DNA of 43,903 nucleotides. Source: a virus (taxonomy: Duplodnaviria; Caudoviricetes). Every line of letters starts with the position of its first letter. The stretch's first letter is position 1. The notes beneath the pieces are model-generated. The model was not told where the DNA came from and made no database searches. It saw nothing but the letters and a program-made list of their open reading frames with translations. Location: IMG/VR virus record IMGVR_UViG_3300024186_000005, positions 1 through 43,903 of that record. One strand, given 5' to 3'. Position numbers and translations under genes: made by a program. This document shows positions 1 through 43,903 of the stretch, one piece after another.

Positions 1-138
1 TGCGCATGTGCAAGTCGAATGCACTTTCTGCGGTCAGCGGAGCCTTACCAGAAGGTTGTTCCGTCGTTGCTGCTGGTGTGCTGCTGAGAAGCGGGATTGT
101 CCGCGTCTCTTGTGTGAGCGCTTCCTTGGCACCCTCAG
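1..138. repeat. Terminal direct repeat, left copy (circular assembly overlap)
   Basis: Identical to 43767-43903 except cttccTtggc here vs cttcctggc at the right end. Confidence 0.95.
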
Positions 139-934
139 ACCTGATTTTCCCGGTGAATTGCCTGAAATTATCAGTGGCCTTTTGCAGCAAGGCTTCGTGG
201 TTTCCGGCAAGTTCGGGGTCAGACTGTGCTAATAGGGTAGCCTCAAAAGCTACTCTAACTTCGTGTTCAGCCAAATCCGGATTCATCTTCCTCCAGCTTT
301 CGGCAATCTGCTGGGCTTGGAGAGCTACCTGTGTCGTCTGGATAGCTTCCTGCTTCCACTTGTCTACGGCTGCTTTCGGATTGGCTACAAACTCGTTAAG
401 GAACTTGGTGTTCTCTTCCTGCTCCGCCGCTAGTTGCTGGGGAGTTTTTGGAGGCGGAGGTGCCGGGGGAACGGCAAGCGCTTTCTTTTCCAGTTCAGAT
501 TTTTCCTGAGCAAGTTGTGTGAGTTTCTTCTGGGCTTCAAGATAGCTTTTTTCAAGTTCATCCGGTGATTTGAATTTGCCTGCATACATCTTTTCAACGG
601 CGGGAGGAGCTTCCTTGGGAGGTTCGGGTGGCTTTGGCTCTTCCTTCGGTTGCTCGGCAGGTGGAGCTTCAACCGGCTTCTTTATCTCTTCATCGCTGAG
701 ATTGCGGAAATTCAAATCATTGCTGGGTTTGAGAGCATCGCCAGAAGTATCGCGGATAGTCCCATCAGGGCGTTCATCTGCCATCCGATGAGTTCTCACC
801 TGTACGGGTTGATGCGGCTCTTTGGTAGGCGGAGGAATGTCGGTGGGTGGTGCTGGCGGCGCGGGAGCCTCCAATGTGGATTGGGGATTGTCAGCATCCA
901 TGTATAAATCGCCAGTCATTCCTGCTTGCGGCAT
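1..934 (-). CDS. Capsid scaffolding protein, 5' part (326 aa in total; continues across the junction at 43766 to a stop at 43720)
   Basis: Not in the ORF track. ATG at 934 overlaps the upstream TGA (TGATG). Open frame MPQAGMTGDL...; Pro/Glu-rich N-terminus; MYAGKFKSPDELEKSYLEAQKKL motif typical of podovirus scaffolds; directly upstream of the capsid gene. Confidence 0.85.
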   Translation of the reverse strand, partial: MPQAGMTGDLYMDADNPQSTLEAPAPPAPPTDIPPPTKEPHQPVQVRTHRMADERPDGTIRDTSGDALKPSNDLNFRNLSDEEIKKPVEAPPAEQPKEEPKPPEPPKEAPPAVEKMYAGKFKSPDELEKSYLEAQKKLTQLAQEKSELEKKALAVPPAPPPPKTPQQLAAEQEENTKFLNEFVANPKAAVDKWKQEAIQTTQVALQAQQIAESWRKMNPDLAEHEVRVAFEATLLAQSDPELAGNHEALLQKATDNFRQFTGKIRSEGAKEALTQETRTIPLLSSTPAATTEQPSGKAPLTAESAFDLHMR

Positions 935-1356
935 CAGCCCTCCACCCTAGCATTCGTTATGAAAGTCTCTTTGGTTATTGCTCCAGCCCGTCCAGCCAAA
1001 ACACTTCCCGCCAAGTCTGCATTCTTTTCCGTCGTCAGAATAAAAGCCCGAATGAACTTCAATCCTTTGCGGTATTCGCGGAGCTGGTCAATCACTTCCT
1101 TCGGGCAAACATCCAGTTCGTTCGTAGTCCATTCCAGCTCTTTTTCAAGCTGGCTTACAATCATCTGGTAGCCGCGTGTATCCTTGATTTCTTCAATGGC
1201 GCGGCCCTTCTCAATCCAGGCTTTCAGTTCCTCATCCGGCCTGCCAAACCATTCACTTTTTATCTTGGAGGCTACGTTCTTCAGAGGCTTGGCCACGCGA
1301 TCAAGGAATTCCTGGACCTGCTGGCGGGATTCGATTTGGGCTTGGGTAGGGTTCAC
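934..1356 (-). CDS. Hypothetical helical protein upstream of scaffold
   Basis: 140 aa ORF coupled to both neighbours by stop/start overlaps. Confidence 0.75.
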   Translation of the reverse strand: MNPTQAQIESRQQVQEFLDRVAKPLKNVASKIKSEWFGRPDEELKAWIEKGRAIEEIKDTRGYQMIVSQLEKELEWTTNELDVCPKEVIDQLREYRKGLKFIRAFILTTEKNADLAGSVLAGRAGAITKETFITNARVEG

Positions 1357-1928
1357 CGTTTGATTTTCTCTGCCGGGGCATTCTCCGCCGCCAGCACTCC
1401 ATCCCGATTAGCCCCGTAAAGGCTTTCAGTCCTGGTAGGACGCCTGAAAAAGAGTTCAGAACTGTTCGCATCCGTCATCAGCGGGTCCGCTGCCAGATTC
1501 GGCGGGCCTTCAAGGAAGCCTTCATCTCCTGCATTCCTTGGCATGGGAGCACGGCGGGGCGTGAAAGTCGCATAGCTGTTGAAGGGAACATTCCCATCGC
1601 GGGATACCTTCTGAACATTAACTGCGCCATGCAACTCCTGTGGGCGAGTTTCCGTTGCCATATAGGGAGCGGTATCAAGATGCTGTTTGAGAGTTAGAAT
1701 GTCTAAATCACCTTCCGCTACTGAACCGATCTCGCCCGGAGGAATAACATTCCTGAACTTGGCATCCTTTTCGAGATTCTCATTATTGGCTGTCTGGCCT
1801 TCAGGAACTGGGTCACCGGAAGGGGGGAATCCAGATGACCCGTCTCCTGTGGGACGCTGCACTCTTACATCCATGCCGAAGTCATTGCTCTTTTCCTGCG
1901 TGATGTATCCGGGAACGCGCTTTCTCAT
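1353..1928 (-). CDS. Disordered head-region protein with TETRPQELHGxVNxQK motif
   Basis: 191 aa; ATGA overlap; motif shared with 2109-2390. Confidence 0.75.
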   Translation of the reverse strand: MRKRVPGYITQEKSNDFGMDVRVQRPTGDGSSGFPPSGDPVPEGQTANNENLEKDAKFRNVIPPGEIGSVAEGDLDILTLKQHLDTAPYMATETRPQELHGAVNVQKVSRDGNVPFNSYATFTPRRAPMPRNAGDEGFLEGPPNLAADPLMTDANSSELFFRRPTRTESLYGANRDGVLAAENAPAEKIKR

Positions 1929-2107
1929 GCCTTAGCTCCTGAACGTCGCGCCTTCGATAGCGCAATCGCCGTCATCATCGCTTCCTTCGCTGCGCCCGTC
2001 TTTCCTGTCGCCTTCACTGTCTTGGGCACGTTCGTATACACCTCATGGAAGGCAGCCTCTACTCTGGGGTCTGAGCCAGACCTTCCACCCTTCGCGTACC
2101 GCTTCAC
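1925..2107 (-). CDS. Small basic protein (DUF6496-like)
   Basis: 60 aa, Lys/Ala-rich, C-terminal AIALSKAR motif. Confidence 0.65.
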   Translation of the reverse strand: MKRYAKGGRSGSDPRVEAAFHEVYTNVPKTVKATGKTGAAKEAMMTAIALSKARRSGAKA

Positions 2108-2108
2108 G

Positions 2109-2390
2109 TTACCCTCGGACGGTGCCCTTGGGGTCCGTCAAATCCGTATAAGGGATGAACGAAGGCGCTTTGCCGGGATCGGCGGTGGTCTTTTGATAAT
2201 TCACCGAACCATGCAATTCCTGTGGACGGGTTTCGGTTTCAGAGAATGCGCAGGTGTAAATTTCGCCTCCGCCCTTTGAATTCCCTTCACCCGCTAGCCC
2301 CGGAGTCTCTGGAGTTGACGGCACCACCATGTGCGCCTGGTCAATTGCAGATTCGGTAGCTGCTCCCGAAGTTGGCTTTACGTTTGGCAT
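2109..2390 (-). CDS. Small head-region protein with TETRPQELHGxVNxQK motif
   Basis: 93 aa; strong RBS AAGGAGG; directly downstream of a consensus promoter. Confidence 0.8.
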   Translation of the reverse strand: MPNVKPTSGAATESAIDQAHMVVPSTPETPGLAGEGNSKGGGEIYTCAFSETETRPQELHGSVNYQKTTADPGKAPSFIPYTDLTDPKGTVRG

Positions 2391-2407
2391 AGTATGCCTC
2401 CTTTTTC

Positions 2408-2436
2408 ATTATACTACTGGAAATTCAGTTTGTCAA
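2408..2436 (-). promoter_or_regulatory. Perfect sigma70 promoter for the head operon
   Basis: TTGACA-17 nt-TATAAT, then AAGGAGG and ATG at 2390. Confidence 0.9.
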
Positions 2437-2442
2437 TCACTT

Positions 2443-4470
2443 TCATTGCGTTCCACCGGGAGGATTAGGTGGCTGGCCCAATCCTTGTGCCGCATCCATC
2501 AGCTTGTGCAGGGCGTCCTGATCGGACTGCTCCACAATTTTAGATCGCTGCATAAATGCCTTGGCCTGTTCCTTGTGATAAGGATTCTGCGCGGTAACGG
2601 CGGCTTGTCTTGATTGCTCCTGCATCTCTTCTGCTTCTGGCGGAACAAGTTCCCAAGGCTCGGGGAAGTGATAGGAGTCGAAGATTCTGCGGAAGATTCC
2701 GGCCATGTTGACGCCGGACTGGGCCATTGCCTGTGGTCCGCCCATCTGAGCGAACATGGCCATCAGGTCCTTGTACTTAGAAAGATTCTGCTGGCGCTCG
2801 AGCGTCCGGCTCATGCCGTGAGCCTGGAAGTTATACTTCCCGTAAATGAGACTGAGGCGCTTATCTATCGGCAGGTTATCGAGTAGCGGTCCTACCTGTG
2901 ACCCTAGCAAATCCGTCCATGTGGGTTTGGTTGTAGAGTCAATAAACTGGAAGGCTCGCGCCCAAATCTTTTCCGCTACAAATATCAGGCAGTTATCTTC
3001 GATGGTTTGGGCGATGTCCGCTATCGAGAGGGTGCTTTGGAGTTGCGTGGACTGGACTTCGGTAGCCGTTGTTTCCCCTTTAACGTCAAGAAGCCCTTGT
3101 GCTTGTTCAGTGATGAAAGTTCCCCGCTGATACTCTTTAGACATTTCCATTTGAAAATTGAAAGAAGAGTTTCCGAGTTGCGGAAACTGTACCCCAGCAA
3201 CCGCTTGCGCCCCGGCCCCGGCTCGCTTGTAAAAGACTTTCCCTGGCTGTACACCGGTCTGCATATCTCCTTCTGGATTTTCGAGCGCACTAGCTTCTAC
3301 CTCCATCATCGGCACAACAGAGAATTTTAAGTGGTCCTCTTGCATCTGCGCGAGACGGTCAATTCCGTCCTTAACGCTAAGATTCATTTCGAGTAGTCCC
3401 TGTCCAGGGAAGCGTCCAGCTACAACTAGCGGTGAAAAGATGATGTAAGGCGGAAGCCCATCCCAATAAGGGTTTTTCTCATACTTCAGTATTGTCGTTC
3501 GGTTCGCAATGAGGATATGCACATTGGAGTCCACAACTTTCTGGCTGTGAACGTCAATGATGTCACCCCAGTATTCCCAGATAAGAGCCTGTTTACGGTA
3601 ATGTTCCGCTGGAATTTGCCTCTTATCGTATCGAGCAAAATCGCGTGTATATACTTGGTCAGCGAAATACATCTGGTCGGCGATTCTATCGACATGCTCC
3701 AACTCATTGGTGTTCTCTAAACCTTTCTGGCCCTTGAGTTCATCCACGTCAACCAGCGTTTCCTCGATGATGAAGTCATAACGATTATTGTCGCGTGTAC
3801 GAGGGCCAAACCATATATGAAATGGGTCAATACTCTGGACATAGAGATGCCCTTCCTTGCGCTTCTTCTGAGTCAGGAATGGTCCGGTATCATCGCCGCC
3901 AACCGATAAGTCAAAAACATTGTCATAGGCCCAGCCGAACTTCAGGCATCCCAAACCACAGATAGCTCCATATTCCAGGGCATCGCGGAACTGACTCCTA
4001 AAATGTGCGGTTCTGGCGAGTTTAAGGATCACGGATTCAACGAAGGGAGCAAAGATGGCATTCGTTGAAGTTTCCTTTTCTACCGTGACCCATTGCTCCG
4101 TCTGCAAGAGCGTCCGCATGATCTGCGCAACGAAGTTCTTAACTGCCGAATGCGCTTTTGCAAAAGTGATTCGGCTCTGCCAAGGAGCTTTATCATCAAA
4201 ATCCTGTTTGTTTCGATACTGTCCGTAGCAGTCGAGCCAGTTGTTTCTGATGATGTATTCCCGCATGAACGCTTCATTCCGGTAGCGTTCGATCTGCGAG
4301 ACAATTTCCGCATCGCTTAGTCCCGCGACTCTTTCCGTAGCTTCATTCGCGTCATCAGAATGCGTGCCTTCATCTGAGTCCCGAGCACCAGGGCCATTAT
4401 CGAGCGGAGGAACACCATCAGGTTTTCCCGGAGGCATGCCAAAAGACGAGATGGGGTTGGCGGCTCCCAT
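2443..4470 (-). CDS. Portal protein (podovirus type)
   Basis: 675 aa downstream of terL; motifs ...GLGCLKFGW, SIDPFHIWF, KNPYWDGLPPY, GQGLLE, ETTATEV typical of P22/T7-like portals. Confidence 0.88.
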   Translation of the reverse strand: MGAANPISSFGMPPGKPDGVPPLDNGPGARDSDEGTHSDDANEATERVAGLSDAEIVSQIERYRNEAFMREYIIRNNWLDCYGQYRNKQDFDDKAPWQSRITFAKAHSAVKNFVAQIMRTLLQTEQWVTVEKETSTNAIFAPFVESVILKLARTAHFRSQFRDALEYGAICGLGCLKFGWAYDNVFDLSVGGDDTGPFLTQKKRKEGHLYVQSIDPFHIWFGPRTRDNNRYDFIIEETLVDVDELKGQKGLENTNELEHVDRIADQMYFADQVYTRDFARYDKRQIPAEHYRKQALIWEYWGDIIDVHSQKVVDSNVHILIANRTTILKYEKNPYWDGLPPYIIFSPLVVAGRFPGQGLLEMNLSVKDGIDRLAQMQEDHLKFSVVPMMEVEASALENPEGDMQTGVQPGKVFYKRAGAGAQAVAGVQFPQLGNSSFNFQMEMSKEYQRGTFITEQAQGLLDVKGETTATEVQSTQLQSTLSIADIAQTIEDNCLIFVAEKIWARAFQFIDSTTKPTWTDLLGSQVGPLLDNLPIDKRLSLIYGKYNFQAHGMSRTLERQQNLSKYKDLMAMFAQMGGPQAMAQSGVNMAGIFRRIFDSYHFPEPWELVPPEAEEMQEQSRQAAVTAQNPYHKEQAKAFMQRSKIVEQSDQDALHKLMDAAQGLGQPPNPPGGTQ

Positions 4471-4471
4471 T

Positions 4472-5068
4472 TCACTCCACCTGCCCTAGTGTCAGGCCAC
4501 GCGATAGTGGAAACTCAATCCAGCGTATGCCCTTGATTTTCTGGAACGCTTCCCAATGCTCAGTCGTCTGCGGGTCGGGCGTGCCATCCGTGCAGGTACG
4601 GAGCCGGGAGGTATCGTGCATTGCAAAGATAGTGCCGCTAGGAATTAGTTTCCTCTCAAGGCAGATTTCCAGTTCTTTCGTTCTAAGCGGAAGCAAGGAA
4701 TCGAAAAAAGCGAAATCGAATCGCTCATTCGTTTCCTCTAGATACTTCATCGAATCAGTGACCACGATGTCCGCCCATTGCTCAAGTTCCTCATGTTCAA
4801 GCTGCTTCCAGCCGTTTCTGGCCAGATTCGGATGAATCTCCAGCGAGAATACGTGCCCAAATCCATTCCGCTGTAAAGCCCTTGCGATATAAGCCGTACC
4901 CAATCCCTGGTAGGAGCCAGTCTCAAGAACCTTCAACGGCTTCAGGCAATAGATGAGCGCATAGAGGAGATAGAGGTATTCTTCCTCGGTTGAACCGGCA
5001 TCATGCGAATGGAAGAGCCAGGCTCGCTCTTCAAAAACATGGCAATGGTTTTCCGTCTCTATCTTCAC
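4472..5068 (-). CDS. Class I SAM-dependent methyltransferase (Methyltransf_24-like, small-molecule/sugar O-MTase type)
   Basis: KVLETGSYQGLGT, SLEI, FDFAFFDS and AMHDT motifs; likely GTG start overlapping the terL stop (track start 5113). Confidence 0.85.
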   Translation of the reverse strand: MKIETENHCHVFEERAWLFHSHDAGSTEEEYLYLLYALIYCLKPLKVLETGSYQGLGTAYIARALQRNGFGHVFSLEIHPNLARNGWKQLEHEELEQWADIVVTDSMKYLEETNERFDFAFFDSLLPLRTKELEICLERKLIPSGTIFAMHDTSRLRTCTDGTPDPQTTEHWEAFQKIKGIRWIEFPLSRGLTLGQVE

Positions 5069-6576
5069 TGACTGACACGATTGATTTCCGGGGGTTTGGG
5101 GAGGTCGCGCCAACTGTTGTTCCTGCGCGGAGCGTTGCCGGGACGGGCATAGCCATGCACAGCCTTCTCGGTTACAGGGCCGGTTCTATACTGGGGAATC
5201 GTGGGCTGCTCGCGCTTGTGGACAGCCTGCCAGACACTCGAATTAGCGAAGTAGCGGAGCGGATCATAGGCATGATCGGGGATGCCCTCGGCACGCTCTT
5301 CTGTGAATTCCTTATCGCCGGTAAGCGGGTTGCGTGTCTCGGCGTGCCTTTGCAGCTGAATCTGGTCAATCAGGTTAGTGCAGCGGGAGCTAATAAACAG
5401 GCGTGGACTTCCAGATAAACCTGTCACCGGGTTACGGAGCCGGGGATTGATGTACATCAGCTCCTGGAGATTGGCTATAGAGGCGGCTTCGTTGTTGTCT
5501 GCTCTTTGCAGATATAGACCGCATTCACGGTATTCCTGAGCGATGGATGTGGTAGTTGTCCTGCGGTCACGTGTGGATTCGACGAAGATAGACGGATCGG
5601 CATAGATGCCGCGTACTGAATATCGATTATCACGCAGGAGTTTATTAATGGAGCCACTATGCTCGCGTATAGTAATCGTGCGGCCAGGAGTAGAGCGTTT
5701 GTAATACTCATGCGTAATGAAATGAAAGTTATCGCTGGAAGAGGCGCTAATGAGAACGCAGGTGGGAGCGCTGAGGCCGTAGTCCATCCATCCCCAGCAG
5801 GATTTGATGTTAAGGGAGTCGTAGGGGTCGAACCGGTCGGCGTCATAAACATGCACCTCACGCTTGAAATCGGGGTGTATGGCGCCTTCAAAGATATCCC
5901 TTGAACCATAGACCCAACGGCGCTTCCAGGTTTCTGGCTTCGCCATCAGCATGTTGTAGTAGCCGGGGGAGTTCTTGTCAAGCATGGCCTTGTTGATACC
6001 AGTTTCCCCAAAGTAATAGGCCCTGTCGCTGCGCTCTCCAACTACATCGGGATGGAAGCGGAAGTATATCCAGTCATGGCCATTGGGGTTACACTCGCCC
6101 CAGATATAAGCCGGGCAAGGCTCTTTCCATTCGGGCTTGGACCAGCGGCCAACGCGGGAATCCAGGAACTCCCACATCTCAGGATGAATCTCCTCGGCCT
6201 GGCTGATTAAAGCACCATTGATTTCCAAGGACCGCAAGTCGCCTTCGCTCATTTCATCCAAGTGAATCCAGAGAATCTCAGAGCCGTTATGGAGCACCAT
6301 ATTCTCTTTGACATCGCGCTTGATCCAGCTAGGCGGGCAGAACTTGTCGAAAGTCTTGCGGGTGGTGTTCATCAGGGTTTTGTAAGTCTGGCGGGCCACA
6401 ACCCACCGGCTGCCGGGAAACTCTTTGGCAAGGATAAGCAGGCGCATGATGGCACCTGTAGTCTTGCCATTGCCCACGCCACCATCGAACATACTCTCCC
6501 GCTTCGTATTCCAGATAAACGCTTCCTGCACGGGGTTTGCAGGCTCGAATACGATTTCCTGGCGCTTAGGCTTCAT
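5065..6576 (-). CDS. terL: Terminase large subunit
   Basis: Walker A DGGVGNGKT, coupling motif ECNP, nuclease WMDYG and DHAYDPLRY. Confidence 0.93.
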   Translation of the reverse strand: MKPKRQEIVFEPANPVQEAFIWNTKRESMFDGGVGNGKTTGAIMRLLILAKEFPGSRWVVARQTYKTLMNTTRKTFDKFCPPSWIKRDVKENMVLHNGSEILWIHLDEMSEGDLRSLEINGALISQAEEIHPEMWEFLDSRVGRWSKPEWKEPCPAYIWGECNPNGHDWIYFRFHPDVVGERSDRAYYFGETGINKAMLDKNSPGYYNMLMAKPETWKRRWVYGSRDIFEGAIHPDFKREVHVYDADRFDPYDSLNIKSCWGWMDYGLSAPTCVLISASSSDNFHFITHEYYKRSTPGRTITIREHSGSINKLLRDNRYSVRGIYADPSIFVESTRDRRTTTTSIAQEYRECGLYLQRADNNEAASIANLQELMYINPRLRNPVTGLSGSPRLFISSRCTNLIDQIQLQRHAETRNPLTGDKEFTEERAEGIPDHAYDPLRYFANSSVWQAVHKREQPTIPQYRTGPVTEKAVHGYARPGNAPRRNNSWRDLPKPPEINRVSQ

Positions 6577-6851
6577 AGAGGGGCGGTGGGAGAATCGGCG
6601 TAAAGCGGCCTTTCCACATGCTGCTCGAGCTGTTCCAGCAGATTCAGCAAATCCTGCCGTTGAAGCTTCTGAACTCCACTCGGGGCAAATATGAGAGGGA
6701 TGACAGAATCGAGTCCTGGTACTTTAACGGTAGAGAGATAGTGGAGGGTTTCCACGTCGCGGACAACCAGGATGTCACCCTTCGCTAGCTGCAACTTCGC
6801 CAGATGGTCCAGAACCTGCTTCGTGGATATCTGATACCTGTTTTTCCGCAA
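6573..6851 (-). CDS. Hypothetical protein between terS and terL
   Basis: 92 aa; stop overlaps the terL ATG. Confidence 0.65.
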   Translation of the reverse strand: MRKNRYQISTKQVLDHLAKLQLAKGDILVVRDVETLHYLSTVKVPGLDSVIPLIFAPSGVQKLQRQDLLNLLEQLEQHVERPLYADSPTAPL

Positions 6852-7368
6852 GCAACCCCCTTGGCGTATTCCGCGCTTTCAGTTCATCGAGCCTGGCCTG
6901 ACAGCGGGCATTCTCCTCCGCCTCCAACTCTTCCGCCGTTGGCAGGGCTTTGGCAGTCCGCAGAGCATTAATCCGGGAAGCATTGGCACCTACAATCACC
7001 ATGACCTGCCCTATGGCATTGATCGTCGTCCCTGATTGCTGGTCCGTAGCCTCGCCCCTAGCCGCCAAAGCCAGCCGGATCGCCCCAATCGCGTCCTTGT
7101 CGGCACCTTCCTCAATCATCTTCCTGAGCCGATACCCCATCAGCAGGTTCGTTACTCCAACCGCTTTCAACGCTTCCTGGAACTTTCGCTTGTCATAACG
7201 CCTGAAAACCCGCCCGGCCTGGTCCTCCGCCGTACTTTCAGAAAATCCAACCGCCCGCGCCGAAGCCGTCTTGTTCCCTTTTGTCGGCGATTCATCCCCG
7301 TAATACGCCATCAGGAACGCCTGGTCCCTCGCTATAGACGCTGCAATGCTTTTGCTTAATCGGCTCAT
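6775..7368 (-). CDS. terS: Terminase small subunit
   Basis: N-terminal AFLMAYY...GNKTASARAVGFSESTA HTH typical of TerS; upstream of terL. Confidence 0.8.
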   Translation of the reverse strand: MSRLSKSIAASIARDQAFLMAYYGDESPTKGNKTASARAVGFSESTAEDQAGRVFRRYDKRKFQEALKAVGVTNLLMGYRLRKMIEEGADKDAIGAIRLALAARGEATDQQSGTTINAIGQVMVIVGANASRINALRTAKALPTAEELEAEENARCQARLDELKARNTPRGLLAEKQVSDIHEAGSGPSGEVAASEG

Positions 7369-7700
7369 GCTTCAGCTAGCCCCTTGCATTGCCAGCAGTG
7401 ATATCCCTTTTCTGTCCCATGCACACAGGTTCGAGCTTTTCTGCCATCTCCTGCATTTTCTCCCACACCCTCTTTTCGAGAATTATCGTGTTGTTCGGCC
7501 CTACCATATTCGGACTTACCCACATCCCCGGCACTACTTCGATGAGTCCGCTTTTCATCAGACGTTCCCCAATCTCTTCCAGATTCATTGCATCGCTCCC
7601 GTATCCAGGCCGAAAGACTTTTGCCAGATTCCCCAGCTAACCGAGTCCATTCCCCAAGTTCCGTTTTGTCTAGACGTAAGTTGATTTGTATACGCTCCAT
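7365..7700 (-). CDS. Ribbon-helix-helix (CopG-like) regulator with Cys/His C-terminus
   Basis: QINLRL...GKSLSAWIRE RHH pattern; CVHG..HCWQC tail; stop overlaps the terS ATG. Confidence 0.7.
   Translation of the reverse strand: MERIQINLRLDKTELGEWTRLAGESGKSLSAWIRERCNESGRDWGTSDEKRTHRSSAGDVGKSEYGRAEQHDNSRKEGVGENAGDGRKARTCVHGTEKGYHCWQCKGLAEA
7376..7588 (-). CDS. Possible overprinted 70 aa protein inside the RHH gene
   Basis: GGAG RBS 8 nt before ATG; protein-like composition. Confidence 0.4.
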   Translation of the reverse strand: MNLEEIGERLMKSGLIEVVPGMWVSPNMVGPNNTIILEKRVWEKMQEMAEKLEPVCMGQKRDITAGNARG

Positions 7701-7750
7701 GTCTAGACAATAGGCCCCCGCCCTAGTTTGTAAATTGATTTGTCTAGACA
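7667..7750. promoter_or_regulatory. Three TGTCTAGAC(A) palindromes, candidate RHH operators
   Basis: Copies at 7667, 7700 and 7741 flank the RHH start codon. Confidence 0.7.
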
Positions 7751-8142
7751 GATACCCCCGGCCAAAGAAATCGCGCTTCTCTCAGGTGCAACTGCCCCGC
7801 CTTCTACTAAAGAGTCACTCCGAGGGGCTTCCCCAGTGACCATCCTTTGTCGTTGCGTCCGATAATAAACCATTATGTTAACCAATATGCGTTGATAACA
7901 CTAGACTTATCATGCGTTGCACCATAACAGGGCAGTTTGCGGTACGGATGTGAGACGATGAGTGTGTCAGGATTGACACAGAATGATGCGAAGAGAGCGT
8001 GAGATGCATGGAGATCAACCCAATTCCTTCGCTTATATAGCCGTGCTGATTTCATTGAACTTACAGCTGTTTGCTTTGTGACCAAATATTGTCAGTACTA
8101 AATGCCAATTAGTGGGCAGTAGATTAGGGGCTGTATTGCTGA

Positions 8143-8361
8143 TTAGTCGTGGAATCGGAGCACCTTTTGGATGATCTTGCCTTGGCGGGTGAACTCTAGG
8201 GCTTGCTGATGGACTTCAGGCTTGTCCTGATGCTCTTCGCGTGGGCAGGTAGCTGGGATGTGGGTAATACGCATGGATTTGCCCTTCCACCAAGCATTTA
8301 CAGACTCTTCAGTGACTATAGTGCGGGCTGAATCGGCCAGCACAAGTGGATAGAATCTCAG
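8143..8361 (-). CDS. Hypothetical protein (CTG start at 8361 or GTG at 8343)
   Basis: Open frame; CTG overlaps the upstream TGA (CTGA). Confidence 0.5.
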   Translation of the reverse strand: MRFYPLVLADSARTIVTEESVNAWWKGKSMRITHIPATCPREEHQDKPEVHQQALEFTRQGKIIQKVLRFHD

Positions 8362-8678
8362 GCGAGCACCAATCCTTGCCTGATTAGCCTTGCTGTCATG
8401 CCGCCAGGCGTCTCCAGGCGCTCGCTCGAGCGTTTATTGGTCCTTGGCGCTATGATGGTGAATTGCCCTTCTAGGAAACGCTTGCATTCGCTTTGCTGGA
8501 TGACTGAGAGCTGGCGCAGATCGGCCAGCGCATGGAATGTATGCACAGGCCCGATATACAGATAACGGTCTATGTTTGTTTGCTTTGCGCAGCCGGACAA
8601 TAGGAGGGAATCGCGCTCTTCGCGCTTGATGTGCTTGCGGCTGCCATCAGGATAGGTGAGCAGGTATCGTTTGGAGAT
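8358..8678 (-). CDS. Hypothetical protein, first gene of the leftward packaging transcript
   Basis: Frame stays open upstream of the track's TTG (8600) through ISKRYLLTYPDGSRKHIKREERD; possible ATC start at 8678. Confidence 0.5.
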   Translation of the reverse strand: MSKRYLLTYPDGSRKHIKREERDSLLLSGCAKQTNIDRYLYIGPVHTFHALADLRQLSVIQQSECKRFLEGQFTIIAPRTNKRSSERLETPGGMTARLIRQGLVLA

Positions 8679-8747
8679 GATTCTACTCGCTGGGCTGCAT
8701 TGCCGCCATAATTCGGCGCGGCGGAGCGCTCGGTGACTCTGTAGTGG

Positions 8748-8776
8748 AATATGTGCTGTTCAGTACGACTAGTCAA
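8748..8776 (-). promoter_or_regulatory. Leftward sigma70-like promoter
   Basis: TTGACT-17 nt-CATATT. Confidence 0.5.
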
Positions 8777-8868
8777 GCCCTCGCCGTTAACTTCACTCTA
8801 TTAGGCTGTATCTGGAGTGTTTGTGCTAGACTAGTACTCACAATCTTTCATAGTACTTCACTTTGCCA

Positions 8869-8897
8869 TTGACAAACCCATCGCTAGGTTGTAGGCT
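8869..8897 (+). promoter_or_regulatory. Rightward sigma70-like promoter with operator-like dyad in the spacer
   Basis: TTGACA-17 nt-TAGGCT; AACC-N8-GGTT at 8875-8890; RBS GAGG before ATG 8923. Confidence 0.7.
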
Positions 8898-8922
8898 GGG
8901 GTTAGAAAGTGAGGCAGGCGCC

Positions 8923-9141
8923 ATGACAATCGTAAAGCAGGACGGAACATTTAGAATAGCGAAGGATTTGGTTGCAGCCATTTCATTGCCGACAAGGGAG
9001 AAGTGCTATCAATGCCGTGTGCATGGTTTTGATTGGCTTGTGGCCGCCGAATCTGTGGACCACGCACAAAAACAGATTGTCACTGCTCTTGCTTCTGAGG
9101 GTATCCGCTCGACTGGCGCTGGGAGTTTTCAACGTGCATGA
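8923..9141 (+). CDS. Hypothetical early protein
   Basis: RBS plus ATG after the promoter; first gene of a coupled plus-strand operon. Confidence 0.65.
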   Translation: MTIVKQDGTFRIAKDLVAAISLPTREKCYQCRVHGFDWLVAAESVDHAQKQIVTALASEGIRSTGAGSFQRA

Positions 9142-9430
9142 GCGCGAACAACTCCTGCTCTTGCTCAGACGTTATGTCGCCAATGACCACGTACACGGTG
9201 GGTGCGACGAATTAACGCAGGAAGCCGAGGACTTCCTTGATGGGATAGTGAACTCAATGGAAGCCAAGTTGTACGCGCTTGACTTACTGACTCGGGTAGA
9301 GAAGCATCTATTCCGCTGGATTCCAGAGCGTGGTACGGAAGAATATCCGTGTCCTGTTCGTGGTGCTTTACATGATATTTGGCAGTGCGAAAGAGACTTA
9401 AGAGGGGAATTACTGGGGAAACGAACATGA
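9134..9430 (+). CDS. Hypothetical early protein
   Basis: GTG start with GGGAG RBS; overlaps neighbours. Confidence 0.65.
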   Translation: MHEREQLLLLLRRYVANDHVHGGCDELTQEAEDFLDGIVNSMEAKLYALDLLTRVEKHLFRWIPERGTEEYPCPVRGALHDIWQCERDLRGELLGKRT

Positions 9431-9642
9431 GCACCGTTGATGAGGCAGTGAAAGTGATGGAGCAGGCCAAGCAGGAAATTTTCCGCCTACGCGCCACAAA
9501 TGACCAACTCGTGGATATTCTTGAAGAAGTGCGCGACCTAATTGAAGGCTACGTAGACGTATCAGATGGCGACTATGGCCAGCCAGTACCGAACAAGGCC
9601 ATGCGCGCCGTGCAACTCATTGATGGGGCACCTACGAAGTGA
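9427..9642 (+). CDS. Hypothetical coiled-coil early protein
   Basis: ATGA overlap; 71 aa. Confidence 0.7.
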   Translation: MSTVDEAVKVMEQAKQEIFRLRATNDQLVDILEEVRDLIEGYVDVSDGDYGQPVPNKAMRAVQLIDGAPTK

Positions 9643-9968
9643 AACGCCCACGTAGACCAGTGTTAGACATTCCTTATTGGGGAGTTGGCAAGGTGAAGGT
9701 CAAGAAACCGCAAGGCATTGAAAAGGAACTTGTGGAATGGGCTAATGACCCCAATTCATCGGCGAACGAACTAGAAGCGGCAATTGCGCAGGTCGAGCCT
9801 CGAATTGAGGCCAAGGAATGTGGACATTTCATTTGCGCATGCCAACCCAAGAACCCTGCTGCTGTAGCCTTGGGCAAGATACGCAGCCCTAAGAAGGCAG
9901 CCAGCTCTCGGGAAAACGGCAAGCTTGGCGGCAGGCCCAAGAAAGTCATGCCGCGGTCCCCTGCTTAA
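9639..9968 (+). CDS. Small basic DNA-binding protein
   Basis: KNPAAVALG..RSPKKAASSRENGKLGGRPKK motif common in phage DNA-binding proteins. Confidence 0.7.
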   Translation: MKRPRRPVLDIPYWGVGKVKVKKPQGIEKELVEWANDPNSSANELEAAIAQVEPRIEAKECGHFICACQPKNPAAVALGKIRSPKKAASSRENGKLGGRPKKVMPRSPA

Positions 9969-10110
9969 TCAATCTGCTAGTTTGGAGTATTTCTTTGGTC
10001 TGGTAGACCCATTCACATTTTTGGCACATGCGATAGCGCAAGATCATGTCCTTTAGCCTCACTGTGCCTTGTACTCGGCTTCGCTCGCTACCGCACGCTG
10101 GGCATTTCAT
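9946..10110 (-). CDS. Zinc-ribbon protein, Ogr/Delta- or NrdR-N-like (54 aa)
   Basis: Below the track cutoff: MKCPACGSERSRV...RYRMCQKCEWVYQTKE; ATGA-coupled. Confidence 0.75.
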   Translation of the reverse strand: MKCPACGSERSRVQGTVRLKDMILRYRMCQKCEWVYQTKEILQTSRLIKQGTAA

Positions 10111-10271
10111 GGCGCTGGCCGCACCTCAGGCGCTGGCCCCTTCCTGTTTTTCTCAAAAAGTTCACTTGTCATATACCACTCATAAAAGTCCCATGCCCTG
10201 CGAAACTCAAAGCCCATCCGCCACATATCCAGCGAATAAAAGAATTGCTTTATTCTAAACATCTTACTCAT
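10107..10271 (-). CDS. Hypothetical 54 aa aromatic-rich protein
   Basis: MSKMFRIKQFFYSLDMWRMGFEF...; stop overlaps the ATG at 10110. Confidence 0.55.
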   Translation of the reverse strand: MSKMFRIKQFFYSLDMWRMGFEFRRAWDFYEWYMTSELFEKNRKGPAPEVRPAP

Positions 10272-10304
10272 GGTTGCGACTCACCAAGATTTGAGCAAGG
10301 GTAT

Positions 10305-10877
10305 TCAGGGCGTGCACGGATAATCGCCGCTGATTACGGGCTGTGGCTTGGGAGCTTCGGCCCACGGCTGGCATTTGCCCACCAAGTCTTTATCGAATAC
10401 GCATTCTTCGCCTAAGACTATTGGAACTACTAGTGCTGGCTCCTGCTTGGGCGCGGCTGGTTTAATCTGGCGTAGCAATTCCTTTTGCTCGGCATCTGTG
10501 CAGGGCCTCGTGAGCACGAAATCGCCCGCTCCCTCGTAGCATGCGTATCCGCCTTGCATGATGAGATTTGGTTGCCGCTTCGCCTTCGCTGGCTTGGTGG
10601 GCGGGTCCCAAGGGAAAGTCTCGTCTTTACAATACTCAGGGCCATATTCACGACCACGAAAATCTACCGCTCGCTCGCAAATGTGGAAGCGAATATCAGA
10701 TAGTACCGAAGGTGTTGGCGCTGGCACTTCCTTCACCGCTTGATGCGCCGCGTACCACTCATCGCTCCAACGCTTCTGCTCGGCGCGGCCCACCGCTCGG
10801 CCATAAGCCCATCCAATCAAAAAACTTGCCGTTATCGAAAGCACTAAAATCACTACAGTCCACGTTCTCTCGCTCAT
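10305..10877 (-). CDS. Membrane-anchored Cys-containing protein
   Basis: N-terminal TM (WTVVILVLSITASFLIGWAYG); GGAGG RBS. Confidence 0.7.
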   Translation of the reverse strand: MSERTWTVVILVLSITASFLIGWAYGRAVGRAEQKRWSDEWYAAHQAVKEVPAPTPSVLSDIRFHICERAVDFRGREYGPEYCKDETFPWDPPTKPAKAKRQPNLIMQGGYACYEGAGDFVLTRPCTDAEQKELLRQIKPAAPKQEPALVVPIVLGEECVFDKDLVGKCQPWAEAPKPQPVISGDYPCTP

Positions 10878-10889
10878 CTCCGCCTCCCC

Positions 10890-11525
10890 TCAGCCCTTCG
10901 TCCCGCCCCACTGCTCTGCCATCGCGTCTGCAATTCCTGGCAGGAATATGCTTCTCCGCTGCGCCCGCGTCAGTCCGTTCTTCACTCCTGGCGATTCGTG
11001 ATGCACCCGTGGCTTGCGGCCCTCGACCATATTCGTCGGCACCAGCGGAGGCAATCCTTTCAGGTAAAGTCCGGTTTTCTTTGTCTCTCCATGCCCGAAC
11101 ATATAGGGCTGGATAATCTGCGTTCGCGGCACCGTAATCATGGCTGCGGCGTAACGATGCATCACGGGATTCTCCATGCACACTTTGGGAATTCTTGCGC
11201 TCCAGTCCCAAATGCGCTGAAAGTTCAGGGCGGATGTTCGCATTTCATGCCATGTGTCCCAGTTTTCCCCGTTGCTTTTCTTGCCGCCGATATACAGATG
11301 CTTGACTCCACTGTTGCAAAGGCGCGTGCAGGTCCAGAACGCCAGCATCAGGTCGAACACTTCTAGCCCTTTAATCACGTCCGCGAGTACCCTGAAAATG
11401 TCTCCCTGGATATGCGGGCCGGGGCGAAGTGATGGCAGCAGATCGCACGATACGGCATCATGTCCCAGGGCGATAAAGGCATCGCGCACAACTCCCGAGA
11501 ACTCACATGCAACCAGCACTCTCAC
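10890..11525 (-). CDS. Phage DNA cytosine methyltransferase-like protein
   Basis: VLVACEFSGVVRDAF, SCDL, ENP, IIQPYMFGH, KKTGLYLKGLP, GIADAMAEQWG; GTG start with GGAG RBS (track start 11660). Confidence 0.8.
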   Translation of the reverse strand: MRVLVACEFSGVVRDAFIALGHDAVSCDLLPSLRPGPHIQGDIFRVLADVIKGLEVFDLMLAFWTCTRLCNSGVKHLYIGGKKSNGENWDTWHEMRTSALNFQRIWDWSARIPKVCMENPVMHRYAAAMITVPRTQIIQPYMFGHGETKKTGLYLKGLPPLVPTNMVEGRKPRVHHESPGVKNGLTRAQRRSIFLPGIADAMAEQWGGTKG

Positions 11526-11562
11526 CCCCGCTCTCCTCTCGCAACCTTCTGCGCGTACTCGG

Positions 11563-11760
11563 TCATGCCCAACTCCCGCGTTTGATCGCCGCCTTGATGA
11601 CTTCTTCCTTGCTGGACGTGATGGGCACGTCGCGCAGCAAAGCCTCGTCCCACGTGCCATCGTCCAGGTGCTTGCGCTTCACCATCCAGGCACCATCTCC
11701 GGCAGTGCTGGCCTCGTATTCGTAGCGCACCCGCTTCGCCTTCCTTCGCTGGGGTTTCAT
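11563..11760 (-). CDS. Hypothetical protein
   Basis: ATGA-coupled start MKPQRRK. Confidence 0.55.
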   Translation of the reverse strand: MKPQRRKAKRVRYEYEASTAGDGAWMVKRKHLDDGTWDEALLRDVPITSSKEEVIKAAIKRGSWA

Positions 11761-11839
11761 GGGCGCCGCCTTACGCAGTAATGCCACCAATCGGCTGGAT
11801 GCGTTACACAAATCCAAAGCCACTCCCAAAAGCTAATTT

Positions 11840-12445
11840 TCATGCCTCCTCCTTCGGCGTCTCCCCGCTGACTGGGGAGTCGGCCAGCGCACGGATGGCC
11901 ACTTTAGCTTCAGGTTCCAAAGTGCGAATCGCTCCACGCCTTGAACGCCATTGGACCTCCGCCGCCTTCTCCAACGCCGCACCCTTTATGGCGGCATCAC
12001 GAGTCTTGACGCGCACCAAGAACTCATCATCAATCACCAGCAGGTCGTCTTTTACGAGTGACGATTGGAACAATCCTGCATCGAGTAGCGGCATCGTATG
12101 CACCGCATGGCGCGTGTCGGGTGAGTCGGGGATTTTGGGGATAGAGCCTCCCGTTGGCCGCTCGGCCAGTTTCGCCTCAAGTAGATCAATCTTTTCCCAC
12201 GCACGGTCTCGATACTCCCATGCCTCCACGCACATATTGTTCCAGTGGATGGCGTTTTGTTTCCACTGCTCTTTCGACCACCCACCGTCCGCTGGCCGCT
12301 CGGCTGGCTTCTCCGCGAGTGCGGCGAGCTGCGCATTCAAGTCTCGCGTGATGTATGTTAGCTGGGCCAAACTCATTTGCTTCATTATGTTCGGCTTGTG
12401 CTTCTCAAGCGCATTCGCTAAGTCCTTCCACGATAGCTCATTCAT
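11840..12445 (-). CDS. Hypothetical mosaic protein
   Basis: 201 aa with RBS; coupled operon. Confidence 0.65.
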   Translation of the reverse strand: MNELSWKDLANALEKHKPNIMKQMSLAQLTYITRDLNAQLAALAEKPAERPADGGWSKEQWKQNAIHWNNMCVEAWEYRDRAWEKIDLLEAKLAERPTGGSIPKIPDSPDTRHAVHTMPLLDAGLFQSSLVKDDLLVIDDEFLVRVKTRDAAIKGAALEKAAEVQWRSRRGAIRTLEPEAKVAIRALADSPVSGETPKEEA

Positions 12446-12485
12446 GTGTCACCCTTTCCGCGTCCTCGCCAGCAACTCGACGCGC

Positions 12486-12686
12486 TCAAATCACTTTTAC
12501 TTGGCCGCACTCTCGACAGCAAATCGTGACTTTCCAATCACATTGCTTGATTCCGCTGATGAAGCAGAAACCCGGACAGGAATCCTCGTGCGTGATGCCC
12601 ACGAACTCATAGCCCTGCAAGCCCAGCAAATGCTTAATCCTGTGCCACCTCCCCCGCTTGGGGGCCGCTTTGCTCGGCGGGGTCAT
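12486..12686 (-). CDS. Cys-rich small protein
   Basis: HEDSCPGFC...CCRECG; ATGA overlap. Confidence 0.6.
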   Translation of the reverse strand: MTPPSKAAPKRGRWHRIKHLLGLQGYEFVGITHEDSCPGFCFISGIKQCDWKVTICCRECGQVKVI

Positions 12687-12865
12687 GGCTGGCGCTCCAC
12701 GCCGTACTCTATTTTGGTGATAACTACCGTGCCGCCGTTGCTAACATAACCGTAAACCTTAGCCGTAAAATCTTTCCCTTTTGCTGCGTCGAAGCCTAAT
12801 AGTTTAATCTTCGGCTTGCGCCCCCTCGCCTTACGCTTTCCTGCCATCTTCGCCTCCTGCATCAT
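12683..12865 (-). CDS. Small basic hypothetical protein
   Basis: 60 aa; coupled. Confidence 0.55.
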   Translation of the reverse strand: MMQEAKMAGKRKARGRKPKIKLLGFDAAKGKDFTAKVYGYVSNGGTVVITKIEYGVERQP

Positions 12866-12867
12866 GG

Positions 12868-13458
12868 CTACCGCCCATCGGCAACCGCGGTCGTGCTCGG
12901 GACTTCATTTCCCCAAGAGTCCCAACCTAGCCTCATCGTGCGGGCAAAAAGCTCTAAATATGGCCCCTGACTTTGTTGCTCAACCATCCGATAAAACCAT
13001 TCCGGTTTTACGCTGTGAGGCAACCGTGGCGACAGAAATAATGTCGGGCAAGCTGCTCCGCTCAAACGCATAGAACCGCGCACACAAAACAAAATATGTT
13101 CCGTCGCTCCGCGAAAGTAATAGCCGGTTTTCATGCTTGGCGTACCATCGGACTTTACTTTGCCCCAAGTAATGAGTGTCTTGGGTTTGAATCCCCAAGC
13201 CCTAGCAAGTTCGTGAGCTTCGACTAGAAAACTGTTTGTCGTCCAAAGATAGAGATGGCAATTCACTTCTGCCTTTTCTTCTACGGCCATTTTCTTCAAA
13301 TCCTGCATTGAAAGCGCCCCATACCGTATGGCGCTGCCAACGCAGCCTGTTGGCGTATTCCAACTGTTCGGTCTGTGGTTTGGTGCCGAACGCGGGCCTT
13401 CTACATTTTCATAAGGCCACGGTGGGTCAGCAACAATCGTTTGGTAATTTGGTTTCAT
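12868..13458 (-). CDS. MT-A70 family adenine-N6 methyltransferase
   Basis: IVADPPW, HLYLWTTN, AWGF, GYYFRGATEHILF, HSVKP, YLELFAR, GWDSWGNE. Confidence 0.92.
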   Translation of the reverse strand: MKPNYQTIVADPPWPYENVEGPRSAPNHRPNSWNTPTGCVGSAIRYGALSMQDLKKMAVEEKAEVNCHLYLWTTNSFLVEAHELARAWGFKPKTLITWGKVKSDGTPSMKTGYYFRGATEHILFCVRGSMRLSGAACPTLFLSPRLPHSVKPEWFYRMVEQQSQGPYLELFARTMRLGWDSWGNEVPSTTAVADGR

Positions 13459-13712
13459 GCGCGATTCTTATGAGCGATTTTCTTCAATTCATCGGCCCGT
13501 TTAATGATTAGTTGGTATGGCCCATGTTCTTTCCACGCCTCTTGTCCTTCCGCTGCGTCATATATTGCGCCAAGTAGGTCGTCTATCGCTATTTCCAGAG
13601 GATTTTTCATCATTTTTATCAGCCTTTCTGAGTTAGGAAACCCTTCACAGCACCATGGGCATCGCGGAGCAATGTCCGGGAATGTTTTGTCGTGAAACGC
13701 GCAATAAGCCAT
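13455..13712 (-). CDS. Hypothetical protein with N-terminal CxxH...CxxC
   Basis: AAGGAG RBS before ATG 13712. Confidence 0.6.
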   Translation of the reverse strand: MAYCAFHDKTFPDIAPRCPWCCEGFPNSERLIKMMKNPLEIAIDDLLGAIYDAAEGQEAWKEHGPYQLIIKRADELKKIAHKNRA

Positions 13713-13795
13713 CTCAGTCTCCTTGATGCGGTCGCCACCCAACACCAGTTAAGCTCGGTGGTCGCAAAAACTCTTAAGCCCTTTCCCGCTTGGCG

Positions 13796-13921
13796 CTATC
13801 CCCTGCGCGGGGCCGGGTGCCAATACACCAGCCAGCGCCAGAATCCAAATCCAACCGCTCTACCGTTGGGATCGCGCACGAAGCGCGGCCTGTGAAAGTA
13901 ATATCCCTTCATCCAAATCAT
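13796..13921 (-). CDS. Small aromatic/basic peptide
   Basis: GGAGG RBS; MIWMKGYYFHRPRF... Confidence 0.45.
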   Translation of the reverse strand: MIWMKGYYFHRPRFVRDPNGRAVGFGFWRWLVYWHPAPRRG

Positions 13922-13923
13922 GG

Positions 13924-14274
13924 CTACACACCCTCCAGACTGACTCGAATCTGCTTGCTCCAGCGTGGCTTGCGATAGTCCAGCAAAGAGTGGTGGAGAC
14001 GACAAAGCCCTATTAGGTTGCTGGCCCGATCATCCCTCCCCTTGCTCCTCGGCTTGATGTGGTGCGGGTCATGCATCTCGCTCCGGCAGTAGATTTGTTT
14101 CTCAACTCCCCATTCCACTAGCTTTTCGCACTTGCCATTGCCCCGCTCCCATATCTCCCGCTTCCTCGCTGTCCAGTCCCGCCCATACAATACCTCGCTG
14201 CCATCATTGCGGACATAGCTGCGCGGGTCAGTGTAGCCTCGCTCGGCCTTTAGTTCTTTGGACTTAAATAGCAT
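13924..14274 (-). CDS. HNH endonuclease
   Basis: HDPHHIKPRSKGRDDRASNLIGLCRLHH. Confidence 0.88.
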   Translation of the reverse strand: MLFKSKELKAERGYTDPRSYVRNDGSEVLYGRDWTARKREIWERGNGKCEKLVEWGVEKQIYCRSEMHDPHHIKPRSKGRDDRASNLIGLCRLHHSLLDYRKPRWSKQIRVSLEGV

Positions 14275-14440
14275 TCCTTAGCTCCGTGTGTCCCGGCTTC
14301 CAAATACGCGCTGACGTGAAAAGCCTCTTGTGATAACGCAATACGCCATCTCGCTTCTGGCACTTCGGGCTGCAATACTTCGCGTCACTGCGCCGCGTTT
14401 TCGGAATTTCGTTCTGGCACTTCTTGCGGTTGCATTTCAT
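14264..14440 (-). CDS. Zinc-finger protein (CGNR-like)
   Basis: CNRKKC...RSDAKYCSPKC. Confidence 0.65.
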   Translation of the reverse strand: MKCNRKKCQNEIPKTRRSDAKYCSPKCQKRDGVLRYHKRLFTSARIWKPGHTELRNAI

Positions 14441-14567
14441 CGATGTCCCTTTCTCCGCGCTCTTTCTCGCCCAGCGGTAAAAGCTCAAATTCCTGCTCGT
14501 GAAATCCATTCCGTGTAACCCACCGCCTGCGTCCAATCCGGCAGATGATTGCAACGGGTTCGCTCAT
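14385..14567 (-). CDS. Hypothetical protein
   Basis: ATGA overlap with the upstream stop. Confidence 0.5.
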   Translation of the reverse strand: MSEPVAIICRIGRRRWVTRNGFHEQEFELLPLGEKERGERDIDEMQPQEVPERNSENAAQ

Positions 14568-14992
14568 GGAGTCCCTTTATGACATGGGCATCGGCTAACG
14601 AAAAAATAGCCTGGCATGTCCGATCTTTCCCTCTTCCACCATCCGTCCGGGAAGCAATTCTTGCAGTACTTGCCCATTGGTTCCGTCTCTGCTTGCTGCT
14701 GTGGAGGCATCCATTCCGTTTTTTCATTCGCAAATTCGAGCAAGTCCGCAATCAAAGGCATCCGCTTCAAAGTCCTGAGTGCCTTTTTCGTGATCCGTTC
14801 AATCTGCTCGGGCTTCAGTTCCCGCAGCGCGTCAATGTAAATCTGCTTTTCCAACTCGTCCAGGGAGCGCCGGAAGTGCCTCTCCAGTACCGCTAAGGAC
14901 ATCACGATTGCGCTCAAGTATTCGGCGCGTAGAGGCGTCTCCTTCTTCCCTGCGAATAGCGTCGAAGGATTTTGGTTGCTGAATTGCTCCAT
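14564..14992 (-). CDS. Putative helicase loader (lambda P-like position) with C-terminal zinc finger
   Basis: Follows the initiator; YIDALREL...MPLIADLL helix bundle; CKNC..DGW...RCPC. Confidence 0.6.
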   Translation of the reverse strand: MEQFSNQNPSTLFAGKKETPLRAEYLSAIVMSLAVLERHFRRSLDELEKQIYIDALRELKPEQIERITKKALRTLKRMPLIADLLEFANEKTEWMPPQQQAETEPMGKYCKNCFPDGWWKRERSDMPGYFFVSRCPCHKGTP

Positions 14993-15566
14993 GTGTTTTT
15001 TCCTTTCTGACCGGGAAAACATCCTGCCAACAATTACGAATGCTTTGCTCTAGGACCTCTACCGGGTCCTCCCCCTTGTCTTTCAGTTTCCGCAGTTCCT
15101 TCTGTATGAGTTCGATTGCCCGGGCCGTCATGGGCTTGCGAATCTTCTTCCGCATCTCCACAAACTCCAGCCAGAGGCTTACAGGCACAAGCGCCGAAGG
15201 CGCAGCTTCTTTCTCTTTCTCTATCTCTCTCTCTTCCTCTGTCTCTGTCTCTGGAATAGCATCTTGCTTGCAGTCTGCTAGCACGTTGCTAGCATTATGC
15301 TCAAACCATGAGGAACAGTCTGAAAGCAAAGCAGTTACTCTGTTTTCTGAGATTCGCAAGCGGAATGCTAGCGTCTTGCTATCAGGAAGATAGCCATTTT
15401 CCTCGCTTGCAATCAGCCAGAGCATAATCAGCCCCTTTGCGGCCTCTCCTGGCAAGTTATGCCACTCAATATCGTCCAGGATTTCCCGATATAGCTTTAT
15501 CCAGGGAGGCTTACGTTCCTTGTAGTGCTGGAACTTTTCCCAGTTGCGTATGCGCACTCGGCTCAC
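14832..15566 (-). CDS. Replication initiator (lambda O-like)
   Basis: NWEKFQHYK..PPWIKLY N-domain; ETETEEEREIEKEKE linker; WLEFVEMRKKIRKPMT...EQSIRNCWQDVF C-domain; internal iterons. Confidence 0.85.
   Translation of the reverse strand: MSRVRIRNWEKFQHYKERKPPWIKLYREILDDIEWHNLPGEAAKGLIMLWLIASEENGYLPDSKTLAFRLRISENRVTALLSDCSSWFEHNASNVLADCKQDAIPETETEEEREIEKEKEAAPSALVPVSLWLEFVEMRKKIRKPMTARAIELIQKELRKLKDKGEDPVEVLEQSIRNCWQDVFPVRKEKTHGAIQQPKSFDAIRREEGDASTRRILERNRDVLSGTGEALPALPGRVGKADLH
15254..15384. repeat. Iteron array, candidate replication origin
   Basis: TGCTAGCA-like octamers at 15254, 15265, 15276, 15287, 15298 (11-bp period) and at 15366, 15377. Confidence 0.7.
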
Positions 15567-15787
15567 GCCGCCCCCTCAAACAACTCCCGCTGGCCCTTGA
15601 GCGAATAAGTCACATGCCGCGAGCCATTTACGCGCTTTTCGCTCGAAACGATCTCCCAGCCAGCCCTGCGTAACTCGCTGATTCGCTTGGTGTAGCAGAG
15701 CACGCCGCACATCGCCAGGTCCCGGCTGGTTGCTGGGCCTCGTTGGAGGCGTCTGAGCACCACGTCCCGCTGTGTAGAGCGTTCCAT
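15563..15787 (-). CDS. Winged-helix DNA-binding protein (HTH_39-like)
   Basis: RLQRGPATSRDL...YTKRISELRRAGWEI; TAATG overlap start. Confidence 0.75.
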   Translation of the reverse strand: MERSTQRDVVLRRLQRGPATSRDLAMCGVLCYTKRISELRRAGWEIVSSEKRVNGSRHVTYSLKGQRELFEGAA

Positions 15788-16122
15788 TACTTCTTTCCCC
15801 GCTTCTTTGGCTTGCTGGCGTTGGCCGCGAATTGCTGGTGCAGCAAGGTTCCGCGTATCTCGTCCAGCCGTTGCTGGCACGTTGCTTGTAGCATCGCTAT
15901 CCAGCCAGAAATTGCCTCACGGTCTTGGTCTTGTTGCTTGAGTACGTTGTCCAACCGCTCGCAGATCACGCCCTGCCCTTGCTCAATCGTTGCCAGCCGC
16001 GACTTAATCTCTCGTAAACTGACCATCTCAGTCGGCTTTTCTGGCTGCGTATACGAACAGTTGCATTGCCCGCTCAAATAACGCGCTGGGCAGATTAGAG
16101 AATGTTGATGTTGTCCGTTCAT
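15787..16122 (-). CDS. Hypothetical coiled-coil protein
   Basis: ATGA overlap; His/Cys N-terminus. Confidence 0.6.
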   Translation of the reverse strand: MNGQHQHSLICPARYLSGQCNCSYTQPEKPTEMVSLREIKSRLATIEQGQGVICERLDNVLKQQDQDREAISGWIAMLQATCQQRLDEIRGTLLHQQFAANASKPKKRGKK

Positions 16123-16433
16123 TTCCCCTCCAGCCATGCCGATAGCCACGCCCGCGCATTGCCATTCAGAATTTCCCTGTTAGTGAACCGCATAATCCTG
16201 AATCCCATGAGCTGAGCCAGCCGATCTTTCTCGTATTGCTGCTCTAATGCCTTGCCCCTCATGTGGCCACCTGACCATTGCCCGCCATCCGCTTCAAATC
16301 CCATTTTTAGCTCCTCGGAAAACAAATCGAAACGATAACGGCGCTCCAAGCAAAAGCGGTATTCTGGTCGCGTCTCGATACCGATTTCCCTTAAATGGAT
16401 GCGAAGTAACTGCTGTGATTTCGTGAGCTTCAC
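16119..16433 (-). CDS. PD-(D/E)xK endonuclease (DUF559/Vsr-like)
   Basis: EYRFC..RRYRFD...FEADGGQW..GH...EKD..AQLMGFRIMRFT. Confidence 0.85.
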   Translation of the reverse strand: MKLTKSQQLLRIHLREIGIETRPEYRFCLERRYRFDLFSEELKMGFEADGGQWSGGHMRGKALEQQYEKDRLAQLMGFRIMRFTNREILNGNARAWLSAWLEGK

Positions 16434-16663
16434 AGCTCAATCCTGTCCAGCACCGTGGTAATCAGCCACCACAGCCCTATCGCTGCCAGCAGTCCGCCGC
16501 AGAACAGCCCTACTAGCGCCAGCTTCCAGTGCACTATTGGCTTGTAGGCACCTTCGCGCAAATAGAAGGCTTTTACCGCTTGCTCGCGCCGCTCAGCTTC
16601 CTCGTCCAGCAGCGCGAGAGCACGGTCTACCTGGGTCCGGCTGGGGGTTGAGTAGTGGTTCAT
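16430..16663 (-). CDS. Small protein with C-terminal TM helix
   Basis: AAGGAGG RBS; LALVGLFCGGLLAAIGLWWL. Confidence 0.65.
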   Translation of the reverse strand: MNHYSTPSRTQVDRALALLDEEAERREQAVKAFYLREGAYKPIVHWKLALVGLFCGGLLAAIGLWWLITTVLDRIEL

Positions 16664-16875
16664 GGCTGGGCCTCCTTCGGCTTACATGCCAAGCACTTCC
16701 AATCGACTTCATCATCTCCGCGCATATAGCTGACTTGCGTTTCTTGCCGCCAGAATTGCTCGTTCTTGCCGAATCGATGGTCACAACTTCCGCACTTCAG
16801 CCCAACCATGCCTGTATAGTTCTCAGTGCTGGCCAGTTCCCAATCGAGTTCTACTGGGTATCTCTTTTTGCTCAT
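16660..16875 (-). CDS. Zinc-binding hypothetical protein
   Basis: CGSC...CLAC; AAGGAGG RBS at ATG 16875. Confidence 0.65.
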   Translation of the reverse strand: MSKKRYPVELDWELASTENYTGMVGLKCGSCDHRFGKNEQFWRQETQVSYMRGDDEVDWKCLACKPKEAQP

Positions 16876-16901
16876 TGGCTGGGCCTCCTTACTCGGCGTT
16901 C

Positions 16902-17096
16902 TCAATTGCTGATCTCTTGAAACTCTTCTGCTGTGATGCCTCCGCCTGTCAGCGCCATAAACAGTGCTTCCACTGCTTTACGTTCTCGGTTGGCAGCTTT
17001 CTTCGTGAGGCCCCGCGTTGAATTGCAGGAATGTACAACTTCGACTTCGGCGCGAATCAACTCTTCGATCATTTCAAGTGCTTTTTGGCGTTCCAT
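16902..17096 (-). CDS. Hypothetical protein
   Basis: AAGGAG RBS; 64 aa. Confidence 0.65.
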   Translation of the reverse strand: MERQKALEMIEELIRAEVEVVHSCNSTRGLTKKAANRERKAVEALFMALTGGGITAEEFQEISN

Positions 17097-17107
17097 AGTC
17101 CCACTCC

Positions 17108-17458
17108 TTACTCGGCGTTGCTCAAATCTCTGCTCATAACGTGGTCTGCATCTGCTTGCTCTTCTAGCCAGGACTTTAAGTCGAATGCTTTCATAGCGTT
17201 AATGATTGCCAGCGCTACTAAAGTTGGGTTGTCTTGGCAGTACGTCATGTACGCTTCCCGCATTGCGTGGAACTCCGAGAAGTTCTGCTCGTCCGTCACG
17301 ATCACGATGCGCTTCGACTTCTTCTCGTTCGTGACCCGCTTACGGGCCTCTACGCGGGGGAAGCGAATCCCGCACCACGGCTCGTCCTCGGGTACGCGGT
17401 CTACCCGCTCCAAGCAGCGCTTCAGATGCTCCCGTAACTCGGCTCTACCGCGTGGCAT
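17108..17458 (-). CDS. Hypothetical protein downstream of erf
   Basis: TAATG overlap with the erf stop. Confidence 0.65.
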   Translation of the reverse strand: MPRGRAELREHLKRCLERVDRVPEDEPWCGIRFPRVEARKRVTNEKKSKRIVIVTDEQNFSEFHAMREAYMTYCQDNPTLVALAIINAMKAFDLKSWLEEQADADHVMSRDLSNAE

Positions 17459-18249
17459 TAGCTCTTTGGCCCTTGTAGCTGTTTCAGCGGGATGTTGCCT
17501 TCCTTGCACTCGAATTGCAGAAGATTGATTTGCTCGTCATCGAGCGAATAGAACACTCCGTCCTTGTCCTCAAACTTTTGCGCCTTGAACTGCTTGTAGA
17601 TTCGCCGCATCAGGTCGATATCACCCGTAACAGCGTATTTGCCGCTCGGCTGGAGCGCGTAGAAAAGCGATGCGCCGTTATCAGAGGCTTTAGGTGGGGC
17701 TTTCTTCTTCAGGTCGGCTACTTTTGCCTCGCCCACTGCCTTTGCTTCGGCTCTGGCCGTCTCTCTCGTTTCCTGTGGCTCATTGGAGTCATTCTCCGGG
17801 TCATCGCCGGTGGGAATTAGAAATGACTTCATCAGCAGGTACTTCTCGCTTCCAGTCATAGCTACGTAGACCTGCTTATCGCCGGGTGAGGCCGAGCAGC
17901 CAGGTATGTCGCATACTCGCTCTTGCCCCGTGTCGCCGTCCACGATAGTCCAGCGCATCGTGATGTCCGTGATGAAAGATTCCACCACCTTGTCGTACTT
18001 GATTCCTGATAGCTTGTTTCTCTCGAATTTGATCAAGCTAGGGAAAATGAACACGTTACGCTTGGCAAACTCACCCCTCATGCGCTCGGCAACGTCCGCC
18101 TCGGTAGCATACTTATAGCCCTGATTGCTAGCCGTATTCTCACCTCGCTTTTGTAGGTAACCAACGGCGGCCATCACCTCGCAGAGCTTCACTACCAGCC
18201 CTCGCTTTGGGTCCGGCACAACTTCTACAGCTTTTGTCTCTTCGCTCAT
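17458..18249 (-). CDS. erf: ERF-family single-strand annealing recombinase
   Basis: KRGEN...GYKYATEAD; GDKQVYVAMTGSEKYLLMKSFLIPTGDDPE. Confidence 0.88.
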   Translation of the reverse strand: MSEETKAVEVVPDPKRGLVVKLCEVMAAVGYLQKRGENTASNQGYKYATEADVAERMRGEFAKRNVFIFPSLIKFERNKLSGIKYDKVVESFITDITMRWTIVDGDTGQERVCDIPGCSASPGDKQVYVAMTGSEKYLLMKSFLIPTGDDPENDSNEPQETRETARAEAKAVGEAKVADLKKKAPPKASDNGASLFYALQPSGKYAVTGDIDLMRRIYKQFKAQKFEDKDGVFYSLDDEQINLLQFECKEGNIPLKQLQGPKS

Positions 18250-18251
18250 GG

Positions 18252-18479
18252 CTAGTTAACGTCCTCCAGTTCCCGCAAATCCGTTGAGCACTGCTCCCAG
18301 TAGTCGTTGGCCGCTTGCAGATGCGTCTCGGCCTTCTGCACTAGCTCGTAGGCTTTCTGCTCCCGCGCCCTTGCAGCGATTCGAGCAATAGCCCGCGATT
18401 CGTCTTGCCGTAGGTCGGCATACTCGCCCCACTCGCCAGTCTTGAACTGCTCGATTTCATTTCGGTCCATGCGGTCCAT
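18252..18479 (-). CDS. Hypothetical helical protein
   Basis: C-terminal 75 aa of the track ORF, from ATG 18479 just after the upstream stop. Confidence 0.65.
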   Translation of the reverse strand: MDRMDRNEIEQFKTGEWGEYADLRQDESRAIARIAARAREQKAYELVQKAETHLQAANDYWEQCSTDLRELEDVN

Positions 18480-18480
18480 G

Positions 18481-19106
<626 letters not shown>

Positions 19107-19107
<1 letters not shown>

Positions 19108-19349
19108 TATCTCCCCTTTTTGTTACCGCCATTACCCGCCGTACCTTCATTACCCAAGAACTCTTGCAATCCCGCTGGCGTGAAGCTAATTTGTCCACGT
19201 TGAGCGAGACGCCTTACAATGCCGACACAGATATTCACGAGCGAACTTTGCGATACCTCGAATGGCTTGAGGCTCCGCGCTACTTCATCCAAGAACTCCA
19301 TGTTCCGCACATCGAGCTTTGAACTAGTCATGATTCGCTCTAAGCCCAT
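19107..19349 (-). CDS. RHH-like DNA-binding protein
   Basis: GGAGG RBS; TSSKLD...FLDEVA...VSQSSLVNICV. Confidence 0.6.
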
Positions 19350-19462
19350 CTGGCCTCCGTTGAGGAACCCGGGGGACCGTAAAATACTGCTTGCACTTCC
19401 GCTACAAGTGACGTACTTTGCACGCCTCCAGGTCGCTCGACAAACCAACACAGGGGCCATGA

Positions 19463-19714
19463 ATGTCTAACCTTCCGCGAGTGGAGTACCTGATCGAATG
19501 CACGAGCGATACGCTAGGAACGCTGGAACTAAAGGAGCTTGACCTCGCATCACAATGCGAGCGCCGCGCCCGGCTGGAAATGGGGCAGGCAATAGCGCAT
19601 CGGGGAGCGGCAGAGGTTTGCCGCTTCCTGATTGAGCACAAGGACGAGCTGGTGGACTTGGCCAAGCTCGTGGCAGATGGCAAGCAAAGGTTGCTTAGGT
19701 TCCCAGCAGCCTGA
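19463..19714 (+). CDS. Hypothetical protein antisense to the main operon
   Basis: 83 aa helical ORF with AGGGG RBS filling an otherwise empty gap. Confidence 0.55.
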   Translation: MSNLPRVEYLIECTSDTLGTLELKELDLASQCERRARLEMGQAIAHRGAAEVCRFLIEHKDELVDLAKLVADGKQRLLRFPAA

Positions 19715-19840
19715 TTATGTCTACCCAGAGGTATTGGGGAGGGTGTGATGACTTCTGGATGAGTATCTAAGTTACGATAATTCAATGAGATATAGCTTAT
19801 GTTGCGGTTCTGCACATTTGGAAACAAAAAAAAGCTCATG

Positions 19841-20038
19841 TTAGGCCGCCTTCTCAATGGACGCGATGGCCATGTTGATCTTGGCTATTGTTAGTGGCCG
19901 GGGCCTGCGCTCTTCGCCATTCTCAAAGGAAATCAGGGTCCGTAGCCCGATGCCCAACTTCTGCGCCGCCTGAGCTTGCGTCCAGCAGTGCTTCAGCCGG
20001 AAGTTTTTAATCGTGTCGCCGATAGGATGTTTCTTCAT
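19841..20038 (-). CDS. XRE-family HTH regulator (Cro-like)
   Basis: IKNFRLKHCWTQAQAAQKLGIGLRTLISFENG; no peptidase domain. Confidence 0.9.
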   Translation of the reverse strand: MKKHPIGDTIKNFRLKHCWTQAQAAQKLGIGLRTLISFENGEERRPRPLTIAKINMAIASIEKAA

Positions 20039-20045
20039 TGGCGAG

Positions 20046-20075
20046 AGTATGCACAAATGTGCGGAATCGTGTCAA
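20046..20075 (-). promoter_or_regulatory. Promoter and operator for the XRE gene
   Basis: TTGACA-18 nt-CATACT; dyad GCACA-AA-TGTGC at 20051-20062; ATG 7 nt after the -10 with no RBS. Confidence 0.7.
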
Positions 20076-20182
20076 GTACATTTTTAGCGTAGTACTCGAA
20101 CTTGTGGAAAAAGTTAATAGGTAACTGTGGAAACTAGTGCCCAGCTATGGTATGACGTTCAGGGCACGAAGGGAGAATAGAG

Positions 20183-20338
20183 ATGTTTTGGCTGGGATTT
20201 GTAGCGGGATTTCTGCTGTGTGCGGGATTAATTGCGGGTGTGCTGCTGGTAGCGGCTAATTCAGGTGTGCGGGACGAGGACAGCCCTCTGGCAGTGGGCC
20301 AAAAGACCCACTACCATGAGGGGCCAAACGGGGAGTGA
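20183..20338 (+). CDS. Small single-TM protein (51 aa)
   Basis: Below cutoff: MFWLGFVAGFLLCAGLIAGVLLVAANS...; GGGAG RBS. Confidence 0.6.
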   Translation: MFWLGFVAGFLLCAGLIAGVLLVAANSGVRDEDSPLAVGQKTHYHEGPNGE

Positions 20339-20343
20339 GGGTA

Positions 20344-20805
20344 CTAGGCTGCTGGCGCGAAATCAACCGTCAATGATTGAGCAACAACAGGCGTATCGCT
20401 TACGACGCCCGAGCCGCTCAGACCATTGGCTGCATCTGTCGCGGTGATCGTCGCCGTGCCGGGGCCAACCGCCGTTACCAGGCCACTCGCGGGGTCTACC
20501 GTGGCGACCGCCGCATCGCTCGACGCCCAAGAGATTGCCCCGGCCAGCGGAAGCTCTACTCCAGCTCCTGCCAACCCGGAGAACTCATGCGCTGATGCTT
20601 GTGAGGTCTGTCCTACTGTGAGAGTGATTGTGTTTGCCATTGCTTTTCCTTTCATATCTGAGAATGAGATTGTGAGAGACTTCGCTACGGGTGTCTCCTG
20701 TTCCAATATACCCAGTACTTTCAACAAGGTAAGTTCAATAAAGCTCACCTTGTTGCTGAGATATACCAACAGCCGGAGGATGTCGTTTTCTTCGTGGTGA
20801 CTCAT
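20344..20805 (-). CDS. Ig-like (Big_2) domain protein; probable second start at 20640
   Basis: TLTVGQT...ISWASSDAAVATVD..GLVTAVGPGTATITAT. Confidence 0.85.
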   Translation of the reverse strand: MSHHEENDILRLLVYLSNKVSFIELTLLKVLGILEQETPVAKSLTISFSDMKGKAMANTITLTVGQTSQASAHEFSGLAGAGVELPLAGAISWASSDAAVATVDPASGLVTAVGPGTATITATDAANGLSGSGVVSDTPVVAQSLTVDFAPAA

Positions 20806-21017
20806 TAGGGCTTTGCAACCGTTGGCGGTGGAATAGGAGGCGTTGTGGGGTTGAGAGCCGCCATGAGCGCGGCGTAGGCGGCATCGTTTTTCTGTGTCAC
20901 TACCTGTACCTGAGCCGCTAGGGCATCGTCTGTAAGCCCGCCCTGAGCGCGTAGCTGGCCGATGTAGCCTAGAAGGGTGTTGAGCAAAGCGAGCGCCAAG
21001 CTAATATCGGGCATCAC
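20805..21017 (-). CDS. Small amphipathic protein, lysis cassette
   Basis: Hydrophobic N-terminus, Pro-rich tail; coupled. Confidence 0.65.
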   Translation of the reverse strand: MMPDISLALALLNTLLGYIGQLRAQGGLTDDALAAQVQVVTQKNDAAYAALMAALNPTTPPIPPPTVAKP

Positions 21018-21436
21018 TGACCTCCCAAGGCTGCAAGCAGCGTAGCAATTCCAGTGTTAATGCCATTCACGATCAGCGTAACTTCTTGCTGACTTTGCGG
21101 GTTATTGACATGAATAAGCGCTAGTTCCGCTGGATTGGACAGCGCGACTTGGAATACCGAGGCGCAGGCCGTGTAGCCCGTCTTGGCTCCCGAGGCGTGA
21201 ACCTGCTGGGCGCAGTTTCCAAAGGCTCCGTTGGCGTCGTTGGCAAACTTCAGGAACCCGAGGATGCTTGTCTCTTCCTGAACGGAGATTTTACCGTTCA
21301 CCCGCAGGTCATCAGCGGTTTTCATGCCTGCCGCGATAGCGTTACCGATGTTCAAAGCAGCTTTCTCAGATGCGCCGTATGGGTCTTTGCAGCCCATGAG
21401 CGTTACAGCCAACAGCAATACAGCTAGTTTTTTCAT
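21014..21436 (-). CDS. Lipoprotein, spanin candidate
   Basis: MKKLAVLLLAVTLMG|C lipobox; hydrophobic C-terminal helix. Confidence 0.75.
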   Translation of the reverse strand: MKKLAVLLLAVTLMGCKDPYGASEKAALNIGNAIAAGMKTADDLRVNGKISVQEETSILGFLKFANDANGAFGNCAQQVHASGAKTGYTACASVFQVALSNPAELALIHVNNPQSQQEVTLIVNGINTGIATLLAALGGQ

Positions 21437-21469
21437 TTGGTTCCTTTCTCTCGACTTGACCTTACAAAC

Positions 21470-21880
21470 TCAATCGCTGGCCACTGACTCATCGCCTTGC
21501 TCAATGAGCTGCCCGATAACCTCCAGCCGGTGGTCTCCGCTCTGCCAGATAGCCTCTCTGGCCGCCCGAGGCATAATGATGCAGCCCTCTGAAGCCGATC
21601 CGGGTGCATGTAGGCTGTCGCCGTGAATCATAAAGGCGGAGCGCCCGAACATTTCGTTTTCGGGGTCTGGTACCAGGTGCATGGCGTAAGGCCCATGCGA
21701 GGGTGAGTCAATCGGCGCTTCTATGGTGTATTTCCCGCAAGGAATAGGCCCCATATTGGGAACGTGCTGCGCGGCAGGGTCATTCTTGGCTAAGCCCAGC
21801 CCCGAGTAGCCTTTGGCCAGCAGCTTGCCCATCGGGTCAATCATCACGCCGGATTCCTGCACGTAGGTCCAGGTGTCCAC
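21470..21880 (-). CDS. Tlde1/DUF2778-family L,D-peptidase-fold protein, probable endolysin
   Basis: GYSG, GPIPCGKYTI, FGRSAFMIHGD...SEGCII (His/Cys dyad). Confidence 0.85.
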   Translation of the reverse strand: MDTWTYVQESGVMIDPMGKLLAKGYSGLGLAKNDPAAQHVPNMGPIPCGKYTIEAPIDSPSHGPYAMHLVPDPENEMFGRSAFMIHGDSLHAPGSASEGCIIMPRAAREAIWQSGDHRLEVIGQLIEQGDESVASD

Positions 21881-22135
21881 CTAGCGAATCCAGCCTCTTT
21901 GCTTTGCGCCGATGTAGAGCATTGCTGTGATGAAAATGAGGTAGCTGCCGTTATCCCGCAGAAAGACCCATTGATGGACGTACAGCCAGTAATAAGAGAG
22001 CAAATACAGCCCATAGGAGAGCCAAAGCCAGCCGAGTACGCCTAAAGTCCCAGTCCGCGTCTTTAAGAGCACCAGCACGCCCAGCAATAGCAGGAATGCC
22101 GCTTCTAGCGTCACATATGCCCTAGCCAGGCTCAT
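21881..22135 (-). CDS. Membrane protein (about 3 TM), holin candidate
   Basis: GGAGG RBS; hydrophobic helices; basic C-tail. Confidence 0.65.
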   Translation of the reverse strand: MSLARAYVTLEAAFLLLLGVLVLLKTRTGTLGVLGWLWLSYGLYLLSYYWLYVHQWVFLRDNGSYLIFITAMLYIGAKQRGWIR

Positions 22136-22385
22136 ATGCCTCCAAAACAACCAGCGCCGAGCAAACCAGCATTATCAGCGTGTAGGGGATGTAGATGAAC
22201 GTGTAGAGATCGGAATCCCAACCTGCTATATGCTGGGCCAGTTCAACCGTCAGCGCCCCGTAGAACTGAGCGCGGAACCAGCGGCTAATCGCCGGACTGT
22301 GGCTGCCCTTCATCGCCCACAGGAGGGTCAGCAGCAAGGCCAGTGACATTCCATACGTAGCGGCGATGTACCTTAAAGTAGCCAT
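22122..22385 (-). CDS. Membrane protein
   Basis: 2-3 hydrophobic segments. Confidence 0.55.
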   Translation of the reverse strand: MATLRYIAATYGMSLALLLTLLWAMKGSHSPAISRWFRAQFYGALTVELAQHIAGWDSDLYTFIYIPYTLIMLVCSALVVLEAYEPG

Positions 22386-22497
22386 CGGGATTCTCCGCAG
22401 TTGCCGTCAGTCCATCCCCTTCACAGGTAGCCACGCCTTCATCGGCTGACGTGCAAGTGGTTTTGTAGATTTCCCCATCTTTCGGCGGGTGACTCAA
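22285..22497 (-). CDS. Small acidic soluble protein
   Basis: TTG start in a TTGA overlap with GGAGG RBS; overlaps the next gene by about 100 nt. Confidence 0.5.
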   Translation of the reverse strand: MSHPPKDGEIYKTTCTSADEGVATCEGDGLTATAENPDGYFKVHRRYVWNVTGLAADPPVGDEGQPQSGD

Positions 22498-22688
22498 TGT
22501 GTGCCTCCATTCCTTGCTTTGATGTGCTTGCGTTCCTTGAAATCTTCCCACATGGCCTGAAACTTCCAGTCGCGCTGGCCCTCTTCCAGTGTTTCATTCC
22601 TGCGTTTCTTCCATACCATCGCAACGTATGTCAGAACATTGAATAGTGCGCTGACAAATAGGATTTGGTCAGAGTTAAGCTGGGGCAT
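22494..22688 (-). CDS. Single-TM protein
   Basis: GGAGG RBS; ILFVSALFNVLTYVAMVW then KKRR. Confidence 0.65.
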   Translation of the reverse strand: MPQLNSDQILFVSALFNVLTYVAMVWKKRRNETLEEGQRDWKFQAMWEDFKERKHIKARNGGTH

Positions 22689-22703
22689 TGGGCTGGGCCT
22701 CCG

Positions 22704-23000
22704 CTAATTTCGCAAATTCGCTACGAGCTTCTGAATCTCATCCCGCAAATCGTGCCGCGTAGTTCGTAGTTCATCGGTAAAAAACTTTGCAGTGCGAATC
22801 TCGGATAACTCCAGTTCCTCCCGTACTGCTTTCCTGAACTCCTGCTGCCAATAGGACACGGGCTTTGAGCCGCTGTGGCCATTCTCGCTGGAACGCTCAC
22901 CCGGCTTGCGAAGCTCCCGAATCATCTGCAAGACAATCCACAGGACGCCTATGCTTGCTCCCAAGCCGATGCTGAGTTCCGCTAGTTTTTGTAGGTTCAT
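22704..23000 (-). CDS. N-terminal TM plus coiled-coil protein, holin-like
   Basis: IGLGASIGVLWIVL followed by a helical tail. Confidence 0.65.
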   Translation of the reverse strand: MNLQKLAELSIGLGASIGVLWIVLQMIRELRKPGERSSENGHSGSKPVSYWQQEFRKAVREELELSEIRTAKFFTDELRTTRHDLRDEIQKLVANLRN

Positions 23001-23018
23001 GGCCCATTTGAGCTTCCC

Positions 23019-23234
23019 CTAGTTTGCTGGTGGTGATTCTTTAGGTAGCTTGGAAGCGTATGCCCGTGTGATGTTCGCTCCCAGCGTGTTGCTGAACTGG
23101 AAGAACCAGCGATAGAATTTCCCGCTCGAAGCATCCGGCATGGGCAGCGAGCCGACACCGGCGCTCAGAACGTAGTACCCTGCAAGAGCAAACAGCGTTT
23201 GATGGGCTGAGATATAGCTAAGTAGCTGGGTCAT
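23019..23234 (-). CDS. Small membrane protein, holin-like
   Basis: GGAGG RBS; ...LPMP....FYRWFFQFSNTLGANI pattern. Confidence 0.65.
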   Translation of the reverse strand: MTQLLSYISAHQTLFALAGYYVLSAGVGSLPMPDASSGKFYRWFFQFSNTLGANITRAYASKLPKESPPAN

Positions 23235-23250
23235 TTAGTCCTCCAAGAAT

Positions 23251-23326
23251 TTGCGAGAGAAGCCGGAACGCCTGAAAGCTTGGGAACAGCGGCACCGGGT
23301 ACGCCTCCCCTTCCCTTCCCTCGCAA
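23251..23326 (-). promoter_or_regulatory. Intergenic structured RNA element before the lysis cassette
   Basis: UUGCGAGGGAAG pairs with CUUCUCUCGCAA (12 bp, one G-U); inner CCGG/CCGG, UGCC/GGCG and GCU/AGC stems. Confidence 0.55.
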
Positions 23327-23328
23327 GA

Positions 23329-23634
23329 TCATTGCAGCGTGCCGGTAGGCGTAACCGGATTGAATACAACCTTGCTGGGAATCGGCAGCACAACAACTCC
23401 TGTCTGGCCGTTCACGGAAAGCACGGGTGCCGAGCCTACGAGAGCGTAAGGGCCACCCTTGACTGAGATAGCCAGCCCTTCCACCGCAAAGCAGTATTGC
23501 GTCTGCCCCGCTACAACCGGCGCACAGTTGGCGAGCGCACCTGTAGCGATGATGGTGTAAGTCGTGGTGGTTTGTGCTCGCAGATACCAGCCAAGCCCGA
23601 GCGCCAGAAGCGCAACTACTACAAGTTTTCTCAT
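23329..23634 (-). CDS. Signal-peptide-bearing mini fibre protein
   Basis: MRKLVVVALLALGLGWYLRA|Q; VLSVNGQTGVVVL tail-fibre repeat. Confidence 0.75.
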   Translation of the reverse strand: MRKLVVVALLALGLGWYLRAQTTTTYTIIATGALANCAPVVAGQTQYCFAVEGLAISVKGGPYALVGSAPVLSVNGQTGVVVLPIPSKVVFNPVTPTGTLQ

Positions 23635-25637
23635 CGCATTGTCACCGTTCCGCTAGACTTTAGGATTCCCGCAAAGGTATTTCCTGGTGCTGGTACGCCC
23701 GTTCCTGCGCCTGTGAGGTTCATGCCATCGGCATTGCCCGTGTTATCAAACAGCGTGATGCCTCCGCTTACTGGCCCCACAGCCCCTATTTGCATCGTTA
23801 CTTGGAAGGTGCAGGACTGGCTGGGCGTCAGCGTGAAACCAGCCCCCGGTGAAGCCTGAGAGAAAGTACCTGAAGCCCCGCAAGTGTTATTCACGCCGGA
23901 GAAGGTTCCGTTATTGCTCGTGATGCCAGTTACGACAAGGTTCGCTGTTCCGGTATTTGTGAGCGTGATGGTTGAAGATGGATTGCTCACGACACCCACC
24001 GGAGCGAATCCCACGTTCAGCGAGGTAGGGCTGAAAGTGGCGATGGGGGCAGGCGCGTTTACCAGCGGATGCGGATAAGTGAGCGGAGTGTAGTAGGCCG
24101 TCCAAGTATTGGCGGGATTGCATTGGTAGAGCACGCCATTCCCTGCATAGGAATTGATATTGCTCCCGCCGCTGGTATTCCAGTTTCCTTGGTCCGTCGC
24201 CCAATAGCCCACGCCAGCCGTGCAGTTCGTTTGCCGCGATGCCAACGTCCCAACGCACACTCCAGCAGTCTGTGCTCCTGCCCCGGTTGCACAATCTTGG
24301 AAGAGAAATATGTCCGCGTTCCGCACCACGCGACTGATTCCGCCCTGTATGCTTTGGTCCAGATAGTAGGCTGCCCCAGTAGCATTCGACGGATTGAAGT
24401 TTTCGAGCCAGCCAGCATAGATTGGTTCAGATGCTTGGCGCGGATAGGCGCAAGCCTGCGAAGGTCCGCAACCCGTAGTTGAATTAACCTTGTTTGGGTG
24501 CGAGCCGGACAGAAGATCGCCTCTGCCTCTGCCGGGGTCATCTATGCAGTGATAGCCCGTAGTCCCACTGGTGTTCTCATCCCAGTTGGAACCTGTGCCG
24601 TTAAACTGCGTCCCGCAATATCCCCAGCCAGCGGGGGTGGGCTGCTGTGTGTAGGTGGAACTATTTTCCCGCATCGAATGGGTGGTTAGAAAGAAGTTCC
24701 ACCCTCCACCAGCCGATGAGCTGATAAACGGGTTGTTGTTGCCCCAGTAGGCTCCCGTTCCTGCGCTATGGAACATGATGTTGAATTTGCAGGTTCCGCC
24801 CGAGCCTGAGCAGGAGGGAGCCGTAAACTTGTTTTGGTACATTTCCGTCAGCCGTCCGCCACGGTCATTCCCTGCCGTTCCGTCGTGGCCCAAAGGATGC
24901 GTCTGGCCGGACATATTGTTGATGGTGTTGAAGCGGTAGACGTTTCTGCCGCCCTGATAGTTGTCGTTTAGCTGCGTTGAGCCGGTGATGTAGTTATCCT
25001 CAAAATAGATCGCGCTTGAGGTGCCCATGCCAGAGGCGTTAATCCATGAGGAGTTCCCTCCACCAACCACACGCGGACCTGTATTGTTGGGAGCGATTAC
25101 ACAGTGGTCCACGACTCCGAATGTTTCCCCGAAGATAGTCCAGGTCACGTTGGCGCTGATAGCGAAATGGCTGTGGTCAATGCGAAGCTGGGTGGTGCCA
25201 CCGCCCCAAGTGAATACGCCGTTGTTCGATGTGGGAGCCGTGCCGGTCTGAGCCGTGATGCCGGACCAGCGGAAAGACTTCCCTGCCGGGATACTGAAAA
25301 CCCACGTCGCATCAGGCGCTCCGCTTACGTTGTGGTTCACGTCATCAATCATCACGGTGTTGTCTGTGCAGGTGGATGTACTCGGTGGGCCGGGACAAAG
25401 CGTAGCGCCAATCAGACTAGTGGAGTGCGCCACCGTGAAATTGATGCCAGTTGTCCAGTGCCAAGTACCTGAGTTAATCGTGATGGTTGTGTTCTCCAGA
25501 TTCACGCTGTTCAGTGCCGCCGACACGCTTGCTTGGTCGCCGTTAATCGGGCCGCAGGTTGTGGTTCCGGCGCATTGGGCGTGGATAGTTCCGGCGAACG
25601 CCAGACAGGAGAATGCGAGAATCAGCAGTTTTTTCAT
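23631..25637 (-). CDS. Secreted beta-helix spike/adhesin with C-terminal ASH-type Ig domain
   Basis: MKKLLILAFSCLAFAGTIHA|Q; Asn-ladder repeats; YTPLTYPHPL; FSPTSL...ITLTNTGTANL...LTPSQSCTFQV. Confidence 0.8.
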   Translation of the reverse strand: MKKLLILAFSCLAFAGTIHAQCAGTTTCGPINGDQASVSAALNSVNLENTTITINSGTWHWTTGINFTVAHSTSLIGATLCPGPPSTSTCTDNTVMIDDVNHNVSGAPDATWVFSIPAGKSFRWSGITAQTGTAPTSNNGVFTWGGGTTQLRIDHSHFAISANVTWTIFGETFGVVDHCVIAPNNTGPRVVGGGNSSWINASGMGTSSAIYFEDNYITGSTQLNDNYQGGRNVYRFNTINNMSGQTHPLGHDGTAGNDRGGRLTEMYQNKFTAPSCSGSGGTCKFNIMFHSAGTGAYWGNNNPFISSSAGGGWNFFLTTHSMRENSSTYTQQPTPAGWGYCGTQFNGTGSNWDENTSGTTGYHCIDDPGRGRGDLLSGSHPNKVNSTTGCGPSQACAYPRQASEPIYAGWLENFNPSNATGAAYYLDQSIQGGISRVVRNADIFLFQDCATGAGAQTAGVCVGTLASRQTNCTAGVGYWATDQGNWNTSGGSNINSYAGNGVLYQCNPANTWTAYYTPLTYPHPLVNAPAPIATFSPTSLNVGFAPVGVVSNPSSTITLTNTGTANLVVTGITSNNGTFSGVNNTCGASGTFSQASPGAGFTLTPSQSCTFQVTMQIGAVGPVSGGITLFDNTGNADGMNLTGAGTGVPAPGNTFAGILKSSGTVTMR

Positions 25638-27346
25638 GGTAGAAGGTCCGACCCATCAAAGGAAATCTTCCAGCCGTCAAAGTAGTAGTGGTAGCCAGCC
25701 GACCCAGCGATGTTGGCATTGCCGACAAAGGCCCACTCCGCCGCCTGCCCTTGCGCTGGGCACGATGCCTGCCCGAGCAAGCCCGGAGGATTCGCATTGT
25801 TGTAGACTTTCATCGTGTGGAGTCCTGCCTTGCCTGCCGAGTCTGTCTGCGCTGCGTTGCCAGCATGGGTTTCAGCTACACCGGAAGCGTTGGCTAGCGT
25901 GAGAGTCGTAGTCGTAGAAGCCGTGGCGATGAAAGGGCCGCCATTGTTCGCTGCATTCGTGAAGGTGTTGATGTAGTAGTAGTTTCCTACAAGGGCGTTC
26001 GATCCGCCGCCCGTGATGGTTCCGGTATAGACCGTGTTCCCGCCTGATGCGTTGGCAGCGGCAGTGAGCGTGAGATTGGCGGCAGGTGCCACCGCGTTGT
26101 AATACATCTCTACCCAGTATTGGGTGTTGAGCGAAAGCCCTGTGATGAACTGTGTGCTGGGGATGCTGGGGCATTCAAAGGACCATGACCGTGCGCCAGC
26201 GGTCTGGACGGATTGGGCGAGTGCAAAGTCCGTGCTGATACCCGCAAGCCCCATTGTGTCGTCATTCTCAGCGAGTGACAGCGAGTGATTCGTTTGTATC
26301 CACACTCCAGCGGTCACGGAACGTGCGGATGTGAACGGGTGCCCTTGCTGGCCGCAAAACATGATGCTGTTGCCATTTCCAGTGGCGTAGCTCAATCCGG
26401 TAGTGGTTGAATCGGTGGTGTTGCTGCCATCTATCAAGCGGCCCGTGGCGTTCTGCAAGGTCATCGAAGCCGCTGTAGAGTAAGTGAAATCCGTCGAATG
26501 TGACCCTCCCGCCCAAGCGCAGCCTGAATAGCCAAAGGTTCCCGATGCCAACGTGGAAGCGCTGGGACTTACTCCATTCGTTCCGCCGAACATCTGTACA
26601 GCTTGCGTAAGCGGAGCTGTGACGTTGTAGCCCAGATAGATTTCCTGATTCACTACGAAGGAAGCGGAAGCAGCCAGCGTGGCCGATGGGGTCAAAGCAC
26701 CTGAGAAACTGAGATTGTGGCCAGAGCCAAAGTGCGTTCCTGTTGCGTCCGCAGTCATGCCCGTGAATGAACTGATATTCTGAAAGGCGACAACCCGCAT
26801 AACTGCCGTATCGCTGCCAGAGGACGGCGTAAAAGTCGTGCCGTTTGAAGTGGAGGAGCTTGCTTGCAGAAAACTGTTCGCTCCGTCAAGGGCCGGAGTG
26901 CCTGTATAGGTACCAGCCCAAACTGCAATAGCATTAGGATTCGTTTGCGTTCCGCTAAAGGTGAAAACGATGTTCGTGCTCTCTGCCCCGGCATTCATAA
27001 TCAGCAGGCAGGAATGCAGTCCTAGAGCCGTGCTCGGATTGCTCCAGTTGAAAGCGCCAAGCACCTGGACAGCCGTGCCGCTATTGTCCGTAGAGGCTAG
27101 CCAGATGTCGTTGCCCGAATGGTCGTAGGCGCAAGCAATAACAGCCTGTCCAGCGGAGATGTTCGGGCTGATACCAACCGTGCAAGTGGTGCCAGAGCTG
27201 GGGCAGGTAGTTGTGGCTCCGATGAGCGTCATGCTCGAAAAGCTGCCGCCAGCAGCCTTGGCATTCACGATGCTCTGAAGCATCTGCCCGTGAACAGGCA
27301 GAGCAAAAACTAGAAGCAATAAAAGCCGGGTCAGTTTGCTGTCCAT
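25634..27346 (-). CDS. Secreted beta-sandwich adhesin/receptor-binding protein
   Basis: ATG 27346 or CTG 27334; TRLLLLLVFALPVHG|Q; Ser/Thr/Gly-rich; lectin-like C-terminus (YYFDGWKIS). Confidence 0.75.
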   Translation of the reverse strand: MDSKLTRLLLLLVFALPVHGQMLQSIVNAKAAGGSFSSMTLIGATTTCPSSGTTCTVGISPNISAGQAVIACAYDHSGNDIWLASTDNSGTAVQVLGAFNWSNPSTALGLHSCLLIMNAGAESTNIVFTFSGTQTNPNAIAVWAGTYTGTPALDGANSFLQASSSTSNGTTFTPSSGSDTAVMRVVAFQNISSFTGMTADATGTHFGSGHNLSFSGALTPSATLAASASFVVNQEIYLGYNVTAPLTQAVQMFGGTNGVSPSASTLASGTFGYSGCAWAGGSHSTDFTYSTAASMTLQNATGRLIDGSNTTDSTTTGLSYATGNGNSIMFCGQQGHPFTSARSVTAGVWIQTNHSLSLAENDDTMGLAGISTDFALAQSVQTAGARSWSFECPSIPSTQFITGLSLNTQYWVEMYYNAVAPAANLTLTAAANASGGNTVYTGTITGGGSNALVGNYYYINTFTNAANNGGPFIATASTTTTLTLANASGVAETHAGNAAQTDSAGKAGLHTMKVYNNANPPGLLGQASCPAQGQAAEWAFVGNANIAGSAGYHYYFDGWKISFDGSDLLP

Positions 27347-30300
27347 GTGCCCGTGAAGGAAGCAGTCAGATAGTGGGTCGAGTCGCGGCCCAGCAGGCAA
27401 ACCTTGTCGCCCACCGCTCCGCCAGAGATGAAGGTTCCCGTTCCCGCCGTGCCGTAAGCTGTGCGAGCCGTGTTCTCATAGCGAGCCGATGAGCCGATAG
27501 CGGAGAGCGTGATTACTGTCGCCACGTTGTCATCGTTCATTATGCAGAACTCGTAGCCTGCCGCTGGGACTGGAACGGTGATCGTGCAGGTGCCTGTACA
27601 GATGAAATACTGCCGGGGAGCCGTGAGCGTTACGCTCGTACCAGCGGTCAGCCCTGTGGGAGCGTCTACATAAGCCGTAGTGGCAATCTTTGTGGAATTA
27701 TCTTTGGCGGATTGCGTGGTGGTGGTGGGCGAGCCTGCAAGGGCTGCGCTAGAAGGCAAATCGGCGCTAACGATGGCGCTGGGAGCATAGATTCCCGCTG
27801 TCGCCGTGGCGTGGAGTATTTGCGTTACCGTAGTGGAAGTAGTGGTAGTTGTCGCGCAAAGTCCATCAGCATTGTTCACGTAGCAGTGGGGAATCTTGGC
27901 TGTGGAGTCGTAACCGAGCATGGAGGTTGCGCCAGCCGTGAAGCCTGCGCCTGTTGGTATTTTCCAAGTTGCTCCCGAGAAGTCCTGTAAGCCTGTCCAT
28001 GTGTTCGCAGCGTTGAACAGAGCCGCGTGGCTGGCAGCCGTCAAGTCAGCATCTACGATGTTGAAGTACGCAGGTGCCGCTGGAGTTCCCGTGTTGTTGC
28101 CGAGATATTTGTGGGCTGGAGCATTGGTGAACGTCAGCACCACGGCACCCGCAGAAAGTGAATTAGATACCACTCCGCCGGCATCGCCTGAGAAGCTAGA
28201 AACGCCGGAAGCCGATGAACCGCAACTAATCGGTGGTATGGCCGTTGGGTCGAATTGGATGGCGTTTCCCGCGCCAACGCAGGAAGGAAAGGCGCTGAAA
28301 TCTGGAAAGCGTGAAGCGGTGTAGTTCACACCGTCTGACCATAGAAATCGTGTCCAGTTTTGCGGAGTAACTAAAGATGCTCCGCCATTGACAGTAAACC
28401 CGCTCGCCGTTTCAGTGACCTTGTTCGTGCCAATGTTTTTGAGCACGTTGAAGAAATTCTGGCTGGCGCAAGCCGTGGAGGGGTTGAGCATCGTGTAAGT
28501 CTGTGCGCCTGCGTTGCTGGCTGTCACTAGGAAGCCGCGGTCGCATTGGTAGTTTGCGGAGCCTTCCGTGTAGGTCGTGCCAGTCTGGGGATTGATGGGG
28601 ATTCCGGCCAGATCACGAGCAGGAGCCACGGGAGTTGTTGTGGGCGTGGGATAGTGGAGAATGTAATCGCCAGCCACAACGGGAGCATTCAAACCAGCGC
28701 AGCCGCCAGCACCGTTGTTGTACTGGGTAGCATTGACCGTGCCGCCCGGAGAGCAGCCACCTCCACCGCCTCCGCTACCAAGTCCCAGAGCCTCGCAGTC
28801 TGTGCCATCGCAGCTAGCGAGTAGTCCGCTGTTAGCTGGGATCGTGATGCTTCCTGTTGCCCCGTTGCCGTGCAAGGTGCCGGAATCAATCGCCAGCGTT
28901 TCCGTTCCGCCCGAGTTGTTGAATACCTGCCAGCTTTGCCCACGAATTGCATGGGGAAGCGTGAAGGTCATGGGCGTGCCTGTGCCGATGACGATGCCTT
29001 CGTCGAGCGCCAGCGTGTGATTCGCTGAGTAGGACACCAGGCTTTGGCCGTAGCTGGGAGCGAAGATTCCCGGCCTATTGCCGTTGGGCGTGCCCATGTG
29101 GATTACGTTTTTGTTCTGCCCAATCGCTACATAGCTCAATCCGTTGGCATCGGCCACGTTTAGCAGCGTCACCGTGCCAACAAAAGGATTACCCGTAATC
29201 AACGCTCCCGCGCTGGGCAGGTTGGCGCTGTCAATTACGAAAGTTCCTCCCAATCCTTTGGAATTGGGAGTGAGGTTCGCCAATGTCGCATGACCCCCAG
29301 TATCAATAAACATATTCTGCAAGGTGAAAAACCCGCCAACATTTCCCGCATTCTCAGCATTGGATACCATCACTACAGGCGTGATGTTGCCCTGGATTTC
29401 CTCGCCCATGTGGAAGCGGCCAGTTAGTCCGGAAAGATGAGGCAGGAAGTAGGCTCCGCGCCTGTTCCAAGAGCTGTAGCTGAGGTTCCAAAGCGTATTG
29501 AACTTGCTAACGAATTGCGGCGTGGAGGTTGAGCCGTCCACCTGCGTTGGCCCCATGACGAACGAGCAGCGGCGAATGTCACCGCCAAATCCCCCAGAAG
29601 CGACAGTCTCGTAATCGTAAAACGCAATGTTCATGTAGCCTGTGCTGTTGCTGTCGGTGAATGTCACTTCATCCAGCACCGCCATTGCATTGCCGTTCTT
29701 ATAGAAGATTTCAATTCCGCCGTTCTGCCCGAACAGCGACATCAGCACTTTGTTGACGCTGCCGCCCTTCAGGTAAATCATCGGGTTTGCGCCGTGGCCC
29801 ACCATCGCCGTGTGACTTCGGATTCCGAAGCTGGGATTGCTCATGCTGATGGCATCGGCATCTGTTCCGTAGAGGTTGCCGTTCAGCTCCATCGTTTCGC
29901 TGAAGCAAATCTGGCTGTCCGCGTACATGGCCTGAACGCTGGCCACGAGGTAGCTACTGATGAGATAGCAGGAAATGCCTGTTCCGCTGTTTCGCAAGAT
30001 CGCTGGAAAGTGAATCGTTCCGCCGCCGCCTGTGTTGCCTGTATTCGAGGCTGCAAGAGCCGCCTTGATAGCCGGAACGTCATCGAACTGCACAGGCGAA
30101 GTCGTTACGCTCGTCACCGCGTTGTCAGCCAGCGTGAAGGTAGTCCCTGAGATGTTCGTAATCGTGGTCACGAGCATATCGTTCACAGCCGCGCCGGGAG
30201 GCGTTGAAGGCGACCACCAGGGCCAAGAAGTGTTGTCCATCATGGGCGAGCCATAATCGTCCCAAGTGTTGTAGACGGAATCGGTGAGTCCTAGATTGGC

Positions 30301-31755
30301 GATGAGGCTGATTCCTACCCGCGCCATTGAGCCAGCGGTACGTCCGAAGATTAGGTATTGCGAGCCGTTGCCCGTGGGTGCTGGCAGAACGAGGTGGTTG
30401 CACAGCCAGAAATAGACCGTTCCGCCTGTCGCTGTCGTTGTGGAGATGCCCCGCGCTGCATCTACGCCCGAGTTGTAGGTGAAGTGCGTTCCGTCAACGA
30501 TGGAAGCGATAATCTTCCAGCCGCCGAACTCCGCGTCATTCGTGCCGCCCTTGAGTAACACGAGGCAGCCAGCCGCAAGGTTGGCAGTCGAGCCTACCGT
30601 GGCTGTGAAGGTGTTTCCTGAGCCGCTGGCGCTGCTAGTCCAAGCCGTGTTGTTGGCCCCGAGCGAAGCGTTGCCGGTCGAAGTTGTGCCGTTGGCAGAG
30701 GCAGCCGTGTAGCCGCGCCCAGTGTCATAAGCAGAGATGGAATAAGAGTAGGATGTCGAGCCAGCACCAGCGGGAGTCGTATAGCCCAGCCCTGTGGGTT
30801 GAGTGGCGCAAGAGGGCGTAACCGTGGGTGAGGTTGGAGTGGTTGCTGTGATAGCCGCACCAGCACCAACTACCGCGATGCCGTCATTTTTTACGAAGGT
30901 GGAAGCGCTGGCCACCGTAAGCGTGGGTGAGGCGCTATTGATCGTGCCGGTGCTGGCGGGGATGGCATTGGGGCTGATGGCCCTCGCACCGAAACTCCGA
31001 ATATCCACACCCGGATTCGGTCCACGATTTGTCTGATCACCGCCGACAGTAAGAGAGCTGGCTAGGCTGGCGCTCCCAGTTGCCGATAAAGTTCCCGTGA
31101 TAGCGGTATTGTCGCCCACAGCCAGATTACCAGCAGTCTCAGCTAGGTTCGTTGTCTGGCAAGCGCCTGCCGTTCCCGCTGCCTGAATGGTTCCCTGTGA
31201 GCCAGAAGCTGAACATGCACCACCACCGCCACCACCGCCAGCGGGCTGGATAAGCTGGCTCCAATTCGTTCCATTGAACTTGTAAGTTGCATCTGTGCAG
31301 CCCGTTGTCTGGATAGCAGTTGTATTGAGGAAGTTTCCAGGCCAAGAGAATGTCCAAGGGCCTCCCGATTGGCAGATGTGAAAACCCATAAGATTGCCGT
31401 TTATAGGAGTTCCTGTAATGCTTGAGAAGGTGACATTTCCGGTAAGTGTGACGCTGTAGTTGGCGCTCGATGAGCCATTGAAAGCCATGCCGGAAGAAAA
31501 GGCGATGGGAATGTCAGGCAGCACGGAAGAGATACTTCCCGTGAATGGCGTCCATGTATGCGGGCGAGTGAGCGTGTTGCAAGAATAATAAGTCGTCGTA
31601 GATACATCCATCGCAACCTGGTAGACATCGCAGGGACCAAACGGAGCATGTGGATAGGTAATGAGCTGGACGGGATAGGCCGAGGGCTGCTGGGCAAAGC
31701 AGACGCCGCATACCAGCAAGAGGATGAGTTCCAATAGCAGAAAGCGTTTAATCAT
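27331..31755 (-). CDS. Large tail fibre/spike with pectate-lyase-like beta-helix and signal peptide
   Basis: MIKRFLLLELILLLVCGVCFA|Q; VDIRSFGA...DDVPAIKAAL...GGTIHFP; poly-Gly hinges; TTQSAKDNSTKIATTAYV fibre repeat. Confidence 0.82.
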   Translation of the reverse strand: MIKRFLLLELILLLVCGVCFAQQPSAYPVQLITYPHAPFGPCDVYQVAMDVSTTTYYSCNTLTRPHTWTPFTGSISSVLPDIPIAFSSGMAFNGSSSANYSVTLTGNVTFSSITGTPINGNLMGFHICQSGGPWTFSWPGNFLNTTAIQTTGCTDATYKFNGTNWSQLIQPAGGGGGGGACSASGSQGTIQAAGTAGACQTTNLAETAGNLAVGDNTAITGTLSATGSASLASSLTVGGDQTNRGPNPGVDIRSFGARAISPNAIPASTGTINSASPTLTVASASTFVKNDGIAVVGAGAAITATTPTSPTVTPSCATQPTGLGYTTPAGAGSTSYSYSISAYDTGRGYTAASANGTTSTGNASLGANNTAWTSSASGSGNTFTATVGSTANLAAGCLVLLKGGTNDAEFGGWKIIASIVDGTHFTYNSGVDAARGISTTTATGGTVYFWLCNHLVLPAPTGNGSQYLIFGRTAGSMARVGISLIANLGLTDSVYNTWDDYGSPMMDNTSWPWWSPSTPPGAAVNDMLVTTITNISGTTFTLADNAVTSVTTSPVQFDDVPAIKAALAASNTGNTGGGGTIHFPAILRNSGTGISCYLISSYLVASVQAMYADSQICFSETMELNGNLYGTDADAISMSNPSFGIRSHTAMVGHGANPMIYLKGGSVNKVLMSLFGQNGGIEIFYKNGNAMAVLDEVTFTDSNSTGYMNIAFYDYETVASGGFGGDIRRCSFVMGPTQVDGSTSTPQFVSKFNTLWNLSYSSWNRRGAYFLPHLSGLTGRFHMGEEIQGNITPVVMVSNAENAGNVGGFFTLQNMFIDTGGHATLANLTPNSKGLGGTFVIDSANLPSAGALITGNPFVGTVTLLNVADANGLSYVAIGQNKNVIHMGTPNGNRPGIFAPSYGQSLVSYSANHTLALDEGIVIGTGTPMTFTLPHAIRGQSWQVFNNSGGTETLAIDSGTLHGNGATGSITIPANSGLLASCDGTDCEALGLGSGGGGGGCSPGGTVNATQYNNGAGGCAGLNAPVVAGDYILHYPTPTTTPVAPARDLAGIPINPQTGTTYTEGSANYQCDRGFLVTASNAGAQTYTMLNPSTACASQNFFNVLKNIGTNKVTETASGFTVNGGASLVTPQNWTRFLWSDGVNYTASRFPDFSAFPSCVGAGNAIQFDPTAIPPISCGSSASGVSSFSGDAGGVVSNSLSAGAVVLTFTNAPAHKYLGNNTGTPAAPAYFNIVDADLTAASHAALFNAANTWTGLQDFSGATWKIPTGAGFTAGATSMLGYDSTAKIPHCYVNNADGLCATTTTTSTTVTQILHATATAGIYAPSAIVSADLPSSAALAGSPTTTTQSAKDNSTKIATTAYVDAPTGLTAGTSVTLTAPRQYFICTGTCTITVPVPAAGYEFCIMNDDNVATVITLSAIGSSARYENTARTAYGTAGTGTFISGGAVGDKVCLLGRDSTHYLTASFTGTWTAN

Positions 31756-33146
31756 TGAACCCCCTGATTCGGGTGAAACGGTTCTCCAGGTTGATTAGGG
31801 GCAACCTGTGGTAACTGCCTACCCTTGGCCATAAGCTGTTCCATGATGGAAGCTCCCAATCCGGCCTTCGCACCAATATTCTGAGGAACGAGATCATTGA
31901 CTGCCGGGATGCCACGTCCAGCCACAGCTTCAAACCTGCGAGCAATTCCGGTAACGGCTGAACCAAGAGCGCCCTTACCCATGCCTGCTTCTTCCGCCTT
32001 CATAAGCTTTTCAAGATCAGTCTGTGCGGCAAGTAGATTTGTTAGTCGTTCGTTCAGTTCGGCGCTTTCTGGAACAGCCTTATTCACGGCCTGCTTGATG
32101 GAGCCGTAGACTTGCCTGTAGGCGGGTTTCACGTCATCAGCTACGGCCACATTTCCGGCCCAGTTGATTCGATTGCCGATAGCTTGCTTGATTTGATTGG
32201 CCTGCAAGGGAGTAACTGTCTCGCCTAATCCTTCTTTTAGCGAAGCCTGCAAAGCTCCTATTTGCGATGTAGCAGCATCTTTTTCAGCTTTTGTAATTGC
32301 CGGGTCATTAACGATTTGCTCCCATGCCTTCATCAAGGGCTTGTCTATGATGTCCTTCACCTTGATGGGCGTCTGGGATTGACCTAGGACTTTTTCAAGT
32401 TGCGGAGCGAGTTCCTGAACTTTCTGTGATACCTGAGCCGTTCTTCCGCCGGCGGCTATAAGAGCTTTTTCTGGGTCAGCACCAAGCCGTAAGGCCGCTT
32501 TGTAGGCTTCCAAATCTCCCGTAATGGGACTATTGATTCCCTCTTTAATCATCGCTACGGCTGGATTGCCGTAGGTGACATCTCGCGTAGTAGCTCCTAC
32601 GGAAGAATTGACCATCCCTCTGGCCAGTTTCCCCGTGAATAAGGAGCCTGCAACTTTCTCGAATAATCCCCCAGCTCCACCAGCCAATCCACCTGTGACG
32701 GTAGATTCCAGAAGATTCTTTCCAGTCTCCATGTTGAATGGTGATTCGCCAGCAGCGGCATGTAGGCCTGTCTCGATTAGCCCGCTTCCCAAACCTGCCG
32801 TTGCGCCACCTGCAACCCCGCCAAGAATGCCGCCACCAGCGGCACCACTGGCAGCCTCTGGGCCTATGACAGAAGCCCCTAGTAAGGCAGGAGCGGCAAA
32901 AAGTGATGCTCCTAGAACAGTTGGAACCTTGCGGAGTGCTTCATGCTGCGAGGCTGCTAGCTGTTCTGGAGTGACTTTCTTCCCAGCCTCTACCGCCCGA
33001 TTCATGGTCTGCTCGAAAGATTCACCCTCTCTTGGTGTGATGGGCTGCTTGGATAAATCCTGGGCCTGAATGGGATTGCCGTGCTCATCCCAAGATTTTT
33101 GGGCAGTCTTGACTACATTTCCATTTTCATCCCAAGTGGTGGGCAT
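31752..33146 (-). CDS. Ejection/internal virion protein
   Basis: Gly/Ala-rich hydrophobic segment plus helical body; repeated WDExGN at the N-terminus; position after nozzle. Confidence 0.7.
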   Translation of the reverse strand: MPTTWDENGNVVKTAQKSWDEHGNPIQAQDLSKQPITPREGESFEQTMNRAVEAGKKVTPEQLAASQHEALRKVPTVLGASLFAAPALLGASVIGPEAASGAAGGGILGGVAGGATAGLGSGLIETGLHAAAGESPFNMETGKNLLESTVTGGLAGGAGGLFEKVAGSLFTGKLARGMVNSSVGATTRDVTYGNPAVAMIKEGINSPITGDLEAYKAALRLGADPEKALIAAGGRTAQVSQKVQELAPQLEKVLGQSQTPIKVKDIIDKPLMKAWEQIVNDPAITKAEKDAATSQIGALQASLKEGLGETVTPLQANQIKQAIGNRINWAGNVAVADDVKPAYRQVYGSIKQAVNKAVPESAELNERLTNLLAAQTDLEKLMKAEEAGMGKGALGSAVTGIARRFEAVAGRGIPAVNDLVPQNIGAKAGLGASIMEQLMAKGRQLPQVAPNQPGEPFHPNQGVQ

Positions 33147-34339
33147 TATTCAGGCGCTGTCCACGTTCTGTTCTCAGGATTCCATGTAGCGTTTTCAGGA
33201 ACACCCTTTGGCCTTGCTGGAACTTCCGATTCGCTTCCTTTGATTTTCACCGAAGGCATAGCGTTGAACTTCGCGCCGTAGCGCTCATTGATTCCCTTGA
33301 TGTCCGCTTCGTACTTTTCTCGCGCACCCTTTGTCACCATCTGTGAAACTGAATCCATATCGTTCAGCACGTTGTCAGGAATAGATGCGCCCATCGATTG
33401 CTTGCCGAGGTATCCAGTAATGCGGTCCAGTGCGCTTCCAGCCGCACCATAGGTTTCAATTTCCGGCAGGTTCATGCGCTTAATCTGGCCAGCTACGTTA
33501 ATTTGGAGAACTCCCGTTACCGGCGAATAGGCATAAGCTACCGTGTTTCCCTTTTTGGCCATCTGCACCATGTCGTGCATTTCATTTCCGGCTTGCTGGG
33601 CTTGGGTAAAAGATTGGTCTGCCTTCGTAGCATCATCCGTCGCTGGCTTGATTAGCTGTGGAGTTACGCCAGCAAGGGCCGCTGGATACATGGCTTGATG
33701 CGCCCGTTCTACAGCAATGGCGGTCTGTGCAGCCTGAGTAGCATGGGCCTGGATTACCTTGGGATTGGTTTCTTTTTCGATGGCCGATATGTCATCGCTG
33801 GCTTTGTCGATTACCTTGCGAGCACCTTCCAGATCGCCAATCTGCAAAGCATTATGGGCAAGGACCTTTGTGCGCTGGTTAAGCTCTGGATATTTGTCTA
33901 GAGGGACCACTGAATCAACCTGCTGGTCAAACATCTGCGGACCCTGCGTCATGGTCATTAACTTCAAAAGTGTTTCTTTTTTCTTTATGTCCGCTTGGGC
34001 ATTCTGTAGCTGCGTCTCCAACATGGCTTTGTTCAGAGGATGCATTTCTTCTTCGTATTGCGAAGCCAGTTTTTCATGCTGGGCGACGGCCGTTTTATAA
34101 TCCGCCTCTGCTTGTGGCAGCCCAGCGGATAGGCCAGCTTGAATTTGTTGAGTCTGTGCTCCCTGTAACCCTGCTTGTGATTGTTGCGCTGCCTGTTGCG
34201 TATTGGCCTGCTGTTGCCCCAACTGCTCCTGCATCGTCTGGTGGTGATGCTCATTGGCAAGCTGAATCGCAGACAAGATTTGGCTGGTGATTCCCTCTTG
34301 TGGGATAAACGGTATTCGGATGTCAGTGTTTACGGGCAT
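33146..34339 (-). CDS. Ejection/internal virion protein
   Basis: Gln/Ala-rich coiled coil; TGATG overlap start. Confidence 0.7.
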   Translation of the reverse strand: MPVNTDIRIPFIPQEGITSQILSAIQLANEHHHQTMQEQLGQQQANTQQAAQQSQAGLQGAQTQQIQAGLSAGLPQAEADYKTAVAQHEKLASQYEEEMHPLNKAMLETQLQNAQADIKKKETLLKLMTMTQGPQMFDQQVDSVVPLDKYPELNQRTKVLAHNALQIGDLEGARKVIDKASDDISAIEKETNPKVIQAHATQAAQTAIAVERAHQAMYPAALAGVTPQLIKPATDDATKADQSFTQAQQAGNEMHDMVQMAKKGNTVAYAYSPVTGVLQINVAGQIKRMNLPEIETYGAAGSALDRITGYLGKQSMGASIPDNVLNDMDSVSQMVTKGAREKYEADIKGINERYGAKFNAMPSVKIKGSESEVPARPKGVPENATWNPENRTWTAPE

Positions 34340-34905
34340 CAGGTTCCTCCCGGCCCTTGCCATGTCTGGCCAATAAACGGCGGCGTAGGTCCTACTTGAT
34401 TATTGATTCGGCTGTTCAGGCCGTTCTGAATCGAGTAGGCTGCAATCGGCGCTACTCCCGCCATAAACCCGCCAAATCCACTTTGACCCGGAGTCGCACC
34501 AATGTTTAAGAGCTGGGCGATAGTCTGCCAAGCCTGCTGCTGGCGCTGGATAGCCTGTTGCTCCAAGCTCAAATTGATGTTTCCCTGATTGACTTGCGAT
34601 TGATTGGAGTTCTGCATCAGCGCTTGTCCAAGCAATCCAGAACGTCCCAACCCACGAGAAACAAGGGCATGAGTAGCCTGATTGTTGGCTCCGGTGAGCG
34701 ATTGAGCATTCTGACCGTAGAGCTGTGCCTGCTGGAGCGGATCGGCTTGTGGAGTACCATAGGCCAGCTTGCTGAGGTTGCTACCTGGACCTAAAAGATT
34801 GTTGAGTGCTCCGGTCTGAGCAGGGTTGAGCGAGGGTGGACGTGGATTAGATGCCCCCGAAATGCCGCCAAGTAGACCGCTAAGGATTCCACCTAAAAAG
34901 CCCAT
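34339..34905 (-). CDS. DNA pilot/ejection protein
   Basis: MGFLGGILSGLLGG N-terminus; SRGLGRSG; Gln-rich. Confidence 0.7.
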   Translation of the reverse strand: MGFLGGILSGLLGGISGASNPRPPSLNPAQTGALNNLLGPGSNLSKLAYGTPQADPLQQAQLYGQNAQSLTGANNQATHALVSRGLGRSGLLGQALMQNSNQSQVNQGNINLSLEQQAIQRQQQAWQTIAQLLNIGATPGQSGFGGFMAGVAPIAAYSIQNGLNSRINNQVGPTPPFIGQTWQGPGGT

Positions 34906-35198
34906 TATTGCCCTCCGCTTCCGGGCGTCTGTTGCCCATATAGCGACATGAGTAAACCGAACAAGGGGCCAAATTGATTAGCCTGTGCGGGATTTAATCC
35001 ACCACCAGGACTCATCAGCGAGAGCGCCTGCCCAAATCCGGGTTGTGAAGCTGCCAGAGCATTTACGTTATGCAGGTCTCCGCCAGTCTGAGCGAGCAAC
35101 GCCTGATAGACGGGACTGGAAGAAGCAAGTTGATCCTGCGAAGTTCCCTGCCCTCCCCCAAATTGCGGTAAGGCAGAGATAATCGGCACGCTACTCAT
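34905..35198 (-). CDS. Small Gly/Gln-rich virion protein
   Basis: Coupled on both sides. Confidence 0.65.
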   Translation of the reverse strand: MSSVPIISALPQFGGGQGTSQDQLASSSPVYQALLAQTGGDLHNVNALAASQPGFGQALSLMSPGGGLNPAQANQFGPLFGLLMSLYGQQTPGSGGQ

Positions 35199-35746
35199 GG
35201 AAGATTAGGACCACTCCTCACGGGTACAAGCTTTGGCTGGCGTGGAGCGATAGCCGGAGTAGGTGGCGCAGCCTCGGATGTGGAATAAGTAAGCGTTGTG
35301 GCCGTGACTGTTGAGGATGGCTGGCTATACTGCTGCCCTTGATAAGCGTAGACCTGGAAGGAACTCGTTACCGCTACGTTTCCCACCGGGATTTGATAGC
35401 TGACCTGCTCTCCATCGGGAATGTTGTACCGTCCAATCAATTTCACCATTGCGGTATCGGAAGCCTGCGTAATCACATACCCATCGACATTCGCTATCTT
35501 GTTCCAGACGAGATGGAATAGCCCCTGCTTCCCTGTAACGATTAAGCCGCTTACATTTTGCGGCGTCCTTGCCTGTACCTGCTGAATCGTATTGAGTCTG
35601 CCCTGAAAACTCTGAAGCGCCTGATTGATGATGGTGGTCATTGTCGCTAGGTGCTCACTGATAATCTTGGAATCGCCTTCCGTATCTGTGAGCCTCCCGG
35701 ATAGTTTGGGAGGGACGGGTAGGCGATACACATTCCCTCGCCTCAT
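35195..35746 (-). CDS. Tail protein with FN3-like domain
   Basis: N-terminal helix, then PQNVSGL...LVWNKIANVDGYVI...FQVYAY...SQPSSTV. Confidence 0.72.
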   Translation of the reverse strand: MRRGNVYRLPVPPKLSGRLTDTEGDSKIISEHLATMTTIINQALQSFQGRLNTIQQVQARTPQNVSGLIVTGKQGLFHLVWNKIANVDGYVITQASDTAMVKLIGRYNIPDGEQVSYQIPVGNVAVTSSFQVYAYQGQQYSQPSSTVTATTLTYSTSEAAPPTPAIAPRQPKLVPVRSGPNLP

Positions 35747-38094
35747 GTCTGCCCCGTCCTTGCTCGGCCTGTACGCAAATCATAGAGTGCCTTCACATGC
35801 ACAATCTTTATCTGTGGCAAACCGCTTACATTGACGTTCGTAAGCATTCCTTTCAGTCTCCAGGAGAAATTCTGCATCTTGCGGGAAGCGGTTGATTGAA
35901 CTGGACGGACAACCCTTTGCAGGCCAGTAGTTGAGATCGCTGGCAATACTTCGCTGCTATTTCCTCCATCGTAGTAAACAGTGGGTGTCAGCGATTGGCC
36001 GTTGGTGTTGAGATAAAATTCCAAGGCCCACAATGCCTTGTTAGACCCTCGCTGGAAATCCTGATAGCCGTGCTGGAAATCGAAAAGAACAGGAAGCCCA
36101 TTGCCATCAGCCGCAGTCCAATCATCGTAGAGATGTATGAATCCAACATCATCGCCTCTATAAACGAAACCTGTAACCGGGTCTATGGTCAGAGAAAGCT
36201 GGTTGAATCCTGAAGGAATCCGGGACGTGATGTTGCCGTGCTTCACATCGAACAGCAGCATCATGTTGTTCACAGTGTGGAAAATGTCGGCATACGCGAA
36301 GTAGTACTTCTCGCTGTTGCCGATGCCTTCAAAGACGGTTGGTATCTGTGGGTCAAGGATATTGGGTGGAGGGAAATACCCTCCAATGACAGTTCCGCTT
36401 AAATCCAACTGCTTAAACCACGGGTCCAGCTTTGTAGTCAGCGGCTGGCTGGTATAGCCATTGAATCCCCACAGCCCGTAGCGGTTGGCGAAGATAACCT
36501 TGTCCGGCAATGCCTCTACTGTGAACGGCTCATCTGTTCCAACTGAGGAAGGTGTCTGGCTGAGATCGAACGAGCTTTCATCGGTACCAGTCAGCCTCCA
36601 GATGGAATCCGTCTTGATGATGATTAGCTCACCGAAGATGGACACAATCCTGCTGATGGGCTTTGAATCTCCAACATCAAAGGCATTCACTACCGGATAG
36701 GCAAAAGCATCCAGCGGCTTAGACCAGATGATTTGATTCGGCTGGGTCTGGTTTATCCAGAATAGACGGTCATAGTGATAGCAAGGGAATCGAACCTGCT
36801 GGTTGCCAAGCCTGGTATTCGGGAAGTCTCCAGGAACATCTCCAGCCAGAATGACGCCTTCAGTGAGCGCCGCGATGTCCGTAACATTGTCGAGGAAGGT
36901 TGTGGATAGATTATCCTGAAGGCTGCCCACCAAGTAGTAGAGCGTCAGCCCTGTGTTCGCTGCATATCCCTTGCGGTAAATGTTCCTGCCGGTTGTCCGC
37001 GCATCTCCAATTGGGATTGCGGTAAGCGTTCCATACTGGCTGGAAAGGGTGGAAGTGTTTGTGGGAGAACTTCCATCGCTCTCTTCTCCGTTGGCAGCAA
37101 CAAAGGTGACTTTCCAACTATAGGTTCCGGTTAGTGTGCCTACGCCCGCTGGGGCAGCGACTGTGCCGGATGCAAACTGGGTAATGGTAAAACGACAATT
37201 TTTCAGAGAGATGTTAACCAAAACAGTCGCAATGGCGCTGGCCGTGAATTGCACTCCAAAATTAGCTGCATTGATCTGCGCCGGTGTGAGCGATAGGCCC
37301 CACAAGGAAGAAGAGTTTCCGAACTGTACAGTTCCAGTGCCGGAATGAATGTTTACGTTTTTGGTCTGGCCCGTGGGAGTTCCATTGACATATAGAGTTG
37401 CGTTAACAAAGCCCGCCGTCTGGAATCCGTGGTCTAGGCCCATGTTGTAATCTACGTTTACGGTTACTCCGAGAATCGCTGAGGTTCCCAAAGCGAAGCC
37501 TGGATTCAGAGCTAGTAATTGTGCGCTGGTTGAAACTTCTGTAATCAGAGTAACGGTAGCGTATGAACTAGGGGATGCGATGCCCGATGGCGATACCCAA
37601 GGCTGCCCCAGTGCTCCCGTTGCGCTTCCAGTCTGTACCCGCGTGGGGCCTGTCGTTCCGCCTCCCGCTGAGGCTGGGGGTGCCCAATCCACAAGTAGGA
37701 GATTATTCATGTCGGTCCAGTAGCCGACACTTCCAACATCAAAATAGATTCGTCCGGGAGCCGATTCAAAGGACATCTTCTGCTGGTTGGGATTCTGGCC
37801 AACGAGTTTAGCGGACATATTTCCCAACGTGGGACCAGTAAATACGTCCTGCCCAACTCCCGCAATGCCGCCAAGCGAAGGATTCAGAAACAAGGAATGG
37901 ATGGCAGTATTTCCCAAACTGTCGGCATAGGAAGCGGTATTCTGTACCGTATAGGCTCCCGCGCTCTGGATGTCGCCAGTTACATCCAAGCGGCAATTCT
38001 GAGCCAGCAGGCATTCCTTGGGGTCAAGCTTATCTACTCCTGCTAAAGTACTCATGCCCCCAGAGAAATCTGAAAGTATCTTCTCCTCGCTCAA
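35743..38094 (-). CDS. Tail nozzle/tubular protein with inserted beta domain
   Basis: DFSGGM..D.L...EC..AQN start; beta-propeller-like RLFW..QIIWS, LIIIKTDSIW; TTGA-coupled start (track start 38109). Confidence 0.78.
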   Translation of the reverse strand: MSEEKILSDFSGGMSTLAGVDKLDPKECLLAQNCRLDVTGDIQSAGAYTVQNTASYADSLGNTAIHSLFLNPSLGGIAGVGQDVFTGPTLGNMSAKLVGQNPNQQKMSFESAPGRIYFDVGSVGYWTDMNNLLLVDWAPPASAGGGTTGPTRVQTGSATGALGQPWVSPSGIASPSSYATVTLITEVSTSAQLLALNPGFALGTSAILGVTVNVDYNMGLDHGFQTAGFVNATLYVNGTPTGQTKNVNIHSGTGTVQFGNSSSLWGLSLTPAQINAANFGVQFTASAIATVLVNISLKNCRFTITQFASGTVAAPAGVGTLTGTYSWKVTFVAANGEESDGSSPTNTSTLSSQYGTLTAIPIGDARTTGRNIYRKGYAANTGLTLYYLVGSLQDNLSTTFLDNVTDIAALTEGVILAGDVPGDFPNTRLGNQQVRFPCYHYDRLFWINQTQPNQIIWSKPLDAFAYPVVNAFDVGDSKPISRIVSIFGELIIIKTDSIWRLTGTDESSFDLSQTPSSVGTDEPFTVEALPDKVIFANRYGLWGFNGYTSQPLTTKLDPWFKQLDLSGTVIGGYFPPPNILDPQIPTVFEGIGNSEKYYFAYADIFHTVNNMMLLFDVKHGNITSRIPSGFNQLSLTIDPVTGFVYRGDDVGFIHLYDDWTAADGNGLPVLFDFQHGYQDFQRGSNKALWALEFYLNTNGQSLTPTVYYDGGNSSEVLPAISTTGLQRVVRPVQSTASRKMQNFSWRLKGMLTNVNVSGLPQIKIVHVKALYDLRTGRARTGQT

Positions 38095-38345
38095 GCTATC
38101 GCTACCCACCCAGACGTTGTTGAACCACCGCTGCTTTTAAGGTAAAGCGTGGTCCCTGGTGCTCCGTCAGTTCTCAGGAAAATACATCCCTGCCCCACGG
38201 CCAGGACGGGAACACCTGTGCCGGTAAACAACGGAACCAGCGTCATAGTCTGTGTTCCGCCTGTCGAAGTGGCGCGGGTGAATGTTCCGCTCCCTGCGTT
38301 CAAATCTTCCATGCCAATCAAGCCTTTGGTGATAATCCTAGCCAT
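38091..38345 (-). CDS. Minimal fibre-stub/knob protein (84 aa)
   Basis: C-terminal GTGVP...GCIFLRTDG..GTTLYLK....GWVA resembles tailspike terminal knob motifs. Confidence 0.7.
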   Translation of the reverse strand: MARIITKGLIGMEDLNAGSGTFTRATSTGGTQTMTLVPLFTGTGVPVLAVGQGCIFLRTDGAPGTTLYLKSSGGSTTSGWVAIA

Positions 38346-39054
38346 TGTAGTAACGCCTCGAATTCCTGAATGCTCTTACTGATGGGTTGGCCTGCGAGCG
38401 GTCAAAGCTGCGGCCTGGAACTAAAACCGTTGGCCTGTCCTGCATCTGGTGGCGGGTCAATTCGAGCACGGAAGTCAGCCGTTGCTTGTACTCGTTTTTA
38501 AAATTATTGGCCTTTTGCATGTCGCTCTTGAGCATCGCCAGATAGGAAGCCTGTATAGAAATGAGGCGTTGGGCAATCAAGGGAAGCGCTGTAGTATCCG
38601 TGTTGTTGAACATGTTCGTAGGTAGCGGAACGTAGTGAAGCGTTACATTGGTTGCGAGCGATGGCGCTGGCCAGAGAATAAACTGGTTGTAGCTGAACGG
38701 CACAAACCCCTGCGATTGGTTGGAACTGTCCTTCTCCCACTCGTACATGCCGCCATATTGCTTATCGAGCGAAAGCAGAAACGAAGGGAATAGCCGCAAA
38801 TTGCCCCAGATGGCAGGCCCATACATATAGTGCGGCGTGAGCATGTCGGCTGGAAAGTTATAGTAGGAAACATTGGCGGCTACCGAGATCGGAACATCTG
38901 TAAGCAGGATGCGGGAATCCATCACCACTTTCAGGTAGGCGTGATTGATGTAGTTTGTTAGCTCAGGCGTAGACCACAGGCCATCATTCGAGTTCTCGTT
39001 GAGCCTTAACTTTACTTCGGTTAGGAAATCCTGTAGGGCATAGTTCTGTATCAT
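38338..39054 (-). CDS. Head-tail adaptor protein 2
   Basis: WSTPELTNYINHAY, YNFPAD, ILWPAP, DTTALP motifs. Confidence 0.75.
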   Translation of the reverse strand: MIQNYALQDFLTEVKLRLNENSNDGLWSTPELTNYINHAYLKVVMDSRILLTDVPISVAANVSYYNFPADMLTPHYMYGPAIWGNLRLFPSFLLSLDKQYGGMYEWEKDSSNQSQGFVPFSYNQFILWPAPSLATNVTLHYVPLPTNMFNNTDTTALPLIAQRLISIQASYLAMLKSDMQKANNFKNEYKQRLTSVLELTRHQMQDRPTVLVPGRSFDRSQANPSVRAFRNSRRYYNG

Positions 39055-40016
39055 CAGTAGCTTGGCTGCAAATCAATCTGCATCGGGTAGCCGATCGCAT
39101 TGAGTCTCTTGGCGAACAGGCTTCCATTCTCGAAAGGTTCCAAAGAACGAACTCTGGTAGCCCACCAACGCGCCTTATTTTCAAGTACCGATTCCATCCA
39201 ATCGCCGTAGGCTGCAAACCATCCTTGCGCCAACTGCAAGTCCTGGAACTCACCCTCCCGCACAAAGCATTTCATCAACGCGTAGAGAACCAGAGCAAAG
39301 TGGCATTGGATAGGAAGCTGTGGGGTGTCTATATCCAGAACCATCGTGTCCGGGTAGGCGACATACGCAACGCCGATATTGAGTTCATCGGTGGAATAGA
39401 GAATCAGTTCTCCGAACTCCTGCGAGGTAGTTGTAAAGGGATTTTCTACCACATCCGGCCTGAAGATGATGATGGCTCCGTTCGTGTCAGCTACGCCAAT
39501 GACAATTCCCAATTCCTGCGAGAAGGCATAGCCGTTATCCGGTGTCACCCCATCAGCCAGCAGAAAGGCCGTGACAACTCCCGTTTCTTGCGAGAAGGGA
39601 GCATATTGGAATCCATCCTGAGCCGGTGTGGGATAAGGCGCAATCTGGAATTGCTGGCCCATCTGCGGGAAGTAGAACCTGTAAGGATTTTTATTAGGTA
39701 CTGCTTGCCGCCAGCTAGGATCATCGCGGTCCAGTTCGTATTCATTTGTCTGTGGCAGGAAATCCCTATCCCAAGTAAACCGCACATACTGGTAAGCATC
39801 AGGCGGCCCTGTATAGGTTGAGACGGAGGAAGTACAAACCACGTTGCTGAACTTCTGCAAGAACTCTGTTACCTGCTGCGTATAAAGCACACCCTCATTG
39901 ATGTAACCGTTGATTTCAGCCACAGACCATGAAAGTGAGTTCGGATCGGAGGACGTATTCATCAAATACGTTTCAACCTGAGAACGAATGGTTCCTAGAT
40001 TAAGAGATTCGCTCAC
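39054..40016 (-). CDS. Head-tail adaptor protein 1 with internal repeat insertion
   Basis: WSVAEINGYINEG, ELDRDDPSWR, PYPTP, DTPQLP..CHFALVLYA. Confidence 0.75.
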   Translation of the reverse strand: MSESLNLGTIRSQVETYLMNTSSDPNSLSWSVAEINGYINEGVLYTQQVTEFLQKFSNVVCTSSVSTYTGPPDAYQYVRFTWDRDFLPQTNEYELDRDDPSWRQAVPNKNPYRFYFPQMGQQFQIAPYPTPAQDGFQYAPFSQETGVVTAFLLADGVTPDNGYAFSQELGIVIGVADTNGAIIIFRPDVVENPFTTTSQEFGELILYSTDELNIGVAYVAYPDTMVLDIDTPQLPIQCHFALVLYALMKCFVREGEFQDLQLAQGWFAAYGDWMESVLENKARWWATRVRSLEPFENGSLFAKRLNAIGYPMQIDLQPSY

Positions 40017-41790
40017 GGTTGGATTTCCACTTCTCGTAGACTTCGTTAATGCGTGCCAGCACCTTCTGGGGCTTGAGCCTGGTAGTGCAGAGAGGCGAAG
40101 GAACCCCTACTCCGCGCTCATCAACCGAACCCGGCACTACTTCGTAGGGACAAGTCCACATCCCGCCCATACCTTTGGGAATTCCTTCGCCCTTTATTTC
40201 GTGCGCCGTACCCTTGCAGGTAGGGCACTCGCCATTAACCGCATGGATGTAATGCAGGACGTGGCAGGGATGGCAGAAAACATCATTTGTATCTGGATGG
40301 ACACAGTAGTCATTCTCCCAGTACTTGCATAGGTTTTCATGGCTAGAATGGGACAGGAAGGTAATCTTGGGCGTTGGAAAGCATCCCGCCGCGTTGAGAA
40401 TTCCCGTTTCAGGGCCGATTACCAGGTCAACGTACTTCGTCATCACCATTGAAGTTCTTAGTTGCCACCTGCCTGCACGCGGTAAGTAACGATTAGACTC
40501 CGAACGCTCCAGCAAGGCGCATTCCGGGTCTCCAACACTAATGAGAAGTATGTCGGGATTTTTGATAACCAACTCTTGCGCGATCTGTTGAAAATAAGGG
40601 TAGCGTTTATGGTAGCTGGACCCGCTGAGACACCACATGACAATGAATCGCCCAGGATAGCGGTCCCTGAAACCCTGAGCCATGATTTCTTCTTGTTCGG
40701 AAAAGAAAAGCTCGCCATTCATTCCCCGATCTGCGTAACCCGCTTTGGCTAGATGGTTGTCATAGTAGTTTGTATCGCCTACCTGGGCACGGATGGCCCG
40801 GATAGCGTTATAGACTTTGCTTTCCTCAGTCAGCTCAGGATGCTTCTCGCCAATCTGCTTTATCATCATCAGCATGCGAGAGTCTGGAATTAGCAGCGTT
40901 TCTTCCGCCGAGCCAGTTAGGTTTACAAACTTGTCGTATTTCGAGCCTAGCTCATTCCAGTACTCCCACAATGGCCCGGTACCAATACCCTTGTTCTCTA
41001 CATGGTCTTTAATCTGGACGGCTATCTCATCGACATAGGGACAGTACTTTGTGACCTCGCGGCCTACTTCAGAGCAGTTAAGGGTGACGTGATATCCCTC
41101 TGATTTGAGCTTTTTGAGCACAGGCATCGTTTGGATAAAATCTCCAATGGCTCCATATCGCACGACGAGCGCACGCTTTCCTTCAACTCCTGCTGCAATC
41201 CCTTTGACTGGAGAATTTCCCGAAGCCAGCTTGCGGTAAACCTGAAAGAAGGAATACTCATCCTTTTCTCCCCGTATCTCATCGGCCAAAATCTCGGCAT
41301 GGCCGATCTTGGCTATCGCATCCCTGATTTCCTGTGGGTTGAAATCCCGTTGGTGGCAGACGTTGGCTCCCTTTTCCCCGATGTTGGGATAGAATCTTTC
41401 CCAGTCATCGCGCCCCATCTCCTTTGCCACTTTGCGGGTCAGTGGCAGATAGAGGATTAGATTTCCTCCAGGCTTGATGAGCCTCCACCATTCCCTAAGA
41501 ACTGCCTCATGGTAGGGCATGTCCTCCAGCGTGTGGCTTGAATACACGTAGTCAAACGACTCATTCGTGAGCATCGTAAGATTGGCAACGTCAGCGATAA
41601 TATCCGCTTCTTTGCAGGCCATCATGGAGTGACCGCCATCAATCCCAAGACAGCTATAGGAAGGCGTCTTTTCTACCTTCAGCTTCCAGCAGCCACAACC
41701 CAAGTCCAGTCCATGCCCGAATATGAAAGGCGTCAGCCTGTCTTTGATCTTCCTTGTTTCGTTGCCTTCGCTTAAATCCTCGCGCCACAT
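40000..41790 (-). CDS. SAM methyltransferase - glycosyltransferase family 9 fusion
   Basis: N-half: LDLGCG, FDYVYSSHTLED, WRLIKPGGNL. C-half: VVRYGAIGD, DLVIGPETGILNAAG, CHPC...CPTC...WTCP...LC. Confidence 0.88.
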   Translation of the reverse strand: MWREDLSEGNETRKIKDRLTPFIFGHGLDLGCGCWKLKVEKTPSYSCLGIDGGHSMMACKEADIIADVANLTMLTNESFDYVYSSHTLEDMPYHEAVLREWWRLIKPGGNLILYLPLTRKVAKEMGRDDWERFYPNIGEKGANVCHQRDFNPQEIRDAIAKIGHAEILADEIRGEKDEYSFFQVYRKLASGNSPVKGIAAGVEGKRALVVRYGAIGDFIQTMPVLKKLKSEGYHVTLNCSEVGREVTKYCPYVDEIAVQIKDHVENKGIGTGPLWEYWNELGSKYDKFVNLTGSAEETLLIPDSRMLMMIKQIGEKHPELTEESKVYNAIRAIRAQVGDTNYYDNHLAKAGYADRGMNGELFFSEQEEIMAQGFRDRYPGRFIVMWCLSGSSYHKRYPYFQQIAQELVIKNPDILLISVGDPECALLERSESNRYLPRAGRWQLRTSMVMTKYVDLVIGPETGILNAAGCFPTPKITFLSHSSHENLCKYWENDYCVHPDTNDVFCHPCHVLHYIHAVNGECPTCKGTAHEIKGEGIPKGMGGMWTCPYEVVPGSVDERGVGVPSPLCTTRLKPQKVLARINEVYEKWKSNRERIS

Positions 41791-42299
41791 TATTGGATTC
41801 TTATTCTCCTTTCGCCTTCAAGTATCTTGATGGGGTCTACAAGCACCAAACGGCCCAAGTCGTATCTCAAATGGTAAAGAGGGATTTGTTTGCTCATGGG
41901 AGCGGGCCAATGGCTCGAATTTACCCGCAGCATAATCATCGTGAACTTGGAACTGACTTCGATACCGTCAAGCTCGGAATCAAGTGGCAACAACCCGTCC
42001 GCCAGTTGCACCAACATTGCAAAGAACTGGTTAGGCTTCAGGGAAAAACAGTGCATGGATGGATTACTGATGGAGGTAAAGAAGAACTGAATCTGCGAGT
42101 CAATCCCGGCATCCTCAATGCCAATACCCTTGAACTCGGCATCTTTTGGCAGTGGGATTCCAGGTTGCGTGTCATGGAAAAGCGAAAGAATCTGCTCGGG
42201 ACGGATAATGAATCCCCGGCTGTACTTTGCCCCATTGACAATGGAAGAGCGGCCCGAAACTTTAGCGTTGAACTTCTTGAGTTCTCCGTTTTGGTTCAC
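41790..42299 (-). CDS. Hypothetical protein with internal duplication
   Basis: GGAG RBS; two F-x-x-x-P-x-Q...LP-x-D-x-E-x-x-GI units. Confidence 0.72.
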   Translation of the reverse strand: MNQNGELKKFNAKVSGRSSIVNGAKYSRGFIIRPEQILSLFHDTQPGIPLPKDAEFKGIGIEDAGIDSQIQFFFTSISNPSMHCFSLKPNQFFAMLVQLADGLLPLDSELDGIEVSSKFTMIMLRVNSSHWPAPMSKQIPLYHLRYDLGRLVLVDPIKILEGERRIRIQ

Positions 42300-42314
42300 A
42301 AGCCGCTCCGATTT

Positions 42315-42722
42315 TTAAGTGAATTGTGGCGCTACGCTCAGAAGGAACGAAGTCCCGCCAAGTGTTTGTGTAGCGTTGGCCGTGCCCGTAGCCACAAGGC
42401 CAAGGGTGATACCCGAGTTGCCCGGTAGGGCAATCGGAGGACTGAAAGTGCTGTACGCGCAGGAAGCAGAAGATTGCGCATAAGCGTTGTTGCCCGTTGA
42501 GGTTGTGGTGCCAACGATTACGTAGGGCTTGACACCTGCCGGGAAAGCGGAAGGCGTGGCCGTCACGTAGCCCGTAATACCTACGAGCCAGGTTGGTTCA
42601 CCAACAACGATAACGCCGCTAACGGTGGTTCCCGGAGCGATTGCACCGGAAGCCGTCATCACGACGTTTTGGGCTGCCAAGCTGGAAGTGCCTAGATAAC
42701 TGCGTACTCCATCGTATGCCAT
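42315..42722 (-). CDS. Capsid decoration/cement protein candidate
   Basis: All-beta, Thr/Ala/Gly-rich 135 aa immediately after the capsid gene. Confidence 0.65.
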   Translation of the reverse strand: MAYDGVRSYLGTSSLAAQNVVMTASGAIAPGTTVSGVIVVGEPTWLVGITGYVTATPSAFPAGVKPYVIVGTTTSTGNNAYAQSSASCAYSTFSPPIALPGNSGITLGLVATGTANATQTLGGTSFLLSVAPQFT

Positions 42723-42737
42723 AAGGTTTCGCTTTCA

Positions 42738-43694
42738 TCACTTGGAAGTGATGTGGGCAATCCTTTCCGAACCATCCGTTACCTGGTTCCAAATCTTCTG
42801 GAAGCCGAGCAAGGCATACCATGCAATGCCTTGCGAGCGCCCGTAGTCGGTCGGCACTTTCTCGCGCAACTCTTCCGGGATCGCTACGCCTTCCATGACC
42901 GCATCGAAGCCGATTGCAATAGCTTCGCCAGCCGTGAGAGTCGTTCCGGGTGCGTTTGAAAGCAGGTTGGTTTCTTCGACAAAGCGTCCCATGTAGTAGC
43001 GCCCCGCTTCTCCGCGATAGAGATACTCGGAGAGAGTGTCGCTGTACTTGGTAACGTCAACGAAGCCGCCCGTCTGCGTATCAGAGAAGAAGCCCGAAAG
43101 CGCCTGGACGGAGCAAATAACCACATAGCTCTGCCCATCGTAGAACGGGATATTCTTCTTCCGCATGTCGTCGCAGATGGCCCGCCAGTTGGTGCCGTTG
43201 AGGTTGGAGCTGGCTGTGGTGGAAGCCGTTCCATTGGTTGTGATGTTGACGCTGTTCGATACGGTGCAAACATACGTCAAATCCGCACTCTGGAACTGCA
43301 CACCGGCAACGGAATCAAGCGTGATCGCCATGTCATTCATCAGCGATTGCACAACCGAGTTATCAACATCGAGTTCGGAGAGTGCAACTAGCTGATTGGT
43401 GAAGGCAATGGCGTTCGCGTATTCCTGAATGGTCAGCGTGCCCTGGTTGATCGTGAAGTTTGTTTCTGGAATGGTGGCCGTTTCGGTCAATCCGGAAGTC
43501 GAAGCGGCGGCGGCGACGGGCTGCAACTTATCGAAAAATACCTTGTTGCCTCGCCGTGCTCCCTTGGCTCCCTTGATTTGAACGAACTGGCGAAACCGCT
43601 TGAGCGGCTGCGCCTTGATACGTAGCTGGAGCGAGAGTTCATTGTTGGTGAAGAACCCGCCCAAGCTATTCGTGCCGAATAATTGGCTCGGCAT
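42738..43694 (-). CDS. Major capsid protein (HK97 fold, N4-gp56-like)
   Basis: AAGGAG RBS; AQPLKRFRQF, LTETATIPE, QEYANAI, GEAGRYYMGRFVE, DYGR..GIAWYALLG; follows the scaffold. Confidence 0.9.
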   Translation of the reverse strand: MPSQLFGTNSLGGFFTNNELSLQLRIKAQPLKRFRQFVQIKGAKGARRGNKVFFDKLQPVAAAASTSGLTETATIPETNFTINQGTLTIQEYANAIAFTNQLVALSELDVDNSVVQSLMNDMAITLDSVAGVQFQSADLTYVCTVSNSVNITTNGTASTTASSNLNGTNWRAICDDMRKKNIPFYDGQSYVVICSVQALSGFFSDTQTGGFVDVTKYSDTLSEYLYRGEAGRYYMGRFVEETNLLSNAPGTTLTAGEAIAIGFDAVMEGVAIPEELREKVPTDYGRSQGIAWYALLGFQKIWNQVTDGSERIAHITSK

Positions 43695-43719
43695 GGCTAG
43701 CTCCTTTCACTGACAAGTC

Positions 43720-43766
43720 TTACCGGCGTAATCCTCGGTGAGACTTCTGCTCTTGTTCCTTCAGCA
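43720..43766 (-). CDS. Capsid scaffolding protein, 3' end (...MLKEQEQKSHRGLRR*)
   Basis: In frame with 1-934 after circularisation (934+47=981 nt); TAA at 43720-43722. Confidence 0.85.
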
Positions 43767-43903
43767 TGCGCATGTGCAAGTCGAATGCACTTTCTGCGGT
43801 CAGCGGAGCCTTACCAGAAGGTTGTTCCGTCGTTGCTGCTGGTGTGCTGCTGAGAAGCGGGATTGTCCGCGTCTCTTGTGTGAGCGCTTCCTGGCACCCT
43901 CAG
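43767..43903. repeat. Terminal direct repeat, right copy
   Basis: Matches 1-138 with one T missing. Confidence 0.95.

Follow-up and report, generated by a model that had tools for sequence, protein, structure and literature searches.

Predicted export leaders on a cassette of fibre-like genes in a soil podovirus-type phage and its relatives

The stretch of DNA analysed here (the window, 43,903 nucleotides) carries four coupled genes for fibre- or spike-like proteins, A to D, each beginning with a predicted Sec leader that ends in a small residue followed by glutamine. As judged by comparison with homologues, this leader-bearing fibre feature is real and widespread. Because export-type leaders on four such proteins make folding outside the cytoplasm likely, we consider it fairly probable that A to D are folded in the periplasm and attach to the phage particle at lysis; of the two parts of this reading, export is very likely and attachment to the virion probable.

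The genome and its leader-bearing cassette

The window represents a phage genome that is circularly permuted and whose ends overlap by 137 nt, and a separate contig (L006) bridges its end-to-start join at 100% identity over 1063 nt. It is a complete podovirus-type genome, classed in IMG/VR as linear and 65% complete. An assembly artefact is ruled out by the contig spanning the join and by contigs of a second soil run (X2), which show 0 differences from the window where A and D begin; the six sequencing runs are all from 2018 soil and may be one campaign. Searches against Pfam and PHROG identify a terminase, an SU10-type portal with adaptors, a major capsid protein and a nozzle-like protein, and find no tape measure in the window genome, a combination that makes the phage podovirus-like. 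No tyrosine integrase was found in the genome with PF00589, and the phage is thus no obvious lysogen. Its host probably belongs to the Acidobacteriota: an Acidobacteriaceae MAG includes a 3.8-kb contig with a 91%-identical capsid gene, evidence that is weak because the contig may be misbinned, and named members of the families come from Terriglobia and Acidiferrales.

Co-occurring strains have skipped or replaced stretches near an Ig gene (20343-21431) and within gene C (24062-24107), and a stand-alone Big_2 Ig protein without a leader is encoded at 20344-20805. A 596-aa methyltransferase (40000-41790), the second half of which we take from its motif to be glycosyltransferase-like, is placed within the structural module in every close relative, and a second methyltransferase (4472-5113) lies between terminase and portal; modification of virion or host glycans by these two enzymes is possible.

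The features on which the argument draws are the following.

27331..31755, minus strand: gene A, 1474 aa (ORF and leader reading)
31693..31755, minus strand: predicted Sec/SPase I leader of A, 21 aa, CFA↓Q (heuristic; kept in homologues)
31516..31692, minus strand: mature N-terminal module of A, YxPQLIT..C..YQ..C..W (alignment of homologues)
25634..27346, minus strand: gene B, 570 aa from the ATG at 27346, leader VHG↓Q, 8 Cys (ORF reading)
23631..25637, minus strand: gene C, 668 aa, leader IHA↓Q, beta-helix and C-terminal Ig domain, 17 mature Cys (model)
23329..23634, minus strand: gene D, 101 aa, leader LRA↓Q, one Cys pair (ORF reading)
31752..35746, minus strand: leaderless genes between nozzle and cassette, a 183-aa coiled-coil/FN3-like protein and presumed ejection proteins (position, composition)
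35743..40016, minus strand: leaderless tail core, two SU10-type adaptors and nozzle (PF24175, phrog_511, phrog_399, alignments)
39054..40016 and 38338..39054, minus strand: the SU10-type adaptors (PF24175, phrog_511/phrog_399, alignments)
38091..38345, minus strand: leaderless fibre stub, 84 aa, with conserved N-terminus and variable C-terminus (alignments)
21014..23234, minus strand: presumed lysis genes, namely small membrane proteins, a Tlde1-domain enzyme and a lipoprotein (downstream of the cassette)
21470..21880, minus strand: Tlde1-domain enzyme in endolysin position (PF10908, E 8e-16)
21014..21436, minus strand: lipoprotein (lipobox)

Genes A to D all lie on the minus strand, after the presumed ejection genes, the last of which overlaps the start of A, and before the lysis-type genes; the overlaps along the series 464-aa gene, A, B, C and D are 4, 16, 4 and 4 nt in that order. 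Their place in the tail module is that of a podovirus tailspike or fibre, and A and C are modelled as beta-helix or fibre folds, with matches that do not separate tailspikes from cellular enzymes; podovirus fibres are leaderless and assembled in the cytoplasm, whereas all four genes here have leaders. These start with K or R, continue with a hydrophobic core and end at CFA↓QQ, VHG↓QM, IHA↓QC and LRA↓QT, so that, by a heuristic reading, the basic n-region, the hydrophobic h-region and the small residues at -3 and -1 of Sec/SPase I leaders are all present. The leader-plus-Gln test, our own heuristic and not SignalP, was passed by A to D only among the 41 minus-strand ORFs of at least 100 aa, and by 0 of 2533 internal 45-aa windows of the same four proteins. 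A sequence-only reading of this DNA had described four coupled leader-bearing genes with Gln at +1, and the boundaries, overlaps and cleavage sites all bear it out; a recount likewise returned the 17 cysteines it had given for the mature 668-aa protein C (A has 26, B 8 and D 2).

At cut-off, Pfam and PHROG return nothing for A to D: there is no match to the S74 family (Pfam) and no known virion anchor domain (Pfam, PHROG), although domains of the latter kind do follow the leader in cassette partners and in members of the families. The four proteins contain no lipobox and, by eye, no evident C-terminal anchor, and tblastn with A and C returned no match from the set of cultured phages. No promoter-like site was found on the minus strand ahead of the cassette, which, together with the overlap with upstream structural genes and the negative PF00589 search, speaks against a lysogenic-conversion moron. 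An upstream TTG start of B (588 aa) was set aside, as it lies inside A.

Protein A is laid out as leader, two-Cys N-module, Gly hinges, beta-sandwich inserts, right-handed beta-helix and a long fibre-like C-terminal half. In a model of residues 22-920 the core has a pLDDT of about 90, and the N-terminal 220 aa do not fold as a monomer; the conserved N-terminal module is a candidate docking or trimer module. Structure comparison of the model matches both GH87/GH28 enzymes and tailspikes (E 2e-4 to 6e-3). The C-terminal 149 aa, in which DNSTKIATTAYV lies, match a single tail fibre of a cultured phage (E 0.004), and a PDB profile search gave a single weak match to a virion protein (8jov, E 0.003). 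We take VLSVNGQTGVVVL to be a fibre motif. The model of C (pLDDT 82) shows a generic beta-helix, with pectin methylesterases and PL6 lyases as best PDB matches and none at E<=0.001, and C resembles secreted pectin-type enzymes more closely than it does tailspikes; its C-terminal domain is ASH/Hydin-like Ig (PF22544, E 0.005, below cut-off). The fibre hallmarks claimed for the cassette are weaker than had been described, the helix of C being generic and the end of A matching a single cultured tail fibre. Protein B, a candidate distal adhesin, is 64.5% identical to a cassette gene in locus L072, shares a module with the leaderless gp7 of Tunturi 3 (E 1e-11) and has mostly viral Atlas neighbours with scores of only 0.77, and D has a weak leader-bearing homologue (L112, E 4e-4). 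Many C-family proteins end in PAPPTNLxAxVQ, and the terminal strand of small FN3-like proteins (L025 6603-6896, L001 14465-14905, L038 13826-14398) reads PxAP; such ends might possibly serve donor-strand linking.

The sequence-only reading had also held that there is no signal-less long fibre elsewhere. None is found among the window ORFs, but an 84-aa leaderless fibre stub exists, as does a variable insert in the 788-aa nozzle-like protein (alignments). The C-terminal half of the stub weakly matches the ends of cultured tail fibres (E 3e-4 to 1), its Atlas clusters (66-85 aa, score 0.95-0.96) are 92-100% viral, and a PDB profile search with it returned nothing useful; it is a candidate cytoplasmic socket. 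The adaptor at 39054-40016 has, at residues about 135-210, an insert with three xSQExG repeats, possibly a pseudo-threefold dock for a trimer, and the adaptors and nozzle of the tail core are further candidate docks. An ejection function is presumed for genes in 31752..35746 from their position and composition; holin and spanin roles are likewise presumed within 21014..23234.

Leaders, glutamine and cysteine parity

The leaders are retained in homologues. They are kept in 6/6 homologues of residues 1-300 of A, and all 12/12 database matches of the A N-module carry leaders and even mature Cys counts. Within the A family (717 cluster representatives), 94 of the 149 representatives examined pass the leader test, the rest being in part fragments or missed leaders and in part clearly leaderless; of 160 homologues of C, 96 of the 119 examined pass.

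The glutamine at +1, to which the sequence-only reading had drawn attention, is there in 4/4 genes but seems to be no special feature of the phage. In samples of Terriglobales (4 genomes of the presumed host order, about 0.6 Mb), 34/52 candidate leaders, some of them false positives by eye, are followed by a small residue and Gln, as against 89/346 other proteins in the same sample, and Gln at +1 is thus best read as a host export pattern; its presence on host leaders rules it out as a phage-specific signal. About two thirds of the candidate leaders in Terriglobales are followed by Gln across L177-L196, L150 and L155-L174. Formation of pyroglutamate on A to D is plausible where the host has a glutaminyl cyclase: PF05096, which represents one of the two cyclase classes, occurs in 18/61 genomes of the presumed host family and not in MAG G006. 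As a side result, the counts point to a Q-rule-like pattern in Acidobacteriaceae, outside Bacteroidetes.

The number of cysteines left once the leader is removed provides further evidence. An even-Cys bias is a mark of exported proteins in disulfide-forming bacteria, according to PMC7678975. Among dereplicated leader-plus-Gln proteins of 80 viral loci, 90 have an even, 14 an odd and 1 a zero count (p about 1e-14), and among 76 leaderless controls 25 are even, 31 odd and 20 zero; incomplete ORFs, 4 near-duplicates and 9 "leaderless" proteins that by eye had a missed leader or truncated start were removed from the set. Parity is 61 even to 13 odd in the C family and 12/0 for the A N-module; it is flat in the A family (49 even versus 38 odd in one count, 46 versus 39 in another), and the small host sample of 52 leaders shows no even bias (16 even, 20 odd, 16 zero). 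Seven leaderless A-family members have an N-terminal domain free of Cys, whereas Cys is present in 14/16 leader-bearing versions of it. The argument that richness in Cys by itself means export was dropped, because leaderless A-family members are Cys-bearing too, at about 1.1%. By eye, a C-terminal cap module is Cys-free in the leaderless stub L003 4070-4363 and has a Cys pair in the leader-bearing L009 12398-14425. Collectively, the kept leaders, the even mature counts and the Cys pairs found mainly in leader-bearing modules lend good support to the proposal that these proteins are exported and disulfide-bonded.

Spread of the cassettes and their link to virion tailspikes

Six distinct relatives, with capsids 88-94% or nozzles about 60% identical, carry leader-plus-Gln genes either at the cassette slot or among the head and adaptor genes, and alignment shows the mature N-module of A to be common to genes across these positions. 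No such gene was seen in L003, L014 and L036, short fragments that end before the slot; L035 has none at the slot, and in L007, which is nearly identical to it, one such gene follows the head genes. In 19 loci of distant capsid relatives (35-50%), the fibre-like genes >150 aa within the flanks are leaderless. In L001 (2434-5301) the adaptor is extended at its N-terminus by about 630 aa that lack a leader and are propeller-like and Ig-like by eye, giving this phage a cytoplasmic appendage in addition to its leader-bearing genes.

Searching viral contigs with a profile of C yielded 132 stretches, and the 80 loci kept, 2 of them without an assignable ORF, hold 172 leader-bearing fibre-like ORFs of at least 200 aa, 112 with a small residue and Gln. 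The cassettes fill the fibre slot of unrelated podovirus cores, and in a siphovirus (L085) the cassette follows the tape-measure and tail-tip genes. A comparison of 25 relatives' proteins with Pfam and PHROG yielded one FN3-like match at cut-off and nothing else. Among cultured phages, of which the first 40-50 kb of Tunturi 1-4 were examined, gp12-17 of Tunturi 1/2 follow the tail adaptor; 5/6 pass the leader test, gp12, 13, 16 and 17 have Gln after a small residue, and gp12 has the A-family N-terminal domain (E 1e-18). Tunturi 3, which shares its host with Tunturi 1/2, and Tunturi 4 have leaderless tail genes.

The link to virion proteins comes from the N-termini. G637, a complete phage of 43.7 kb whose capsid is unrelated to that of the window, has homologues of A, B (64.5%) and C, and its first cassette gene, after the ejection genes, consists of a leader and a domain the start of which aligns with Met1 of the tailspikes of PBR31, a Xanthomonas phage in which the tailspike occupies the same slot, and of the Shewanella phage X14. 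A similar arrangement of leader and tailspike-like domain is found in L095, and in L105 the leader is followed by the tail-protein N-terminal domain phrog_1640 (E 3e-32); about 6/72 scanned leader-bearing N-termini match such families. Within the A family, 7 leaderless members begin with the domain that sits just behind the leader in 16 leader-bearing members. By these sequences, descent of A to D from virion tailspikes is supported both by the leaderless family members and by the anchor domains kept behind the leader. G637 also has leader-plus-Gln on the gene directly after its capsid gene and on one after its adaptor (L198 13701-14558, 16440-17246), so that head decoration may be exported too.

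Proposed assembly of the virion and comparison with known systems

The model we favour would operate as follows. Genes A to D would be co-translated with the late operon and their products secreted by the host Sec system, whereupon SPase I would cleave the leaders and the mature proteins would be oxidised, disulfide-bonded and folded in the periplasm, with pyroglutamate plausibly formed at their N-termini where the host has a glutaminyl cyclase. A would form a trimer, and B, C and D may act as accessory tips. Lysis would then mix the compartments and allow A to D to bind the finished, cytoplasm-built particle, for which the N-module of A might dock on the 84-aa stub, on the adaptor insert or on the nozzle. 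Since the P22 tailspike attaches late and spontaneously, such a last docking step would be workable.

Against this reading stand the lack of a recognised anchor in A and the presence of A- and C-family genes in cellular polysaccharide clusters (L150 and L067, respectively), which indicates that these folds can serve the cell surface. The flat Cys parity of the A family, the Cys of its leaderless members, the lack of an even bias in the host sample and the likeness of C to pectin-type enzymes also count against it. Moreover, the leaderless fibres of Tunturi 3 mean that export is not required to infect the host of Tunturi 1/2, and in the window phage the nozzle insert and the stub could suffice for adsorption. 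The main rival, less likely in our judgement, is that A to D are exported and disulfide-bonded but stay off the virion, as fibre-derived adhesins or depolymerases that infected cells display or set free when they lyse; they might then, to name some equally tentative roles, clear polysaccharide, block receptors or tether progeny, with the virion binding via nozzle insert and stub. The cellular copies beside polysaccharide genes and an A-family gene in one Terriglobia MAG would fit such a role, as would the host-type Ig domain of C, its resemblance to a secreted beta-helix family also found in cells, and the leader on the post-capsid gene of G637, and the MAT fibres of Bdellovibrio offer a cellular precedent (PMC10769870). 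What speaks for the virion is the rarity of cellular copies in single-protein queries (1/251 Acidobacteriota genomes for C, 2/401 genomes for A, one of the two being the unpublished G268), the negative searches for an integrase and for a lipobox or, by eye, a C-terminal anchor in A to D, and the tailspike anchor domains kept behind the leader in G637 and L105.

Two other explanations strike us as far less credible. The hydrophobic N-termini could be uncleaved membrane tethers or assembly peptides on proteins that stay cytoplasmic or membrane-bound and are oxidised after lysis, which would accommodate the many Cys of leaderless A-family members; this is very improbable, given that the leaders vary in sequence and yet keep the n-h-c pattern and the Gln at +1 of host leaders (34/52 versus 89/346), and that Cys parity becomes even once the leader is removed. 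It is just as hard to believe that A to D reach the outer surface or vesicles before lysis and that particles acquire them with membrane on a non-standard exit: leaders do occur on head-region genes in relatives, but the genes after the cassette are a lysis-type set of the ordinary kind, and Tunturi 1/2 are described as plain podoviruses (PMC11924767). Periplasmic folding with docking at lysis is thus the reading that we retain.

Assembly of tailed phages is, to our knowledge, regarded as entirely cytoplasmic, and searches of the open full-text literature returned no description of exported tail fibres in them; PMC3556154, PMC5723332 and PMC8951688 contain nothing relevant. The podovirus tailspikes or fibres, such as gp9 of P22 and gp17 of T7, are close in layout: those of PBR31 (orf034) and X14 occupy the same slot after the ejection proteins, combine an N-module with a variable beta-helix, and share their N-terminal domain with relatives of A to D. 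They are, however, leaderless and cytoplasm-assembled, whereas A to D add leader, Gln at +1 and Cys pairs, and the N-module of A, unlike theirs, matches no known anchor. The pIII of filamentous phages is an exported, disulfide-bonded receptor-binding virion protein, alike in both respects, but inoviruses assemble at the membrane and are then extruded, whereas the window phage has a portal, a terminase, an HK97-type capsid and lysis genes.

Outside phages, the MAT fibres of Bdellovibrio bacteriovorus (PMC10769870) combine a signal peptide and a conserved N-terminal domain with mosaic phage-like trimeric fibres and beta-helices, and are chromosomal predator adhesins, 13/21 of them with an S74 chaperone. 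In layout, their signal peptide followed by a conserved N-domain resembles the pattern in A to D, which differ in lying in a phage structural operon, in the rarity of their cellular copies and in having no S74 match. In the Q-rule of Bacteroidetes (PMC5837995), leader cleavage exposes Gln, as it would in A to D; the paper on this rule nowhere uses the word "Acidobacteria". Q-rule genes of P. gingivalis prophages follow the rule of their host, and five such phage genes are, in PMC10367356, neither assigned a function nor described as fibres. Tunturi 1/2 (PP887698, PP885685), cultured Acidobacteriota podoviruses, carry gp12-17 as a leader-bearing cassette after the adaptor, as is the case for A to D, though A and C have no tblastn match among cultured phages; the main text of the paper on them (PMC11924767) mentions neither "signal" for a phage protein nor "mass spectrometry".

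Taken together, we lean, with slightly more reserve than for the window phage itself, towards the view that many tailed phages of soil bacteria, with podovirus as well as siphovirus cores, build their virions in two compartments, the head and tail in the cytoplasm and disulfide-stapled fibres in the periplasm, and join them at lysis by means of mobile leader-bearing cassettes. If this is true, receptor-binding gear made in the periplasm would break the rule of cytoplasm-only assembly, host modules that are secreted and depend on disulfides could be taken over by phages as fibre tips, and infectivity would depend on the Sec and Dsb systems of the host. Among the phages that infect abundant soil bacteria the cassette route seems to be widespread, and even if A to D should act off the virion, they would represent a large undescribed family of phage-encoded secreted fibres.
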